Shown here one piece after another: positions 1 to 64,000 of a DNA stretch of 64,000 bases. How positions within the stretch are numbered: the first letter of the stretch is position 1; each line of letters begins with the position of its first letter. Under the pieces are notes generated by a model that searched no databases, had not been told where the DNA came from, and saw nothing but the letters and a program-made list of their open reading frames with translations. Source of the stretch: Paramoeba atlantica (lineage: Eukaryota; Protista; Discosea); assembly GCA_977017575.1 (NCBI GenBank), contig CDRNVI010000043.1, positions 682,001 to 746,000 of the forward strand, written 5' to 3'. Both the position numbers and the translations under genes were made by a program.

Positions 1-3000
1 GATTTGATTTGTTGTCTCTGACTTCCGCTAGCGTCCGCAAGTGCTGAGAGCAGGGATTGCGTGTTCGTGTGCATCGCGCCTCCTGACAGGATGGGGATAC
101 ATTGAAAGGAGCTTTCCGATATTTTTCCAGATTTCACGTATGTGTCGTGTTTGCGCTTGGAGGCCTCTCGAAACAGCTGGGCGCATTTCGTCGCAAGATT
201 GGAGGGAGCGAGTTCATGTACAACGGTTAGGTCGTAATATATTTCCCCACTTGCCCAATAGATAACGAGATCTGGCCCGGACCGACGGAAAGATCTGCCT
301 CCACATGCTCGTTCGTGGGTCCGTTTGTGGTTTGGTTCAACCATCTCGTTGCATTGTGTGCAACGGAGGGTGGAAAAAGTTCGAGGCTCCTTTTCACACG
401 GAATGCCGGTTTTTAAACACAATTCGTATAGGAAGTTGACCAGGGTGCTGTGCTTTACCGTTGCGTTTAAACCAGCGCATTTTGAGCATCCTGTAATATG
501 ACGTATCATGTTGTCAGAATTCAGAAGAATTTTGCACCCTGGACAAATAATATGGGAGGGCAAATCCGGATGTGCAATTCCAAGTCTCGGCATTATGGCA
601 AGTCGGAAGAGGTGGGGTGGAATTAATTTTGTGTCCGACAGTACCCACTCGCTGTTTCCTTTGAATGCTACTTTCTCGAGTATTTTGGACATGTCCGATG
701 TGCCGCTTGTCAATTTCTCCCAGGTTCTAGAGTGTATCTGGGCTGCCGTAGTTGTTGTGTCATTGGGAGGAATATTTGTGTGCTGCTGGTCGTGGGCGCT
801 TTGTATTTCGAGGTTGTCGGTCCGAGCTGAGTTGTTCACTTGTTGCTCAAGAACCGAGTACCTGGATGATTCATATGCTGCCCTTCTTGTCGTTGCGCAT
901 GCTGTTAATCCTAAGCCCCCTTTCTTCGTTGGCATGCGTATTAGCGACATTTGTTCTTCATTTAATTCTCCGAACCACGATTCGACCACTTTCTCAGTTT
1001 CCGTGTCAAAGCCCTCCGCTGAATTTTCGGAGGCGGCGGGATTGTGAACACGCATATGATATGTCTGTCTTACATTGACACACTTGGAGAGAATCTTGCA
1101 TGACAGGTTGCTAGGGCCCATGCGCTTGAGTCGACGGAATATGTCATTGTGTTTCTCCAGCGACTTCGACAAACATTGACTCACAACTTTATCATCTCCA
1201 ACGAACGCTCCCAGTACTTTGAACGCCTCGTCTTCCCCCGTGACTCCCGCGTCTCGAAGTACGTGTGGCATACGCTTTTTCCGTTTCCCACCGAACCATA
1301 TGCATCTGTGGCTCGCCACAAATAAGCTTTGATGCGTCAGTAGCTCGCGGAGGTATAGGAAAGCATCTGTCAACTCTTCGGGGCTGTGAGAAGCTAGTGT
1401 GATGTCGTCAACATAGGCATTTATTTTAACTTTCGGATACTTTGCCGCCAGAGTTTCCAACACTGGTTGAAGCAACGCGCAGAAGTACACCGTCGAAAGG
1501 GTCGAGCCTTGTCTTACTCCGTTCGTACTTAGAATGGTACCGACGTGCTTGCCTTCGTGACCGTAATAGAGAAGTTCTGAAGGAGCTGCGTACTCGGCAT
1601 GAAAGAATCTTTGGAATGGTCGAAGTGTCGCCAATCCGTAAACTGCTCTGGCCAGGTCATTTCTTGATGGGGCGTTGAACGCGTTCTTGACGTCGATTGA
1701 CATGATACATGAACCTTCCTTGTATAGGGAATTCAATGTATGTACAACCCTTTCGCAGCCGGACTTCGCCATCACTCCCTGTTGTATCGGAGCGAAAAGT
1801 GGTTGGAGAGTGACTTCGAAACGTTGCACCAAAACCAAACCTGCTAGTTTCATTATCACTTCCCCAACTGCCACTGGACGGACACCCCCATTGGTCTTGG
1901 GTATTGCAATGAGTCTTGATCTCGTTAACCGCCGCATTACGTCTTTTGAGAGAAAGCCATTCACAAGGTCCATGAGCATATGACAGAAATTCGCACAACA
2001 GACGGGATCATCTATCAGGATACGGACGATCGTGTCTGTCATTCCCGTGGGCCCCGGGCTGGCTCCCTTGGCGAGGCGTAACCCGGCGGAACTCAGTGGG
2101 ATGCAGACCACCGAGAATCGGTGCGTCTCTGGGAAGATCGAATTCATAAGAGCTTTGCGGGTGGAGGTCTTGGAGTTTTTGTAAAGTTTCTTTGTCCGAA
2201 AGTTGATGTGCAGCGAACTTACGATCTAGTATTTGCGTTGCTTTTTTTGTGGACCCCTCTATCATTAGTCGAGTTGCTTTTTTAATGGCCCGTTTATCGG
2301 TCTTTTCTTCCTTGGATTCTTCGTTCTCGCAAGTGTTCATTTCACAGCTCAAAGGCCGTCGACGGCTTCTTCGGATACCAGCTCGTTGAATATCCGCGAG
2401 GGAAGTCTTCATCGCTGACAGGACACTGTGCCAAATTTTGTATCTCTCGGGGTATGAACTTTGAATGTATTCGCTCATGATTTCACGAAACGTTGCTATA
2501 ACTCCTGGTATTGATTCGGGTTTTATGACTCGTGCTGTCGGAATGGGTGTGTGATCCAAGTCATCGTCACTCCACTCTAGGACCGGTAGAGCGGCTGGCA
2601 CTGGCGAGGCAACGTTTTCAGGCTCGGTGGGTGACTTGGGTGTCGGAGGTGCAGTGTGCCAGTACAACTTGTAGATTCTGACGGTGTCATGAGAGGGGAT
2701 AGTTCCTGAGAATTCTTGGTCGGGTTTATGGCCTACGACTCCCGTGTACTGAATTGACAGTTTGCCGAAGCCTTTTCTTTTGTAAATGCTGGTTACTCTC
2801 CCGATCGAGACGTTCATCCGTTCTTGATTGTCGAAGGCCCACGCAACAGTGCACATGGTGCCCTTTTTGATGCTTTGTGATGCGTTCCAAATTTCCGTGG
2901 CAGGAACCGGATATTGAAGCTGCGGGGAGAGTTGCGATAGTGATTCGCAAATCTCATTGGAGTCAACTTGCTCGGCGAATATGACTGTCTGAGCTGAATT

Positions 3001-4374
3001 GCAGTTGCGGCGCTCTGGATCAGTACAATTTGCCGATTCACTACTTTGTTCTTGAGTTGGTACGGTTGGCTCCGTCTTTGAATTGTTAATTTCGTCAACA
3101 TTGTTGGCTTCTAAACTCGTATCCAAAATTCGGTCCTTTGGTGTTTCGAAAGGGAGTGGGAGAGGACTGGGAAGCTCGTTAGGCTCGCCTTGCGGGCCTC
3201 TGTTTGACTTCGAGAGTATGCTATTTGAGATTTCAACCTCATGGATCGAGTGGCGAGTTCCGTCCAATGGGGTCGAAAGAGAGGGGGATACGCAATCGTA
3301 GAAGTTATCTCCCGTTGCATTTGCGTCTGGCTCTGTTTCCTGTGGGTGTTTCGGTGAGCACGCCTCGCTGTCATTGGAGGATTGTTTATCGAAGCGCGTG
3401 GGTGTAGTGTGTGTTGTCGGTGTTTCCTTCTGTTTCGTTGTCGGCGTTTCAACGTTATTCGTCCTCACTGTTTCAACCTCTGGCGCGTCGGAAAAGATAT
3501 CGAATCCGCGGACGTCATGAAACCATCCGTCTCCGTGGTTGGAATATCCGTTAACATATTGACTTTTCGGTGGGCTCTCATTTGTATTCGACAATGGTAT
3601 TCCTTGGAGGGTCAGAAGTCCCTTCCATACGGTCTTCCCAACCACTCCGGCAACTTTCCCAATGGTAGCTAACCGATTCGACCCACTTGTTTCTTTGTTT
3701 TTCTTGTCGTCCTTTTTGGATGGCCTGCCTTCCATTTCTTTCTCCGTTGTTTCCTTCGCGGCCGATTTTTTTGCGGCGGCTTCTTTTGCGGCGGCTTTCT
3801 TCGCGGCATCTTCCTTCACGGCGGCCTCCTTCGCGGCGGCTTCCTTTTCTTTTAAATCTTTCAACAGGTCATAGAAGGATTTGTATCGCGTGCCACTTCG
3901 ACGAATAATAATTTTCCCGGGCGAGGAGCTCGCTTTTGGTGACGAGTTTGCACTTTCTTTCGGCGGCATTTCAGACATTGGCTCCCTCGACTTCGGAGAG
4001 GTAGCTCTGAAGCTTTCTGGCGGTGTATTCTGCGGCAAAGGTAGTGATCGCTGCCGCGGTGAAGAGGGAGAGGGTAACTGTGACGGCGGCGGCGGAAGCG
4101 ACGGTGACTGTGCACGCGTAGGCTGAGGAGTTGACCGCGACCGCCATAGCGGGGATAAATGTGGCTGTGATGGCGACGTCGCCGACGGTGCGGAAGGTGA
4201 AGGCGGAGACTTCTGTGGGGATGGAGTGCTCGGCGGCGCTCGGCGGGTCACGTTAGGGGGCGGAGAGTTCGGGGTGATGGGGACCGGCTTCTTTCTGCGG
4301 CGGGCGGGGGCGAGAGGCAAAATCTCAGGAGCTACTCCTGTTTCTTTGGCCATGGAGCGAGTGACCACTCCCAT
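1..4374 (-). pseudogene. G1 polyprotein (disordered N-terminus, beta-barrel-like domain, RT, Zn knuckle, RLE) with a frameshift near 2080
   Basis: The 788-aa ORF leaves homology to B1 at PTEFRRV. RT motifs continue in another frame down to position 1 (manual translation). Confidence 0.8.
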
Positions 4375-4407
4375 AAAAGTATTAAGAAAAAAGAAGAAAT
4401 CAACAAG
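1..4407 (-). mobile_element. CRE/SLACS-clade RLE non-LTR retrotransposon, B-type copy G1 (3' end runs off the window start)
   Basis: ORF 2008..4374 starts MGVVTRSMAKETGVAPEIL like B1. After a frameshift the minus strand reads RLAKGASPGPTGM, GVRPVAVGE, GVRQGSTLS, AYVDD and SGPDLVIYWASGEIYYDLTVVHE. The 5' end carries SL remnant CTTGTTG (4401-4407). Confidence 0.9.
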
Positions 4408-4439
4408 ATGTCCAGCGGCCGACGACGGCGGCGTCTTCC

Positions 4440-4472
<33 letters not shown>

Positions 4473-5580
4473 TTTCTCTTTGAAAATGGAGAGACGGGCG
4501 AGACGTGATCTCCTTTACCCCCCATTATGTTCCCTCTACCTTATATCCCATACCGTAAACTTATAATAGCTATATTAATTATACTTTTTTTTTTCTTCAA
4601 GTTTCCAATGTTTTTGTTTTTAATGTCAAATTCTAGAGGCCCATGTTTTGTGAATCGTCATTAGATAAATAATTTCTCAGCTGAGAGAATATAATCGACC
4701 CATTTAACTCCTGCAGGCACAGAGAAAATTCGTTCAGTGTTCGGACCCTATCAAGTCCGCTGCAGTCCGCCAACGTATGCAACAAGTGCCGGAGCCCGTG
4801 ATGCATAGCACCACCGGAGAGGACTGGGAGGCATACGAAACGCTCTTGAGGTATCATCCCGGAAGCCACGTATGTGCTGTGCTTGCGCGTAATGGCCTCT
4901 CTCATCAGGGTACCGCTACGTTTCCGTGCATTAGTGGGCGCCAGCTCGTGAATTATTGTTAGGTCATAAAAGATTTCCCCAGTTGCCCAATGTATTACAA
5001 TGTCAGGTCCTGACCGATGGAGGCTCGCATTTCTACAAACTTTTTGATGATCAGTTTTTCGCCATTGTGGGAACGATTCCCCGCATGTAGAGCATTTAAA
5101 AGAAGTAAACTGTCGAGGTTCCCTTTCGCATGGCACACCCGCCTTCATGCACAGTTCATAGATAATACGCACCAGATTATTATGTTTCATTGTTGTATTA
5201 TTTCCGGAACACTGGACGCATCCAGCTATGTGCGAAAAGGCTGATGAAGAATCCAGAAGGGTGCGACATCCTGGGCATTGCAGACTTTCGGGAATACGAG
5301 GGTGGCTTAGACCAAGACGTGGCATCAAAGCTAATGTGAAGAATTTGGAAGGCACTAACTTTGCCGTCGAATGAAGCCACGCGGAGTTCCCTTTTTCACT
5401 TGCTGCTCTCAGCACTGGTGCAACTTACTTCGGCTAGGGGGGACCTTCGATGAGTACTCATCGTAAGTTGTAGACTTTCGATGAGTCTCACGGAAAGTTG
5501 TAGACTTTCGATGAGTACTCATCGAAGGTGTTTTTGACTTTTTCACTTTTTCGTATTTTACTAAATTTTTGCGAAGGCTC

Positions 5581-5856
5581 AACTGTGAGCGTAGCCCTGG
5601 GACATAATAATATTTTTTGGCGACCCGTGCGCTCCAGCGCGCGGGTCGCGCACTGAGAACCTGTGTCTACCCCTTCCGCAGGATTGTCCAGAGGCAAGGC
5701 CCAACTGTGAGCGTAGCCCTGGGACATAATAATATTTTTTGGCGACCCGTGCGCTCCAGCGCGCGGGTCGCGCACTGAGAACCTGTGTCTACCCCTTCCG
5801 CAGGATTGTCCAGAGGCAAGGCCCAACTGTGAGCGTAGCCCTGGGACATAATAATA
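5581..5856 (+). repeat. 122-bp tandem repeat, ~2.3 copies, with a GC-rich hairpin
   Basis: AACTGTGAGCGTAGCCCTGGGACATAATAATA recurs at 5581, 5703 and 5825. Confidence 0.9.
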
Positions 5857-5877
5857 TGTCCTGATATCCATAATAAT

Positions 5878-5974
5878 ACTCCTGATTCTTTTGCTTTGGA
5901 GCGTGTGAACACTCCCATGAAAGGTAAAAAAAGTAAATAATCAACAAGGTACAGAAACTGTATCTTTATCGTTA
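5878..5974 (-). mobile_element. 5' stub of a B-type CRE element (SL + short pyrimidine-rich UTR + first ~13 codons)
   Basis: Minus strand reads TAACGATAAAGATACAGTTTCTGTACCTTGTTG-ATTATTTACTTTTTTTACCTTTC-ATG, then GVFTRSKAKESG. Confidence 0.85.
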
Positions 5975-6428
5975 GAAATTCACGTCGGGGCACCTACTTC
6001 ATTGAAATACAACTTCTAAAATCTGAAATATGAACCTACTTAAATTCTTGTAGATGTGAAAACCGTACTATGAAATATACAATTTCGTACCTTCTTCCTT
6101 CAAATCAAGCTATGAAAAATAAGCGCTTGTCTAGAAATATCATGAGAAAATCAAAAACTATATTGTTTGTAGATGATACTAAGTGAACGGGTTTTACGTC
6201 CGGATCCGCCGCCAACCGTTTTCCGTCCGGATCCGCCGCCAAATGGCGGGGGCCGGTGGGTGGGTAACTCGTAGTACTTAGCAAAACTTGAAGACTACTA
6301 TCAAAATATATAAAATATTTATTTCCATGTATCACTGTAGAAACTATTCATAAATAAAACGTACAATGCCCGTCGGCCAATTTTCATCACTATAAAGCCC
6401 CTCCTAAATTTCCTTCCGTGAACTTCTA
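5975..6428 (-). mobile_element. Solo terminal-repeat remnant (A + spacer + B) of a VIPER-like element
   Basis: Ends (gaaattcacgtcgggg ... cctaaatttccttccgtgaacttcta), the gtacaatgcccg motif and the G-rich spacer match the terminal repeats at 31792-32578 and 46027-46662. Confidence 0.75.
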
Positions 6429-7981
6429 AAGATTATTGTACGTGTGCTTCTCTCTAGATTCGTGGGAAGCAATTTGCGAAGCCCAACTACCTTGATAAAA
6501 AATTTTAGTACCAATTCGTGGGAAGCAATTGGCGAAGCCCAACTACCTTGATAACAAATTTTAGTACCCATTTTGGCCGCGCGGGGGCCCCCGCGTGAGC
6601 GGGGGTGCGCGCGGCCGCGAAACGGCGAGGGCCCGCGTGAGCGGGCCTGAGCCGTACCCCGCCTAGGATTCCCCTGTGCGTCGTTAGTGGGAAGCAATTT
6701 GCGAAGCTCATTTTCGCGAAGCTCACTGAATTTCGTAGTTTTCGCTGCGCAGGCGTTGTCAACTTATAGTGAAGTGTTATATAGCGAAGTGTAGGATACT
6801 GAACGCACGGAAAATGAAAATCAAAAAAAATTCTTGGGTGTTCCACAAAAGTCCTTGACTTATGCAAAAGTCCTTGACCTCCACCGTAAATTTCCGTTCG
6901 TTGAGTACTCAACGAACGTACCCCCAACCCAAAATCTCTATTAGAGTCGCTCAAAAACGCTTCGATGAGTACTCATCGAAGCTCCCCCCTACCCCAATTT
7001 TCGGGTCCTTACTCAACGATTCTTTAATGGCTCTGTTAAGCTTTGCTTCAGTTACAAATTCATCGTGGGGAGGGGTTATCTGATCTTCATTTCCCACCGG
7101 CGATGGAGACGTGAGACTGGGTGCTCGAACTGAATAGGAATTAAGTCGTTCAAGAGCACTGTGGCTTGATGCTTCATACGCCGATTTTCGCAAGAGATCA
7201 GTGGGCGTTAACCCCAATCCTCCGCTCTTCACAGGTAGACGCGCCCAAGCAATTTGCTTTGGTGTCATCGATCCAAACCATGCAGTAAGAACTTCTTGCA
7301 CTTGCTTGTCAAAAGATTTTGCCATTTCAAAAGTTTCTTCTGGTCGATGGACCCTTATATGGTATCGATGTCGTACATTAACACATCGCGACAGGAGGAG
7401 AAGCGAAACGTTGTTTGCTCCCATGTCACAAAGCCGCCGAAAAATAGTTAGATGCTTTTCAAGCTTGGCAAGAAGCAGCTCACTGACTCTGTCTGCTTCC
7501 CCTACGTAGGCTCCTAATGTTTTGACTGCCTTTTCCGCTATCTGAACGCCTTCATTCGCTAGACTTTCGGGTAGGCGAATATTGTTCAGACCGCTAAACC
7601 ATACACACTTTTGAGGGGCAAGGCAGATTTCTTTGCTTAGAAGAAGTTCTTTGAGGCGAACATAGGCAGCTGCAACAAGATCTTCCTCAGTTGACGCAAT
7701 ATTGATATCATCAACATAAGCGTATATATGTAGCATGGGAAATTCTTGTGCAATTGTCTCCAGTTTTGGCTGAAGAAAGGAGCAGAAGTATAGTGTCGAC
7801 AACGGCGACCCTTGGCGAACTCCAGCCGAACTTTCAACTGTTGAAAACAGTTCCCCGTTCTTTCCGTAAAAGAGGAGTTCAGACGCTGCCCCATATTCGG
7901 CAACAAATAGTCGCTGAAAAGGCCGAAGGGCGCTAAAAGCAAAAATTGCTTTTGCAATCTTTTTTTTTTTGAATTTTTTTT

Positions 7982-8145
7982 GCAATTAATAAGGGGGGAG
8001 AAGTATGAATCGCGGCATTGCCTCTATAATTTGACCCAGTAGACGAACCAAGTACATAGTAGGTCCATTAGGGGGGTATATGAATTTAAAACAAGCAATC
8101 AAATTAGCAATTCTTTTCATTTCCACAGAAGTATATTTTCTTGAA
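7982..8145 (-). mobile_element. 164-nt 3'-end stub of an A-type sister subfamily, with its own poly(A)
   Basis: Diverged copy of the A1 3' terminus (8165-8290), flanked by T-runs at 7974-7981 and 8146-8164. Confidence 0.8.
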
Positions 8146-8389
8146 TTTTTTTTTTTTTTTTTTTGCGATTAATAAGGGGGGAGAAGTATGAAACGCGGCA
8201 TTGCCTCTATATTACCCAATACATGAACCATGAAGGTCCATTGGGGGGGGTATATGATTTGTAAACAAGCAATCAAATTAGCAATTTCACATGTTGTAGC
8301 CCAAAACTAGTAATTCAACCTGCCTTAAGTTATTTATGATTCTGATAACAATAATAATAAAAAAGGAAGCAATCCACGCCCAATCCATT

Positions 8390-8620
8390 CGCGCGTTCCG
8401 GACCGGGTCTTTCGACCTCACCACGGCCTGACTTGTGGACCCTTCCCTTGTTATATGGGAGGGCGCAGGCGCGGGCCTGTGTCGACAGCGACACGGTCGC
8501 GGAACAGGAAGCTGGTCGACGGGGAGGAGATTCACTACCCGTGTACTACCTCACTTGGGGTACCTAGCCCTCGGCGAGCTAGGCGTGAGCATAGACTCTG
8601 TCGACTCGACCAGCTTCCAG
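8390..8620. ncRNA. Conserved structured RNA element in the A1 3'UTR (function unknown)
   Basis: Several helices with compensatory changes relative to 47325-47560 and 46850-47035. Confidence 0.65.
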
Positions 8621-8716
8621 ATCAGTTGTTTCCGAGGGCGCTAACGTGGGCCTGTGCCGACAACGGTGTGGTTAGGAAACGATTATCCCACGAGGGCTAC
8701 TTACTCCGTTACCAAG

Positions 8717-11700
8717 CTATTGCTCGATCAGCGGAGTGGGAAGGTCGTCTACCGGCATTCTTGATATCATCATACGTGCCTGGCGACGCATCAGCGTTAT
8801 GTTCAAGTCTGTGACGAGCTGTAGCGTAGCTGCTCCGTCACTGAGAATGCCGTTGGACGCTTTGGCCCGACGTTCTCCTACTTTCCGAAGTACTGCTAAG
8901 GCACTAGAGCTCCAAGAGCCGTAGCTCTCTACGACCATTGCTGTGAAGTCGCTTCCCGCCGACTCAGATTCACGGCGCTGTCGAGCTTTCTGGTCGGAGG
9001 CGTAGTGCTCAGCGAAAGATCCCGCGGCCACCCAGCTAGCATTTCGGACTGTGTCCGTGTATTTTGATTGCTGGGCGTGAGTGACCGCGAAGTCAAGCAC
9101 TATAGGTTTTCCGAGGAAGAGGCTCGGCATGAAGACGTCCCCCGGTCTGGTCAAGGCACCCCCTGGGCCCCTATTCCCGAGGCTTTTCTCGCGCTGGGGT
9201 GCTAGGTGGGCCTGGCTGCAGGTGGCAGCAAACTGATCGACTAACGAGTGGTGTCGCCGGATGATACCTTCCCCATGCTTACACGTGAGAGCATGGTCTC
9301 CGTGTATGTCAAGGGGGAGCGTGCAGTTCTCCCTGGGGCATTTTGATTCTTCCCCGTAGACTGGTACCCCCAACCACCAGCGGGACAAGGTACGGAATTC
9401 TGTTGGGGTGAAGGCGTGACCAGTGTCTTTGGATGGCGTTACGAAAGCCCAGCTATTGGCCCCTTTCCCGCTCTGGGAGACCCAACGTGCGCGAGTCCTG
9501 GCGTCAGCCTTTTCATAAGCTCGCGAAAATTCCGTAGCCGAAATCGCGTGGCTTATGTCCCTTTGGCGGGGGATACCCTTTTTCGCCCAGTACGGCAGCT
9601 TCGCGTCAAAGCAATCCTCCGTTGCATACAATGGGCATGACGTAGGGGGGAGATCATCGGGTGACAAGGGGGGGCGATCGTGTGGAAGGGAAGGGGGATT
9701 CGCAGATGAAGTAGGATCATGGGTATCCGGCTGGCGTGGGCGCTTTGCGGGGCGATGCCTCGGAGGAAATTCTTCGCATTTGTGGTGCGGGATAGTGCAC
9801 ACACGGCCACTTGAGTTGAGAAGCTTGGTGCCAACCTTCGCGTTTATGTCGTCAATAGATGATAGAAAGCCTTCTACTTCGGATGGATCCCAAGAGTCCA
9901 TGTCTGCTGCAAAAGCAACCGAGGAAACGTAGGCTGAGGTTGCGTGAAAGGATGCTGACCGTAACCCGAATCCTCCGTGTTTTTTCAGGCGCTGAATTTG
10001 GGACCGTGCAGAGGGAGGCAAGGGGCATAAACATGACTCTACCGCGTGCATGAGAAAATCATCCAGACGCTCGCATAAAAGTGTAAGTGATTGTGGTGGG
10101 GTCGTGCGGAGAGCGTGGACCATTTTGCAGAACCCGGCGCATTGCCGAATAAGCGCCATTGAAACCTGTGGGTCTTTGATTCTAGTTATAGCTTCTAACG
10201 CCGTTTCTGCTGGTTCAATGGCGTGCGTTGTCAGGTATTCGGAGCAATACTCTGGGGATCCAATCGGACTTCCTAGAACGCTAAAGTCGCCACGTACGTT
10301 GATTTTGGTGTCCGGTATGTCGGGAAACAAATTTGTCACGTTAGCCGAGGCAGGGGAGGTAATGATTTCACACTTCGACATGTTCAAGTGCAAGCCCCAG
10401 CGAGGGCCTACCCTGGCGATCGTGTCCAGTGCATTTCTGGTGTCTTGGGCCTTGCCTATGAGAACCCCGTCGTCAAGGTACCATAATTGTAGGTCCAAGT
10501 CGGCCTGGTGATTGATTTCGTTTGCTAATTCCAGGGCGACCAGGGAGAAGAAAAGAGGTCCGAGGGGGTACCCTTGTTGGACACCTTCGTCCGATAGGAG
10601 CGTGTGGGTTCGGTAAGTCAATGCACTAGTGGTGGTATAGCACCAGCTTGCCCATGGGAATAATTCTGGGAAGTGCTCGCTTACAAGCTTCAGGAAGGCG
10701 GTTCTGCTAACGTTGTTAAAGGCGTTTCTGAGGTCTACTTTGCAAAGAACAAAGTCAGGGTTATCAGTGTGGATGGCCATGGCTTGTCGACAAGTGTGGA
10801 TTATGCGTTCAGCTCCGACTGGTGTCGCCACTCCGAACTGTAGCCCTGCGAATATGCCGCTTGCCTTGGCTTTAACTACGTTGCACGCAGTTTTGCTGAC
10901 CAATCGACGAATAGTTTCCCCCGCAGCTATGGGTCGGACGTCGTTTTCGCCCTTTTCTAAGGCGCAAAGTCTGGCTCCGGCGAAATACGGTTGAACCTCT
11001 AGAGGGGCTTTACCGGCTAGAAGGTGATTTACGAGGTTTGTAATAGCTTTGAGAGGTTTCGTAGTGTTGTCTACCTGCGCTAGGAGTGCCACTTGTAGGT
11101 GTTCTGGGCGTAGGCCCATGGTTCCGGCGGAGGAGCCTCGGTGAAAGCTTTTGATGGTTTTCGCGACTGTCGCTTCATCTACCTGTAAGGGCGCTGTTGG
11201 TGGGGGGGTGTAATCGATGGCGTCGCTGTCTGAAAGGCGGCACGGGTGTTTGTTCTGAAGCTTGATATACGTTTCTTCGTCGTCAGGAGCCATTGGGTCA
11301 GCCGTGAGTGCTGCCATTCCTCTTGAGTACTCGCCTTGTCGAACCAGCAATTCTGACCGGATGGCAGCTTTTTCCTCCTCATCGTGAACTATGTTAGGGG
11401 TTGCGGATTGCTTTTTGAGGGCGTTGTTTACTGTATCATTCCACAAGGGTACGTAATCTTGCGCCAGCCATCGGTTCATGCACTTTTCGACGAATGATGC
11501 GTATGTTGTGTGATTCTTGCGTCCTCCTCGGTGCGGAGCTGGTAGGAGACACTTCGGGAGCATAGCGAATAACGTCCACGCGGCGGGGGAGTTTTCCTTG
11601 ACTGCGTTTTCGGCCGTTTTTGTTAAGATTTCTCCCCAAAGATGACGGCATCGGGCGGGGACGTCTTTGCAAGTGCTCAATTGTGTCTGAGAAATAGAGG

Positions 11701-12589
11701 CCAACGAGGGAAGCTCGGGTTGATGCATCTGAGTTGTGGGGGGGTGGCTTTCGTCGCTTGGGTGTGACATGTGTGATGGGCTTTGAGGGGTTGTCATCTT
11801 TCCCTTGCAGGACTGTGGGTGTGTTTCCCTTTTATTGACATCGTAAGAGCGCCCGCATGCAGCACACAGGAATCTACCTTCTGTAGCCCACCAGGCGGCA
11901 GGGATGCTGCTACCGTGACGACAGGCGACGTGGTTATAAAACGCTTGCCACGATACCCCGTGCGCCGGGCTCCGCCAAGTGCATCCCATCGCCGGGCATT
12001 CTCGGAATTCTTCTCTGTTTTGTGTAACTTCGGTGGCTGAGTCCTTGGCCTCAGCTAGGAGAGGTGAGGGAGGGTTTTTCTCTGTCGCCGGTATTCGTTT
12101 AGAATGCCTCGTGTCTGTCTTCGTGGGTCCTTTCGAGGGAGAAACGTTGTGTAGCAGACGGGGAGAGACGTCCTGTACTACGGCATTAAGCTTCAGTGTT
12201 TTGTCGGGGGTCCGAGATGCAGGTGCGTTCTCATGAGTTGTGCTCTGCCGTCTTACCCCACAGTGTTGCATTTCCTCGTTTTCTGCCTCAGTATGGCCCG
12301 TGTCTGGAGTTTCCCTCTCCTGTGCAATTTGGCGTGCGTGATCCATCCATTCCGCGGGAATATCCATGGGGATCGGCGTGGTATAAAGTTGCTCGTTGTA
12401 TGTACTTGCAGTGGAGATCAAGTGTTTGTTCCCCTCAAACTGGTCCCAACTGCCGAGTCGGTGGGAACGCTCTTCATCGGTGAAAGTGCCTTCGCTGAGC
12501 TTACCTTCGTTTGTGTTAGTCAATATGTGGGGTGAAGGTGGATTTTTGTCTAGGCTTGCGCGAGATCGAAGACTTTGATCGCTTTTCAT
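8717..12589 (-). CDS. A1 polyprotein (~1290 aa): LsmAD-like segment, Zn fingers, RT, CCHC, RLE nuclease
   Basis: CPAMGC..HVACRH and CAAC; RPIAAGE, VDLRNAFN, GVQQGYPLGP (D>Y vs QGDP in copies C and E), WYLDDG; CPRENC..H..C; RPGD..DFAV..K. The ORF-track start at 12724 only reads through poly(A) and SL. Confidence 0.88.
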   Translation of the reverse strand: MKSDQSLRSRASLDKNPPSPHILTNTNEGKLSEGTFTDEERSHRLGSWDQFEGNKHLISTASTYNEQLYTTPIPMDIPAEWMDHARQIAQERETPDTGHTEAENEEMQHCGVRRQSTTHENAPASRTPDKTLKLNAVVQDVSPRLLHNVSPSKGPTKTDTRHSKRIPATEKNPPSPLLAEAKDSATEVTQNREEFRECPAMGCTWRSPAHGVSWQAFYNHVACRHGSSIPAAWWATEGRFLCAACGRSYDVNKRETHPQSCKGKMTTPQSPSHMSHPSDESHPPTTQMHQPELPSLASISQTQLSTCKDVPARCRHLWGEILTKTAENAVKENSPAAWTLFAMLPKCLLPAPHRGGRKNHTTYASFVEKCMNRWLAQDYVPLWNDTVNNALKKQSATPNIVHDEEEKAAIRSELLVRQGEYSRGMAALTADPMAPDDEETYIKLQNKHPCRLSDSDAIDYTPPPTAPLQVDEATVAKTIKSFHRGSSAGTMGLRPEHLQVALLAQVDNTTKPLKAITNLVNHLLAGKAPLEVQPYFAGARLCALEKGENDVRPIAAGETIRRLVSKTACNVVKAKASGIFAGLQFGVATPVGAERIIHTCRQAMAIHTDNPDFVLCKVDLRNAFNNVSRTAFLKLVSEHFPELFPWASWCYTTTSALTYRTHTLLSDEGVQQGYPLGPLFFSLVALELANEINHQADLDLQLWYLDDGVLIGKAQDTRNALDTIARVGPRWGLHLNMSKCEIITSPASANVTNLFPDIPDTKINVRGDFSVLGSPIGSPEYCSEYLTTHAIEPAETALEAITRIKDPQVSMALIRQCAGFCKMVHALRTTPPQSLTLLCERLDDFLMHAVESCLCPLPPSARSQIQRLKKHGGFGLRSASFHATSAYVSSVAFAADMDSWDPSEVEGFLSSIDDINAKVGTKLLNSSGRVCTIPHHKCEEFPPRHRPAKRPRQPDTHDPTSSANPPSLPHDRPPLSPDDLPPTSCPLYATEDCFDAKLPYWAKKGIPRQRDISHAISATEFSRAYEKADARTRARWVSQSGKGANSWAFVTPSKDTGHAFTPTEFRTLSRWWLGVPVYGEESKCPRENCTLPLDIHGDHALTCKHGEGIIRRHHSLVDQFAATCSQAHLAPQREKSLGNRGPGGALTRPGDVFMPSLFLGKPIVLDFAVTHAQQSKYTDTVRNASWVAAGSFAEHYASDQKARQRRESESAGSDFTAMVVESYGSWSSSALAVLRKVGERRAKASNGILSDGAATLQLVTDLNITLMRRQARMMISRMPVDDLPTPLIEQ

Positions 12590-12639
12590 GGGGAAGGACG
12601 CTAATCCCCGGGGAGTAACTAAAGAAAGGAAAGATAATT

Positions 12640-12677
12640 CAACAAGGTACAGAAACTGTATCTTTATCGTTAAAGTT
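12640..12677 (-). other. Spliced-leader-like 38-mer AACTTTAACGATAAAGATACAGTTTCTGTACCTTGTTG
   Basis: Starts AACT, contains the kinetoplastid/diplonemid SL core CAGTTTCTGTAC and ends TTG. The same sequence heads unrelated 5'UTRs at 5942-5974, 22376-22413 and 42026-42059. Confidence 0.8.
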
Positions 12678-12736
12678 TTTTTTTTTTTTTTTTTTTGGAC
12701 CATCGCAACCAGAATCTGGCTCATAAGAAATCTTAA

Positions 12737-15700
12737 TTTTTTTTTTTTTTCTTTTCTTTATTTTTTTGAAACTATCCGTAGAAACCAATTTGAACAAACT
12801 AATAATACTATAACATTCACTGTCGTTTTTTTTTCCGTTCCTTTAGATATTATGTATATAATAATACATATAGGCATTGAAAAAAACGAAACTATGTTGA
12901 TACATTTGGCTCAAATGCTGTACCTGCTGCTGCCTTCCGGGGATAAGTGGTTCCGCAACTGGGCGTACACTTCCGTCCCATTCAGTTCCTGAAGTAGGAG
13001 CTTGAACTCCATTTCAGTTGCTCGACGATTTAAGAGTGCCGCGTCGGATAGGACATGCAACAGAGATCTCGTATTTTGATGAAGAGAGCCGCAGGACAGC
13101 ACTGGGATGCACTGAAATGCGAAGTCGGGAATTTTTCCGGATGTCACATATGTATCCCGTTTCCGCTTGATTGCATCTGTAAGAAGCTGGGAGCAAGATT
13201 TCGCTTGATTGGAGTTCGATAGCTCGTGCACCACAGTTAGATCATAAAATATTTCCCCGGTTGACCAATATATCACCAAATCAGGCCCTGAGCGAAACAG
13301 CTGACGTCCGGCACATGTTTTGTCATGAATCATTTTGTTGCTTGGAAACACTTTATTCTTGCAAATTCCGCATTGCCAAGTCGAAAAAGATCGCGGTTCT
13401 TTCTCGCATTGTATACCGGCCTTTTGTGCCAAATCGAAGATATACTTAACCAGCCGATTGTGCTTCATTGTGGCATTAAGCCCTGTACATTGGACGCATC
13501 CGGGGATGTGCTGCAAAGCTGTTTTGTTGTCGAGTAACATACGACAGCCGGGGTACAGCAGCGATTTCGGGAGTCGAGGATGAGGCATCCCAAGGCGTGT
13601 CATGATTGCAATCTGAAATGCACGCGTGGGTACAAATTTAGCATTAGACTGTAACCAGTCATAGCTTCCTTTCCGTGTGGTGGCATTTAATATTGTGGCT
13701 AGCTTGGGATCGTGATCCTTTAAAGCCTCGTATGCTTTCTGGTGCAATTGCGCGGCTGTTGTTACTTCATCGATTGGGGCGACCACTGCTGTTTGACTCA
13801 TTCCATTATCCATGATAGCGGATACGTTACTCACATTGCCCGCCCGAGCAGAAATTGAGTTTTTGCGCTCTAGAGCTAGGTAACGAGAAGTTTCGTATGA
13901 CGCCGCACGAATACTATGACATGATGTCAGACCGAGGCCTCCTTTCTTTAGCGGCAGCCGAGCCAATTCGATTTGCTCTTTGGTCATTTCTCCCAACCAC
14001 TGGTGCAGCACTTTTTCGACGTTGTTGTCGAAACTGAGAGAGACCACGTCGGTTAACGTTGGCTCGTGCACTCTTATGGCGTATTGATGCCTCACATTCA
14101 TGCTTTTGGAAAGTAGCAAAAGTGAGACATTGTTGGCGCCCATAAGTTTTAATCGGCGAAAGGCTTCGGTATTCCTGACAAGCTGCTGAAACAAACCCGA
14201 CTTTACAGATTCATCTTCTCCAAGGTGTGCCCCAAGGATCTTTATAGAATCGTACGCAGCCTTGACCCCTTCATTTGCAAGCTGTTCTGGAATCGGGATT
14301 TTTTCCTGTCCACCGAACCACACGCATTTTCCAGGAGCAAGTTCAATGTTGTGAGCATTCACCATTTCTTGGAGCCTTACAAATGCTTTGGCCAATGATT
14401 GTGAGTTTTTCGAAGCCATGTTCACGTCATCAATAAATGCATATATTTCGATGTCGGGAAACTCTTGTTTCAGAATCTCCAATAGTGGCTGCAGGAAGGC
14501 GCAGTAGTATAGAGATGCCAGCGGGGAACCTTGCCGCAAACCACATGTGCTGGGAATGACTCCGAATAGCGTTCCATCGGATCCGTAATACAGTAGCTCT
14601 GAGGGTTGGCCGTATTCAGCGTGAAAGATCCGTTGAAACGGGCGTAGTGTACCACAAGCAAATACGTGTTTGGCAATATCCGCCCTATTCGGGGAGTTGA
14701 AGGCGTTTTTGGCGTCAATGGAAAGAATGACGTGTCCAGACTTAAAACGCTCATGCAGTCTATGAACGATTTTTTCGCATCCTGCCTTTGACGAAACGCC
14801 GTGTTGCAGTGGTGCAAAAAGAGGGCCCAAAGTGTGTTCGTAGCGCTGGAGCAATATAACGCCGGCAAGCTTCATAAATATCTCGCCCATTGCCACTGGT
14901 CTGACTCCTCCGTTGGATTTAGGAATGGCTACGAGCCGTGCTCGGTTTAATCGAAACAAAACGCTGTGATCCACGAATCCGTTGATTAGATCCGATTTCA
15001 TATGGGCAAGATTAGTGCATGAGATCTCATCATCGAGCATGAGTTGCACAATCCCGTCTGTCATTCCAGTTGGGCCAGGGTTTACGCCTTTTGCGAGTCG
15101 CTTCCCTGCTTTCCGTAGCTCCTCCGTCATTATCCCGCTAATTATCGGCGCATCCTCCGGCAAAGAAATTTCGTATTGTCTTTGCGGATGTAAGGCGGCA
15201 AGCTTGTCAAGGGTCTCTTCATCCGTTAGTTGCTTTGGTGTAAAGGTCTGATCCAAGACCTTGGCCGCCTTGGAAGTACATCCATCCAATACTAGCCTTG
15301 TCGCTCGTTTGATGGCTCGTGTATCGCTCAGTGTCTCCTCTTTTCGCTCACCGTCATCGGGCTCCCGTAACGGGCGCCGTCTTCGCCTTTTTCCACTGTT
15401 TTCTCGAACAGTCGCTAGGGATAACTTAATGGCTGATAGCAAACGGTGCCATATTTTTGTTCTTTGCGTGTGATCGGAATTTATATACTCCTGGACGATG
15501 TTCCTCAGCACCACGACAACACACGGAGCGAGGTCAGGGCTTATTGAACGTAGCGTGGGTATTGGTAACAAATCCACTGATGAATCATCTTTGGCTTTTT
15601 CTGGAAAGTTCATCTGATGATTCTCCAGAAACGCATCCCTTTGCACAGTAGTATCGATCGCTGGCGGCGCTTGATGCCACGCTAGTTTATAGATCCGTAC

Positions 15701-17586
15701 GTCCTCTTGTGGAGGTAAAACCCCGGAAAATTGTTCCCCAACTTTGTGACCAACAACGCCCCGATACGAGATAGATAACTTACCAAATCCTCCACGCTTA
15801 CTATGTGTTCGAGTGACTTTGCCTATTGAGATGTTAAGCGCACCTTGTTTGTTAAATGTCCAGGCCACTGTACACATTGCGCCCGGTTTGATTTGCTTCG
15901 AATGCGTCCAAATCTCATCCGGCGAGGCCGGAAATTGTGACTCGGGCGTTACATTCTTCATCAGGTCAAAGGATTTGTTCTCCTCTGTGCTTGGGTCGAT
16001 TCCGATAAACATGATCGTTGAATTTTTCTCGTTCTGTGACTTCGTTGCATTTGGCTCCCGCTCGGGTAATTCCGCATCGATTTTGGGACTTGATGGAGAC
16101 CCCAACTGAGAGAGAAGCTGATCACGTTGGTTCGTTTTTTTCATGGGAGTTTCGGGAGTGTTGCACTCAAAAAACTGACGTGGCTCATCTGACGGGGAAG
16201 ACGGCTCTTCAGACAAAACATCAAAATTGTGAACGTCGTGCACGTAACCATTACCGATCCATCTGTATCCTTCAAATCGAGGGTCTTTGGGATCTGGATG
16301 CATCTCGATGTTGGTTTCATTGGCGTCATTTGCTACCGTCGGCGGAGTATTCGTGTTCACTTGAGAATTCCCGTGATGTGATTTATGACATGTAACCGCT
16401 GTTCCATTTGTCGATTCCGCTGTCACGTTCTGGATCCTTATCCGAGTTGAATCATCCTCGTTTCGCAGTTTCACTGGTGATGGACTGTGGCTGCGATTAG
16501 GAAGTTGAGGCAGCTGAATGCTTTGCTGACTGCTTGCAATCGATGTCAAAGTTGAGACAGCTGCGCCGCACGTTTTCGCTGCCATGCCGCACGATTTCGT
16601 GATAATGGAACTCCATCCATTTACTTGATACAGAGTTTTGCTAATAGGAGAAGATTGGACTATGCGCGGTGCTACCGAGGCGTTCTTTCGCTGAGCTTCT
16701 CGTTTTTCTTTCTGCATGCGTGTCCACAAATCGTTGAACGTTTGCCTCCGAATGTTTGACTTTGAAATTGTAATTTTCATGGTTTTCTGAGACCTGATGT
16801 TTGGTGATTCTGATGCGACGTTTGGCGTAACGTTTGTCGACGAGAGCCATGGTGGAAATTCTGAATCTTTTCGTGAAACCGCAACTGGTATTGTTCTTTG
16901 TGGCGTGACCATCTCGTGAGCCTTGCGGTGCGAGAATCCTTTAGGCGGTTGAGGCGTCTCCGTTGAAGCACCTTGTGGGGGAGAGGGGCTCAGTCGGATT
17001 AGCTGTGGTGAGGCGAGCGGGGGTGGCATAGGGCGCGGTAGAGCTGAGGGGGCGGAGGAGTTCAGAAGCGGCGGAGAATGGAGCGGTCGACGATTACGTG
17101 CGGCTCTCGTTGGAAACCGTGAAGGGAAGTGCGCCGCAAGGGTATCATAGAAGGAGGGTTTCTTTGCCATAATTTTGTCAGGTTGACTTGGTGGTGAGCT
17201 CGGCTGCGGTAGTGTTGTTGGCTGCGGTGGCGGTAATGGTGGCGGCTGTGGAAGCGTTCCCGGTGACAGCGGTGTCGTTGGCAATGGCGGTGGCTGTCGC
17301 ATGGTTCGGGACGGCGATGGCGTCTTTGGTGATTCCATTCGTTCTAGTCGCATCTCTGTACTCGGATGTGTGGAATTCAAGGACGGGGACGGCGTCTGCG
17401 GGGGATGCGGGGGGGATTTCTGCGGGGGCGGCGCACCTAGCGGAGAGTTCGTGGTTAGTCCTGTTCTCTTTTTGCGCCGGGTGACAGGCAGAGGCAAAAT
17501 CTCAGGAGCTACTCCCGATTCTTTCGCCTTGGAGCGGGTGACCACTCCCATAGAAATGTAGAAAGTAAGAGGTAATAATTCAACAA
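12737..17586 (-). mobile_element. Full-length B-type CRE-clade retrotransposon B1
   Basis: SL remnant TTGTTG (17581-17586), 29-nt UTR, single ORF, poly(A) at 12737-12750. Confidence 0.92.
12911..17551 (-). CDS. B1 polyprotein, 1546 aa (Pro-rich N-terminus, beta-barrel-like domain, RT, Zn knuckle, RLE)
   Basis: GVRPVAMGE, IDAKNAFN, GLRQGSPLA, AFIDD, YPGC (CPGC in B2), CGIC, SGPDL..YDLTV..K. Confidence 0.92.
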   Translation of the reverse strand: MGVVTRSKAKESGVAPEILPLPVTRRKKRTGLTTNSPLGAPPPQKSPPHPPQTPSPSLNSTHPSTEMRLERMESPKTPSPSRTMRQPPPLPTTPLSPGTLPQPPPLPPPQPTTLPQPSSPPSQPDKIMAKKPSFYDTLAAHFPSRFPTRAARNRRPLHSPPLLNSSAPSALPRPMPPPLASPQLIRLSPSPPQGASTETPQPPKGFSHRKAHEMVTPQRTIPVAVSRKDSEFPPWLSSTNVTPNVASESPNIRSQKTMKITISKSNIRRQTFNDLWTRMQKEKREAQRKNASVAPRIVQSSPISKTLYQVNGWSSIITKSCGMAAKTCGAAVSTLTSIASSQQSIQLPQLPNRSHSPSPVKLRNEDDSTRIRIQNVTAESTNGTAVTCHKSHHGNSQVNTNTPPTVANDANETNIEMHPDPKDPRFEGYRWIGNGYVHDVHNFDVLSEEPSSPSDEPRQFFECNTPETPMKKTNQRDQLLSQLGSPSSPKIDAELPEREPNATKSQNEKNSTIMFIGIDPSTEENKSFDLMKNVTPESQFPASPDEIWTHSKQIKPGAMCTVAWTFNKQGALNISIGKVTRTHSKRGGFGKLSISYRGVVGHKVGEQFSGVLPPQEDVRIYKLAWHQAPPAIDTTVQRDAFLENHQMNFPEKAKDDSSVDLLPIPTLRSISPDLAPCVVVVLRNIVQEYINSDHTQRTKIWHRLLSAIKLSLATVRENSGKRRRRRPLREPDDGERKEETLSDTRAIKRATRLVLDGCTSKAAKVLDQTFTPKQLTDEETLDKLAALHPQRQYEISLPEDAPIISGIMTEELRKAGKRLAKGVNPGPTGMTDGIVQLMLDDEISCTNLAHMKSDLINGFVDHSVLFRLNRARLVAIPKSNGGVRPVAMGEIFMKLAGVILLQRYEHTLGPLFAPLQHGVSSKAGCEKIVHRLHERFKSGHVILSIDAKNAFNSPNRADIAKHVFACGTLRPFQRIFHAEYGQPSELLYYGSDGTLFGVIPSTCGLRQGSPLASLYYCAFLQPLLEILKQEFPDIEIYAFIDDVNMASKNSQSLAKAFVRLQEMVNAHNIELAPGKCVWFGGQEKIPIPEQLANEGVKAAYDSIKILGAHLGEDESVKSGLFQQLVRNTEAFRRLKLMGANNVSLLLLSKSMNVRHQYAIRVHEPTLTDVVSLSFDNNVEKVLHQWLGEMTKEQIELARLPLKKGGLGLTSCHSIRAASYETSRYLALERKNSISARAGNVSNVSAIMDNGMSQTAVVAPIDEVTTAAQLHQKAYEALKDHDPKLATILNATTRKGSYDWLQSNAKFVPTRAFQIAIMTRLGMPHPRLPKSLLYPGCRMLLDNKTALQHIPGCVQCTGLNATMKHNRLVKYIFDLAQKAGIQCEKEPRSFSTWQCGICKNKVFPSNKMIHDKTCAGRQLFRSGPDLVIYWSTGEIFYDLTVVHELSNSNQAKSCSQLLTDAIKRKRDTYVTSGKIPDFAFQCIPVLSCGSLHQNTRSLLHVLSDAALLNRRATEMEFKLLLQELNGTEVYAQLRNHLSPEGSSRYSI

Positions 17587-17590
17587 TCTC

Positions 17591-19060
17591 TTTGCAATCT
17601 CGTCGCGTGAAGGGCTATTAAAAGCGTTCTTCATATCCAACGAGAGGATAGCACACCCTTCCATATATCGTCGATTGAGTTCGTGAACAATAGTCTCGCA
17701 GCCAGCGCGACTCATTACCCCATGCTGCATCGGCAGGAAAAGCTTTTCAAATTTATGTTCGTTACGCAGAAGAAGGATTAGTCCAGCCAACTTGAGAAAA
17801 ATTTCTCCCATTGCCACCGGTCGAACGGCTTGAGCTGTTTTAGGGAGTGCAACTAAGCGTGCTCTCCGCAGTCTGCGCATTACATCCTTGGAGAGCATTC
17901 CGTTAATTAAATCGCACATCATGTGGCTTAGACTCGTGCAACAGATCTCATCGTCCAAGAGCAGACGAATGATGGCCTCTGTGGTACCGGATGGACCTGG
18001 GGCGGCGCCTTTTGCGAGTCTCTTTCCTGCTTCTCGGAGTTCATGGGGCGGGATACATGCTACCTTCGGGGCGTCGGTGGGAAGCTCAAAAGAAATCGGT
18101 AAAGATGGGTGTAGTTTTTGTAATTGAGACAATTTTTCTTCGTCCCCTAATGATGTTTCGGTGATGTCTTGATCTAACACGCGCGTCGCTTTCTTAATCG
18201 CTCCTTCCAAAACCAGTCGTGTCGCTTTTTTGACTGCTCTCAGATCTTTAGCCTTTTGCTCCACTTCACTGTTTCCTGCGTTCGTCTCCTGAGTTTGAAT
18301 TGGGCGGCGACGACGCTTTTTTCCAATGAGATGGCGCACTGTAGCTAACGAATGTTTCATTGCCGACATGGTTCTGTGCCAGATTTGATTTCGTTGGTCG
18401 TAAGAAGAATCTGCGTAATCCCGCATTATGTCACGATAGATAGAGACAACACAGGGCACAAACTCTGAACTGACAGTCCGCATGGTTGGCATTGGATCGA
18501 AATCCAAGTCTGCTTCCGTATGAGAAAATCCTTGATTACTGGGAATTCCTTTAGCGTCCACATCAATTCTGCTTTTTGAATCCTTTCGATGTAGCCATTG
18601 TATTGAATAAACTCTCACATTAGAATTGGGAGGAATGAACCCACGAAATTGCTCGCCGCATTTGTACCCTTCTATACCTTCATACTGGAGAGACATCCGT
18701 CCGATTCCGGCACGCTTCTTAACCGACTTAACCACCCCTTTCGATATATTCAGCTGCGAGGAATCGCTGAAGCACCATGCCATCAAGCACGAGTCCCCTT
18801 GTTTCGCCGTTTTTGATGAATCCCAGATGGTATCCGGTGCCAGTGGAAACTGCTCCGTTGGGTTTATCGACTTATTCAACTTCTCTATCATCTCGGCCTC
18901 CTTGGCAACTTCTATGACAGACTCTGTTTCAGCAGGAAGTTCAAAGTTCGGCATCGTGATATTGTTTTCGTCAACTACCTCGTGCAGTGTCGTAGACCCG
19001 TCAACCCTTCCCGTGCTCAATAGGGTGTCCTCAGGAGTTAAACAGTCGGCGTATGTCTGA
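17591..19060 (-). pseudogene. 5' half of element H (5'-truncated), ending at ...NSPSRDEIAK
   Basis: ORF 17509..19020 is homologous to B1. The breakpoint AGATTGCAAA (17591-17600) is duplicated at 7951-7960, where the RT continues. Confidence 0.85.
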
Positions 19061-19064
19061 CATT

Positions 19065-19444
19065 CGACATCTGCGTCTTCCGTTTGCTTTCCGGATAGTC
19101 GCTAACGAGTATTTCATTGCAGACAAGGTCCGGTGCCATATGCGATTGCGCTGGGGGTATTGACATTCCGCGTAGTCACGTACAATATCACGATAGATGG
19201 CAATCACACTCGGTATGAATTCATAACACTCCACAAAGAGCGGCCATTGCACGGGCACTGCAGCAAAACAGCGCTTTCAAACCATTCATGCGGATGTTCT
19301 ACTGCGAATACGGCGACCCCTCGGACTTGCTTTTCTTTGCGAACAACCGCCTCCACACTACGATAAAGAGCACGTCCGGGGTACGGCAAGGCTCTGCGCT
19401 TTCCTCTCTTTACTTTTGTGCACTACTACAAGGAGCGTTGGTGG
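19065..19444. pseudogene. Truncated duplicate of the 5'-inverted element I
   Basis: Matches 39124-39503 and is cut at the duplication junction (19444). Confidence 0.8.
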
Positions 19445-19453
19445 GTATCCGGC

Positions 19454-22413
19454 CATGGGTATCCGGCTGGCGTGGGCGCTTTGCGGGGCGATGCCTCGGA
19501 GGAAATTCTTCGCATTTGTGGTGCGGGATAGTGCACACACGGCCACTTGAGTTGAGAAGCTTGGTGCCAACCTTCGCGTTTATGTCGTCAATAGATGATA
19601 GAAAGCCTTCTACTTCGGATGGATCCCAAGAGTCCATGTCTGCTGCAAAAGCAACCGAGGAAACGTAGGCTGAGGTTGCGTGAAAGGATGCTGACCGTAA
19701 CCCGAATCCTCCGTGTTTTTTCAGGCGCTGAATTTGGGACCGTGCAGAGGGAGGCAAGGGGCATAAACATGACTCTACCGCGTGCATGAGAAAATCATCC
19801 AGACGCTCGCATAAAAGTGTAAGTGATTGTGGTGGGGCCGTGCGGAGAGCGTGGACCATTTTGCAGAACCCGGCGCATTGCCGAATAAGCGCCATTGAAA
19901 CCTGTGGGTCTTTGATTCTAGTTATAGCTTCTAACGCCGTTTCTGCTGGTTCAATGGCGTGCGTTGTCAGGTATTCGGAGCAATACTCTGGGGATCCAAT
20001 CGGACTTCCTAGAACGCTAAAGTCGCCACGTACGTTGATTTTGGTGTCCGGTATGTCGGGAAACAAATTTGTCACGTTAGCCGAGGCAGGGGAGGTAATG
20101 ATTTCACACTTCGACATGTTCAAGTGCAAGCCCCAGCGAGGGCCTACCCTGGCGATCGTGTCCAGTGCATTTCTGGTGTCTTGGGCCTTGCCTATGAGAA
20201 CCCCGTCGTCAAGGTACCATAATTGTAGGTCCAAGTCGGCCTGGTGATTGATTTCGTTTGCTAATTCCAGGGCGACCAGGGAGAAGAAAAGAGGTCCGAG
20301 GGGGTACCCTTGTTGGACACCTTCGTCCGATAGGAGCGTGTGGGTTCGGTAAGTCAATGCACTAGTGGTGGTATAGCACCAGCTTGCCCATGGGAATAAT
20401 TCTGGGAAGTGCTCGCTTACAAGCTTCAGGAAGGCGGTTCTGCTAACGTTGTTAAAGGCGTTTCTGAGGTCTACTTTGCAAAGAACAAAGTCAGGGTTAT
20501 CAGTGTGGATGGCCATGGCTTGTCGACAAGTGTGGATTATGCGTTCAGCTCCGACTGGTGTCGCCACTCCGAACTGTAGCCCTGCGAATATGCCGCTTGC
20601 CTTGGCTTTAACTACGTTGCACGCAGTTTTGCTGACCAATCGACGAATAGTTTCCCCCGCAGCTATGGGTCGGACGTCGTTTTCGCCCTTTTCTAAGGCG
20701 CAAAGTCTGGCTCCGGCGAAATACGGTTGAACCTCTAGAGGGGCTTTACCGGCTAGAAGGTGATTTACGAGGTTTGTAATAGCTTTGAGAGGTTTCGTAG
20801 TGTTGTCTACCTGCGCTAGGAGTGCCACTTGTAGGTGTTCTGGGCGTAGGCCCATGGTTCCGGCGGAGGAGCCTCGGTGAAAGCTTTTGATGGTTTTCGC
20901 GACTGTCGCTTCATCTACCTGTAAGGGCGCTGTTGGTGGGGGGGTGTAATCGATGGCGTCGCTGTCTGAAAGGCGGCACGGGTGTTTGTTCTGAAGCTTG
21001 ATATACGTTTCTTCGTCGTCAGGAGCCATTGGGTCAGCCGTGAGTGCTGCCATTCCTCTTGAGTACTCGCCTTGTCGAACCAGCAATTCTGACCGGATGG
21101 CAGCTTTTTCCTCCTCATCGTGAACTATGTTAGGGGTTGCGGATTGCTTTTTGAGGGCGTTGTTTACTGTATCATTCCACAAGGGTACGTAATCTTGCGC
21201 CAGCCATCGGTTCATGCACTTTTCGACGAATGATGCGTATGTTGTGTGATTCTTGCGTCCTCCTCGGTGCGGAGCTGGTAGGAGACACTTCGGGAGCATA
21301 GCGAATAACGTCCACGCGGCGGGGGAGTTTTCCTTGACTGCGTTTTCGGCCGTTTTTGTTAAGATTTCTCCCCAAAGATGACGGCATCGGGCGGGGACGT
21401 CTTTGCAAGTGCTCAATTGTGTCTGAGAAATAGAGGCCAACGAGGGAAGCTCGGGTTGATGCATCTGAGTTGTGGGGGGGTGGCTTTCGTCGCTTGGGTG
21501 TGACATGTGTGATGGGCTTTGAGGGGTTGTCATCTTTCCCTTGCAGGACTGTGGGTGTGTTTCCCTTTTATTGACATCGTAAGAGCGCCCGCATGCAGCA
21601 CACAGGAATCTACCTTCTGTAGCCCACCAGGCGGCAGGGATGCTGCTACCGTGACGACAGGCGACGTGGTTATAAAACGCTTGCCACGATACCCCGTGCG
21701 CCGGGCTCCGCCAAGTGCATCCCATCGCCGGGCATTCTCGGAATTCTTCTCTGTTTTGTGTAACTTCGGTGGCTGAGTCCTTGGCCTCAGCTAGGAGAGG
21801 TGAGGGAGGGTTTTTCTCTGTCGCCGGTATTCGTTTAGAATGCCTCGTGTCTGTCTTCGTGGGTCCTTTCGAGGGAGAAACGTTGTGTAGCAGACGGGGA
21901 GAGACGTCCTGTACTACGGCATTAAGCTTCAGTGTTTTGTCGGGGGTCCGAGATGCAGGTGCGTTCTCATGAGTTGTGCTCTGCCGTCTTACCCCACAGT
22001 GTTGCATTTCCTCGTTTTCTGCCTCAGTATGGCCCGTGTCTGGAGTTTCCCTCTCCTGTGCAATTTGGCGTGCGTGATCCATCCATTCCGCGGGAATATC
22101 CATGGGGATCGGCGTGGTATAAAGTTGCTCGTTGTATGTACTTGCAGTGGAGATCAAGTGTTTGTTCCCCTCAAACTGGTCCCAACTGCCGAGTCGGTGG
22201 GAACGCTCTTCATCGGTGAAAGTGCCTTCGCTGAGCTTACCTTCGTTTGTGTTAGTCAATATGTGGGGTGAAGGTGGATTTTTGTCTAGGCTTGCGCGAG
22301 ATCGAAGACTTTGATCGCTTTTCATGGGGAAGGACGCTAATCCCCGGGGAGTAACTAAAGAAAGGAAAGATAATTCAACAAGGTACAGAAACTGTATCTT
22401 TATCGTTAAAGTT
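19454..22413 (-). mobile_element. A2: 3'-truncated near-identical duplicate of A1 (ATG 22325, SL 22376-22413)
   Basis: Offset 9736 from A1. It shares QGYP, shows one visible amino-acid difference (RTAPP vs RTTPP) and lacks the RLE. Confidence 0.9.
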
Positions 22414-22905
22414 TTTTTTTTTTTTATATCGGATCCAATCTCCATGCGAAGCGATCATATACAGAAGTAACAAAAATGAAATTCAACTAGTAGTAGATAT
22501 TTCTGTTGGTGTTTCAATACTACATAAGAAGTGTACAAAAGCTATCACTATAAATTCCTTTTCGAAAGAATCGTAGATTGATATATCTTTTTGACTAGCC
22601 TATATTGCGTTAGTAGTTTTCCGAAAACGAAAGCGTCCTAAAATATATATATATCTTTCGGAAAACCCCAACAGAAATACTCTGATTTTTTTATGCTATA
22701 AAAAATCCATTTATACTAAATTATCTTTTTTATATCGGATCCAATCTCCATGCGAAGCGATCATATACAGAAGTAACAAAAATGAAATTCAACTAGTAGT
22801 AGATATTTCTGTTGGTGTTTCAATACTACATAAGAAGTGTACAAAAGCTATCACTATAAATTCCTTTTCGAAAGAATCGTAGATTGATATATCTTTTTGA
22901 CTAGC

Positions 22906-25900
22906 CTATATTGCGTTAGTAGTTTTCCGAAAACGAAAGCGTTCAACGCCACGTCTGTCGCCACCTTGAGAAGGGATGTCATCCAGCCTAATGCACCTGG
23001 AGGGCTTATCTGCTAGGTTTCTATCCGAGGGACACCACATAACTTCTGTAATGTACCCCTTCACTTTGAACCAAAAAAGCTTCTTAAGCCAACTCATCAC
23101 TTTTGGTGGGCCTGCCCGCCAACGCGTTAGCCATGAAACCACATTCTTGTTGTCGGAAATTAAAGTGCTATTCCGTAAGTTTTTTTGTCTAACTAAATTC
23201 ATCCCCTGCTCCGCGGCATACAATTCTTTATATGCAATCGATGAATCTTTCAACCAAAAGGGAAACCTTCCAGCCTTATATTTTAGGTCGCCGTGCTCTG
23301 TCCAAGCCAAACCCCACCCTTGATCAGAGGCATCCACAAAAATTTCAAAAGAAGCGACGCTTTTTTCGTTTACTTTTCGAGGGCGATTCTTCTCTACTGT
23401 GTCAATAAGCTCTACAAGATCTGCAATGAACGCCTTTGACATAAAACAGGGTTTGTCCCATAAAGATTGATCGAATGCTATCCTACGGGATCGACCCCGG
23501 ACCCACAACATGACGCCTAAGAACTGACATTGCTGGATACCTAGAATTCGTGTGGCCCAGAAAAGAGTACCCAGTACCTTCCAAATTAGGCGATGAGAGG
23601 GAAAGAAACGACGTCGCTGCAAACATTTAAATGCCTCGCGTAGTGCAGCTAACTTTTGAAGAAAAAGTACGGGGAGTGAAAGAGTTTTCTTCTGGAGATC
23701 CACGTGTACTCCCAATATTGTGCCGCTCACCGTTGGTTGTGTAGTTACCAATATTTCGGCACCAGCACGGTCGGCTCGCTGCTGAATGTTTTGCAAATCC
23801 CCCGTGAGAGTTTCCGTATCATTCGCAAAACTATAGCCGTTATCTATAAATGTCAAAATTCGCTGTTTTTCTATTCCCTGGTACAAGACATTTGTCGCGG
23901 CATGGCCTATTTTCACCGACGCCTGCCAACCCATCGGGAGCGTAGCCCATCCGTATGTTCGCCCTTTGACACGGACTGCGAAGTAAGGGAGCAGCTTTGG
24001 CGGCAAGACGAATTGATGGTACCAACTCTTGCCATCCGTTTCGCAAAAGAAATTGTATTTGGCTACCAAGGTCTCTATATCTTTCAAAGATGCAAGGTCT
24101 AGAGGGCCTGGTACCATCTCTTGCATAGAGTTTAGTGGAATCGCGTTTAAGATGACACGCATAGATTGCTTCTTCACTTTGGGTATCAAAAATGATGTCA
24201 TCCATACTCTTACTGCTCGTCGTGGAATACGCTTCAAAATACCTGCTTGGAGCATCTCGCGGAGCACGGGTCCTAATTTTTTTGATTCGCCCCGATAACG
24301 CAGATCACGGAACTTTTTCAACAATTGCATAAACTTTTCCGGATTAATAATATAATCAAACAGTTCTGCCTCTTCACTCATATCTTCTTCCTTAGCCATT
24401 CTGACTAACTCGGTCAGATTGATTCTGGCGGACGAGACGGCGTCCAGCGGCCAATCTCGTTCACAGGGACGGGTTCTCTCTCCACGCTGGATTCGTCGAT
24501 TGTCAGGGAAGTGTATATTGACGTAGGTGGGGTAGGCGACGAATTCATACAGTATTTCCCACGGAGAGGTGCTCGCACCGACAGGTGCGGCGACGCAGGC
24601 TCGCCCATTACGGTGCTGAGCCTCGTCTTCTTTAAGTGACGCGCGTTTAGCGCTGTCTGAACTTCGTACTGGTCCTCTAGCGATGTTCCCTCCCCCACTG
24701 CGTTCACGTAGTCCGCAAGTTCTTTCTCCATCGCTCGCTTCCTTTTTCTGGTTTGTAACGGGGCGGTTAAGTCGGCTTTCAGCGGGTCTACTAGGTATCT
24801 CGGGACCCGGGACTTCGGAGGACTTGCGTCCGTGATAGAACCCTTCGGAAGCATGTGAACTACTCCTCGAGAGAAATCTTTTCGACACCATGTGGGGTTT
24901 TCGCCTTCGCCCATTTCGCGTAGCACCTCGCGCTCTGTGGTCAGGTACGGATAAGGTAGCGTCTGTTGAGGGATATGCCGATGAGGAGTGTAATAAGGGG
25001 TGGGAAGGTGGTGAGAGTCGAATTTCTGAAGTCGAGAAACGGGAGTTCGTGGATGATCTTCGTCCATCGGGATGGGGGGTAGCATTGCTCCTGCCTCGCG
25101 TGGTTGTTGTTGTTGTTGTTGGAATGCCTCGAGTGGTGTGGGGAGGGATGGCGGGATTGATTCGCGAGGATCGGGAGTTTCTGAATGATCTTCCATCATC
25201 ACGGGGGTTAACAAAGGTTCTTCCTCGCGTGACGTGGGGAGGGACGGCGGGATCGTGTTTGTTGGCTCGGGAAACCGTGATTCGAGAGGTGTCTGCAGCC
25301 GATGACTCACGCCTGTTGGTACGGGGAGTATTGGTGGGTCTGTACGAGGGGTTCGGCTGGGGGAGAGCGGAGTGGAAATTACTCGTATGTTTTTTACACA
25401 GCTTGAAAAGCTTAGGCGTCTGGGGAGGCTCGCCCTCTGCAGGATTCCCCACCGATCTTTTGGTGTTGAGCAATTCGATTGAGTGACCACTCCCATCGTT
25501 TGATCGACGGATAGAATTGAGCTGGGTCCGTTCGTCGGTCTTACCTCTTTCCTCAATGACTCGGGAGTATTTTCCTGCTGTATTTGAATGCTTCCCGTCT
25601 CCACGATAGTTTCGAGCGGCAGGAGTGTCTCTTCGGCTGGTGTGAATCCTCTTTTCTCTGCCGACAGGGTAGTTCTTGGCTCGTCGAGATCTGGCTTTTC
25701 TTCTCTCCGGGATGTCGTGGCTTGATTGTGACAAATTTCCCGGGTCTGCGTCGTAGGATGCTCGAAAGGCACGGCTACGTATTGTCCTAGTTTTCGAGAC
25801 ACCTCTAATCCCGCTATCGCTCTTGGGTCTAGAAACGAGCCGAGATACGCCCGCAGGGAAGCTTCGGAAACGTGCCGAGTCAGTTGCTGTATCGCTACTG

Positions 25901-27099
25901 CATCTTCCCCAGCCGCCGCGAGATGCTGGAGCGCGCCGCGTCTGATGGAGTACAAGGTGTGTTTTTCTTTTAGAAGAGGGTGACGAGTAACAACTGGGAT
26001 TTTTCTCAATCGCTGATCGATTTGGTGTAGCTTCACCCCGGGGAATAATTGCTGTTCGTTTGCCTCTCGTCTCCGCCATATCTGATTCACCACAAGGTCG
26101 CTCCAAAATGCCGGAACGTACATTCTTACACAACGCGGACTTAAGCGTTCCGTGGTCGTGGTGTTTTTGCACATTTGGTACATCCATATACTTAATTGCA
26201 ATTCGTGGTTGTTCTCCATCATCGCTATATCGCATACTTTCTGGTTTATCAGGTCTCCTGGTCGCTGGCCCGAAAGCCAGTAGATTATCAGGAATGTTTT
26301 TTCCTCGTCGCAGAGCCCCGGTCCGGCGAGGAAACTCTTCAAACCGGCTAGATCCATGGGACACGCTCTTATTGCTGGACTCGCCCTCCGGTGCATCGCT
26401 CCTTTGAGGGCTTCTATTTTCTTTAATGGGAGCGGCGATCCTCGCAAAGCGTATTCGTTCCCCAAATGGCAAAGGTATTGAGAAACGGTTTGTCCCTTTA
26501 AACCTTCTGTTTCGTTCAGATGCACCGCAAATGCGGCTAGGTATATCTCCTCCTCGAGGTAATGTCCGTAGTCTCGGAGCCGCCCCACATAACTTTGATA
26601 CCGTCGCCATATGCGACGCATAATGTCCCTTGTTCCTTCCGCGAACTTCTCGCGAAAGACATTTTCGGCTTTCAAAACTTCTTGGCAGACTGTTTCTTCT
26701 GATAATTGCTGTATAACTATATTTTTTGGTATTTTTGTTTGTAATAATGACCCCTCTTTTGGGAAAGATCGGCCGGCGCCGAGGAAACTTTGCATTAGGT
26801 GCACTGTACGGTCTTCTCCCTCCCCGTACAGTTTGATGGGGCGTCCGGCCCCGGGGCCGAGTCACTGAGACCCGGCGATGTTGTGGCCGTTTCGGGAGGC
26901 CATTCCCCGTCCGCCTCGGGCGCGCCCTACGCCTCGGAAAGGTCCTCGAAAACGCTCTCCGTACCCGCGCCCTCCTCCGTTTTTTGCGTTCATAGCGGCT
27001 CCTTGCGCGATCGACATATTTTGGTAATACGACATGGTCGCCTCGTGCGCCTGGGTATATTGATCGTCCATCGGGGCGCTCCGCGCAGTTTCTTTCCAA
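22906..27099 (-). CDS. RT-RNase H of VIPER-like 1 (-1 frame; catalytic domains in ~22906-24400)
   Basis: FLIPK, RVILN, DGKSWYHQF, LPMGW, FIDN; RNase H motifs FVDAS, KEL, SDN, NLADKPSR. Confidence 0.88.
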   Translation of the reverse strand: MERNCAERPDGRSIYPGARGDHVVLPKYVDRARSRYERKKRRRARVRRAFSRTFPRRRARPRRTGNGLPKRPQHRRVSVTRPRGRTPHQTVRGGRRPYSAPNAKFPRRRPIFPKRGVIITNKNTKKYSYTAIIRRNSLPRSFESRKCLSREVRGRNKGHYASHMATVSKLCGAAPRLRTLPRGGDIPSRICGASERNRRFKGTNRFSIPLPFGERIRFARIAAPIKENRSPQRSDAPEGESSNKSVSHGSSRFEEFPRRTGALRRGKNIPDNLLAFGPATRRPDKPESMRYSDDGEQPRIAIKYMDVPNVQKHHDHGTLKSALCKNVRSGILERPCGESDMAETRGKRTAIIPRGEATPNRSAIEKNPSCYSSPSSKRKTHLVLHQTRRAPASRGGWGRCSSDTATDSARFRSFPAGVSRLVSRPKSDSGIRGVSKTRTIRSRAFRASYDADPGNLSQSSHDIPERRKARSRRAKNYPVGREKRIHTSRRDTPAARNYRGDGKHSNTAGKYSRVIEERGKTDERTQLNSIRRSNDGSGHSIELLNTKRSVGNPAEGEPPQTPKLFKLCKKHTSNFHSALPQPNPSYRPTNTPRTNRRESSAADTSRITVSRANKHDPAVPPHVTRGRTFVNPRDDGRSFRNSRSSRINPAIPPHTTRGIPTTTTTTTRGRSNATPHPDGRRSSTNSRFSTSEIRLSPPSHPLLHSSSAYPSTDATLSVPDHRARGATRNGRRRKPHMVSKRFLSRSSSHASEGFYHGRKSSEVPGPEIPSRPAESRLNRPVTNQKKEASDGERTCGLRERSGGGNIARGPVRSSDSAKRASLKEDEAQHRNGRACVAAPVGASTSPWEILYEFVAYPTYVNIHFPDNRRIQRGERTRPCERDWPLDAVSSARINLTELVRMAKEEDMSEEAELFDYIINPEKFMQLLKKFRDLRYRGESKKLGPVLREMLQAGILKRIPRRAVRVWMTSFLIPKVKKQSMRVILNAIPLNSMQEMVPGPLDLASLKDIETLVAKYNFFCETDGKSWYHQFVLPPKLLPYFAVRVKGRTYGWATLPMGWQASVKIGHAATNVLYQGIEKQRILTFIDNGYSFANDTETLTGDLQNIQQRADRAGAEILVTTQPTVSGTILGVHVDLQKKTLSLPVLFLQKLAALREAFKCLQRRRFFPSHRLIWKVLGTLFWATRILGIQQCQFLGVMLWVRGRSRRIAFDQSLWDKPCFMSKAFIADLVELIDTVEKNRPRKVNEKSVASFEIFVDASDQGWGLAWTEHGDLKYKAGRFPFWLKDSSIAYKELYAAEQGMNLVRQKNLRNSTLISDNKNVVSWLTRWRAGPPKVMSWLKKLFWFKVKGYITEVMWCPSDRNLADKPSRCIRLDDIPSQGGDRRGVERFRFRKTTNAI
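24414..26804 (-). CDS. Tyrosine recombinase of VIPER-like 1, in frame with gag beyond one TGA
   Basis: Catalytic-type motifs SGQRPGD, YSIRRG, LTRH and AYL, followed by a long low-complexity C-terminal extension. Confidence 0.85.
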   Translation of the reverse strand: MHLMQSFLGAGRSFPKEGSLLQTKIPKNIVIQQLSEETVCQEVLKAENVFREKFAEGTRDIMRRIWRRYQSYVGRLRDYGHYLEEEIYLAAFAVHLNETEGLKGQTVSQYLCHLGNEYALRGSPLPLKKIEALKGAMHRRASPAIRACPMDLAGLKSFLAGPGLCDEEKTFLIIYWLSGQRPGDLINQKVCDIAMMENNHELQLSIWMYQMCKNTTTTERLSPRCVRMYVPAFWSDLVVNQIWRRREANEQQLFPGVKLHQIDQRLRKIPVVTRHPLLKEKHTLYSIRRGALQHLAAAGEDAVAIQQLTRHVSEASLRAYLGSFLDPRAIAGLEVSRKLGQYVAVPFEHPTTQTREICHNQATTSRREEKPDLDEPRTTLSAEKRGFTPAEETLLPLETIVETGSIQIQQENTPESLRKEVRPTNGPSSILSVDQTMGVVTQSNCSTPKDRWGILQRASLPRRLSFSSCVKNIRVISTPLSPSRTPRTDPPILPVPTGVSHRLQTPLESRFPEPTNTIPPSLPTSREEEPLLTPVMMEDHSETPDPRESIPPSLPTPLEAFQQQQQQPREAGAMLPPIPMDEDHPRTPVSRLQKFDSHHLPTPYYTPHRHIPQQTLPYPYLTTEREVLREMGEGENPTWCRKDFSRGVVHMLPKGSITDASPPKSRVPRYLVDPLKADLTAPLQTRKRKRAMEKELADYVNAVGEGTSLEDQYEVQTALNARHLKKTRLSTVMGEPASPHLSVRAPLRGKYCMNSSPTPPTSIYTSLTIDESSVEREPVPVNEIGRWTPSRPPESI

Positions 27100-27647
27100 T
27101 AGCGGCCGTATTCTCGACCAAACTTATGTTTGTAACGAAGATAGTGCAAATTCTCAAACGCGGGCTCCACTGAAACCATCGAAAACGGACGTCCTGCTCG
27201 CGCGTGCAACCCGCAATCTTGGAGGTGTTTCGAGATCGTGTCGAGACTTTCTCTCAAACTTATGGCATCCCCCGCAACCGCACCAGGATCTTTTGAGTTT
27301 CCAAATTGTTTGCGAATTTCATGCTCCAATCGTCCAATTAAATTGTCCCGGTATAGATCACTGCAGAAATGTCGGTATTCCCATTCTTTTGGGCGGAAAA
27401 GCTTTTCGTGGGGGAGGTCATGGGCCGCAGGATCATACCCGCCCGGCGCCGACACACTCTTTGCTGCCATTCCCAGAGCTTCCCGAATTTGCGCGGATTG
27501 CCGCTCCACCGTAGCTTCCAACATACCGATGCGCTCTTGATCAATCTTCGTTGACGCCATGAGTTCCTCCATACGCTGCATCATTCTGGTATTATCCCCC
27601 AACTGCTGGATCACATCTCTCGGAGAGGGTGGCTGACCTTCGGCCAT
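26862..27647 (-). CDS. Gag-like ORF1 of VIPER-like 1 (261 aa; coiled coil, RGG-rich tail)
   Basis: First ORF after the 5' repeat, with heptad-like N-terminus and an RG-rich C-terminus. Gag assignment is by position. Confidence 0.7.
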   Translation of the reverse strand: MAEGQPPSPRDVIQQLGDNTRMMQRMEELMASTKIDQERIGMLEATVERQSAQIREALGMAAKSVSAPGGYDPAAHDLPHEKLFRPKEWEYRHFCSDLYRDNLIGRLEHEIRKQFGNSKDPGAVAGDAISLRESLDTISKHLQDCGLHARAGRPFSMVSVEPAFENLHYLRYKHKFGREYGRYWKETARSAPMDDQYTQAHEATMSYYQNMSIAQGAAMNAKNGGGRGYGERFRGPFRGVGRARGGRGMASRNGHNIAGSQ

Positions 27648-30600
27648 GGGAATGGACGATTAGTTAGTAGTTTTCCGAAAACGAAAGCGTTCTAAAATAT
27701 ATATATATCTTTCGGAAAACCCCAACAGAAATACTCTGATTTTTTTATGCTATAAAAAATCCATTTATACTAAATTATCTTTTTTTTTTTTCTTTTCTTT
27801 ATTTTTTTGAAACTATCCGTAGAAACCAATTTGAACAAACTAATAATACTATAACATTCACTGTCGTTTTTTTTTTCCGTTCCTTTAGATATTATGTATA
27901 TAATAATACATATAGGCATTGAAAAAAACGAAACTATGTTGATACATTTGGCTCAAATGCTGTACCTGCTGCTGCCTTCCGGGGATAAGTGGTTCCGCAA
28001 CTGGGCGTACACTTCCGTCCCATTCAGTTCCTGAAGTAGGAGCTTGAACTCCATTTCAGTTGCTCGACGATTTAAGAGTGCCGCGTCGGATAGGACATGC
28101 AACAGAGATCTCGTATTTTGATGAAGAGAGCCGCAGGACAGCACTGGGATGCACTGAAATGCGAAGTCGGGAATTTTTCCGGATGTCACATATGTATCCC
28201 GTTTCCGCTTGATTGCATCTGTAAGAAGCTGGGAGCAAGATTTCGCTTGATTGGAGTTCGATAGCTCGTGCACCACAGTTAGATCATAAAATATTTCCCC
28301 GGTTGACCAATATATCACCAAATCAGGCCCTGAGCGAAACAGCTGACGTCCGGCACATGTTTTGTCATGAATCATTTTGTTGCTTGGAAACACTTTATTC
28401 TTGCAAATTCCGCATTGCCAAGTCGAAAAAGATCGCGGTTCTTTCTCGCATTGTATACCGGCCTTTTGTGCCAAATCGAAGATATACTTAACCAGCCGAT
28501 TGTGCTTCATTGTGGCATTAAGCCCTGTACATTGGACGCATCCGGGGATGTGCTGCAAAGCTGTTTTGTTGTCGAGTAACATACGACAGCCGGGGCACAG
28601 CAGCGATTTCGGGAGTCGAGGATGAGGCATCCCAAGGCGTGTCATGATTGCAATCTGAAATGCACGCGTGGGTACAAATTTAGCATTAGACTGTAACCAG
28701 TCATAGCTTCCTTTCCGTGTGGTGGCATTTAATATTGTGGCTAGCTTGGGATCGTGATCCTTTAAAGCCTCGTATGCTTTCTGGTGCAATTGCGCGGCTG
28801 TTGTTACTTCATCGATTGGGGCGACCACTGCTGTTTGACTCATTCCATTATCCATGATAGCGGATACGTTACTCACATTGCCCGCCCGAGCAGAAATTGA
28901 GTTTTTGCGCTCTAGAGCTAGGTAACGAGAAGTTTCGTATGACGCCGCACGAATACTATGACATGATGTCAGACCGAGGCCTCCTTTCTTTAGCGGCAGC
29001 CGAGCCAATTCGATTTGCTCTTTGGTCATTTCTCCCAACCACTGGTGCAGCACTTTTTCGACGTTGTTGTCGAAACTGAGAGAGACCGCGTCGGTTAACG
29101 TTGGCTCGTGCACTCTTATGGCGTATTGATGCCTCACATTCATGCTTTTGGAAAGTAGCAAAAGTGAGACATTGTTGGCGCCCATAAGTTTTAATCGGCG
29201 AAAGGCTTCGGTATTCCTGACAAGCTGCTGAAACAAACCCGACTTTACAGATTCATCTTCTCCAAGGTGTGCCCCAAGGATCTTTATAGAATCGTACGCA
29301 GCCTTGACCCCTTCATTTGCAAGCTGTTCTGGAATCGGGATTTTTTCCTGTCCACCGAACCACACGCATTTTCCAGGAGCAAGTTCAATGTTGTGAGCAT
29401 TCACCATTTCTTGGAGCCTTACAAATGCTTTGGCCAATGATTGTGAGTTTTTCGAAGCCATGTTCACGTCATCAATAAATGCATATATTTCGATGTCGGG
29501 AAACTCTTGTTTCAGAATCTCCAATAGTGGCTGCAGGAAGGCGCAGTAGTATAGAGATGCCAGCGGGGAACCTTGCCGCAAACCACATGTGCTGGGAATG
29601 ACTCCGAATAGCGTTCCATCGGATCCGTAATACAGTAGCTCTGAGGGTTGGCCGTATTCAGCGTGAAAGATCCGTTGAAACGGGCGTAGTGTACCACAAG
29701 CAAATACGTGTTTGGCGATATCCGCCCTATTCGGGGAGTTGAAGGCGTTTTTGGCGTCAATGGAAAGAATGACGTGTCCAGACTTAAAACGCTCATGCAG
29801 TCTATGAACGATTTTTTCGCATCCTGCCTTTGACGAAACGCCGTGTTGCAGTGGTGCAAAAAGAGGGCCCAAAGTGTGTTCGTAGCGCTGGAGCAATATA
29901 ACGCCGGCAAGCTTCATAAATATCTCGCCCATTGCCACTGGTCTGACTCCTCCGTTGGATTTAGGAATGGCTACGAGCCGTGCTCGGTTTAATCGAAACA
30001 AAACGCTGTGATCCACGAATCCGTTGATTAGATCCGATATCATATGGGCAAGATTAGTGCATGAGATCTCATCATCGAGCATGAGTTGCACAATCCCGTC
30101 TGTCATTCCAGTTGGGCCAGGGTTTACGCCTTTTGCGAGTCGCTTCCCTGCTTTCCGTAGCTCCTCCGTCATTATCCCGCTAATTATCGGCGCATCCTCC
30201 GGCAAAGAAATTTCGTATTGTCTTTGCGGATGTAAGGCGGCAAGCTTGTCAAGGGTCTCTTCATCCGTTAGTTGCTTTGGTGTAAAGGTCTGATCCAAGA
30301 CCTTGGCCGCCTTGGAAGTACATCCATCCAATACTAGCCTTGTCGCTCGTTTGATGGCTCGTGTATCGCTCAGTGTCTCCTCTTTTCGCTCACCGTCATC
30401 GGGCTCCCGTAACGGGCGCCGTCTTCGCCTTTTTCCACTGTTTTCTCGAACAGTCGCTAGGGATAACTTAATGGCTGATAGCAAACGGTGCCATATTTTT
30501 GTTCTTTGCGTGTGATCGGAATTTATATACTCCTGGACGATGTTCCTCAGCACCACGACAACACACGGAGCGAGGTCAGGGCTTATTGAACGTAGCGTGG

Positions 30601-32770
30601 GTATTGGTAACAAATCCACTGATGAATCATCTTTGGCTTTTTCTGGAAAGTTCATCTGATGATTCTCCAGAAACGCATCCCTTTGCACAGTAGTATCGAT
30701 CGCTGGCGGCGCTTGATGCCACGCTAGTTTATAGATCCGTACGTCCTCTTGTGGAGGTAAAACCCCGGAAAATTGTTCCCCAACTTTGTGACCAACAACG
30801 CCCCGATACGAGATAGATAACTTACCAAATCCTCCACGCTTACTATGTGTTCGAGTGACTTTGCCTATTGAGATGTTAAGCGCACCTTGTTTGTTAAATG
30901 TCCAGGCCACTGTACACATTGCGCCCGGTTTGATTTGCTTCGAATGCGTCCAAATCTCATCCGGCGAGGCCGGAAATTGTGACTCGGGCGTTACATTCTT
31001 CATCAGGTCAAAGGATTTGTTCTCCTCTGTGCTTGGGTCGATTCCGATAAACATGATCGCTGAATTTTTCTCGTTCTGTGACTTCGTTGCATTTGGCTCC
31101 CGCTCGGGTAATTCCGCATCGATTTTGGGACTTGATGGAGACCCCAACTGAGAGAGAAGCTGATCACGTTGGTTCGTTTTTTTCATGGGAGTTTCGGGAG
31201 TGTTGCACTCAAAAAACTGACGTGGCTCATCTGACGGGGAAGACGGCTCTTCAGAAAAAACATCAAAATTGTGAACGTCGTGCACGTAACCATTACCGAT
31301 CCATCTGTATCCTTCAAATCGAGGGTCTTTGGGATCTGGATGCATCTCGATGTTGGTTTCATTGGCGTCATTTGCTACCGTCGGCGGAGTATTCGTGTTC
31401 ACTTGAGAATTCCCGTGATGTGATTTATGACATGTAACCGCTGTTCCATTTGTCGATTCCGCTGTCACGTTCTGGATCCTTATCCGAGTTGAATCATCCT
31501 CGTTTCGCAGTTTCACTGGTGATGGACTGTGGCTGCGATTAGGAAGTTGAGGCAGCTGAATGCTTTGCTGACTGCTTGCAATCGATGTCAAAGTTGAGAC
31601 AGCTGCGCCGCACGTTTTCGCTGCCATGCCGCACGATTTCGTGATAATGGAACTCCATCCATTTACTTGATACAGAGTTTTGCTAATAGGAGAAGATTGG
31701 ACTATGCGCGGTGCTACCGAGGCGTTCTTTCGCTGAGCTTCTCGTTTTTCTTTCTGCATGCGTGTCCACAAATCGTTGAACGTTTGCCTCCGAAATCCAC
31801 GGCGAGGGCATCCGGACATTAACATAATCAAATCACGAATATGATAAAGTAAAGAAGTATCTAATTGAAAACATAGCTTATGTTGAACGTCTACTTCTCG
31901 TTATGCTATGGTTCCTCTTATGATGCTAGTAGATTTCTCCTATTTCTGAATAACGCGCGCTGTATAAATATTCAAAAAGGGGCCCTGGTACCACACAATT
32001 AAACTCAGAATGTTGAAGAAAAGGGAATACTTTGTGAAGGGGCTTAGCCCCCCACGCTCCGCAGCCGTGGCTGGGGGTTGGTGGGTGGGCTTCGAAAACG
32101 TGTAAATAAACTTTGAAGAATAGCCTTCACACAACACAAAATCAACAAACAGAGCAATATTTCTACCAGAAACAATACATACATATTATCAATAATTTCA
32201 CTTGAAATGTAATCATATAAAAGCTTAAAATACAGCGCGTACAATGCCCGCCGGCCACGTAAGTAAATAGCCCTCGCCTAAATTTCTTACCGTAAACTTT
32301 TAGAAATCCACGGCGAGGGCATCCGGACATTAACATAATCAAATCACGAATATGATAAAGTAAAGAAGTATCTAATTGAAAACATAGCTTATGTTGAACG
32401 TCTACTTCTCGTTATGCTATGGTTCCTCTTATGATGCTAGTAGATTTCTCCTATTTCTGAATAACGCGCGCTGTATAAATATTCAAAAAGGGGCCCTGGT
32501 ACCACACAATTAAACTCAGAATGTTGAAGAAAAGGGAATACTTTGTGAAGGGGCTTAGCCCCCCACGCTCCGCAGCCGCCAACCCGCTCACTCGTAATGA
32601 ATTCCTTGTCACTGGTAACTAAAATCACTACCTGTATGAAGAATGCTCGAAAATTGACCAGACTTTCGTAGCGTCTCCAAAACCTAAACGAAACTATTTT
32701 TTTTTTTTTTTTTTTATTATTATTATTATTCTATATAAACTAAATTTCATATAAATACGGTTGAATCGAA

Positions 32771-35443
32771 CTATCGTGCAAAATTCCTACTGACCGGGTC
32801 TGCCGGGTTGTCTTTCGTTGAGACGTAATCGGCCTTGATGCAGACGCCCCGGTCCTTCGCCCATTGCAAAACCTTACCGAGTTGGTTTGATATTCCTCCT
32901 GATTTTGAAATTTTTCTGTTTAGCGCTGCTTGGCACGAAGTGTTATCTACCCATAATTGCAAGCACGTGCCCCGGGTGAAATGTCTCTCCAACTTCTGGA
33001 GGGAAAGTCTAACGGCTGTCGCTTCTGCCCTATTTACTTCGTATTGCCAAGAGGATTTCCATTGCCCCCCCACGATGATCACTTCGCCTGAATCGAGGTA
33101 GAGGATGCCTCCCCATCCTTTCGCTGAGGCGTCTGTATACAAATTATGCTCCCGGGGAGCTATTTCAGGATGCGGGAGAGGTTCAACCGGTATGTTCCTA
33201 ACAAGTTCATTTCGCCACTGCCGTAGCATATCTCGTATTTTGTTCGGTAGATCCACTACCTCTTCGGCCATCTCCGGCATGCGGTTTAACAAGTTTATGC
33301 GGCGTTGACATATTTTAAGGGCGAAATAGTATTTTGGAATAATAATTCCCACTACTGAGGAGCAGTACAGGAGGCGCCCCACCGTCGCCTCGAGCTCCAG
33401 AAATGTAGTACGTGTAAATTGATCCTTCTCCAATTTTGCGACAACTTTGGGTCCCAGGTTGACCTTGTGTACGCGATGGTCGTACCTAACACCGTTAAAT
33501 ACGTACTCCTTCATGGGAAGGAGTCCCGAGTCTTTAAAGCGCGCTCCTGTCTCTTGCGCGCGGTCATCAACCCATTTCTTGTACTGACAGGCCTGCTGAT
33601 CTGTACCAGCAAACCGTACACCGTCCACGTAGATATCTAATGCGCCTTGTGAAAAGGTTGATTTACAGTATCCCTTCATACCGGCGATCGTAGCCGTGAC
33701 TGTGTGCATCAATTCCGGGGCGCACCGATGCCCCATCGGCAAAACGCGCATTTCATACAACACCCCCGTGTCTGAATAAAACCGAAATTTTTGACGACAT
33801 TCCTGCGGAATCGAGATTTGATAAAAACCACATACTAGGTCCCTCTTCAGACCTGACTGCGCCTTAACTCTATGCAAATATTTAGATGGATGTAGTAGGG
33901 GTACCTGAGGAACGTATTCACTCAGCCGAGCGTTGTCAGAACGCGTCCAAGAAATAAATCGTCGACGTTGCTTGCCCTCATCGTCCGTTTCAATTACCGT
34001 GAAAGGAACCAGAAATTGCATTGAGGGACGTTTGTTTTCTTCCTTTTCGGATACCGCAGAAATAATACCATGCTTAAGTAAGAGCTCGTGATCTGTATGG
34101 CTCAAACTTCCTTTCATACGAGGAGATGTTTCAGGGCAAGATGGCATGCGTAATAATTCTTTCCAAACCTGTTCGAATCTTGAGGCGGTAGCTGTAGACA
34201 TCCAGCTTCGAATTTTATTCATGTCAATAGTTGGAACTCCCGGCTTGACGTGTAACGGAATATGAAAGTCCTTCGGCTTTGCTAACTTAGAACTCCGGCG
34301 TGCACAAACTAATGTATGTCGTTTTAAGTAAGGGACTTCTTTATAACACTCTTGCATTTCTACTGGAGAAAGGGTCCGGGCAATCGCGCTGACACTCGGT
34401 GCGTGCCCAGTGCTCTTGCTGTCGTCAACTGCTGAGCATTGTATCGGAGAAGACTCTCTAAGCTCAGATGCTTTGTGAGGATTTGCACCTCCGGCAAGTT
34501 GAGGTGGCCGTTGGCGACTTCCTGAAGTAGATACGTTACAGCCCCCCGTTTTATAGAGTGGGTGCCATACCCGTTTCCTAGCACCCTTCTTATTTCGTGG
34601 TCCATCTCTCGAACTGTGGTCCTGCACAGTTTTTGGTTTTTCGGAAGGCGTCTCAAGTAATTCGCTATTTGCTCTGTCCCCGGTCCTGATATTATGGCGT
34701 GCATGTATGGGCGGTATGGATTGAGACGTGTTGTCTTTGTGCTTCTTCCCCAATAAATCACGATTTCCTGCTCGGCAATGCTCAGAAATTGGTCGGCCTG
34801 TAGCTCGGCGACTTCCGTCCAGCGCGCTGCAGCCTTCCAGCAAATCAAGATTGCGATGGCCTGTGATGGCGTGACGCTTTTGTAAAGTTTCGTTAGCAGA
34901 TACTGTGTTAGAGGTTGCATCTGTCGATGAGGTTCGAGAGCTCCCTGCGCTTGCAGCGCCTTTGAGTATAATTTCAGAGGAATTGTGTTTTCGTTCATTA
35001 GAGTGTACATCGTATGCAACCCGCGGGCGTACGCTAATCTTGTCGACATTGCCAATTTTTGTGCATCGAGGAATAAAACGGCGTTGAGAGCGGAAGGCTG
35101 TATCATTTTTACTCGACAAAAGTCCTCCATTCGACTCCATATTGCCTCTCTCGACCTCCACGTAGTGTGAGCCCACATGGGACGAATTGCGTCTCGTAGC
35201 ACCGGAGCGTTCGCGTCCTCGGTCTGGATCCCTAACATTTTGTTTGTCAACATAACGCGTCTCACTCTTGCTGTCATCGGCAACTCGGCGCGGTTCGAAC
35301 TTCTCTTCACACATATATGATCCGTCAAGCTTGCGTTTTGACTTGTCTGTGTCACGAGTAACGGCCTCCTGGCCCTCTTCTGATTTCCGTCGGTGCTCAC
35401 ATATCGAGCACCGTTCCATACAAACTTTATGCGCGAAGCGCAC
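32771..35443 (-). CDS. RT-RNase H of VIPER-like 2 (-1 frame, open from 35653)
   Basis: RRFISW, DLVCGFYQ, LPMGH, IYVDGV; RNase H motifs YTDAS, RAEA, VDN, NPADPVSR. Confidence 0.88.
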   Translation of the reverse strand: MRFAHKVCMERCSICEHRRKSEEGQEAVTRDTDKSKRKLDGSYMCEEKFEPRRVADDSKSETRYVDKQNVRDPDRGRERSGATRRNSSHVGSHYVEVERGNMESNGGLLSSKNDTAFRSQRRFIPRCTKIGNVDKISVRPRVAYDVHSNERKHNSSEIILKGAASAGSSRTSSTDATSNTVSANETLQKRHAITGHRNLDLLEGCSALDGSRRATGRPISEHCRAGNRDLLGKKHKDNTSQSIPPIHARHNIRTGDRANSELLETPSEKPKTVQDHSSRDGPRNKKGARKRVWHPLYKTGGCNVSTSGSRQRPPQLAGGANPHKASELRESSPIQCSAVDDSKSTGHAPSVSAIARTLSPVEMQECYKEVPYLKRHTLVCARRSSKLAKPKDFHIPLHVKPGVPTIDMNKIRSWMSTATASRFEQVWKELLRMPSCPETSPRMKGSLSHTDHELLLKHGIISAVSEKEENKRPSMQFLVPFTVIETDDEGKQRRRFISWTRSDNARLSEYVPQVPLLHPSKYLHRVKAQSGLKRDLVCGFYQISIPQECRQKFRFYSDTGVLYEMRVLPMGHRCAPELMHTVTATIAGMKGYCKSTFSQGALDIYVDGVRFAGTDQQACQYKKWVDDRAQETGARFKDSGLLPMKEYVFNGVRYDHRVHKVNLGPKVVAKLEKDQFTRTTFLELEATVGRLLYCSSVVGIIIPKYYFALKICQRRINLLNRMPEMAEEVVDLPNKIRDMLRQWRNELVRNIPVEPLPHPEIAPREHNLYTDASAKGWGGILYLDSGEVIIVGGQWKSSWQYEVNRAEATAVRLSLQKLERHFTRGTCLQLWVDNTSCQAALNRKISKSGGISNQLGKVLQWAKDRGVCIKADYVSTKDNPADPVSRNFAR

Positions 35444-35520
35444 AAGTATCCTGGCAATTTCGCTCGCTGCCTCTTCAAGGCTCGAGCACGAGTAGGAATT
35501 TTTGGGGTGGGGGACAATCC
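34360..35520 (-). CDS. Tyrosine recombinase of VIPER-like 2, in frame with gag beyond one TAG
   Basis: AARWTEV, HSIKRG, LTKH, LRYN. Confidence 0.85.
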   Translation of the reverse strand, partial: GLSPTPKIPTRARALKRQRAKLPGYLCASRIKFVWNGARYVSTDGNQKRARRPLLVTQTSQNASLTDHICVKRSSNRAELPMTARVRRVMLTNKMLGIQTEDANAPVLRDAIRPMWAHTTWRSREAIWSRMEDFCRVKMIQPSALNAVLFLDAQKLAMSTRLAYARGLHTMYTLMNENTIPLKLYSKALQAQGALEPHRQMQPLTQYLLTKLYKSVTPSQAIAILICWKAAARWTEVAELQADQFLSIAEQEIVIYWGRSTKTTRLNPYRPYMHAIISGPGTEQIANYLRRLPKNQKLCRTTVREMDHEIRRVLGNGYGTHSIKRGAVTYLLQEVANGHLNLPEVQILTKHLSLESLLRYNAQQLTTARALGTHRVSARLPGPFLQ

Positions 35521-36564
35521 CTATTGGATCGTCCGTCTTTCGCCGCGACGGAACGTTGTCTGCGTCTGTGCAGCGCCACTCGCCACCCCCCGGGAGAAAA
35601 CCGGTTGACGTAGCTGGGGACAGTTCGCTCGTATATGCCCAGGAGCACGACAGTTATAGCACAGTTGCTGCTGCCCTTGGCGACGATTTATACGTGTTTG
35701 CTTCAATTGCTCTTCGAGCATCGTTTTACCATAAACGTCTTCGGGGGTAGAGACCTGGTGGAGTCTTTGCTGTACGCGCTCTACCGGCGCACCCGCAGCA
35801 GCCCAGTAATGATTACGGAGTTCTTCAATCAAGCCAGTTGCAATTTCATAAAAATATCCTGTTGACCAGTCTTGCAGCTGACGAGCTGCGTAGATCCACT
35901 TTGTCAGAAGTTGGAACAGTCGTTCTCGCGCAGGCGGGGGATTAAAACGAACTCCTAACTCCGGGGTGTCCCGTAACTCGCGGATCAACTCACGCGGTTT
36001 AAACTCATCTTCTGACTCCACCCAAGGGCCCCACGTCTTCGGAATCACCGGGGAAAAATCCTTGGGGTCCGACACCGGTACGCGCGCGATGGAAGTTACA
36101 GGGTTTTCCACATGCTCCCCCCCGGGCATCCTGGCCTGGACCTTCGCAAGTTCGATGGAGAAATAGTGTATGTCAGGAAACGGAAACCCGTACTCAACAT
36201 CAGGCTCGTCGTCCCACCGGGCCTTCAACTCACTCCCCACCGGGTCTTCGGGATTGAGAAAATAAACTCGTCCCGTGACAGTGTGGCGCGCGTTGTCGTC
36301 CTTGTGTCCCCAAATAGCGCGAATCCATACGCGGTGGCCCCGGGTAAGTAAAAAACGGACTTTTTGCGAAAAATCGGACTTTGCGGAATCACTAAGCGGG
36401 GTCGCTATATCCTCTCCTTGCAATATACCCTCAACCTGGTCAGGGTTGAGAGTATGACGGGTCGCCCGAGGAGAACTGCGAGGAGACTCAGGAGGTACCG
36501 GATCAGGGCTGCGTGCACGTCCGAGTGATATCGCTCTAGAAACCGCGCTCACAATGCGTGACAT
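35521..36564 (-). CDS. Gag of VIPER-like 2 (~347 aa from MSRIVSAV) with CCHC zinc knuckle
   Basis: CYNCRAPGHIRANC. The ATG at 36564 follows the 5' repeat directly; the ORF-track extension lies inside that repeat. Confidence 0.85.
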   Translation of the reverse strand: MSRIVSAVSRAISLGRARSPDPVPPESPRSSPRATRHTLNPDQVEGILQGEDIATPLSDSAKSDFSQKVRFLLTRGHRVWIRAIWGHKDDNARHTVTGRVYFLNPEDPVGSELKARWDDEPDVEYGFPFPDIHYFSIELAKVQARMPGGEHVENPVTSIARVPVSDPKDFSPVIPKTWGPWVESEDEFKPRELIRELRDTPELGVRFNPPPARERLFQLLTKWIYAARQLQDWSTGYFYEIATGLIEELRNHYWAAAGAPVERVQQRLHQVSTPEDVYGKTMLEEQLKQTRINRRQGQQQLCYNCRAPGHIRANCPQLRQPVFSRGVASGAAQTQTTFRRGERRTIQ

Positions 36565-37619
36565 TCTTCGAAAACGTGTAAATAAACTTTGAAGAATAGC
36601 CTTCACACAACACAAAATCAACAAACAGAGCAATATTTCTACCAGAAACAATACATACATATTATCAATAATTTCACTTGAAATGTAATCATATAAAAGC
36701 TTAAAATACAGCGCGTACAATGCCCGCCGGCCACGTAAGTAAATAGCCCTCGCCTAAATTTCTTACCGTAAACTTTTAGAATGTTTGACTTTGAAATTGT
36801 AATTTTCATGGTTTTCTGAGACCTGATGTTTGGTGATTCTGATGCGACGTTTGGCGTAACGTTTGTCGACGAGAGCGATGGTGGAAATTCTGAATCTTTT
36901 CGTGAAACCGCAACTGGTATTGTTCTTTGTGGCGTGACCATCTCGTGAGCCTTGCGGTGCGAGAATCCTTTAGGCGGTTGAGGCGTCTCCGTTGAAGCAC
37001 CTTGTGGGGGAGAGGGGCTCAGTCGGATTAGCTGTGGTGAGGCGAGCGGGGGTGGCATAGGGCGCGGTAGAGCTGAGGGGGCGGAGGAGTTCAGAAGCGG
37101 CGGAGAATGGAGCGGTCGACGATTACGTGCGGCTCTCGTTGGAAACCGTGAAGGGAAGTGCGCCGCAAGGGTATCATAGAAGGAGGGTTTCTTTGCCATA
37201 ATTTTGTCAGGTTGACTTGGTGGTGAGCTCGGCTGCGGTAGTGTTGTTGGCTGCGGTGGCGGTAATGGTGGCGGCTGTGGAAGCGTTCCCGGTGACAGCG
37301 GTGTCGTTGGCAATGGCGGTGGCTGTCGCATGGTTCGGGACGGCGATGGCGTCTTTGGTGATTCCATTCGTTCTAGTCGCATCTCTGTACTCGGATGTGT
37401 GGAATTCAAGGACGGGGACGGCGTCTGCGGGGGATGCGGGGGGGATTTCTGCGGGGGCGGCGCACCTAGCGGAGAGTTCGTGGTTAGTCCTGTTCTCTTT
37501 TTGCGCCGGGTGACAGGCAGAGGCAAAATCTCAGGAGCTACTCCCGATTCTTTCGCCTTGGAGCGGGTGACCACTCCCATAGAAATGTAGAAAGTAAGAG
37601 GTAATAATTCAACAAACTC

Positions 37620-39119
37620 TTTGCAATCTCGTCGCGTGAAGGGCTATTAAAAGCGTTCTTCATATCCAACGAGAGGATAGCACACCCTTCCATATATCGT
37701 CGATTGAGTTCGTGAACAATAGTCTCGCAGCCAGCGCTTTTGTTATATTATTATTATTAGCCAGCGCGACTCATTACCCCATGCTGCATCGGCAGGAAAA
37801 GCTTTTCAAATTTATGTTCGTTACGCAGAAGAAGGATTAGTCCAGCCAACTTGAGAAAAATTTCTCCCATTGCCACCGGTCGAACGGCTTGAGCTGTTTT
37901 AGGGAGTGCAACTAAGCGTGCTCTCCGCAGTCTGCGCATTACATCCTTGGAGAGCATTCCGTTAATTAAATCGCACATCATGTGGCTTAGACTCGTGCAA
38001 CAGATCTCATCGTCCAAGAGCAGACGAATGATGGCCTCTGTGGTACCGGATGGACCTGGGGCGGCGCCTTTTGCGAGTCTCTTTCCTGCTTCTCGGAGTT
38101 CATGGGGCGGGATACATGCTACCTTCGGGGCGTCGGTGGGAAGCTCAAAAGAAATCGGTAAAGATGGGTGTAGTTTTTGTAATTGAGACAATTTTTCTTC
38201 GTCCCCTAATGATGTTTCGGTGATGTCTTGATCTAACACGCGCGTCGCTTTCTTAATCGCTCCTTCCAAAACCAGTCGTGTCGCTTTTTTGACTGCTCTC
38301 AGATCTTTAGCCTTTTGCTCCACTTCACTGTTTCCTGCGTTCGTCTCCTGAGTTTGAATTGGGCGGCGACGACGCTTTTTTCCAATGAGATGGCGCACTG
38401 TAGCTAACGAATGTTTCATTGCCGACATGGTTCTGTGCCAGATTTGATTTCGTTGGTCGTAAGAAGAATCTGCGTAATCCCGCATTATGTCACGATAGAT
38501 AGAGACAACACAGGGCACAAACTCTGAACTGACAGTCCGCATGGTTGGCATTGGATCGAAATCCAAGTCTGCTTCCGTATGAGAAAATCCTTGATTACTG
38601 GGAATTCCTTTAGCGTCCACATCAATTCTGCTTTTTGAATCCTTTCGATGTAGCCATTGTATTGAATAAACTCTCACATTAGAATTGGGAGGAATGAACC
38701 CACGAAATTGCTCGCCGCATTTGTACCCTTCTATACCTTCATACTGGAGAGACATCCGTCCGATTCCGGCACGCTTCTTAACCGACTTAACCACCCCTTT
38801 CGATATATTCAGCTGCGAGGAATCGCTGAAGCACCATGCCATCAAGCACGAGTCCCCTTGTTTCGCCGTTTTTGATGAATCCCAGATGGTATCCGGTGCC
38901 AGTGGAAACTGCTCCGTTGGGTTTATCGACTTATTCAACTTCTCTATCATCTCGGCCTCCTTGGCAACTTCTATGACAGACTCTGTTTCAGCAGGAAGTT
39001 CAAAGTTCGGCATCGTGATATTGTTTTCGTCAACTACCTCGTGCAGTGTCGTAGACCCGTCAACCCTTCCCGTGCTCAATAGGGTGTCCTCAGGAGTTAA
39101 ACAGTCGGCGTATGTCTGA
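37620..39119 (-). pseudogene. Duplicate of the H 5' half, with a 22-nt (TTA)-tail insertion
   Basis: Matches 17591-19060 except for the insert at 37738-37759. Confidence 0.85.
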
Positions 39120-39123
39120 CATT

Positions 39124-41280
39124 CGACATCTGCGTCTTCCGTTTGCTTTCCGGATAGTCGCTAACGAGTATTTCATTGCAGACAAGGTCCGGTGCCATAT
39201 GCGATTGCGCTGGGGGTATTGACATTCCGCGTAGTCACGTACAATATCACGATAGATGGCAATCACACTCGGTATGAATTCATAACACTCCACAAAGAGC
39301 GGCCATTGCACGGGCACTGCAGCAAAACAGCGCTTTCAAACCATTCATGCGGATGTTCTACTGCGAATACGGCGACCCCTCGGACTTGCTTTTCTTTGCG
39401 AACAACCGCCTCCACACTACGATAAAGAGCACGTCCGGGGTACGGCAAGGCTCTGCGCTTTCCTCTCTTTACTTTTGTGCACTACTACAAGGAGCGTTGG
39501 TGGAAGTCGCCGAGTTATTCCCCGAGGTTAAAATCCGCGCCTATATGGATGATGTGACGATGTCGTCGAAAAACCGTCTTTCCCTAGAAGCAGCCTTCCT
39601 GCAGCTGCGTGAATTATCATCCGACATTGGCATCAATATCAACTTCTCGAAATCAGAATGGTTTGATCACGAAGCTACTAAGCAAAACAACGAACAATCA
39701 TTGGCTCTCAGTTCTTTAGGGGTATCCAAGTGTGACAAAACTATCAAAATTCTCGGCGCCTACATTGGGCAACGTGCAGAGATAAGTGCTCTTCTCGTCC
39801 GAAAACTTGAGAAACATCAATGTTTATTCCGCAGGCTACGAAAAATGGGTCCTAGCAACATCTCCCTCGCCATGCTGCAACGATGTGCACTCCCGCGAAA
39901 CGATTATCACCTTCGAGTTCACCGACCGGCAGAATCCCTGGATATGGCACAAAGATTTGACACAGAAATTGCTGATATTGTAAAATATTGGTTCTTCGCA
40001 GATGACACTTCCATTCAACTAGCGTCACTACCGCAACACTTGGGTGGCCTTGGGCTAACTCCTTCTACTCTGAAGCAGCGATACTATTTTGACACCGCAC
40101 GAAAATCTATTGATGAGCAACTAATTACCCCTAAAGCTCCGGTAGGTATTCGCATGTCGAAAGATCAAAACAGAGACACGAAACCCATGCAGCAAACAGC
40201 TCGAATACATGCATCCAAAGCCATAAAAAAAGAACAAAAAGATCTAGCAACAGACCTACGCAAAGACCCACGATTGGACTCCATTCTGAAGCGAACCACG
40301 ACGTCATTTCGCCACCTACAATCCACTAGCGGATATGTGAATCCCTACCTTTTCCGATATACCATTATGACCAGGTTGGGAATCAAGCTTCCTTCGATGC
40401 CGGAAAGAGCCGAGTGCCCGGGTTGTGCTGCTGAGATGAGATCGGACGAAATCTTCCAACATATAATCGGATGCACAAAATGCGCAGGAATGAACGCAAC
40501 AAGAAAGCATTCATCTCTTGTACGGTTCCTAGCAGATCTGTGCTCTAAAGCGGGCCTCCCCTCTGTGATTGAACCGCGCATGCATGCTTCCTTTTACTGC
40601 ACAAAATGCAAAGCGCACATTTCTCCAGAATCGATTGAGAAGCACCCTTGCCGTGCCCGAAGAATACGCTCTGGCCCCGACCTCGGTATTATGTGGCCAC
40701 ACATGGGTGAAGTACTGTATGACATCACCGTAGTTCACACCGGAAGCTTAAGCTATCGGAAGATGACTGAAACACAGCTGTTGCAAAATGCGATTGAGAG
40801 GAAAAGGAAAAAGTACGTTGAATCCGGCGGGATCGAAGAAGATTACTTTAAGTGCATTGCAATGACCGAAAGTGGTTCTTTGCACGAACACACACGGAAT
40901 CTCATAGCCTCCCTCGCTAAGAGAGCGAACCTTAACGTTCCTGAAGTTCGTGAGGCATTTCAGCTTGAGATTGAAAAACTCAACGCTTATACAATTGTCT
41001 CACAGCTCCGTGACCTCCTACCGCGAGCTTCATGGCTCGGTTCCATGAAAGCTTGAAAAGGACGATAGGACACAAGTTTGCGTGATAATCTTTTTTTGTT
41101 GGTGTTTCAGAAATGCGAAATATGAGTTTACGATATGAAATTTAGGATACTATAACTAATTTTTTCGCCATAGGAAAAAGCTAGTAAACTGTAACTTTCC
41201 TAAAACCGGATGGATTAGATGATCTTTGTTTTTATTAAGACCTTTGTTTTTATTAAGACCTGTGTTTTATTAAGAAAAAA
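39124..41280 (+). mobile_element. CRE-clade element I: 3' part (RT from RAAIA onward, RLE, 3'UTR, A-tail) with an inverted 5' fragment at 39124-39293
   Basis: ORF 39347..41056: GVRQGSALS, AYMDD, CPGC, CTKC, SGPDLGI. The minus-strand fragment EFIPSVIAIYRDIVRDY is homologous to upstream regions of H and B. Confidence 0.82.
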
Positions 41281-41349
41281 AAAATAACAATAACAATATT
41301 CATTAAGACCAAGACAACGTTTTTTATTAAGACAACGTTTTTTATTAAG

Positions 41350-41798
41350 TGATACCGTTCGGAGTGTGGGCATAGGTTCCAGATCTAGGTCATCCTCAGT
41401 GTGTTGGAAAGTCGGGCGACAGTTTAAAAGGCGTTGCAGGACGCCATCGCTCGGAAGCATGCGAAATATGTAAAATCAACTATGTTGCGAAATGATCAAT
41501 TTCAATGCCTCCCTATATTGTCCTGCGGGGCTCTCCACAATAACACAAAATCTCTACTACAGCTCCTGGCGGAAAAGGTCTACCGCGAACCCAAGGCGAT
41601 TCTGAATGATTTTGTGCTTCTTCAACAGGAATTGAATGGAGCGATAGTCCAGGCGCAATTGCGTAGCTACTTACCGGATCCGAAAGATGAGTATGCTTAT
41701 TAGAGTCGAGTCCGAGCCTGGACTTATTTGGTGGATAAGGTAGTAATAGGAAGAAGTGGAAAAGGTAGGAGGATAAATTAGGAATACGAAAAAAAAAA
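41350..41798 (+). pseudogene. Short B-type 3' fragment (41430-41798) joined to an inverted N-terminal fragment (41350-41410)
   Basis: QDAIARKHAKYVKS..CLPILSCG on +, HTEDDLDLEPMPTLRTVS on -. Confidence 0.7.
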
Positions 41799-42004
41799 GC
41801 TTAAGGATCTACACCCGGAGGGATAACGTCAAAAAAAAAAAGCTATCGGAATTCTACAGAAAAATGCCTGCGAATCAATTGTCCCTGCCAACCACAAAAA
41901 AAAAATTGTTAATGAATGAACACTATTGTGGTATTCTTGATTTATCGTGTATTCAAAATTCACCGTTAAAGATTTCCTATTTTTTAAAAAAAAAAAAAAA
42001 AAAA

Positions 42005-43612
42005 GTTTAACGATAAAGATATAGATTAACGATAAAGATACAGTTTCTGTACCTTGTTGAATTATTTTTCTTCATTTCAATTACTTTTCAGGCACGAGCC
42101 TCCCCCCCTATGCCCGACGCCGACAAAACGACGACCCATTCCACGACACACCCCGAAGCAAAGCGAGAATCAAACTTTGGTGACGAGGCCGCCTCACACG
42201 AATTGGGTTCTTGGGATCAATTTGAAGCGAACAAACACCTCACGATCGGGGAAAGCACATATGATGAGGCGCTGTATACTACTAAACTTCCTGACGATCT
42301 TCCGCCGGAATTGACACAGCGATCCGAAGAAATCGCTCGAAGAATGGTTACAACTATGACGAGCAAAGAGTCATTTTCCCTGACCTCACGCTACAGGACC
42401 TGGATTTTACTGTCAGCAGAAGCCCTGGAGGCCGAAAAAAGAAAAAGCACCCCAAGAGCGACCGTCACTCCCGAGTAGACCTAGAGTCCGAAACCGACAG
42501 TGGAGATGGTGCAGTCCCAGAATGCCCTCCCAACGACAGCGCTTCTGAATCCCCAGATGGAAAACGCAAGCGTCGCGAGCTTACCACCGAAACGGCCAAT
42601 GACTTATCGACCGCAAATGTGACGACGGACACCCAACAGACCAAAGAGCGAAACCAGTGGAGACGTGTACATGGAAGACGGGGCCACACGGTGGCCAATG
42701 GCGAGCTTTTTATAACCATGTTGCCCACAAGCACTGGGAGGAAGTCTCAGACTCTTGGTGGACAGGGGAAGGGAGATTTCTGTGTGTAAAATGCTGCAGG
42801 CACTATGACTTAGGAAAGCAAGAATCCCATGAGAAACATTGCGAGTTTCAACTCTCACCCTCTCAACTCTCACGCTCTCGAGAACAGAAAGCACCCGTTG
42901 CCCCTACCAATTCTGCAACCACTACTCCCTCAGAGCGCGCCGCCCAAACCGAAGTCGCCACCTTACCTGCACAGACAGCCGCTGACCTAGAGGCCAAGAA
43001 TGGAAAGATGAGTATCGACGAACCTCTGCCGCCCCTAGCCTCCATATGCTCCGCGCCTATCAACACCTGCAAGGATATTCCAAACAGTTGCCGACAAGCA
43101 TGGGCCAAAATATTCTGCGAATATCTATCCTCAGCTGTCCGGGAAAACACGACTAAGGCTTGGACGCTCCTTGCAATGTTGCCAAAGTGTGTGTTGCCGG
43201 CCCCAAGGCGCGGAGGTCATAGGGCGAAAACTTATTACGCTTCACACGTCCGGAAATGTCTAGCCAAATGGTCGTCAAAACAATATCTATCACTTTGGAA
43301 CGAAACATGTAAGACTTTGAATCGTAAGAAACGTGCTGCGCAAGCAACAAGCCTAGAAGACGAGGGGAAGAAAGCGTGTCTTCGCGCGGAGCGACTGGCC
43401 CGCGACGGAGAACTTTCTCGCGCCATGACCGCACTGACTTCTTCGCCGCTAGCACCAGACGACGACAACACGTACGCCAAACTTCAGGCCAAACACCCTC
43501 CACGAATCTCCGCATCCACAACATCCCCCAGCTTAACTCCGGAAACAGAACCACTCAAAGTCACCGAGGAAGAAGTCGCAGCTGCGCTCTCAACCTTCCA
43601 CAGAGGATCATC
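42005..43612 (+). pseudogene. A-type element J: SL-headed, degenerate, 3'-truncated at TFHRGSS
   Basis: SL at 42026-42059. ORF pieces 42110..42478 (WDQFEANKH..STYDEALYTT) and 42657..43652 (Zn finger, MLPKCVLPAP). Confidence 0.85.
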
Positions 43613-44371
43613 ACGTCAGGGCATCCGGCTTATGTCGGATGATGGGACTTAGCGATCCCAACTTCCCGAGCTAACTCACCCGGCGTCGCATAACAAGACG
43701 CTAAAGAACTAGGGTGAGCACAACGAAGACAATATGGATGACACTACCCGGTGCCAGTAAAACGAGGCACTAAATAATTAGGGTGGATGTCATTCTGGCA
43801 ACGTAACGCAACGCACTTGCAGTCCATCGTTTCACTTCACCCTTGCGTTTCCAGGGACTTCCTCCTTCCAAATATGCCGCCAAAGGAGATTTTGCACCAA
43901 CCTCGCTCTACTTTTGTGCGTTACTGCTTTTACAAAGGGAATCGACTCGTTCCTTCTCCTCGTTTTTCCTTCCCCCCTTCTCTCGCTTCTTTGAGAGAAA
44001 ACTACAACCGCACATCTCTAACTATATATTAAAAAACGAGTGTAAGAAATCCATTCTAAAGAAAAAGAATGATTCCCGCTAACTTTCCAAAAACGTCTCC
44101 CATAGCAACTGGCCGAACGCCTGATTCGATCAAACCTGATGCGACATAGGTGTTTTGCTTGCGGGAGATCGCGTCACGCATGAGTTGGGGGGCCTTTTTG
44201 CCTTGATGCGATAAAGCAATACAATGCCGGAAAGATGCATATGCGAGATTAACGTCGTCGACGTAAGCATGGACGTTGACTTCCGACTACAAATTTGGCG
44301 CTACACCCTACAATCTATTCAAATCAAAACAAAAACAAAAAAAAACGAAACACATTCCTGCCATTGTTCCT

Positions 44372-45190
44372 TCATATCGCATAGTCTGTACCCCGTTTGT
44401 CCTTCTCAAGAAAGGATCTCAGCTGCGAATATACAACAGCTCCATTCAACTCTTGAAGACAGAGTTGAAACTCCATCTGCGTCTGTTTTCGAGGCAGGCA
44501 ACAAGCGTCTGCTAGGGCGTTGAGAAGAGATTTCGTATTTTCGTGTAGAGACCCGCCTGACAGCACTGGCACGCACCGAAACGTTTCCTCTGATATCAAA
44601 CCCGAGCGAACATAGGTGTCTTGTTTACGTTTGATCGCGTCGCGAAAAAGTTTGCCACATTTTGTTCCGAGATTAGAGGGCGCTAACTCGTGAATCACGG
44701 TGAAATCATAGAATATCTCGCCGGAATTCCAAAAAACTACAAGATCGGGACCCGATCTGCGGAAAGAACGGCCTCCGCAAACTTTTCCATGCGTCCGTCT
44801 GTAATCAGGATCCACTTTTTCGTTGCATTGTGTGCACGAAAACGTTGCGAAATTACGCGGCTCTTTTTCGCAGGGAATCCCAGCTTTTAAACACAACTCG
44901 TAGAGAAAATTTACTAAAGAGTTATGCTTCGCTGTGGCGTTGAGACCGGGGCATTTCGAACAGCCAGGTATGTGCGCGAGCATGGCTTTCGAATCTAGCA
45001 GAATCCGGCACCCGGGGCAGAGCAACTGTTTTGGCAGTAGAGGATGCGCGATTCCGAGTCGCGGCATTAAAGCAAGCGAAAAAAGGCGCGAGGGAACAAA
45101 CTTAGCATTAGACATGACCCATTCTGCGTTGCCCTTATATGAGACTGCTTGTAAGATGGCAACCGAGTCTGACTTCGAAGAAGCACACAC
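44372..45190 (-). pseudogene. 5'-truncated B-type CRE 3' fragment (Zn knuckle + RLE)
   Basis: LALMPRLG, CPGC, SGPDLVVFWNSGEIFYD. Confidence 0.85.
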
Positions 45191-46026
45191 GATTAGTCCG
45201 TTTCCTAGGTGAATTGTGTGCCAAAGCAGGGGTGCCCCATGTTATAGAACCTCGAGTACATTCATCATTCTTCTGCACCAAATGTAAGGCCACCATATCC
45301 GAAGAGCTCTCTGAACATCACCCATGCAGAGCAAGACGTATGCGATCAGGCCCTGATCTCGGTATCATGTGGTCCCATCTCGGAGAAATTCTCTACGATG
45401 TCACCGTAGTTCACAGTTGTGCCCCGAGCTATGCCAAAACCTCCGTCGAGCAGTTAATCCAAAATGCCCTTGAGCGCAAGCACAAAAAATACGTTGTACA
45501 AGGGGGCATACCGAAAGAAAGTTTCAGCTGCTTGGCAATGACCGAATTAGGACAGTTGCACAACAACACGAAAACTCTCATTGTCTCGCTCGCACAACGG
45601 TCACAACAAAACGTGAAGGATGTCAAAGAAGCGTTCCAACTTGAAATAGAGAAGATGAACGCGTACACAATTGCCACGCAACTCCGACAATACTTTCCAC
45701 CAATTCAGTGGCTCGGAGGACTTGAACACTAATCAGAATTTCCTTTCACTTACAACCTCTATTCGATTTGATAAAATTCCCCGTCATCTACGTTGATATC
45801 ATCTCATGATCTAAGTTGATATTAACTTATTTCAGATAAAGAGCTCACGGAGAGTATTGCTGCTGTTAATGTCTGTACTTTTCTCAATATGCTTTACAAT
45901 AGGAGGAACCAAGGAGTGAATTTTGTTTGTTTGGAGTGAATTTTGCTTGTTTTAATAGTTTACTCATTATTCATTCTTTATATTCTTGGTAGGTGTTCTT
46001 TATAAAAAGTGTGTTCTTTATAAAAA
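45190..46026 (+). pseudogene. 5'-truncated I-subfamily CRE 3' fragment, back-to-back with the previous one
   Basis: LVRFLGELCAKAG, CTKC, SGPDLGIMW; closely similar to the C-terminus of 39347..41056. Confidence 0.85.
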
Positions 46027-46662
46027 GAAATCCACGCCGAGGGGCTCCCTGGAAACATATACACTGATAACATATATGAATAAATGAACAACTATGAATA
46101 GCTCAATCGTAATTCAAAATGACACAACATATCATTCATTCATTTCACACGCACAAAGATGGAAAAGAAACAAGCCTGCATAAAACAACACAATCAATGT
46201 CACTCTGTTAACGGGGTTCCCCCCCACCGGAACCCTCGGCCAAATGGCTGGGGGCTCGGTGGGTGGGCACAAAACTTTAAACGTAACAAAATAACAACCT
46301 AACAAGAATATAACAAACGAGTAAACACCCCCCTCCATGCAATTAGAGAATACTACATCATAATTTGAGAAAATTATGTGCCCCGAAGGGCCAGCAGGCA
46401 AATATATAGCCGCCCCTCGGCTAAATTTCAAAACGTGAACTATTAGAAATCCACGCCGAGGGGCTCCCTGGAAACATATACACTGATAACATATATGAAT
46501 AAATGAACAACTATGAATAGCTCAATCGTAATTCAAAATGACACAACATATCATTCATTCATTTCACACGCACAAAGATGGAAAAGAAACAAGCCTGCAT
46601 AAAACAACACAATCAATGTCACTCTGTTAACGGGGTTCCCCCCCACCGGAACCCTCGGCCAA
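46027..46662 (-). mobile_element. 3' terminal repeats (B1-A2-B2) of a third VIPER-like subfamily; ORFs missing
   Basis: 46030-46243 = 46449-46662. Junction ttaGAAatccacg and G-rich spacer as in VIPER-like 2. Confidence 0.8.
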
Positions 46663-46849
46663 CCTGCCCACACACACGTCACAATAAACGCAAAATGCCC
46701 AATCACGTAGTCAAATATTAATAGATAGAAAATATCAAAATATGCAGAGCTCACAAAAGGATAACGATAGCAATAGATGACCAGTCCATTACCACGCCCT
46801 TTACAAGCTCACACGAGCTACACAGGTTACGCTTTCAACCTCTGCCCAT

Positions 46850-47035
46850 ATACCAACTTGGGACCTAGAAGTGTGGAGCAACTAGGCGTGGTGTACGGCC
46901 GTGTCAACAATGACGCGGTTAAAAACATTAAGGCGCTAATCGCAGAGTAAAGAAAACTTTACTCACCTTTATCTCACATTGGGGAACCTTGTTTTCGAAA
47001 ACCAAGGCGTGAGGATAAAGTTTGTCAACCGATTA
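46850..47035. ncRNA. Third, divergent copy of the CRE 3'UTR structured motif, in a 3'-end stub
   Basis: ctcacattggggaaccttg..aaggcgtgag core and ccgtgtca-acaa-tgacgcgg hairpin. Confidence 0.6.
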
Positions 47036-47097
47036 ACATCCATAACCTTCCAAAATTATAGGGACAACCTCCAAACCCCAGGACCCCATCCGCTCTA

Positions 47098-47128
<31 letters not shown>

Positions 47129-47324
47129 CGCCCTTATCAACTTCGCCCGCTTCTCTCCCTTATCTCCACCCCTCAAAGAAACCATCCGCGACTTTCCGAC
47201 TTCACCCGCTTCTTTCCCTCACTTCCCCCCCCCCCCGAGCATCCATCCGCGCCTTCCAAACTTTGCCCTCCTCTTTCCCTCACTTCCCCCCAGAAATCAA
47301 TCCGCGCGTGCTCCACCCCTTCTT

Positions 47325-47560
47325 CCAGCAGTGCGCGCTTCGGACCGGGTCTCTCGACCTCTCCACGGCCTGGCTTGGGAACCCTTCCCTTGTTATGCGG
47401 GAGGGCGCAGGCGCGGGCATGTGCCGACAGCGGCACGGTCACGAAGTTGGGTTTTGATCGCCGGATTCGGATGAATGTTCCGAATCCATACCTGTCTCAC
47501 ATTGGGGTACCTTGCTCGTGAAAGCGAGGCGTGAGGATAGGCACTGTCGGCTCGATCGGC
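47325..47560. ncRNA. Structured 3'UTR motif of element C
   Basis: Homologous to 8390-8620 with compensatory base changes. Confidence 0.65.
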
Positions 47561-49622
47561 CTCGGGCCGCTCTGGAGGCTATTCCTCCAGAGTTGCGATG
47601 GGGTCTTCGGAAGGTGAACGAGCAACCATCATGCGCGCTTGAAAGCGCATAAGGGTTATGTTTAGTTCAGCGAAGATTCGGCTCGTTGCCTCACCTTCCG
47701 AAAGTAGACCCCCCGAGGCGTGCGAACACCTCTCACCGACTTTGCGGAGCACGGCTGAAGCGCTGGGGCTCCAGGCGCCATAACTTTCGACAACCATGGC
47801 CGTAAAGTCGCATCCTGCCTCTACGGCTTCTCGACGCTGCTTGCCCTTCTCCATTGAGGAATAATGTTCGGCAAATGACCCCGCGGCAACCCAGCTAGCG
47901 TTTCGGACTTTGTCCGTATATTTTAATTGCTGAGCATGGGTGACCGCGAAGTCAAGCACAATGGGATTTCCAAGAAAAAGGCTGGGCAAGTATATGTCGC
48001 CAGGTCTGGTGAGGGCCCCGCCTGGGCCCCTGTTCCCGAGACTCTTTTCTCGTTGAGGGGCGAGGCGGGCTCGACTGCACACGTCCGCGAACTGGTCCGT
48101 AACAGCGTTGTGCCTGGTCACAATACCATGGCCATGTTTGCAAGACAGTGCATGGTCCCCTTTGCTGTCAAGGGGGAGCGAGCATTTCGGCATGGGGCAC
48201 GTGCTATCTTCATGGTAGATGTCCACGCCTAACCACCAACGGGCCAAAGTTCGGAATTGTGTGGGGGTAAAGGCGTGCCCAAGGTCTTTCGAAGGAGTCA
48301 CAAAGGCCCAGCTGCTCGCTCCCGTGCCACACTGGGAGATCCACCTTGCACGGGTTCGTGCGTCAGTTGTCTCATATTCCTGGGAAAAGGCATGGGCTGC
48401 AATAGCATAACTGATTACCCGCTGGCGCGGGATCTTCCCTTTGGGCCACTGTGGGGGTAACATGTCCTGGCATTCTTCAGAACCGTAGAGGGGAGTCGAG
48501 AGTGGGTAGGCATCCGTGGGTGTGTTGGCCGTGCGGGAAGTCGTACGAAGAATATGTCCCGGAGGCTCGTCCGGGGGGTGAGGATCATTCCCTGGCGGAG
48601 GGCGCCTTCTCTTCCGGTAGGAGTACGGCGCGCTCAGGGCCTTCTCGCATGGGGCGTTGGGAGTTGTGAGAACACGACCTCGGGGATCGAGGAGAGCAGT
48701 GCCGGCCTTCTGATTGATGTCGAGGATGGCCTCCGAGAAACCTTCAGCGTCTGTGGGATCCCAGGAATCTGTGGCAGAGGCAAAGGCGACGGATGCAACG
48801 TAAGCCGCGGAGGCGTGGAGAGCTGCGGATCTCAGACCTAATCCCCCATGACGCTTCAGTCGCTGTGCTTGAGATTGTGCTGACCTGTCCAGAGGACAGA
48901 TGATTGCCTCTATAGCGGTCATGAGAAAGTCGTCTAAACGGGAGCAAAGGTGAATCAGGGACTGTGGGGGCGTGCTTCTCATGGCATACACCATTTGACA
49001 GAACCCCGCACATTGACGAATTAGGGCAAGCGCGACCTGGGGGTCCTGAATGTTGGTGATGGCATCGAGGGTATCCTCGGCTGGTTCTAGGGCGTGAGAA
49101 AGAAGATAAGCAGAGCAGTGGTCGGCGGATCCTACAGGACTCCCTAGTATGTCAAAGTTCCCCTGCGAATTGATCTTCTCGTCGGGTATGTCTGGGAAGT
49201 AATCAGCCTGGTGGGCCGAGCTGGGGGAAGTAATAATTTCGCATTTCGACGTATTGAGATACAAGCCCCATTGAGGTCCTACTCGGGCGATCGTGTCTAG
49301 GGCGTCTCTAACTTCCTGCGCCTGGCCAACGAGGACGCCATCGTCGAGATACCAGAGTTGGGCGGGAATATCAGTTTGAAGGTTAATGGCTTCTGAGAGC
49401 TTCAGGGCCACTAACGAGAAGAGCAATGGTCCTAGGGGATCGCCCTGTTGTACTCCTTCCTCGGAGGAGATGAATCGGGCCTCGTAGGTAAGAGAGCTGG
49501 GGTCGGAATAGCACCAATTGATCCAAGGGAAGAGTTCCGGGAAATATTCCTGTACTAGTGGAAGGAAGGCAGCCCTGCTTACGTTATTGAAAGCGTTACG
49601 TAGGTCCACTTTGCACATGTAT

Positions 49623-52600
49623 GACCTTTCCTTATTGTAAGACCTTTCCTTATTGTAAGACCTTTCCTTATTGTAAGACCTTTCCTTATTGTAAGACCTT
49701 TCCTTATTGTAAGACCTTTCCTTATTGTAAGACCTTTCCTTATTGTAAGACCTTTCCTTATTGTAAGACCTTTCCTTATTGTAAGACCTTTCCTTATTGT
49801 AAGACCTTTCCTTATTGTAAGACCTTTCCTTATTGTAAGACCTTTCCTTATTGTAAGACCTTTCCTTATTGTAAGACCTTTCCTTATTGTAAGACCTTTC
49901 CTTATTGTAAGACCTTTCCTTATTGTAAGACCTTTCCTTATTGTAAGACCTTTCCTTATTGTAAGACCTTTCCTTATTGTAAGACCTTTCCTTATTGTAA
50001 GACCTTTCCTTATTGTAAGACCTTTCCTTATTGTAAGACCTTTCCTTATTGTAAGACCTTTCCTTATTGTAAGACCTTTCCTTATTGTAAGACCTTTCCT
50101 TATTGTAAGACCTTTCCTTATTGTAAGACCTTTCCTTATTGTAAGACCTTTCCTTATTGTAAGACCTTTCCTTATTGTAAGACCTTTCCTTATTGTAAGA
50201 CCTTTCCTTATTGTAAGACCTTTCCTTATTGTAAGACCTTTCCTTATTGTAAGACCTTTCCTTATTGTAAGACCTTTCCTTATTGTAAGACCTTTCCTTA
50301 TTGTAAGACCTTTCCTTATTGTAAGACCTTTCCTTATTGTAAGACCTTTCCTTATTGTAAGACCTTTCCTTATTGTAAGACCTTTCCTTATTGTAAGACC
50401 TTTCCTTATTGTAAGACCTTTCCTTATTGTAAGACCTTTCCTTATTGTAAGACCTTTCCTTATTGTAAGACCTTTCCTTATTGTAAGACCTTTCCTTATT
50501 GTAAGACCTTTCCTTATTGTAAGACCTTTCCTTATTGTAAGACCTTTCCTTATTGTAAGACCTTTCCTTATTGTAAGACCTTTCCTTATTGTAAGACCTT
50601 TCCTTATTGTAAGACCTTTCCTTATTGTAAGACCTTTCCTTATTGTAAGACCTTTCCTTATTGTAAGACCTTTCCTTATTGTAAGACCTTTCCTTATTGT
50701 AAGACCTTTCCTTATTGTAAGACCTTTCCTTATTGTAAGACCTTTCCTTATTGTAAGACCTTTCCTTATTGTAAGACCTTTCCTTATTGTAAGACCTTTC
50801 CTTATTGTAAGACCTTTCCTTATTGTAAGACCTTTCCTTATTGTAAGACCTTTCCTTATTGTAAGACCTTTCCTTATTGTAAGACCTTTCCTTATTGTAA
50901 GACCTTTCCTTATTGTAAGACCTTTCCTTATTGTAAGACCTTTCCTTATTGTAAGACCTTTCCTTATTGTAAGACCTTTCCTTATTGTAAGACCTTTCCT
51001 TATTGTAAGACCTTTCCTTATTGTAAGACCTTTCCTTATTGTAAGACCTTTCCTTATTGTAAGACCTTTCCTTATTGTAAGACCTTTCCTTATTGTAAGA
51101 CCTTTCCTTATTGTAAGACCTTTCCTTATTGTAAGACCTTTCCTTATTGTAAGACCTTTCCTTATTGTAAGACCTTTCCTTATTGTAAGACCTTTCCTTA
51201 TTGTAAGACCTTTCCTTATTGTAAGACCTTTCCTTATTGTAAGACCTTTCCTTATTGTAAGACCTTTCCTTATTGTAAGACCTTTCCTTATTGTAAGACC
51301 TTTCCTTATTGTAAGACCTTTCCTTATTGTAAGACCTTTCCTTATTGTAAGACCTTTCCTTATTGTAAGACCTTTCCTTATTGTAAGACCTTTCCTTATT
51401 GTAAGACCTTTCCTTATTGTAAGACCTTTCCTTATTGTAAGACCTTTCCTTATTGTAAGACCTTTCCTTATTGTAAGACCTTTCCTTATTGTAAGACCTT
51501 TCCTTATTGTAAGACCTTTCCTTATTGTAAGACCTTTCCTTATTGTAAGACCTTTCCTTATTGTAAGACCTTTCCTTATTGTAAGACCTTTCCTTATTGT
51601 AAGACCTTTCCTTATTGTAAGACCTTTCCTTATTGTAAGACCTTTCCTTATTGTAAGACCTTTCCTTATTGTAAGACCTTTCCTTATTGTAAGACCTTTC
51701 CTTATTGTAAGACCTTTCCTTATTGTAAGACCTTTCCTTATTGTAAGACCTTTCCTTATTGTAAGACCTTTCCTTATTGTAAGACCTTTCCTTATTGTAA
51801 GACCTTTCCTTATTGTAAGACCTTTCCTTATTGTAAGACCTTTCCTTATTGTAAGACCTTTCCTTATTGTAAGACCTTTCCTTATTGTAAGACCTTTCCT
51901 TATTGTAAGACCTTTCCTTATTGTAAGACCTTTCCTTATTGTAAGACCTTTCCTTATTGTAAGACCTTTCCTTATTGTAAGACCTTTCCTTATTGTAAGA
52001 CCTTTCCTTATTGTAAGACCTTTCCTTATTGTAAGACCTTTCCTTATTGTAAGACCTTTCCTTATTGTAAGACCTTTCCTTATTGTAAGACCTTTCCTTA
52101 TTGTAAGACCTTTCCTTATTGTAAGACCTTTCCTTATTGTAAGACCTTTCCTTATTGTAAGACCTTTCCTTATTGTAAGACCTTTCCTTATTGTAAGACC
52201 TTTCCTTATTGTAAGACCTTTCCTTATTGTAAGACCTTTCCTTATTGTAAGACCTTTCCTTATTGTAAGACCTTTCCTTATTGTAAGACCTTTCCTTATT
52301 GTAAGACCTTTCCTTATTGTAAGACCTTTCCTTATTGTAAGACCTTTCCTTATTGTAAGACCTTTCCTTATTGTAAGACCTTTCCTTATTGTAAGACCTT
52401 TCCTTATTGTAAGACCTTTCCTTATTGTAAGACCTTTCCTTATTGTAAGACCTTTCCTTATTGTAAGACCTTTCCTTATTGTAAGACCTTTCCTTATTGT
52501 AAGACCTTTCCTTATTGTAAGACCTTTCCTTATTGTAAGACCTTTCCTTATTGTAAGACCTTTCCTTATTGTAAGACCTTTCCTTATTGTAAGACCTTTC

Positions 52601-54104
52601 CTTATTGTAAGACCTTTCCTTATTGTAAGACCTTTCCTTATTGTAAGACCTTTCCTTATTGTAAGACCTTTCCTTATTGTAAGACCTTTCCTTATTGTAA
52701 GACCTTTCCTTATTGTAAGACCTTTCCTTATTGTAAGACCTTTCCTTATTGTAAGACCTTTCCTTATTGTAAGACCTTTCCTTATTGTAAGACCTTTCCT
52801 TATTGTAAGACCTTTCCTTATTGTAAGACCTTTCCTTATTGTAAGACCTTTCCTTATTGTAAGACCTTTCCTTATTGTAAGACCTTTCCTTATTGTAAGA
52901 CCTTTCCTTATTGTAAGACCTTTCCTTATTGTAAGACCTTTCCTTATTGTAAGACCTTTCCTTATTGTAAGACCTTTCCTTATTGTAAGACCTTTCCTTA
53001 TTGTAAGACCTTTCCTTATTGTAAGACCTTTCCTTATTGTAAGACCTTTCCTTATTGTAAGACCTTTCCTTATTGTAAGACCTTTCCTTATTGTAAGACC
53101 TTTCCTTATTGTAAGACCTTTCCTTATTGTAAGACCTTTCCTTATTGTAAGACCTTTCCTTATTGTAAGACCTTTCCTTATTGTAAGACCTTTCCTTATT
53201 GTAAGACCTTTCCTTATTGTAAGACCTTTCCTTATTGTAAGACCTTTCCTTATTGTAAGACCTTTCCTTATTGTAAGACCTTTCCTTATTGTAAGACCTT
53301 TCCTTATTGTAAGACCTTTCCTTATTGTAAGACCTTTCCTTATTGTAAGACCTTTCCTTATTGTAAGACCTTTCCTTATTGTAAGACCTTTCCTTATTGT
53401 AAGACCTTTCCTTATTGTAAGACCTTTCCTTATTGTAAGACCTTTCCTTATTGTAAGACCTTTCCTTATTGTAAGACCTTTCCTTATTGTAAGACCTTTC
53501 CTTATTGTAAGACCTTTCCTTATTGTAAGACCTTTCCTTATTGTAAGACCTTTCCTTATTGTAAGACCTTTCCTTATTGTAAGACCTTTCCTTATTGTAA
53601 GACCTTTCCTTATTGTAAGACCTTTCCTTATTGTAAGACCTTTCCTTATTGTAAGACCTTTCCTTATTGTAAGACCTTTCCTTATTGTAAGACCTTTCCT
53701 TATTGTAAGACCTTTCCTTATTGTAAGACCTTTCCTTATTGTAAGACCTTTCCTTATTGTAAGACCTTTCCTTATTGTAAGACCTTTCCTTATTGTAAGA
53801 CCTTTCCTTATTGTAAGACCTTTCCTTATTGTAAGACCTTTCCTTATTGTAAGACCTTTCCTTATTGTAAGACCTTTCCTTATTGTAAGACCTTTCCTTA
53901 TTGTAAGACCTTTCCTTATTGTAAGACCTTTCCTTATTGTAAGACCTTTCCTTATTGTAAGACCTTTCCTTATTGTAAGACCTTTCCTTATTGTAAGACC
54001 TTTCCTTATTGTAAGACCTTTCCTTATTGTAAGACCTTTCCTTATTGTAAGACCTTTCCTTATTGTAAGACCTTTCCTTATTGTAAGACCTTTCCTTATT
54101 GTAA
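49623..54104 (+). repeat. Tandem array of GACCTTTCCTTATTGTAA, 249 units (4482 bp), apparently homogeneous
   Basis: 4482/18 = 249. The translation is an unbroken (TFPYCK)n. Confidence 0.95.
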
Positions 54105-54120
54105 TCGTTATAATTAGGCC

Positions 54121-57100
54121 ATGGATACCTCCGGCACGGTCAATGAGAGAAAGCGGTGTTCTGACCCGGTTGCTCTTATTGGTCGGTCCAGGTTAGGTCG
54201 GGGCGTCAATTTTTGGCCATCAAAGTCAAAGGTTGGCGTAGCAAAACTCCGTGATCGTGCGGTAACCAGTATGTCCAACACGATTCGTGCGGGGTCTCGT
54301 GTCGCTGTGGTCTGGCGCTGGTCGTTTGCTCAAAGGCTAAAGATGTGGCAAGGGACTGCGAAATTTCGGGCCAAAAATGGTCTATGGCGTATTCGCTATG
54401 ACTGTTGTCCTGGAGTATCGTTTCCTTTTCCCCCTATAGACCCACGAGTAGCGATCTGTGCGGGCCGCGTGGCACCCCCCCGTAAGAAGAAATGTAGGAA
54501 GCACCGTTCTGCGCGACTTCCCCGTCGGAATGGCTCCCCGGCGGTCGAGGAATCTAACCCCATTGCCACGAACAAGACGCTACATCTTGCAACTCTAAAC
54601 GTCACTACCCTGAAACTAAAGGGAACTGATTATTTCTCCCTTCGCAAATCGACACGACTACGGGAAATTATGTCGTACATGGTCGAGCGAGGCCTTGCCC
54701 TCTGTTGCCTTCAGGAAACTCGTGTACAAACCGATATCATTCAAAACATTGCACATCAGACAATTCGTCATGGAAAGTTCGTATTTCATGTTTATATTCA
54801 AGGCGCTATCAAAGGTTACGGTGGACTCATGATTCTAAGCCTATTTGAGCCTGCTCTTGTGTCGCGAATCAGTGATCGGATCCAACAGGTTACTCTAGAC
54901 TTACCAAAATTCCACGGTGTGCTATTCAATGTTTATGCCCCCACGGCGGTGGCAAAAGATGACGTAAAGGAGAAATTTTGCAATGATCTACGTGATGCAT
55001 GGAATCTTAGTAATGCGAAAATAAAACTTGTTCTGGGGGATCTTAATGCGCCACTGACAGATAAGTGTCAGCGAATAATGCGTAAAAATAAGGCACAACA
55101 TCGGCTTACCAATTTACTGTCTGAGCTTGGGGCTCGCGCGGCACATACATCCTGCCCAAGCAGAAAGAAGTGGACTTATACTTTTCAAAATGGAACTGTA
55201 AAACAACTAGACCATATTCTTGTCAACAAACGTTTCGTCACTACCTTACATGGCCACAGAGTTCTCCAACCCCCGGTGCCGACTCGACATCAAATAGTAA
55301 CAGTAAAAACTAAGTTTCGTTGGAAAGCTTCAGTAAATGACGGTAGCTTGCGATTACCGTGGTATCAGTTAAAGGATCCACAAATATGTATGGACTTCAT
55401 ACGCCGTGTGAAAGAGAACTACACCGAACATGCGGAGATAGTTGGGATGAAAAGAAGACGAAATGAGCCAAACCAGAAAATGTCAACCGAAATGCCTGTG
55501 ATATTTCCAAGTGATATTTTGTGGGATAAATTGGAAAAAGCAATTATCATGGCTGCTGAATCTATACCAACGAAGGAGGAAAACATAAACATGTTTGCTT
55601 CAAACGATGAAACTACTACACAGTTGCGAATCCGTGACATTTTCCGTACGTCTCAAAGTCCGCAGAGGTTCGATTCTCTAGTAAAAGAACATAGCATCAC
55701 CGTGAATGAAAATATCACTCAAGAATGCCTGTCTCTACAACAAAACTTTCAAAGATACAAACGTTCTTCTTGGAGACATGTTAAAATGATGACTGGGCAC
55801 ACTTCATCACGCCTCAGACCGCCAGGAAAAACAAAAAGCGAACAATTATGTAATGTGCGATTACACTTTCAGAATACTGTGCAACTAAAGGAGGTAGACA
55901 ACAAGATCAAATTTGCGGAAGCGCCAAAGTCGTTTATCCCTATATCTGATGGACCGTTTGATCTCAATGAATTGACGACTGCTCTTAAAGATATGGCAAC
56001 TGGTAAAGCACCAGGCATTGACTCGATTCCAATTGAAGCCTTACGAGTACTGAACAGCGATCCGTTCATACAATCTATTCTTCTACATTTAATTAATATG
56101 GTTCGTGAGAGCGGAAGAGCGCCACAGACATGGAAACGACTTATCCAAGTCCCAGTTCCGAAAAAAGGCGACTTAGGCAACATGAACAATTGGAGACCAA
56201 TATGTCTAATAGTGCACGCTGCAAAACTCATGAACCGTATGATACTAAATCGAATTCTTCCTACAGTGGATGCTCAATTAAGTGATTGTCAATACGGATT
56301 CCGACCCAATAGAGCAACAACGGGAGCACAAGCAACCCTCATTGAGTTGTGCCAGAAAGCGTCTCGTGAGAATCCTGGTGTTGCGCTAGGCTTCGTGGAT
56401 TTCCGTCAGGCATTTCCTTCAGTCAGCTTTTTCTCCATTCGTGCTGCACTGGAAGCCTTTCACATCCCGCAGCATCTCAGCAGCATGATAATGTCTATGT
56501 ATGAAAAAACAGAAGCAGTTGTACGATGCAAAAGCGGAGTTACTGATACGTTTCCGATCCAGTGTGGCACACTTCAAGGTGATGTTTTGGCCCCTGTCCT
56601 ATTCCTCATGGTTCTGGATCGAGTCATGGCTGAAGTGTATAAGGAAAATGAGTTCGGACTTATCTTGCGAAGGGCGGGCACAAAAAGACAAGGAAAGCCT
56701 GCGCAATGTCTAAATTATTTAGCATACGCGGATGATTTAGTGCTCATATGTCCCTCTCTTACTAATTTGAATCGCGTTATGGAAAGACTGGAACAAACAG
56801 CTGCGAAAGTCAACTTACGTCTCAACATTGGTGTAAATAAAACTGCGTGGATGACAGTAGGTCAAGTGAATGACGCACAAGGAGACTTGATTCTAACGAA
56901 TGGGGGGTTGGTGCCTCGAATCACCGAATATCGATACTTGGGGTTGAAAATTACTAATAAGGGTGTCATTGTAAACTTTGAAGACCGAATTAACTTAGCG
57001 TGGGCTGCAACACATCGCCTACAGTCATTATGGAAATCAGGCCTCACGCTTGTCACAAAATTTCACTTATTCGAATCTCTGGTTTCACCTTTATTGCTGT

Positions 57101-58326
57101 ATGGCTGTGGAAACTTTTCCCTAATAAAAAAAGACGCTGATTTAATTGACTGTGAAGTGAACCGAATGAGAAGACTAGCGCTCGGGGTTCGTACTTGGGA
57201 TGGTACAAGAGGTGCACCATGTGATGCACTATATGGGAACAGAATGCGACTTTCTAACGCATGTCGAGTCCTCCGAGTTCAAATGCTAGGACACCTGATC
57301 CGCGGCAATAATCCCTTCAAATCGGTAATGCTATGGCGCAAAGCAACAGGAAAGAAATATCGTCCCACTCTATCAGAGGCATGTGCTGAAGACATGGAAC
57401 TAGATGTCGAAGATCTCAATGTCCTAGCGGGAGATCGGGATTGGTGGGCGTCGAGAGTTAAATTTTTGCGTGAATATCTTGAATCTCACAAATCCTACAT
57501 GGTTTTCGGCTCTAGATCCTGGAAGAAGGTATGCCAGGACTTAGATACTACCACCTACAAAGTACTCGAAGGAATTGAAGAAGGCACGGACCATTCTCCT
57601 CTCTCAGCTGATTCCGAACACATATACGTAGATGGGGCTGTCAGTTCAGAAGCAGGAAAACCAGCCGCGGGTTCGGGGATAGTTATTGTTAATTCAAATG
57701 GTGTAAGAACCAGACAACACGTTTTACCACCGGAATGCACTTCACCGGATCGGGCTGAACTTCGCTCCTTTCTTTTAGGCATTCAGGCAGCTTCGTCTTC
57801 TACGAGGAACACAGTTATACATACTGATTCTCATTATGTATGGGACTGGTATCATAATGTTAGGGTTCGTTTTTCAATCATTGGATACGGTGGCATGCCA
57901 AATGCTGACCTACTCACGCAGATACAAGGAGCAATTAAAGAGCGTTGTACAGATAGTAGTCTCTACGTTATTAAAGTGCGGGCACACTGCGGGAATTCCT
58001 TCAATGAAAAAGCTGATGAAATAGCACGCAAAGCACAGAGAACAGCTGCACGTCGTTTTTCATGCGTCATTCACACGCAAAGGGAGGGAAACAAATCTAA
58101 TCACGGTCAAAAAAGGGAGCATGATCTCCAAGAAAAATCTCCACACAAAGTGAATATGAAAAAAGGGAAACTGAAAAATACAGAAGAAGGCAGCACAGTC
58201 AGGATTGCTCGTTCACTCAACCCAGAAGCTAATACCGGGGATCCAGTAACGTTTTCTCAGTACAAGACATCACGGGGTAGACTGACGAATGCCCCCATTT
58301 TTGTGAAGAAAAGCCGCTATATGTAA
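54121..58326 (+). CDS. APE endonuclease-RT-RNase H polyprotein (1401 aa; Met51 at 54271 is an alternative start)
   Basis: APE: ATLNV, CLQET, NVYAPT, GDLNA, LDHIL. RT: KAPGID, WRPIC, QYGFR, DFRQAF, QGDVLAP, YADD. RNase H: YVDG, AEL, TDS, HCGNSFNEKAD. Confidence 0.92.
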   Translation: MDTSGTVNERKRCSDPVALIGRSRLGRGVNFWPSKSKVGVAKLRDRAVTSMSNTIRAGSRVAVVWRWSFAQRLKMWQGTAKFRAKNGLWRIRYDCCPGVSFPFPPIDPRVAICAGRVAPPRKKKCRKHRSARLPRRNGSPAVEESNPIATNKTLHLATLNVTTLKLKGTDYFSLRKSTRLREIMSYMVERGLALCCLQETRVQTDIIQNIAHQTIRHGKFVFHVYIQGAIKGYGGLMILSLFEPALVSRISDRIQQVTLDLPKFHGVLFNVYAPTAVAKDDVKEKFCNDLRDAWNLSNAKIKLVLGDLNAPLTDKCQRIMRKNKAQHRLTNLLSELGARAAHTSCPSRKKWTYTFQNGTVKQLDHILVNKRFVTTLHGHRVLQPPVPTRHQIVTVKTKFRWKASVNDGSLRLPWYQLKDPQICMDFIRRVKENYTEHAEIVGMKRRRNEPNQKMSTEMPVIFPSDILWDKLEKAIIMAAESIPTKEENINMFASNDETTTQLRIRDIFRTSQSPQRFDSLVKEHSITVNENITQECLSLQQNFQRYKRSSWRHVKMMTGHTSSRLRPPGKTKSEQLCNVRLHFQNTVQLKEVDNKIKFAEAPKSFIPISDGPFDLNELTTALKDMATGKAPGIDSIPIEALRVLNSDPFIQSILLHLINMVRESGRAPQTWKRLIQVPVPKKGDLGNMNNWRPICLIVHAAKLMNRMILNRILPTVDAQLSDCQYGFRPNRATTGAQATLIELCQKASRENPGVALGFVDFRQAFPSVSFFSIRAALEAFHIPQHLSSMIMSMYEKTEAVVRCKSGVTDTFPIQCGTLQGDVLAPVLFLMVLDRVMAEVYKENEFGLILRRAGTKRQGKPAQCLNYLAYADDLVLICPSLTNLNRVMERLEQTAAKVNLRLNIGVNKTAWMTVGQVNDAQGDLILTNGGLVPRITEYRYLGLKITNKGVIVNFEDRINLAWAATHRLQSLWKSGLTLVTKFHLFESLVSPLLLYGCGNFSLIKKDADLIDCEVNRMRRLALGVRTWDGTRGAPCDALYGNRMRLSNACRVLRVQMLGHLIRGNNPFKSVMLWRKATGKKYRPTLSEACAEDMELDVEDLNVLAGDRDWWASRVKFLREYLESHKSYMVFGSRSWKKVCQDLDTTTYKVLEGIEEGTDHSPLSADSEHIYVDGAVSSEAGKPAAGSGIVIVNSNGVRTRQHVLPPECTSPDRAELRSFLLGIQAASSSTRNTVIHTDSHYVWDWYHNVRVRFSIIGYGGMPNADLLTQIQGAIKERCTDSSLYVIKVRAHCGNSFNEKADEIARKAQRTAARRFSCVIHTQREGNKSNHGQKREHDLQEKSPHKVNMKKGKLKNTEEGSTVRIARSLNPEANTGDPVTFSQYKTSRGRLTNAPIFVKKSRYM

Positions 58327-59715
58327 TCGAAATTTGCTGTGTATAACTTTGCGCATTAATCTGGAACGCTTATTTTCAGGAGTGTTATGTCCTCTTGGTA
58401 CATTTATTTATCAACGCGTTAATAATATTCTGGAGCATTTATGTATATTTCATTGCTAAATATCCGTACTCATCGAAAACACTGAGTGGGGTACGTAATA
58501 TTGATAGTATACGGTGGTTTATTTGGCAAGCAGAGAACAAGTTGGCGCTGAGTTGCTCTTCGGGCATATGACGCGGCAATGAAGGCAAGAACTTGCGTAC
58601 TGCTTAACCCTTGGTACCGCGTTGAATATCGATGGTGAAATATTGAGCTGAAAATGGCTAATTGTAAGATTGTTCTGGTTTGCTTGTGCTCGTTTGTACA
58701 CGTTTTCTCCTAATTGCAAAAGAGGATAGGTCTCCTACCTCCATTCGCATAATCCGCGGTTTGGCCTATTCGTGATGTGGATAGATGTTTCAGTGCGCTA
58801 AGGAGAGTGTACGTTGAAAGTTGCATGTGTATAGTCTTTTGTTATTATTATTATTATTATTACTTTGCACATGACGAAGTTCGGGTTTTCCATATTGGAC
58901 GACATGGCCAGGCGACACATGTGAATGACTCTTTCGGCCCCGGCTGGCGCTGCCACTCCGTACTGTTTGCCTTCAAAGAGCTCGCTCGCTTTGGGTCGGA
59001 TTGCGTTGCATACGGCTTTGCTCGCTAATCGCCGAAGGGTTTCACCGGCAGCGATCGGACGAACATCATTTTCGCCCTTTGATAGGGCGCATAAGCGCGC
59101 CCCTGCGAAGTGCGCCTGTACTTCAGAGGGTGCCTTCCCAGCTAGGAGGTGATTTGTTAGCTTTGTGAGGGATCGGAGAAAGTCATTTCCGTGTACGAGC
59201 AGTGCTGCCTGTAGGTGCTCTGGGCGTAATCCCATAGTGCCGGCAGAGGAACCCCTGTTGAAGCTCTTCAGCGTCTTTGCAACTTCGCGTTCGTCAAGTT
59301 CCAGTGGAGCGCAGTTCGGGGGCGGGCAGTTTTCGCACGAGTCAATTTGAAGACGACGGGGGTGTTTTTCTAGCAATTTTTCAAATGTCTCGTCATCGTC
59401 AGGCGCCATTGGATCTGACGTTAGGGAGGCCAACCCTCTAGAGAGCTCGCCGTGGCGGACGAGGAGTTCTGCTCGAATCGCTGCCTTCTCGTCTTCGTCA
59501 GGGAATTCCGTTGGAGATTTTTTTTTTTTTTTTTTGTCTTTGTTTTTTTTGTCTTTGTTTTTTTTCTTTTTTTCTTGTCTTTTTTTTGCACCAATCACCA
59601 CTATACCTCTCGTATCTCCCACATGTCTGAGCAAGAAAGACGTATGCATCTTGATCGATGTTGATGTCGTACGTCCTTGCAAAAAGTCTGCTCGTCATTA
59701 CAATTCGTAGAAGAA

Positions 59716-62700
59716 TTTTTTTTTTTTTTTTTTTTTTTTTTAAAGGAAAACATGCAATGGCAGTACTTGAAACCAGTGCTATGATATTTATCGATCTAAT
59801 TATCTGCATTGTCAATTTCTGCATGTAAATTTCTTAGTTTTTCCTCCTTCCACAAGCAATCAGCCCACCCCAAACTAGCAAACAATTTCCCCCCACGAAG
59901 CCGCCTCCCTGAAGAGAAATGCAGTGAAAAAGTGACACCCGAAAGGTAAAAACACCCGGGGGTTTTTTCTATCCCCCCCACACTTTGCCCTACCCCCCAC
60001 AATTAAATCCCAGCTCGTACCGGTTGAGCTCGCGAGTAGAAAACCCCTTTCGCATGAACATTACTCTTCAATTCCGTATCCATTAATAATCGCGTCGGGG
60101 GATGATGTAGGCAGCCGCAATACGAGCATACGAGCTTGTGCCCTCATTAGGGCGACGTTTAGTGTCGTCACCAGTTGGTGTAGTGCTTCCCCCTTCGAGA
60201 GCGTGCCCCCGGAGTACGCTGCCCGGGAAGTGGAGACTTCCTTGAGTATCGCGAAGGCACTGGGGCACCATGCCCCGTATGATTCCACCACCATAGCGCC
60301 AAACTTGTGACGCGCTGCGTCTGCTTCCTCTCTTTGTTTCTTCTTGTTCTCCGTTGCGTAGCGCTCCGCAAAAGACCCCGCCGTCACCCAGTTAGCATCA
60401 CGGACTAAGTCCGTATACTTTGGCTGCTGAACATGAGTGACAGCGAAGTCTAATACAAGAGACTGGCCTACGTCGAAAGTAGAGAGGAAGACGTCCCCTG
60501 GCCTAGTGAGGGCGCCCCCAGGACCCGTGTTCCCCAGGCTCACTTCTCGCCGCGGGGTAAACCCAGCTTTCGCGCATTCTGAGGAGAACTGTCCCGCTAT
60601 AGCGTTGTGTCGTGCTATGATACCGTGCCCGCACTTGCATACCAGTGCGTGATCACCCTCGGGGTCAAGTGGCAGGGCGCATTTCTCCATAGGACATGGC
60701 CGGGAAGCCGGATAAATAGCGTCTCCGAGCCACCACCGCACAAGAGTACGAAATTCAGTTGGTGTGTAGGCCAAGCCGTTTTTCTTAGAGGGGATTACGA
60801 AAGCCCACTCCGAGGCCCCTTCTCCCGTTTCCGATATCCATCTGGCCCTCGTTCGGAGATCGGCACGAGAAAAGGCCTCCCGAAATTCGCGGGAGGCGAT
60901 GGCATGACTAAGATCACGCTGGCGAGGGATTACGAGCTCTTGGCTAGATTCCTGCTCGTTATTATTTGAGTAAGGAGAGTCCGTCGACAATGCGAGACTT
61001 TTCGGTATTAATCCACATTGTTGTACCACAGTTGTCCCGGCGCGTTTATTGACCTCCTGTACAGCTTGGGTGAACCCCTCGGCATCCGCCGGGTCCCATT
61101 GGTCCTTGTCTGAGGCGAAAGCGACGGAGGCCACGTATGCGGAACTCGAGTATTCCTCCGCTGACCGGAGCCCCAACCCCCCGTACCGCTTTTCGCGTTG
61201 TGCCTGGCGTCCGGCCCTATCGCTCAGAGGACGAAAGAAATGTTCAGTGGTATGTTGGACAGCATCATCTAAGCGTTTGCAGAGGTCCTGTAGTTCTGCT
61301 GTTGGGGTTGTTCTGAGCGAGTACACCATTTGACAAAAACCCGTACAGTGCCGGATCAGAGACAAGGCGATCTGGGGGTCTTCGAGCGCCGTTATAGCCT
61401 GCAACGATTCTTCGGCCAAGTCGATCGCATTGTTGAGGATGAACTCGCGGCAAAATTTGGTGGATCCAACTGGACTCCCCAAAATATGGAAATTGCCTTC
61501 TGTATTTTTATTCAAACCGGGGATATCAGGGAAAAGGGAGGAACGGTGGGAGGAAGCGGTGTGAGACGTAAGCTCGCACTTGGCGGCATTGAGATGTAAA
61601 CCCCATTTTGGTCCGGATAACGTAATCACATCCAGTGCGTGCCGTACGTCGCTAGATGGACCGGCGATTACCCCGTCATCTAAGTACCAGAGGTTTAGGG
61701 TGAGTTTCGGGGCGGCCGCACGGATTTCCATGGAAACTTCTTTCATGACCAGTGAGAAAAGAAGAGGGCCCAGTGGGTCACCTTGCTGTACTCCTTCAGA
61801 GGATGCGATGGTGCGGGAACCAAAGGTAAGAACGCTTCCAGTATTGTAACACCATTCCACATAGGAAGCCAGTTTAGGGAAGTGTTGGCGTGCTAGGGCC
61901 GTGAAAGAATCCCGTGAAACATTGTTAAATGCGTTTTTGAGATCAATCTTGCATAGTAAAAAATCGTCGTCATCAGTGTGTTCTTCCGGCAGAGATGTAT
62001 CACCCTTTCTGCACCCGCAGGTGTAGCTACACCGTACTGGTGCCCTTTGAAAAGTTTGCGGGCCTGCCCCCTAGCCGCGAAGCAGGCGACTTTGCTTGCC
62101 AAGCGACGAAGGGTTTCTCCAGCTGCAATCGGGCGTACGTCATGTTCCCCTTTTTTCAAGGCGCACAACCGACCCCCCGCGTAGTGGTCTTGGGCTTCTA
62201 AAGGTACTTTTCCTGCGAGCATGTGATTGATGAATTTGGTGATTGTGCCCAGAGGGTCGGTATACGCGTCATGATGATACTGCGTTGCTACCTGTAGATG
62301 CTCCGGTCGCAGACCAAAGGCCCCACCTGAGGACCCTCGGTGAAAAGTGGAGAGAGCTTCGGCCACTTCTTCTTGAGTCGCTTCAAGCGGTTCAGCATCC
62401 GGGGTCAGGAGGTTTTGCACGTTGGAGGTGGATAGCCTGGGTGGGTGCTTAGACTGGAGCTTCGCGTAGGTCGCTTCATCGTCGGGGGCAAGAGGTTCAG
62501 AAGTTAGGGCAGTCATGGCTCGGGAGAGCTCTCCGTCACGAACAAGCCGTTCAGCACGTAAGACCGCTTTCTTTTCCTCTTCCTCCATGTTCTGCGCTTG
62601 TGCCACGCTTTTCTTTTTCCGTGTGAGACTAGAAACCGCTTCGTTCCACAGCGCCAGGAATTCTCCCTTGGCCCATCTAGCTAGACACTTCCTTACATGG

Positions 62701-63700
62701 GAGGCGTATGACGCTTTTGCGCGGTTACCTCCACGGTGGGGGGCGGGTAAAATGCACTTAGGCAGCATGGCGAGAAGTGTCCAAGCTTCGAGTGTGTTTT
62801 CGCGGATCGCCGTGGATAAGCATCCGCTAAGCGTCTTGGCCCATTCTTGCCTGCAGCGGTCTGGGATGTTCTTACAGGTATTTATGGACAGAGCGCTGAT
62901 CGAAGATAAACTCGGAAGGGGTGGATCTATGGCCTGTACGCTCTCGCTTTCCGTGGTTTGATTAGCTGGAGAGGTGGCCGCTTTAGCGAGAGTTGTATTC
63001 GTATCAGGAGTGGCGTTGTTCGAGGGGGTTGTCGGTGGAATGTGGTGTGGTGAACGGCGGGACGTGCAGTTCTTGGCATGAGAATCTCGCTTTCCTAAGT
63101 CGTAGTGCTTGTTGCAGTCTTTACAAAGAAAGCGCCCCTCTTCCATCCACCAGGTATCCGAAACCTCGTCCCCATGTCTGTGGGCTACGTGGTTATAGAA
63201 TGCCTGCCAGTGTCCCCCGTGAGACACTGTTTTCCATGCGCATCCCTGGAAAGAACATTTCCGCACGTGTCCATTTTCGCTGGGCGTCTTTTCCCGTCTA
63301 GCGGAGGGCGTCTTGGGGATGTGCAGTTTCTCGGCGGTCATGGAATCGGAGTGCCCAGTTTTCGCCACCTGATGACGCTTGCGTTTCCCGACCGATGCGT
63401 TTGGGTTCCGTTCGTCGGGTGGCAATTCTCCTGACGAGCTGCCAGCGCTTTCTGCTATGGTTTCTCCTTCGTTTGCTGCAAGAGTGCATGGTCCGGGGGA
63501 GTTCAAACTGTAGTCTGTGTTGTCTGTTTTGTCTTCGCTGTCGGCTCCGGACTCATTACTCAGCTCAGTAGCAGTAAAAAAAAAATGCATTTCGCTCGTT
63601 TTATGATGGTCCTAAAAAATTCAATTGATTGAGATTACGTAAATATAATTCTCAGAAATCAAATTTTCCACCAACTCCTCAATAATCTAACGTAAATTGA
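59716..63700 (-). mobile_element. A-type CRE element E, near full length, with a frameshift near 61985
   Basis: ORFs 61893..63590 and 60061..61860 are joined by EHTDDDDFLLCKIDLKNAFN in the second frame. Poly(A) at 59716-59741. No SL and no LsmAD-like segment seen. Confidence 0.88.
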
Positions 63701-64000
63701 AGGTATTTTTTTTTTTTATTCTATTAGAATTTCCCTGAGTTGGTGATCTCAGGCTACTATTGAAAAGGGAATGTTATGGTCTTTCGGTTTTATATAACAA
63801 TATCTTCATATAGTCGAACGTGTACGAGCTGCCGTCATATGTTAAGAATTTGGGTTTTCTCAAATACCCGTAAATTTAGATTACAAATTTTACTTTAAAG
63901 AGACTTTAAATATATCTTATAGGCGCAATTCACTCATCCACTTCTCTGCTGGAATGTAGTCTCGGAGCTGCGACACTACCGTGTACGCTGACATTTTTTC

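Follow-up and report, generated by a model that had tools for sequence, protein, structure and literature searches.

RLE-type LINEs are the textbook site-specific retrotransposons, with targets in rDNA, spliced-leader (SL) genes, snRNA genes, and microsatellites (PMC4640811, PMC12278014). Insertion into the A-rich tracts of earlier Alus has been described for L1 and Alu, where sense self-insertion takes place at the A-rich linker and the RNA anneals through its poly(A) to a poly(T) primer (PMC2836564). Chimeras formed by template switching during LINE reverse transcription have also been reported, including U6-L1 in mammals and the bi- and tripartite WEIRD/Mg-SINE/MGL elements of Magnaporthe (PMC2104539). 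A 64,000-nt stretch of Paramoeba atlantica DNA (the window) contains a 9.6-kb head-to-tail stack of retrotransposons within another retrotransposon. This block is probably a nest produced by at least four separate TPRT insertions of RLE LINEs, each with a 10-bp stagger and three of the four in or beside an earlier A-tract.

The host element, H, is itself 5'-truncated, and its reverse transcriptase (RT; RVT_1 match in Pfam, E = 6.7e-13) is interrupted at a 10-bp target site duplication, TSD1 (AGATTGCAAA on the minus strand, tttgcaatct on the plus strand), with a left copy at 17591..17600 and a right copy at 7951..7960. Both halves of H and all pieces of the 9.6-kb block lie on the minus strand. 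The 5' half (17601..19444) holds the N-terminal part of the RT in an ORF (17509-19020) ending ...SPSRDEIAK and is 99-100% identical to other H copies, while the 3' half (6990..7950) holds the remaining RT and is shortened by further insertions below ~6990. A first-pass annotation of this DNA had described H as split at this duplication with colinear protein halves, and both observations hold, the protein running from ...SPSRDEIAK into AIFAFSALRPF. It had also allowed that the halves might not be contiguous in intact copies; since eight other H copies (L014-L021) read unbroken through the site as ...CGCGACG AGATTGCAAA AGCAATTTTT..., with the 10-mer present once, they are contiguous. The pieces follow one another in the order first described: B1, poly(A), a 40-nt stub, A21, SL-A1, A19, a 164-nt stub, A8, TTC, A10, and the TSD.

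B1 (12835..17590) is a non-LTR element of the RLE type whose 1546-aa ORF is intact. It begins with GAGA and TTGTTG, the final 6 nt of the spliced leader, followed by AATTATTACC, and its 3' end reads ...CTAAAGGAACGG. B1 proper terminates in ...GGAACGG plus A9 (~12835/12826), the usual 3' end of the family, as in copy L087. That B1 is followed by a tail had been recognized correctly, but a further 54 nt of Q repeat, missing from the chain as first drawn, stand after this A9. The tail (12768..12834) consists of A9, CGAC, and a 54-nt internal piece of the Q repeat (12821..12768, ending ...GGATAGTTTC), the source of which is provided by Q copies reading ...GGTG AGTGAATG...GGATAGTTTC AAATTCAATTG (L084-L086). 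The same composite of B, A10, CGAC, and Q is found in the copy on C85, and the Q piece thus travels with B copies at two places. Judging from these sequences, the Q piece can be taken to have come along with B1.

A1 is a full-length, SL-headed element which, together with a preceding A21 and a tail of A19, occupies 8146..12696; its spliced leader lies at 12675..12640, its ORF (RVT_1 match in Pfam, E = 2.7e-15) extends to 8717, and its 3' end reads ...TTAATCGC at 8165. The 164-nt stub beyond it is the 3' end of the abundant family A2, comprising the final 159 nt of the family (GAAAATATAC...TTAATTGC) and ~3 A of its own tail (7979..8140), and is identical at 161/161 positions to the A2 copies L075-L077. 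Exact direct repeats flank both of these inner members. TSD2 (TTCAAAAAAA) encloses the A1 block, with a left copy at 12761..12770 made up of the last 3 nt of the Q piece and A7 of the B1 tail, and a right copy at 7964..7973 that overlaps the right copy of TSD3 and leads into the final 3 A of the B1 tail (7961-7963). Extended as far as it will match, this direct repeat measures exactly 10 bp, as long as TSD1. TSD3 (AAAAATTCAA) encloses the A2 stub, with copies at 8141..8150 (left) and 7969..7978 (right). The A2 consensus, derived from seven copies, reads GAGAAAAAAGAAAAA|GAAAATATAC and lacks TTC, and the left TTC is therefore not A2 sequence. What had been listed as a separate chain member, TTC-poly(A), instead belongs to two nested 10-bp target duplications. 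A different origin for the right-hand TTC, from Q's own AAATTCAA in a B1 RNA polyadenylated after TTCAA, was rejected, as a 10-bp A1 TSD would then leave TTCAAATTCA on the left, where it is absent.

Several observations count against this reading. TSD2 and TSD3 are of low complexity, and their weight hangs on one 3-nt marker. The A1 5' joint contains the extra letters TAAAGAAAAG plus A14 (12737..12760) in both copies of the tandem duplication described below, and TAAAGAAAAG and the ~A20 before A1 are unaccounted for under TSD2. The motif A7TTCAAG occurs only twice genome-wide, and its single other copy (C44:62270) sits in an A2-like 3' UTR that is ~9% divergent upstream of the A-run and <1% divergent downstream; we read this locus as an A2b/A2 chimera and infer the direction of descent. 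Were the stub descended from the C44 lineage, the left TTC would stem from RNA, and TSD3 would no longer stand. The reading of A(n)TTCAA as target duplication is kept because of the rarity of the motif, its lack in the seven A2 copies, and the split of C44 divergence at the A-run.

The segment 9718-19444 is repeated in tandem at 19454-39503 (minus strand, 99.8-100% identity), and the joint between the copies (19444/19454) is marked by a 12-nt repeat, GCCGGATACCCA, and CCA microhomology. As first reported, the 40-nt stub (12697..12736) is missing from this near-identical duplicate. It is not the 3' UTR end of an RNA but an internal reading-frame fragment of K, a B/H-like element, and its sole other genome copy (C27:273220-273259) lies within an ORF, with A5 before it and AA, a pyrimidine tract, and AG after it. 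The A-runs around the stub measure 14+21 in copy 1 versus 12+8 in copy 2, and the ~15 by which they differ is what a 10-bp TSD and a short tail would add. Slippage deletion between the two A-runs could also explain the lack of the stub in copy 2, which counts against its later insertion. At the equivalent B1-tail/SL-A1 joint the duplicate carries a VIPER-like element, Y (22425-27777), while a second such element, X (31794-36779), lies inside its B1; at 37737-37759 the duplicate also has a micro-insert of 22 bp flanked by an 8-bp TSD. A Pfam search of X and Y found no integrase, and a putative recombinase nature of the two leans on their split direct repeats. The left end of the duplicated block coincides with the 5' end of H, a match that the preferred explanation does not account for and that counts against it. 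The idea that copy 1 arose by retro-copying of the entire H composite back into its own source was rejected, as contig C43 has only one H 3' half.

The nested 10-bp repeats around A1 and the A2 stub point to successive insertions, and separate insertions, rather than a single RNA-to-RNA hopping event, most likely built the stack. From the sequences, repeats, and family sources observed, we infer the following course of events and mode of pairing. A trans-spliced, polyadenylated B1 RNA carrying the read-through Q piece and ending ...GTTTC plus poly(A) would have inserted into H, generating TSD1. A full-length, SL-capped A1 RNA would have followed, with its first nick just 5' of the TTC where the B1 tail begins (TSD2), and its insertion would have moved a second TTC and A-run to the far side of A1. 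A 5'-truncated A2 RNA would then have inserted over the displaced TTC (TSD3). The tandem duplication of 9718-19444 would have come before the final insertions, in which a prematurely polyadenylated K fragment entered the A-run before A1 in one copy and Y entered the corresponding A-run of the other. At each A:T tract, the nicked T-strand may pair with the incoming RNA's poly(A), which would fix the sense orientation and leave new tails adding only ~3-4 A. A T-ended cDNA may in turn pair with the upstream A-tract, in line with the start of both stubs at an internal A-run (A5) of their source RNAs. A rather doubtful proposal is that an RT reaching the capped SL end may switch to a poly(A) tail, which could belong to the same mRNA in closed-loop form, and that the oligo(T) end of the cDNA anneals to an A-rich upstream target. 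Were this correct, the cap-to-tail jump would be a dedicated route of 5'-end attachment, accounting for TAAAGAAAAG and ~A20 before A1, part of the ~20% of SL heads at A-runs, the partial SL repeats, and the A-run chimeras.

Insertion into existing poly(A) tails had been one of two origins considered in the first-pass annotation, and it is supported by the marked duplications around inner members. The accompanying expectation that TSDs would be invisible in poly(A) is wrong here, where TSD2 and TSD3 are readable because the 10-bp stagger extends beyond the end of the A-run. TSD3 begins in an A-run, has the sense orientation, and spans the A-run/flank boundary, features of an A-tract-targeted LINE; TSD1 and TSD2 do not start within an A-run. 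The similar chains noted earlier at 4408-4594, 41789-42004, and 59518-59741 were recovered, and a local BLAST against the fetched DNA found no source for the three stubs at 41800-41985. Across the window and the fetched loci, 10 of 88 neighboring A-run pairs share at least 3 following letters, against 2.5% expected (p = 6e-5). Clear marked cases are L050 (A-run + GACAG) and L072 (A-run + GTT), both around A1 stubs, and window positions 41788-41841 (A-run + GCT). The genome contains 399 full and 743 partial SL copies; ~80 of the full heads (~20%) lie no more than 3 nt from 8 or more A, and about one quarter of A-family tails run straight into the head of another element.

The other proposed origin was a single TPRT event at the nick in H, during which the RT hops from RNA to RNA onto poly(A) tails and leaves pieces of the same age within one TSD. 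One 10-bp TSD does surround everything, and the pieces share one orientation and are each 99-100% identical to relatives, so that their ages are inseparable. End-to-end jumping by R2-type RTs is known in vitro (PMC8594491, PMC8857657), and the partial SL repeats before SL heads (L007, L010, L058), the C44 chimera, and the start of the stubs at source A-runs would fit such a process. The C44 chimera, the partial SL repeats, and the extra A-rich letters before A1 are traces of template switching at A-runs, so that template jumping is not wholly without basis. For the main joints, however, a single event is unlikely. The A1 block and the A2 stub each have a 10-bp repeat of their own, the pattern recurs elsewhere, and the hallmark of a chimeric retrocopy, one TSD around the whole and none around inner parts, is absent in the face of TSD2, TSD3, and a 40-nt stub that differs between the duplicates. 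The two TTC repeats would require three RT starts on the 3' end of B1 RNA, two of them aborting after exactly TTC, and a repeat length equal to that of TSD1 is not predicted. A single event also cannot yield the duplications of A-run plus flank at the inner members of L050, L072, and 41788-41841, nor a stub that differs between copies otherwise 99.8-100% identical.

It is very unlikely that the chain, or large parts of it, was built elsewhere and arrived as a composite read-through RNA (3' transduction) polyadenylated downstream of encoded A-tracts. Composites of this kind do exist, since B, A9/10, CGAC, and the Q piece are common to the window and C85, and an A-element, A10, and a shared 55-nt piece stand before two different downstream sequences (L067 and L068); the C44 chimera likewise implies transcription over the A19-TTCAA-A2 joint. 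The arrangements B1-tail-SL-A1 and A1-TTCAA-A2, however, occur at no other locus, read-through leaves unexplained why TTC plus A is repeated to either side of both A1 and the A2 stub, and all that it accounts for is the Q piece, already included in the history of separate insertions. In the four public short-read runs that contain this stretch, the Logan contigs end wherever a poly(T) occurs, no joint is bridged, one loose contig end at 7960 that continues into H stems from other, empty H copies, and neither read nor population evidence of intermediate states was seen. An assembly artefact, with two haplotypes or near-identical repeats wrongly joined and the chain or the duplicate therefore not existing as written, draws on these unbridged joints, on families with hundreds of copies at 99-100% identity, and on a duplicate that begins 10 bp past the end of the first copy, but is extremely unlikely given that both H halves fit intact H copies exactly and that the joints bear specific, non-repeated marks (three nested 10-bp repeats, single-source stubs, the 12-nt microduplication with CCA, and the micro-insert with its 8-bp TSD).

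The assignment of these elements to the RLE type, lacking an APE, is supported by the fold of B1 and by the lack of an Exo_endo_phos match in A1, B1, and H at E <= 0.01 in Pfam. An APE-type, ingi-like element in the same window does match Exo_endo_phos, and its 12-bp TSD and (ATT)n tail are unlike the 10-bp events. The single long ORF of B1 has RVT_1 as its only Pfam match (E = 7.7e-22), and its C-terminal 267 aa, on which the endonuclease fold test was performed, are modeled by AlphaFold with a pLDDT of 93.7 and resemble the R2 linker, zinc knuckle, and RLE. The top seven Foldseek matches to this region in the PDB are all R2 proteins (E 2.7e-5 to 2.2e-4, TM ~0.55), followed by PD-(D/E)xK nucleases; a sequence search of the PDB matched only the RT. 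The B1 C-terminus is thus predicted to fold like the R2 restriction-like endonuclease. A 37-sequence alignment conserves C54 C57 H69 C73, C115 C118 H130 C134, G143-P-D145, D158, and K185, corresponding to two CCHC motifs and PD...D...K. A1 is one row of this alignment, with 15% identity to B1 and, by eye, a CCHC-like cluster and RPGD...LDFAVTH. No Rfam family was found in the window.

The young, abundant RLE families of this genome are dispersed, copied from trans-spliced mRNAs, and stacked in one another's poly(A) tails. The same stacking is known for L1 and Alu with a different endonuclease, which suggests that a preference for A-tracts can stem from the pairing of primer and tail rather than from the class of nuclease. 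Such pairing would account for the one-orientation transposon islands of the genome. The TTC marker offers a rare natural trace of how nested insertions followed one another, and the in vivo traces of template switching at A-runs can be compared with R2 biochemistry.

Among described systems, the CRE clade of kinetoplastids (SLACS, CZAR, CRE1, and CRE2) shares with these elements a single ORF, an RLE, zinc-finger motifs, a poly(A) tail, a spliced-leader host (PMC12278014), and an SL sequence physically tied to the element. CRE elements occupy a single fixed position within SL RNA genes (PMC12278014), whereas the copies described here are dispersed with varied flanks: A-family 3' flanks are diverse and B1 lies in the RT of H. 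The SL is here complete and joined to the 5' UTR in the manner of a mature mRNA; upstream of it stands poly(A) or unique DNA, no SL intron follows the tail, and no named CRE, SLACS, or CZAR protein was among the homologues recovered. The SL-tagged retrogenes of dinoflagellates (DinoSL relics) are similar in that a DNA-encoded 5' spliced leader marks copies of mature trans-spliced mRNA (PMC6050394), but the tagged RNAs here are the retrotransposons themselves, in a kinetoplastid-like genome. The Q piece recalls L1 3' transduction, in that B1, at this locus and in the C85 composite, bears the downstream flank of its source past an encoded A9 tail; the difference is that read-through would here follow from polycistronic transcription, in which splice signals farther downstream would set the site of polyadenylation. 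Template-switch chimeras likewise combine several RNA-derived pieces in one orientation within one pair of direct repeats (PMC2104539), and the C44 A2b/A2 chimera and the partial SL repeats resemble that process. Those chimeras, however, are direct fusions whose inner parts lack duplications of their own (PMC2104539), whereas A-runs stand between the parts of the present chain and 10-bp repeats flank two inner members. L1 and Alu also place new copies, in sense, in the A-tracts of older retrocopies to form head-to-tail pairs, with a TSD that starts in the A-run and target sequence that makes up part of the new copy's apparent tail (PMC2836564). The present elements differ from L1 and Alu in their R2-like RLE without an APE, in a stagger of 10 bp rather than 15-16, and in full-length copies that carry a trans-spliced leader.

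The region lies at C43:682001-746000 in a 45.7-Mb genome of 248 contigs; coordinates are given for the plus strand and sequences are written as the minus strand, on which all chain elements lie. The spliced leader (SL) of this genome is (A)CTTTAACGATAAAGATACAGTTTCTGTACCTTGTTG, which resembles the leaders of kinetoplastids and diplonemids. Its 3' 20 nt occurs in 743 dispersed copies followed by many different sequences, and a 25-nt stretch ending 1-2 nt short of the leader 5' end in 399, also dispersed and with varied 3' flanks; DNA copies of trans-spliced RNAs therefore abound in this genome. At L001-L004 (G000:C1:8252-26549), SL heads recur at a 5093-bp period: an SL-headed unit is arrayed in tandem, and an identical 34-nt sequence (ACTTTTCTTATTTGTATTTCGCACGAATAAAAGT) stands on either side of its SL.

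The host element H carries AGATTGCAAA at 17600..17591 and again at 7960..7951 (minus strand), and all 8 of the other H copies compared (L014-L021) contain AGATTGCAAA once, uninterrupted and between identical flanks. Since the two halves are also in frame across the insert (…RDEIAK before it, AIFAFSALRPF after it), the insert is bounded by a true 10-bp duplication (TSD1), as the first-pass annotation had claimed in describing H as split at a 10-bp TSD with colinear halves. The piece order it had listed, B1 through TTC-poly(A), was likewise recovered on the minus strand: GAGA, TTGTTG (an SL remnant) and B1; A-runs; a 40-nt stub; A21; a complete SL with A1; A19; a 164-nt stub; and A8 TTC A10. The only public runs are short-read, and their contigs end at every poly(T), with none bridging a joint.

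The pieces can be traced to several sources. The B family 3' end reads ...CTAAAGGAACGG plus poly(A) (from L087), and B1 carries this end followed by A9 at 12835/12826. Beyond the A9 stand CGAC and 54 nt matching the interior of Q, a 472-bp repeat whose copies (L084-L086) read ...GGTG AGTGAATG...GGATAGTTTC / AAATTCAATTG; the same B-A10-CGAC-Q composite is present in a B-family copy on C85, so the Q piece moves along with the element, much as in 3' transduction. Only one further copy of the 40-nt stub exists in the genome: it lies in the ORF of K, a B/H-like element, with A5 before it and AA, a pyrimidine tract and AG after it. Such a context would be expected of an internal trans-splice/polyadenylation site; on that reading a K RNA would have been polyadenylated prematurely, and the stub would be its 3' end, truncated at an A-run. 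A2, a very abundant family (502 candidates), is the source of the 164-nt stub, which represents the family's 3' end and is identical to several A2 copies at 161/161 positions; seven copies read ...GAGAAAAAAGAAAAA / GAAAATATAC..., without TTC. Two loci 11 kb apart (L067 and L068; G000:C14:421393-435666) both carry an A-family 3' end, A10 and the same 55-nt piece, an SL remnant with B-like 5' UTR, with different sequences beyond; this composite has apparently been mobilised or duplicated in one piece.

Two further duplications are nested in the insert. TSD2 (TTCAAAAAAA), at 12770..12761 (A7 preceded by the final three letters of the Q piece) and 7973..7964, encloses TAAAGAAAAG-A14-stub-A21-SL-A1-A19 and the A2 stub; it is not extendable on either side and is therefore exactly 10 bp. 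TSD3 (AAAAATTCAA), at 8150..8141 and 7978..7969, encloses the A2 stub and ~3 A, and both equal TSD1 in length (10 bp). These markers are short and A-rich, and the duplications are read from two TTC interruptions once the sources are known. In the simplest history suggested by these sequences, B1 (with Q) would have entered H, A1 the beginning of the B1 tail, and then the A2 stub would have inserted across the displaced TTC, with TAAAGAAAAG and the A-run ahead of A1 left over as a surplus. On the best reading of the chain, RLE-type LINEs with a 10-bp stagger inserted one after another into poly(A) tails or next to them, and 3' transduction contributed as well; of the two origins first proposed, insertion into existing poly(A) tails is supported by the nested 10-bp duplications around the A1 block and the A2 stub.

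The segment 9718-19444 is repeated at 19454-39503 with 99.8-100% identity, a 9.7-kb tandem duplication whose joint (19444-19454) carries CCA microhomology as well as a templated repeat of 12 nt (GCCGGATACCCA). On its left, the duplicated block ends exactly at the truncated H 5' end, and in the second copy (39503/39504) H adjoins an antisense RT element. This copy also holds two elements of 5 kb, each with split direct repeats and coding for RT/RNase H and a zinc-knuckle Gag: X (31794-36779; P...Q-P-Q) within B1, and Y (22425-27777; leader + 29 nt ... B-A6-leader-B) at the joint of the B1 tail and SL-A1. That joint reads A12-Y-A14 in copy 2, 6 A being Y's, versus A14-stub-A21 in copy 1. The surplus of ~15 A in copy 1 is what a 10-bp TSD of A alone and a short new tail would add, and it fits insertion of the 40-nt stub after the duplication, as had been proposed from its absence in the duplicate; the alternative is loss from copy 2 by slippage deletion. 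Under either reading the A-run was struck again by Y, and because Y's repeat ends in A6 and Y sits within an A-run, a preference for A-tracts may extend to this recombinase-type element. At 37737-37759, the second copy alone has a 22-bp micro-insert (AATAATAATAATATAACAAAAG) with an 8-bp duplication (CGCTGGCT) either side, which looks like an abortive insertion.

Formation of the whole chain in one event by serial template jumping, the other proposed origin, is not supported, as it would require three starts on the B1 RNA 3' end, two aborted after exactly TTC, and leaves the 10-bp lengths of TSD2 and TSD3 without reason. Template jumping nevertheless stands as a real side process, given the TAAAGAAAAG surplus, partial SL repeats ahead of several SL heads, and an element on C44. 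The sequence AAATTCAAGAAAATATAC has two genome copies, in the window and at C44:62270. The C44 element (L074; G000:C44:61600-62700, minus strand) is A2-like; its last 161 nt and linker A7TTCAA match the window joint, and its upstream UTR is of a ~9% divergent subfamily (versus A2, ~9% over 80 nt upstream of the A-run, <1% downstream). It is likely a chimera formed at the A-run: RNA running across the window's A19-TTCAA-A2 joint would have been copied and the template switched within the A-run, and we infer descent from window to C44. The locus continues as a second chain of A26, 18-mer repeats, A20, an A1 stub, A9 and an SL head.

B1, A1 and H each contain an RT domain, and an APE domain is absent from all three. 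For the C-terminal 267 residues of B1, a representative library contains 212 relatives, and in a 37-sequence alignment two CCHC clusters, G-P-D, D and K are conserved. The AlphaFold model of this segment is confident (pLDDT 93.7), and its best seven PDB matches are all R2 retrotransposon proteins, with PD-(D/E)xK nucleases next; the motifs and predicted R2-like fold thus mark B1 as an RLE-type LINE. A1, one row of the alignment with 15% identity to B1, shows corresponding motifs in its translation when read by eye; numerous relatives of A1, all unnamed, occur in sponges, dinoflagellates and metagenomes. The N-terminal part of the A1 protein (window 12317-12460) gives a weak LsmAD (ataxin-2/Pbp1) match (E = 3.4e-4, under the Pfam cut-off).

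Insertion at A-runs extends beyond this chain. Among 88 neighbouring A-run pairs (same strand, 15-6500 nt apart, window and fetched loci), in 10 the two runs are immediately followed by at least three shared letters, compared with 2.5% of random pairs (p = 6e-5). Flanking A-runs are followed on both sides by GACAG at an A1 stub in L050, by GTT at another in L072, and by GCT at a 31-nt stub at 41800. Roughly 80 of the 399 full SL heads lie ≤3 nt from 8 or more A, and ~1/4 of A-family tails have another head or stub directly after. The 10-bp events would fit the RLE families rather than trans-mobilisation by the window's APE-type ingi-like LINE, because the latter makes a 12-bp TSD (ACTTTGCACATG) and an (ATT)n tail. 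Inside that 12-bp TSD, an 18-mer (CCTTTCCTTATTGTAAGA) is arrayed over 4.5 kb (49618-54104), and related 17-18-mers form short arrays behind poly(A) tails or element ends at L088 (C27), L074 (C44) and L060. At 59518-59741 (minus), inside a chain, A8-CAAAGAC stands twice in tandem ahead of A18 and may be a target duplication without insert.

Among known systems, insertion into A-tracts is established for L1/Alu (PMC2836564), and the chain of RLE-type LINEs described here is best read as a new variant of it. The Q piece carried with B1 likewise resembles 3' transduction. The chain differs both from chimeras made by template switching (PMC2104539) and from CRE elements, which are specific to SL genes and whose clade is defined by insertion at one fixed site inside SL RNA genes (PMC12278014); A-family tails here precede many unrelated sequences.

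Follow-up and report, generated by a model that had tools for sequence, protein, structure and literature searches.

A candidate -1 ribosomal frameshift linking Gag to reverse transcriptase across an overprinted recombinase gene in two VIPER/TATE-type retrotransposons

Two retrotransposons of one design

The window, by which we mean the whole 64,000-nucleotide stretch of Paramoeba atlantica DNA that was analysed, carries two retroelements of the same design. Each has a gag-like gene, a tyrosine recombinase (YR) gene and one for reverse transcriptase/RNase H (RT/RH), in that order and on a single strand. Each also has split direct repeats, with A1 at the element's 5' end and B1-A2-B2 at its 3' end, each repeat being 99-100% identical to its partner.

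Element 1
27663..27785, minus strand: 5' split direct repeat A1, 99% identical to 22609-22731
26862..27647, minus strand: gag-like ORF of 261 codons, stop TGA 26864-26862
24414..26861, minus strand: YR ORF of 815 codons, in the gag frame after a single stop
22906..27123, minus strand: -1 frame, 1405 open codons from inside gag through the whole YR gene to the end of RT/RH
22415..22942, minus strand: 3' split direct repeats B1 (22942-22721), A2 (22731-22609) and B2 (22636-22415), 99% identity

Element 2
36566..36781, minus strand: 5' split direct repeat A1, 100% identical to 32090-32305
35521..36720, minus strand: gag ORF encoding a CCHC zinc knuckle, stop TAG 35523-35521
34360..35520, minus strand: YR ORF of 386 codons, in the gag frame after a single stop
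32771..35653, minus strand: -1 frame, 960 open codons from inside gag through YR to the end of RT/RH
31800..32578, minus strand: 3' split direct repeats B1 (32578-32311), A2 (32305-32090) and B2 (32067-31800 or beyond), 100% identity

The A1 ... B1-A2-B2 arrangement is the VIPER/TATE pattern (PMC6681497). Judged by their sequence, both elements are VIPER/TATE-type tyrosine-recombinase retrotransposons (order DIRS), intact and young; because the split direct repeats are 99-100% identical, we take both copies to be recent and undecayed. Kinship with named VIPER proteins is closer for element 2, the RT of which is 30% identical to a Trypanosoma theileri protein (E 3e-59) that in turn matches the T. 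cruzi VIPER RT/RH at 38%; the kinship of the element 1 RT is more distant. A Pfam search placed an RVT_1 match at residues 984-1116 of the listed element 1 ORF (~24150-23752), and similarity of this -1 frame to relatives starts at about residue 733. The element 2 -1 frame has 22 protein relatives, and its gag probably starts at an internal ATG. The gag of element 1 is 42% identical to that of L001 and 27% to that of L014 (relatives are given here by their L numbers).

By eye, R...HxxR/KxxR...H...Y-like motifs align between the two YRs, with no Pfam match. In element 1, the R...(H)xxR...Y motifs, again seen by eye on the translation and without a Pfam match, mark a putative catalytic region in the first ~380 codons, which is followed by a Pro/Thr/Ser-rich tail. 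The two elements showed no direct similarity by tblastn at 1e-3, and pairwise BLASTP of their YRs gave merely 30% over 132 residues. With mutual similarity close to undetectable, we count them as two independent families.

A reading frame kept open over the recombinase gene

In every element examined, gag and YR lie in one frame with a single stop between them, and in both window elements RT/RH lies in the -1 frame. An initial annotation had placed a -1 frame, a slippery heptamer, a spacer and a stem at particular coordinates in each element, all of which we confirmed on the sequence. In element 1 the -1 frame contains eight stops within gag, the last of which is TAA 27126-27124, and the next stop comes only at 22908-22906. 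In element 2 the frame opens past TAA 35656-35654. The annotation's claim that the -1 frame stays open over the entire YR gene also holds for both: shuffling synonymous YR codons gives a mean of 25.1 -1-frame stops in element 1 and 12.2 in element 2, where zero are observed, and none of the 2000 shuffles of either element was stop-free. The +1 frame, over these same YR stretches, contains 54 stops in element 1 and 31 in element 2. A -1 frame free of stops over YR is likewise found in L002, L003, L005, the T. cruzi element L012 and the Diplonema element L009, with 0/2000 shuffles reaching zero in each; across all seven elements the shuffles predict 8-25 stops. A corridor open by chance was considered and rejected, because GC content is only ~50% and the shuffles exclude it.

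The opening is also fixed in place. Among all elements examined, it lies 15-324 nt 5' of the heptamer (138 nt in element 1, 51 nt in element 2) and always within the 3' part of gag; after the heptamer the frame runs for 1359 open codons in element 1 and 943 in element 2. What fills the corridor over YR is far less constrained. Its protein identity between relatives is 25-34%, against 45-59% for YR encoded by the same nucleotides; it is Arg/Ser-rich and of low complexity, spans ~350 codons in element 2 and ~700-900 in element 1, and gave no domain in a Pfam search. These comparisons indicate that selection preserves the openness of the corridor, not its sequence.

There are two departures from an open corridor. 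Two full-length Diplonema copies, 99.9% identical and in different flanks, both contain one corridor TGA, which arose by a TTC-to-TTT change that is synonymous in YR. Since near-identical copies sit in different flanks, the stop-bearing copy may have transposed. A variant contig from another sample has a corridor TAA at 25728, which is again YR-synonymous.

The slip site and the fold downstream of it

Features of the candidate signal in the two elements are as follows.

26979..26985, minus strand: element 1 slippery heptamer A_AAA_AAC, read in the gag frame as AAA 26984-82 and AAC 26981-79
26973..26978, minus strand: element 1 spacer GGAGGA, 6 nt
26918..26972, minus strand: element 1 candidate stimulator, GGGCGCG (26972-26966) pairing with CGCGCCC (26924-26918), with an inner hairpin inside
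35596..35602, minus strand: element 2 shift site G_GUU_UUC, in frame with gag
35590..35595, minus strand: element 2 spacer, 6 nt
35504..35589, minus strand: element 2 three-way junction closed by GGGGUGG (35589-35583) with CCACCCC (35510-35504), enclosing the UAG
35512..35534, minus strand: element 2 inner hairpin, whose loop holds the gag UAG

In element 1, A_AAA_AAC is the sole canonical heptamer of the 262-nt overlap between gag and the -1 frame, against a background of about one in-frame canonical heptamer per 295 codons. It is invariant in the three elements of this family (element 1, L001 and L014), for which gag protein identity is just 27-42%; the gag/YR/RT layout recurs, together with the heptamer-spacer-stem arrangement, in a Logan contig of the family. 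The stem fares less well than its heptamer. The proposed closing stem does appear in the MFE and centroid folds of element 1, but the region has no stability advantage over dinucleotide shuffles (z +0.8) and the position is not conserved among relatives: in L001 another stem, of 9 bp, lies 9 nt downstream, and L014 has no clear stem. The G-rich stretch of element 1 could form a G-quadruplex instead.

The site of element 2, G_GUU_UUC, is non-canonical because the P-site codon re-pairs imperfectly. It fits the known G_GUU_UUU class and is kept as G_GNU_UUY in five family members, four of the five heptamers departing from the canonical X_XXY_YYZ. Homologous sites read G_GAU_UUU in L002, L003 and three copies of L004, G_GGU_UUU in L005 and G_GUU_UUU in a fourth copy of L004. 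All family members have a spacer of 6 nt, and the stem arm that follows reads GGGGUG(G/A), so that five divergent copies share G_GNU_UUY, the 6-nt spacer and then GGGGUG...CCCCACCCC. The structure has an MFE z of -2.0, and L002 and L003 fold with the same closing stem. In the family alignment, invariant columns concentrate on the heptamer, both stem arms and the stop; the arms do not vary among the five aligned intact-cassette copies while the loop ranges from 41 to 72 nt. Synonymous positions within the arms are invariant too, whereas the nearest synonymous position outside varies, although dual coding could account for part of this. RNAalifold, run on the element-2 family, returned only the invariant outer stem and no compensatory pairs; a stem that never varies can yield no covariation support. 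Three pairs of the stop hairpin show compensatory changes among six sequences, a weak result given that the hairpin was specified by hand from the same sequences.

Conservation extends well beyond these two families. The annotation had called for heptamer, spacer and open -1 frame to be compared across copies, and a slippery heptamer lies at the homologous place in all relatives, with canonical ones in L001, L014, L005, T. cruzi L012 and Diplonema. Paralogous families that share 45-65% protein identity combine a heptamer with a 6-nt spacer and a stem. In T. cruzi VIPER, A_AAA_AAC is followed, after a spacer of 6 nt, by a perfect stem of 9 bp around the gag UGA (-37 kcal/mol, z -4.8); in three families of Diplonema papillatum, a 6-nt spacer and a stem of 9 bp follow G_GGA_AAC. 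Across families and across Euglenozoa, the sequences show how the frames lie, that stops are selected against, and that heptamer, spacer and stem are conserved, the stem of element 1 apart. Recurrence of layout and signal in paralogues, T. cruzi VIPER and D. papillatum bears out the earlier argument that the geometry shared by the two window elements reflects selection.

Some relatives tell us little. The broken copies L004a-c, L006 and L007 were left as uninformative, as was L015, a distant RT without a recognizable YR. T. theileri supplied two further observations: L011, in which RT lies in the -1 frame of a broken YR, and L013, an RT-like gene without YR that sits between an enolase and an importin-like gene. 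An Rfam search over 22000-37500 gave no match at E up to 1. Searching public sequencing runs for the locus matched DNA-type contigs, together with one run that is possibly RNA and yielded a single 210-nt contig in RT.

How the reverse transcriptase may be made

The comparative evidence makes it probable that -1 programmed frameshifting yields a Gag-RT/RH protein in both elements, through the dual-coded linker that the initial annotation had proposed. One full-length RNA would be translated from gag. Some 72-114 nt before the gag stop, ribosomes would meet the slippery heptamer (A_AAA_AAC in element 1, G_GUU_UUC in element 2), where a fraction would pause at the RNA structure that starts 6 nt downstream and back up one base into the -1 frame. 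These ribosomes would pass the gag stop, cross the corridor overprinted on the whole of YR and reach RT/RNase H, making a Gag-corridor-RT/RH protein of ~1580 aa in element 1 and ~1260 aa in element 2 (the sizes predicted at the outset were correct); those that do not slip would terminate at the gag stop. We infer the slippage itself, its efficiency and the role of the fusion as the active RT. A protease to release RT from Gag is not encoded. A wider proposal is tentative, and we lean slightly against it: dual recoding, with a single gag ORF on an unspliced RNA as its source, in which the -1 shift gives Gag-RT/RH while readthrough or reinitiation at the gag stop gives the recombinase, the whole arrangement being older than the split between diplonemids and kinetoplastids.

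Might RT/RH be translated independently, with initiation in the -1 frame at an internal AUG or near-cognate codon reached by spliced-leader trans-splicing, leaky scanning or reinitiation? Kinetoplastid polycistronic RNA is processed by trans-splicing, alternative starts have been given for the third VIPER gene (PMC5146736), and the stop-bearing Diplonema copies look as if they had been amplified recently all the same. A -1-frame AUG lies 15-87 nt upstream of the heptamer in T. cruzi, L003 and L005. In six other elements (1, 2, L002, L014, L009 and L010b), however, the first such AUG lies 129-822 nt downstream of the heptamer, and the frame is already open before it (Poisson P of no stop 0.02-0.27 per element). 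An independent start leaves unexplained why most elements keep 43-274 open codons ahead of their first AUG, why the opening always falls within the 3' end of gag, and why heptamer, 6-nt spacer and stem are kept from Diplonema to Trypanosoma. We consider it unlikely.

Two other readings seem to us still less probable. The shift could occur elsewhere, for example late in YR after readthrough of the gag stop to give Gag-YR-RT, or the corridor could be a functional protein in its own right, the heptamer at the end of gag being incidental. Gag and YR do share a frame in every element, with one stop in between, and there are in-frame heptamers inside YR (four in element 1), but these are not conserved between relatives; a late shift would make 350-900 open upstream codons needless, and a poorly conserved, low-complexity corridor with no Pfam domain is a poor candidate for a separate protein. 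All this makes the reading very improbable. Slippage on A-runs is known from potyviruses and some bacterial elements, and the frame could instead change at the RNA level, with polymerase stutter on the A6 of A_AAA_AAC adding one A to produce a minority gag-RT mRNA. The six-A run is there in element 1, L001, L014 and T. cruzi VIPER, yet the element-2 family offers only U4 and Diplonema only A3, both too short, and these short-run sites still keep the 6-nt spacer and the stem. A stem at 6 nt is a signature of ribosomal, not transcriptional, slippage, and we give stutter hardly any credence.

Ribosomal frameshifting at the end of gag would give meaning to a layout that is already on record. In the Repbase VIPER consensus, ORF1 occupies 169-1509, YR 1510-2517 and RT/RH 1386-4214 (PMC5146736, PMC6681497, PMC12278014), so that the RT/RH ORF starts in ORF1 and overlaps all of YR, for which alternative start sites were invoked (PMC5146736). 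Published VIPER/TATE annotations use the term 'two overlapped ORFs' (PMC5146736, PMC6681497, PMC12278014), and an older review describes VIPER as usually without ORF overlap (PMC3266345). We verified the published layout in a T. cruzi Dm28c VIPER copy, where YR directly follows the ORF1 stop. Gene order, split direct repeats and the RT/RH-over-YR overlap of published VIPER/TATE elements are the same as in the window elements. The initial annotation was unaware of any description for VIPER/TATE: the ORF layout had in fact been published (PMC5146736), but the frameshift reading appears undescribed, and frameshifting, a slippery site and a stimulatory structure go unmentioned in the VIPER/TATE literature searched, the first description of VIPER (Lorenzi et al. 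2006) lying outside that search.

Retroviral and LTR-element gag-pol offers a close likeness, with a heptamer near the 3' end of gag, a spacer of ~6 nt, a GC-rich stem or complex fold, and pol in a -1 frame that opens shortly upstream of the site. MMTV, HTLV and BLV use A_AAA_AAC for gag-pro/pol -1 frameshifting, and genomic RNA yields such Gag-Pol fusions in a fixed proportion. Unlike in those elements, here a tyrosine recombinase replaces integrase and no protease is encoded; instead of a short overlap, 350-900 codons overprinted on a complete gene separate the candidate site from RT. The G_GNU_UUY of the element-2 family is a non-canonical type shared with cardioviruses and arteriviruses, where re-pairing is perfect for the A-site tRNA alone. 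Frameshifting at G_GUU_UUU in cardiovirus 2B* and arterivirus nsp2TF depends for its stimulation on a viral protein that binds 11-14 nt downstream; in cardioviruses the protein-bound structure lies about 13 nt from the site, which contradicts the annotation's picture of a structure spaced 5-9 nt away. In element 2, by contrast, the RNA stem starts 6 nt downstream and nothing indicates a trans-acting protein.

Long dual coding has its own precedents. DIRS1, like the elements here, has two long YR-retrotransposon ORFs dual-coded over hundreds of codons; in DIRS1-like elements it is the non-catalytic 5' part of YR that overlaps the 3' end of pol (PMC3266345). Here it is the 5' extension of pol that covers the whole YR, catalytic domain included, and joins pol to gag. 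As in hepadnaviruses, where the linker is disordered, a long, poorly conserved RT linker sits in the alternative frame of a functional gene. The hepadnavirus polymerase spacer is overprinted on preS, and the P protein is initiated independently, not by frameshifting from core, unlike the RT proposed here as a frameshift product.

We would regard the corridor as a clear case in which selection holds hundreds of codons open, with their sequence left free, atop a functional gene. Kinetoplastids and diplonemids have almost no transcriptional control, and frameshifting, if it occurs, would explain how their YR retrotransposons express RT without a promoter or splice site. The 'overlapped ORFs' of VIPER/TATE, published without an explanation, would become a mechanism that can be tested, their annotation would change to a Gag-RT fusion in place of an ORF3 from an arbitrary AUG, and recoding studies in Euglenozoa would gain a natural -1 frameshift cassette. 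Were dual recoding also true, no longer transframe corridor would be known from any eukaryotic mobile element, and the DIRS order would have its first described recoding signal, one that the T. cruzi genome carries in hundreds of copies.

Overlapping frames in the two window elements

Elements 1 and 2 both carry gag and the tyrosine recombinase (YR) gene in one frame, with reverse transcriptase/RNase H (RT/RH) in the -1 frame. The initial annotation had placed a slippery heptamer, a 6-nt spacer and a stem (together, the cassette) near the 3' end of each gag, and its frames, heptamers, spacers, stems and coordinates all proved correct.

Features of the two elements in the window
27647..26862, minus: element 1 gag-like ORF, stop TGA
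26861..24414, minus: element 1 YR ORF, same frame as gag
From after TAA 27126-27124 to 22906, minus: element 1 -1 frame, 1405 codons
26985-26979, minus: element 1 heptamer A_AAA_AAC, in gag frame
35523-35521, minus: TAG stop of element 2 gag, which has a CCHC knuckle
35520..34360, minus: element 2 YR, in frame with gag
From after TAA 35656-35654 to 32771, minus: element 2 open -1 frame
35602-35596, minus: element 2 heptamer G_GUU_UUC, in gag frame

In each element 6 nt follow the heptamer, and the stem comes next, present in both minimum-energy and centroid folds. As the proposed stimulator the stem fared unevenly, however. Against dinucleotide shuffles the fold energy has z -2.0 in element 2 but z +0.8 in element 1, whose stem is without statistical support. 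The two elements can hardly be aligned with each other (30% identity over 132 YR residues) and serve as independent witnesses.

The open -1 frame is more decisive than the fold energies. When synonymous codons were shuffled 2000 times, with YR protein and codon usage kept, the mean expectation across YR was 25.1 -1-frame stops for element 1 and 12.2 for element 2. Neither has any, and zero was reached in 0/2000 shuffles. The +1 frame over YR holds 54 and 31 stops, respectively, the -1 frame of gag upstream of the opening has the expected stop load, and GC is ~50%. Given this absence of stops beside a normal load upstream, the open frame is under selection, as originally claimed. Both elements are young, structurally complete copies; their split direct repeats are 99-100% identical, in the order A1...B1-A2-B2 described for VIPER/TATE (PMC6681497).

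The -1-frame stretch overprinted on YR, which we call the corridor, behaves as something that must stay open rather than as a conserved protein. Over the same nucleotides, family members are 45-59% identical in YR versus 25-34% in the -1 translation, which is Arg/Ser/Pro-rich and in which no Pfam domain was found. A variant contig from another sample, under the same organism label, has G>A at window 25728, synonymous in YR and creating TAA in the RT-frame corridor; a 3-nt deletion at window 26646 keeps both frames.

Element 1 has its RVT_1 and RNase H region in the last third of the -1 frame, with RT-frame homology resuming ~170 codons before the YR ORF ends, over a low-complexity tail. This tail (window 24414-25700, minus; the last ~435 codons, Pro/Thr/Ser-rich) also stays open under the RT-frame overlap. 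Long YR ORFs of 580-980 aa are reported for TATE, and given its own long YR ORF element 1 may be TATE-like. Element 1 is flanked by two further RT ORFs (RVT_1), at window 19410-22445 and at 27953-31831 (minus), of which one matches LsmAD-like sequence at its N-terminus; the region is crowded with retroelements.

The cassette among relatives

Conservation of the cassette held for the heptamers throughout, and for spacer and stem in the element-2 family, Trypanosoma cruzi and Diplonema, but the structures of two element-1 relatives, L001 and L014, differ.

Searching by protein and looking up contigs yielded paralogous element-2 families, L002-L006, from one ENA assembly. In the intact L002, L003 and L005, gag, a single stop and YR share one frame, and RT lies in the -1 frame, whose opening falls 145-262 nt ahead of the gag stop; the corridor has 0 stops versus 10-12 expected. 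Heptamers stand at the homologous place (G_GAU_UUU in L002 and L003, G_GGU_UUU in L005, G_GUU_UUU in a further copy in L004), most of the family's being non-canonical. Each is followed by exactly 6 nt, GGGGUG(G/A), a 41-72 nt loop and CCCCACCCC just past the UAG; the invariant alignment columns lie on the heptamer, both stem arms and the stop. The outer stem never varies and shows no covariation, and an inner hairpin with the UAG in its loop has three compensatory pairs. L004 also has three tandem copies of the gag-end piece (740-4963, spacing ~2086 nt), each with G_GAU_UUU and a weakened stem (CGGGUGG...CCACCCA). In L005 the frame ending at the gag stop (1153-4614) is open for 1153 codons, versus 374-483 for the family's other gag ORFs.

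L001 is a dead copy (gag 42% identical to element 1) and L014 a 3.9-kb Logan contig (27%) with the gag-stop-YR layout intact and a -1 frame that opens only 30 nt before the heptamer site. Both keep A_AAA_AAC in gag frame. L001 has a 9-bp stem starting 9 nt downstream (z -1.8); the L014 fold gave no convincing downstream structure. Since GG tracts are abundant right after the heptamer in element 1, L001 and L014, a G-quadruplex could be the stimulator instead in this family.

In a VIPER copy from T. cruzi Dm28c (L012), gag (492 codons) and YR (338 codons) share a frame and agree in size with those published by Ribeiro et al. The RT frame of this copy opens 360 nt ahead of the gag stop, and its corridor has 0 stops versus 11.6 expected. 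A_AAA_AAC lies 28 nt before the gag UGA, followed by GGCCGA and then by a 9-bp stem without mismatches, in which GGGGCUGCC and GGCAGCCCC pair around the stop (-37.4 kcal/mol, z -4.8). In each of three Diplonema papillatum families the heptamer is G_GGA_AAC, the spacer again measures 6 nt, and a 9-bp stem (CCCGGGGGA/UCCCCCGGG) surrounds the gag UGA; in three copies the -1 frame runs at least 880 codons after the cassette. With T. cruzi and D. papillatum both carrying it, the cassette is common to diplonemids and kinetoplastids.

The expectation that intact relatives lack overlap-frame stops was borne out in L002, L003, L005 and L012, but not in two full-length D. papillatum copies, L008 and L010, which have the same corridor TGA (within 3795-4020 and 2639-2864, respectively) from a YR-synonymous TTC-to-TTT change. 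A related 5'-truncated sister copy, L009, is without it in the matching stretch (2824-3050). Because L008 and L010 are 99.9% identical with different flanks, the stop-bearing copy may have spread, perhaps in trans. Trypanosoma theileri has a 1013-aa VIPER-RT-like gene between enolase and importin-like genes (L013, 5001-8042), with no YR or gag at the locus; it seems to be the domesticated gene of VIPER origin described in PMC5146736.

Proposed routes to RT/RH and to YR

The simplest reading is that -1 programmed ribosomal frameshifting at the gag-end heptamer would yield a Gag-corridor-RT/RH fusion, and the computational evidence makes this proposal of the initial annotation quite probable. 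Each stem either surrounds the gag stop or sits upstream of it, and would suit stimulation of frameshifting better than of readthrough, because a ribosome that had reached the stop would have unwound the stem by then. RT/RH might instead be initiated independently in the -1 frame, and T. cruzi, L003 and L005 do have a -1-frame AUG upstream of the heptamer; yet in most elements the first such AUG lies 129-822 nt beyond it, with the frame already open before (Poisson P of no stop 0.02-0.27 per element; in the L003 stretch downstream of the heptamer, P is 0.0015). Speaking against transcriptional slippage at the heptamer, element-2 sites offer only U4 and Diplonema sites only A3.

Reaching YR past the gag stop is a separate matter.

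Features just past the gag stop
Window 26790-26864 (minus); L001 ~7345-7400; L014 845-900: conserved YR N-terminus after gag UGA
Window 35515-35517; L002 ~4906; L003 ~4618; L005 ~4621: codon two past gag UAG

In the element-1 family the in-frame YR N-terminus directly after the UGA is conserved (motif AGRP-x-x-LY), with no AUG near it. With the following base, the stop reads UGA-C in element 1, in L001 and L014 and in Diplonema, and every member of the element-2 family has UAG-G. Together these would fit readthrough. Two codons past the UAG, the element-2 family has UUG, ACG, AUG, AGG and AUG (AUG or one-base variants), and T. cruzi VIPER has AUG immediately after the UGA; such codons suggest termination-reinitiation as an alternative route.

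A known mechanism proposed for another element class

The overlap itself has been published. In the Repbase VIPER consensus ORF1 spans 169-1509, YR 1510-2517 and RT/RH 1386-4214, an arrangement read as overlapping genes that use alternative start sites (PMC5146736). Others write of 'two overlapped ORFs' (PMC12278014; PMC6681497), and an older review has ORF overlaps usually absent in VIPER (PMC3266345). Of the supposed novelty, the layout was already published but the frameshift apparently was not: a full-text literature search, with the original 2006 paper outside it, returned nothing relevant on frameshifting or slippery sites in VIPER or YR retrotransposons. Gag-pol -1 frameshifting is a well-known mechanism; here the same mechanism would operate in an element class where it is apparently undescribed. 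What is unusual in elements of the window type is a corridor of 350-900 codons overprinted on a whole gene.

Follow-up and report, generated by a model that had tools for sequence, protein, structure and literature searches.

The 4.5-kb repeat in the window (the whole 64,000-nt stretch of Paramoeba atlantica DNA analysed here) is the front end of a young LINE, in which the first 18 letters of a predicted ribozyme stand 249 times without a change. We consider it probable, at roughly 60%, that the stretch arose by a single recent insertion of a non-LTR retrotransposon of APE-RT-RNase H type whose leader is a reiterated ribozyme head. Judging from the related sequences compared, this repeated-head layout is common to many related LINE families. 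LINEs headed by an HDV-like ribozyme are already known; in the literature searched, we found no description of a leader in which the first 18 nt of the ribozyme are repeated up to hundreds of times.

The insertion and its empty site

Direct reading and a script identified a 12-bp target-site duplication, ACTTTGCACATG, with its left copy at 49608-49619 and its right copy at 58862-58873. Between the left copy and G1 of the first repeat unit lie the letters TAT (49620-49622, plus strand). These are probably an untemplated addition at the 5' junction; an additional T in front of G1 recurs at another array head as well as at joints between units within arrays. Both approaches agree with the first-pass annotation in placing TAT, 249 units, 16 nt, the pol ORF, the 3' UTR and (TTA)n inside the duplication.

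The insertion interrupts the minus-strand ORF of a host retrotransposon, the downstream part of which (RVT_1) occupies 47579-49618 and the upstream part 58874-59682. Once the insertion and one copy of the duplication are taken out, this ORF runs uninterrupted for 953 aa, with the junction falling within RT motif A, so that the earlier reading of an ORF rejoining across the element stands. The 32-mer predicted for the empty site, in which ACTTTGCACATG stands once, has 18 matches in the rest of the genome (16 exact and two with one mismatch), against 0 for its reversed control. As these empty sites are without the 18-mer array, the array is not a pre-existing satellite.

The body of the element contains a single plus-strand ORF of 1401 aa (54121-58326) with an N-terminal module, an APE endonuclease, a reverse transcriptase and an RNase H. 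Pfam placed Exo_endo_phos at aa 176-377 (4.6e-06), RVT_1 at aa 679-944 (2.6e-30) and RNase_H at aa 1166-1305 (1.8e-15), and the RT region matches R2 and L1 ORF2p structures with E values of 1e-19 to 1e-21. The ORF is followed on the same strand by a 3' UTR (58327-58841), which at least 8 other copies share at 97-100% identity, and by a (TTA)6TT tail (58842-58861), the length of which differs among copies. One copy (C83) lacks the first 30 nt or more together with the array and is thus 5'-truncated. An endonuclease and RT in one ORF, a target duplication, a simple-repeat tail and 5'-truncated copies are together the features of an APE-type LINE. The domain order fits the ingi-like label given earlier; no named ingi or L1Tc protein was found among 67 word-search matches to the ORF, and the Atlas neighbours of the protein are generic APE-RT-RNase H clusters that point to no particular clade. 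A further ORF of 1498 aa (49621-54117) spanning the array was set aside, because two frames of the 18-nt repeat are open and this alone produces such an ORF.

An 18-mer array shared by all full-length copies

The array occupies 49623-54104 on the plus strand and consists of GACCTTTCCTTATTGTAA repeated 249 times without a variant unit, a count taken from the assembly. TRF reported 249.3 copies with 99% matches. A 16-nt linker (54105-54120, plus strand) separates it from the ORF. All six full-length copies of the family carry the same 18-mer directly before the same linker and ATG, in arrays of 7, 53, 69, 81, about 239 and 249 units. Because every full-length copy has the same unit against the same linker, the array is part of the element. 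This is what the first-pass annotation had proposed in preference to an older satellite, and both the 5' ends of the other copies and the array-free empty sites support it. The arrays of copies C46 and C39 were probed at points rather than read end to end, and an initial estimate of at least 650 units for C46 was rejected when the probing gave 239 units, unrelated sequence and a second array.

The array starts exactly at G1 in three of the six full-length copies. In copy C25 it lies within an 11-bp duplication and shows a 5-nt microhomology to the unit; no clear target duplication was found for copies C40, C46 and C47. Orphan arrays exist as well. In two of these, with about 80 units and about 117 units (C39), the repeat breaks off at nt 15 of the unit and no element body comes after it. 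Three mini-arrays stop at a unit boundary ahead of an A run, as found with a search pattern that sees in-phase ends only.

A predicted HDV-like ribozyme at the last unit

The first-pass annotation saw no HDV-like ribozyme. Our comparative analysis instead predicts that the leader carries an HDV-like self-cleaving ribozyme, a covarying double pseudoknot beginning at G1 of the last unit, with a putative cleavage site directly 5' of G54087. All of its parts lie on the plus strand. Each unit of the array (49623-54104) would supply a P1 5' strand (nt 1-6) and the 5' arm of a J1/2 hairpin (nt 7-18). The P1 5' strand of the last unit (54087-54092) is predicted to pair with 54194-54199, giving only 5 bp and a T.T mismatch, with family-specific covariation, and the tail of that unit would form the J1/2 hairpin with the 16-nt linker (54093-54119). 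The P2 5' strand, CATGGA (54120-54125), includes the start codon of the ORF, pairs with 54248-54253 and covaries. It is followed at 54127-54132 by the P3 5' strand ACCT (54127-54130) and the CC of P1.1 (54131-54132), and then by a stable hairpin at 54133-54189 (-24.5 kcal/mol, z -3.46) where HDV ribozymes have the L3 loop. Beyond this hairpin lie the P3 3' strand AGGT (54190-54193), the P1 3' strand TAGGTC (54194-54199), the GG of P1.1 (54200-54201) and a P4 hairpin (54204-54238; -15 kcal/mol, z -4.92). The predicted fold closes at 54241-54253 with J4/2, GCAAAAC, which contains the candidate catalytic C54242, and the P2 3' strand TCCGTG (54248-54253).

Support for this fold comes from a covariation set of 15 families, four of them from unrelated metagenomes with 18-mer arrays of their own. 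In 15/15 families, 5-6 contiguous bases pair from G1 to form P1, using 11 different 5' strands; P1 strands paired across families gave a mean of 2.47. For P2, P3 and P1.1 (alignment A2), 94% of cells are paired, versus 19-53% when the partner is slid, five pairs are altered on both sides, and the covariation score was matched by 0/500 shuffles. Other compensatory states are GCGT/ACGC and GCTT/AAGC in P3, and TC/GA in P1.1 of two families. All helices could be placed as a nested P1-P2-P3-P1.1-P4 in canonical order in 14 of the 15 families, while L068 offered no P2 free of mismatches. A J4/2 of the form C-N-A-A precedes the P2 3' strand wherever P2 was placed (14/14), and an equivalent J1/2 hairpin is present in 12/12 families, with z from -2.5 to -5.0. 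The metagenome relatives, with 29-38% protein identity, start with their own 18-mer arrays; of only four loci recovered when metagenomes were scanned with the N-terminal alignment, one was useful.

The predicted core overlaps the start of the ORF. Since it lies in coding sequence, part of its conservation is at the protein level. The P1 partner corresponds to two variable codons between a conserved Arg...Arg-Gly. Two earlier placements were abandoned: P1 as the GGTC just after the CCTCCGG motif showed no covariation in other families, and the L051 core at an upstream CCTCC gave way to the true motif in a MAFFT alignment, which fits P2 and P1.1.

The fold departs from known HDV-like ribozymes at L3, which is a loop of about 7-8 nt bearing the P1.1 cytosines. 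Here the P1.1 bases are present and the rest of the loop is replaced by a hairpin of 42-57 nt, which is found in all families with different sequences and takes in the position of the G that makes the U.G reverse wobble in HDV. We know of no active HDV-like ribozyme with L3 replaced by a hairpin. Rfam searches found nothing, whether in 53900-54700 at E<=10 or in the whole window at the gathering score.

How the arrays may have been written

We propose that the element would be transcribed within a longer RNA and that the ribozyme would cut directly 5' of G1 of a unit. The last unit would be preferred, because the linker partner is available to it alone. This cut may set the 5' end of the template for retrotransposition, and the long phased arrays would most likely be written during retrotransposition itself. 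On reaching G1, the reverse transcriptase might re-copy the terminal unit, or jump end to end onto RNA pieces released by the ribozyme. As such pieces would comprise whole numbers of units, from G1 to A18, the array could grow and keep its register. The spare heads would also safeguard, in daughter copies, the precise 5' end on which the ribozyme depends.

That the arrays were written by RT reiteration or by end-to-end template jumping has, in our estimate, a little less than an even chance of being correct. Reiterative synthesis had been suggested in the first-pass annotation and is still the best candidate, although the sequence does not separate it from the copying of a long leader. Scars at internal joints speak for the proposal: a T or an A has been added or G1 has been lost, and the added T recurs at two array heads. 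They were found with patterns able to see joints only; in the fully read arrays, the share of variants lying at joints was 1/6. More tentatively, a whole LINE clade may write minisatellites with its own reverse transcriptase, jumping onto or re-copying ribozyme-cut G1-A18 pieces to give hundreds of phased units per insertion event, and sometimes array-only inserts that become free satellites. The ends of the orphan arrays at unit nt 15 are left unexplained by the proposed mechanism.

Telomerase is a reverse transcriptase that writes short head-to-tail repeats, and Bibillo and Eickbush reportedly described, in 2002, end-to-end template jumping by the R2 reverse transcriptase with no homology across the RNA ends. 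These systems display the enzymology that the proposed writing of arrays needs; they differ in that no internal template RNA or anchor is known for the present element.

Were the proposal to hold, it would show how a mobile element can give rise to a minisatellite or satellite through an RNA template, and how a ribozyme-dependent LINE could insure its exact 5' end against truncation. The ribozyme itself would be an HDV-like fold in which a helix stands where L3 is expected, and its core, which doubles as the start of a protein-coding frame, would offer a compact case of overlaid RNA and protein constraints.

Alternative origins of the array

The strongest competitor, which we nevertheless regard as unlikely, is faithful inheritance. 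Transcription, starting at an upstream promoter or arriving through polycistronic read-through, would cover the whole array, a distal unit would serve as the cut or start site, and a leader of several kb would be copied, so that daughters are nested truncations of a long master array. Distal cleavage is conceivable, as every unit has an identical P1 strand and R2 ribozymes can accommodate J1/2 loops as long as 216-498 nt (PMC3774820). The range from 7 to 249 units resembles a truncation series, and arrays begin at G1 or, via microhomology, inside a unit, as 5' truncation predicts. Proximal cuts should dominate, however, because only the last unit has the linker as partner for J1/2, and pairing over 4.5 kb would face competition from 248 identical sites that lie closer. 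Moreover, copies share no variant at equal distance from the linker, and arrays that could only shrink have nonetheless stayed long in many divergent families.

Expansion at the DNA level after insertion appears less likely again. One or few units would arrive with the element, slippage or unequal exchange would enlarge the array, and free satellites might be seeded. An 18-bp perfect repeat is intrinsically slippage-prone, which favours such growth; orphan arrays without an element body exist, and a single variant, one substitution in the C47 array, is shared by two adjacent units in what amounts to a unit-scale duplication. The timing argues otherwise. Family copies differ by ~0.1-1% over 1.9 kb of body, and variants in their arrays are private to each copy, at a density similar to or below that of body mutations; the C47 substitution is the only one duplicated in neighbouring units. 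Since the variants are private and about as sparse as body mutations, the arrays date from insertion, with no slow later growth, and the post-insertion expansion put forward in the first-pass annotation is, as a slow process, disfavoured. The youngest copies (about 0.1% body divergence) have the longest and purest arrays, of 239 and 249 units, with 0 variants in 4482 bp at this locus. Older copies (0.3-1%) have scattered private variants at near-neutral density, and in an older family the L066 array has decayed instead of being homogenised. Later DNA-level turnover of the arrays is therefore slow.

It is improbable that the units are promoter or initiator monomers, as in mouse L1, or a stack of pyrimidine-tract and AG trans-splice acceptors, to which the pairing with the ORF would be secondary. 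Each unit does contain a T-rich tract and ends in AA ahead of G, creating an AG at each joint, and the three copies that begin at G1 would also be expected from a start site. There is a precedent in Pr77 of L1Tc, which combines promoter and ribozyme (PMC3185411). Against this, none of the copies starts with a spliced-leader sequence, which means that the template 5' end is not a product of splicing. Across families, nt 1-6 of the unit vary exactly as the ORF segment does, which neither role predicts, and the J1/2 hairpin accounts for the T-rich tail.

An assembly artefact, in which an assembler inflated a simple repeat of few true units, is very improbable. No independent check came from ENA contig L046, which proved to be the same assembly locus as C47 with identical variants. 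Against inflation, the six copies have six lengths and private variants at fixed places, the array lies within a long contig with unique flanks, and short-read metagenome contigs of relatives likewise begin inside such arrays.

Comparison with known systems

The closest comparison is provided by R2, in which a ribozyme at the 5' end of the LINE releases the template from a co-transcript, as proposed here, the very 5' terminus holds one strand of P1 and J1/2 can be long. As a precedent for the arrays, its 5' junctions carry tandem duplications whose length matches the distance measured from the site of ribozyme cleavage (Eickbush, Burke and Eickbush 2013; PMC3774820), and some insertions duplicate 13-28 nt from that site, giving two usable P1 sites. 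In R2, however, there is one extra copy of target (28S) sequence at a minority of junctions, whereas the present elements repeat 17-19 nt of their own up to about 250 times, in most copies and in many families. R2 further differs in its normal L3 loop, its site specificity and its restriction-like endonuclease.

L1Tc and ingi, with Pr77 and L1TcRz (PMC3185411, PMC4035085), are likewise single-ORF APE-RT-RNase H LINEs with an HDV-like ribozyme at +1, as predicted here, and their hosts are euglenozoans with a spliced leader. Leishmania SIDER2 carries two tandem 79-nt hallmarks (PMC5509151). There the ribozyme is part of a 77-nt UTR block, whereas here the predicted core overlaps the ORF start, and the repetition, hundreds of times over, affects the first 18 nt of the predicted ribozyme instead of the ribozyme in full. 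As for the 77-79-nt Pr77 hallmark, the 5' end here consists of the 18-mer array and linker, which gave no Rfam match, and no resemblance in sequence to Pr77 is apparent.

The monomers of mouse L1, which are promoters of about 200 bp, resemble the present arrays in that a variable number of tandem units, differing among copies, stands at the head of a LINE. They differ in that the 18-nt units described here covary with a ribozyme strand.

Position of the array within the element

Direct reading of the sequence bears out the description in the first-pass annotation. A target duplication, ACTTTGCACATG, at 49608-49619 and 58862-58873 encloses a TAT filler that lies between its left copy and the first unit, an array of 249 x GACCTTTCCTTATTGTAA with zero variant units (49623-54104), a 16-nt linker, a pol ORF of 1401 aa with endonuclease, reverse transcriptase and RNase H domains (54121-58326), and a 3' UTR followed by a (TTA)6TT tail that leads to the right duplication copy. 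Word-search matches to the element protein included no named ingi or L1Tc protein, and its Atlas neighbours were generic.

The interrupted host is a protist retrotransposon. Once the insertion and one duplication copy were deleted by script, a minus-strand host ORF became continuous over 953 aa, with the junction falling within RT motif A; this rejoining is a frame test only, the two host pieces having entered the domain search separately. The predicted empty site, queried as a 32-mer containing the single duplicated 12-mer, was found elsewhere in the 45.7-Mb genome as 16 exact matches and two with one mismatch, and the 32-mer had zero matches in a reversed control. The duplication, the rejoined host frame and the empty sites together prove the boundaries of the insertion, and the array is situated inside them.

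Uninterrupted host copies lie at G000:C17:61631-76188, C48:304519-319074 and C55:274102-286111, with a spacing of 7.26 kb or 3.99 kb. A site-specific element residing among tandemly arrayed genes would be expected to show such regular spacing, which fits the earlier label of 'CRE-like' for the host. The array itself forms a single open frame of 1498 aa (49621-54117), whose ATG is made by the TAT filler and G1, the units themselves being without ATG. It shares the reading frame of the pol ORF, from which a TAG separates it, and is probably meaningless.

The array in other copies and the time of its origin

A genome search with the first 400 nt 3' of the array matched seven copies of the element. 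The first-pass annotation had raised the prospect of full-length copies that lack the unit; this is clearly not the case, as the same 18-mer adjoins the same linker and ATG in all six full-length copies, which carry 7 (C5), ~53 (C40), ~69 (C47), ~81 (C25), ~239 (C46, array ends read and interior probed) and 249 units (C43, the window copy). The seventh, C83, is 5'-truncated: at least the first 30 nt of the element are missing, and so is the array. An ENA contig, L046, is the same locus as C47 and hence provides no independent check. The C25 array likewise lies within a target duplication, GTGTTTCCTTT, to which it is joined via a 5-nt microhomology to the unit, and the array starts exactly at G1 in three copies. 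The two youngest copies are near-equal in array size (window 49623-54104, 249 units; G000:C46:157060-161362, ~239 units), which may mean that array size is capped at about the length of the element body, or that the assembly sets the limit.

The copies differ at 3-31 positions over 1.9 kb of body, with private divergence of roughly 0.1% for C43, C46 and C25, 0.3% for C40, 0.7% for C47 and 1% for C5. Array variants (an extra T at one joint, a single missing T, a 3-nt deletion and substitutions of three kinds) are private without exception, stand at differing distances from the linker, and have a density similar to or below that of the body; a substitution duplicated in two adjacent units was seen in one case only. 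Because variants are private, sparse and seldom duplicated, unit-scale DNA turnover must have been rare since insertion. The longest arrays belong to the youngest copies, that of the window being variant-free over 4482 bp, and the array of an older family, L066, is visibly decayed rather than homogenised. From these observations and the slow turnover we conclude that the arrays came with, or at, insertion.

The unit as a predicted ribozyme strand

The element head was compared with those of four metagenome relatives (L047, L049, L050 and L051; protein identity 29-38%) and ten paralogous families from the same genome, identified with the first 200 aa of the protein as query; nearly all of these have 17-19-nt array heads of their own. 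By sequence comparison, a single pseudoknot model fits all 15 families. In helix P1, unit nucleotides 1-6 pair with the 6 nt directly 3' of a conserved AGGN, a strand made up of the two variable codons that separate a conserved Arg from Arg-Gly. Five to six contiguous pairs from G1 form in 15/15 families, with 11 distinct 5' strands; mixing strands between families gave a mean of 2.47 pairs. The window element's family has 5 pairs and a T.T mismatch. P3 is NCCT/AGGN', with compensated variants GCGT/ACGC and GCTT/AAGC, and P1.1 joins the two bases 3' of P3 to the two 3' of P1, mostly as CC/GG and in two families as TC/GA. P2, in which the ATG of the window element's ORF falls, pairs the bases just 5' of P3 with those just 3' of a conserved C-N-A-A, and covaries; a P4 hairpin is located between P1.1 and the joiner J4/2.

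When six cores were aligned with MAFFT, 94% of cells paired, versus 19-53% with the partner slid by 1-3 columns; five pairs have changes on both sides, and 0/500 shuffles reached the observed covariation score. The window element's hairpins are stabler than shuffles (L3 insert, z -3.46; P4, z -4.92). Unit nucleotides 7-18 and the linker form a hairpin in joiner J1/2 in 12/12 families, with family-specific sequences. Given this pairing, the unit is predicted to consist of two parts, the 5' strand of P1 and the 5' arm of the J1/2 hairpin, the partner arm being available to the last unit only.

The topology, the P1.1 pseudoknot, the J4/2 cytosine and the G at +1 are consistent with an HDV-like ribozyme. 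L3 differs from that of HDV-like ribozymes in being replaced by a 42-57-nt hairpin, and Rfam models gave no match to the predicted ribozyme, even at E<=10. Since the predicted core is coding sequence, its conservation is partly at the protein level; the compensatory changes, together with the invariant third codon positions of the CCTCCGG motif, speak for RNA constraint. The head is a candidate HDV-like ribozyme, with self-cleavage predicted. Two related copies have altered heads. In L067 (G000:C4:279710-280100), which has two units, ~190 nt of A-rich sequence split the ribozyme just 3' of P1.1. L060 (G000:C17:8140-8530) retains the 3' half of the core and has unrelated sequence where the array, linker and P2/P3 should be; this copy has recombined or had its 5' end replaced.

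How the arrays may be written

One explanation is that a leader of several kilobases is copied whole by the reverse transcriptase. We consider this less favoured: the ribozyme would have to choose a unit 4.5 kb off over 248 nearer ones, a J1/2 partner exists for the last unit only, and arrays could only shrink, yet long ones persist in many divergent families. [quoted passage not shown] The enzyme could slip on a template of at least two units, or it could make end-to-end jumps onto RNA pieces that cleavage has freed at the joints between units; these would start with G1 and finish with A18, allowing concatenation in register. With search patterns that can detect nothing but joints, some internal joints were seen to have gained one base (T, or A in two cases) or to have lost G1, and the same extra T is present at the heads of two arrays, one being the TAT in the window. 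In fully read arrays 1/6 of the variants lie at a joint, and as a trace of array writing these scars are suggestive but weak.

The open-access full-text literature contains ribozyme-headed LINEs and R2 duplications, and no array of ribozyme heads was found in it. In L1Tc the ribozyme lies at +1 within the 77-nt hallmark (PMC3185411). R2 is the nearest precedent: in a minority of its 5' junctions, the 13-28 nt that begin at the ribozyme cut site are present twice in tandem, and either copy can serve as a P1 site (PMC3774820).

Arrays without the element

The possibility, also raised earlier, that the array occurs independently elsewhere holds in part, as mini-arrays and two orphan arrays lack the element; these do not fit the main account. 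Three mini-arrays (L055, G000:C22:62300-62750; L056, C22:134750-135200; L057, C14:389450-389900), found by a search that favoured in-phase ends, consist of a partial unit and 1-3 units, terminate precisely where a unit ends and then run into 7-13 A. Retroposition of 5' cleavage products could account for them; the A run of L057 may instead be a target duplication. Two further mini-arrays, L007 and L008, have out-of-phase ends. The orphan arrays, sized by probing, comprise ~80 and ~117 units (G000:C39:733184-734650 and 740149-742270) with no element body behind them. Both stop at unit nucleotide 15 (..TTATTG), as does L008, one of them precedes a T12 run, and a shared sequence with the end CTAGTAAT lies near both.

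A 0.8-kb repeat at window 45176-45993 is 99% identical to L007:231-1046, on another contig, where it lies ~450 nt upstream of a 2.5-unit mini-array. At G000:C147:30570-45851 (L031, L036-L045), a 748-bp tandem repeat of at least 20 units, on the strand opposite to a nearby element copy, carries in each unit the last 50 nt of the element's 3' UTR.
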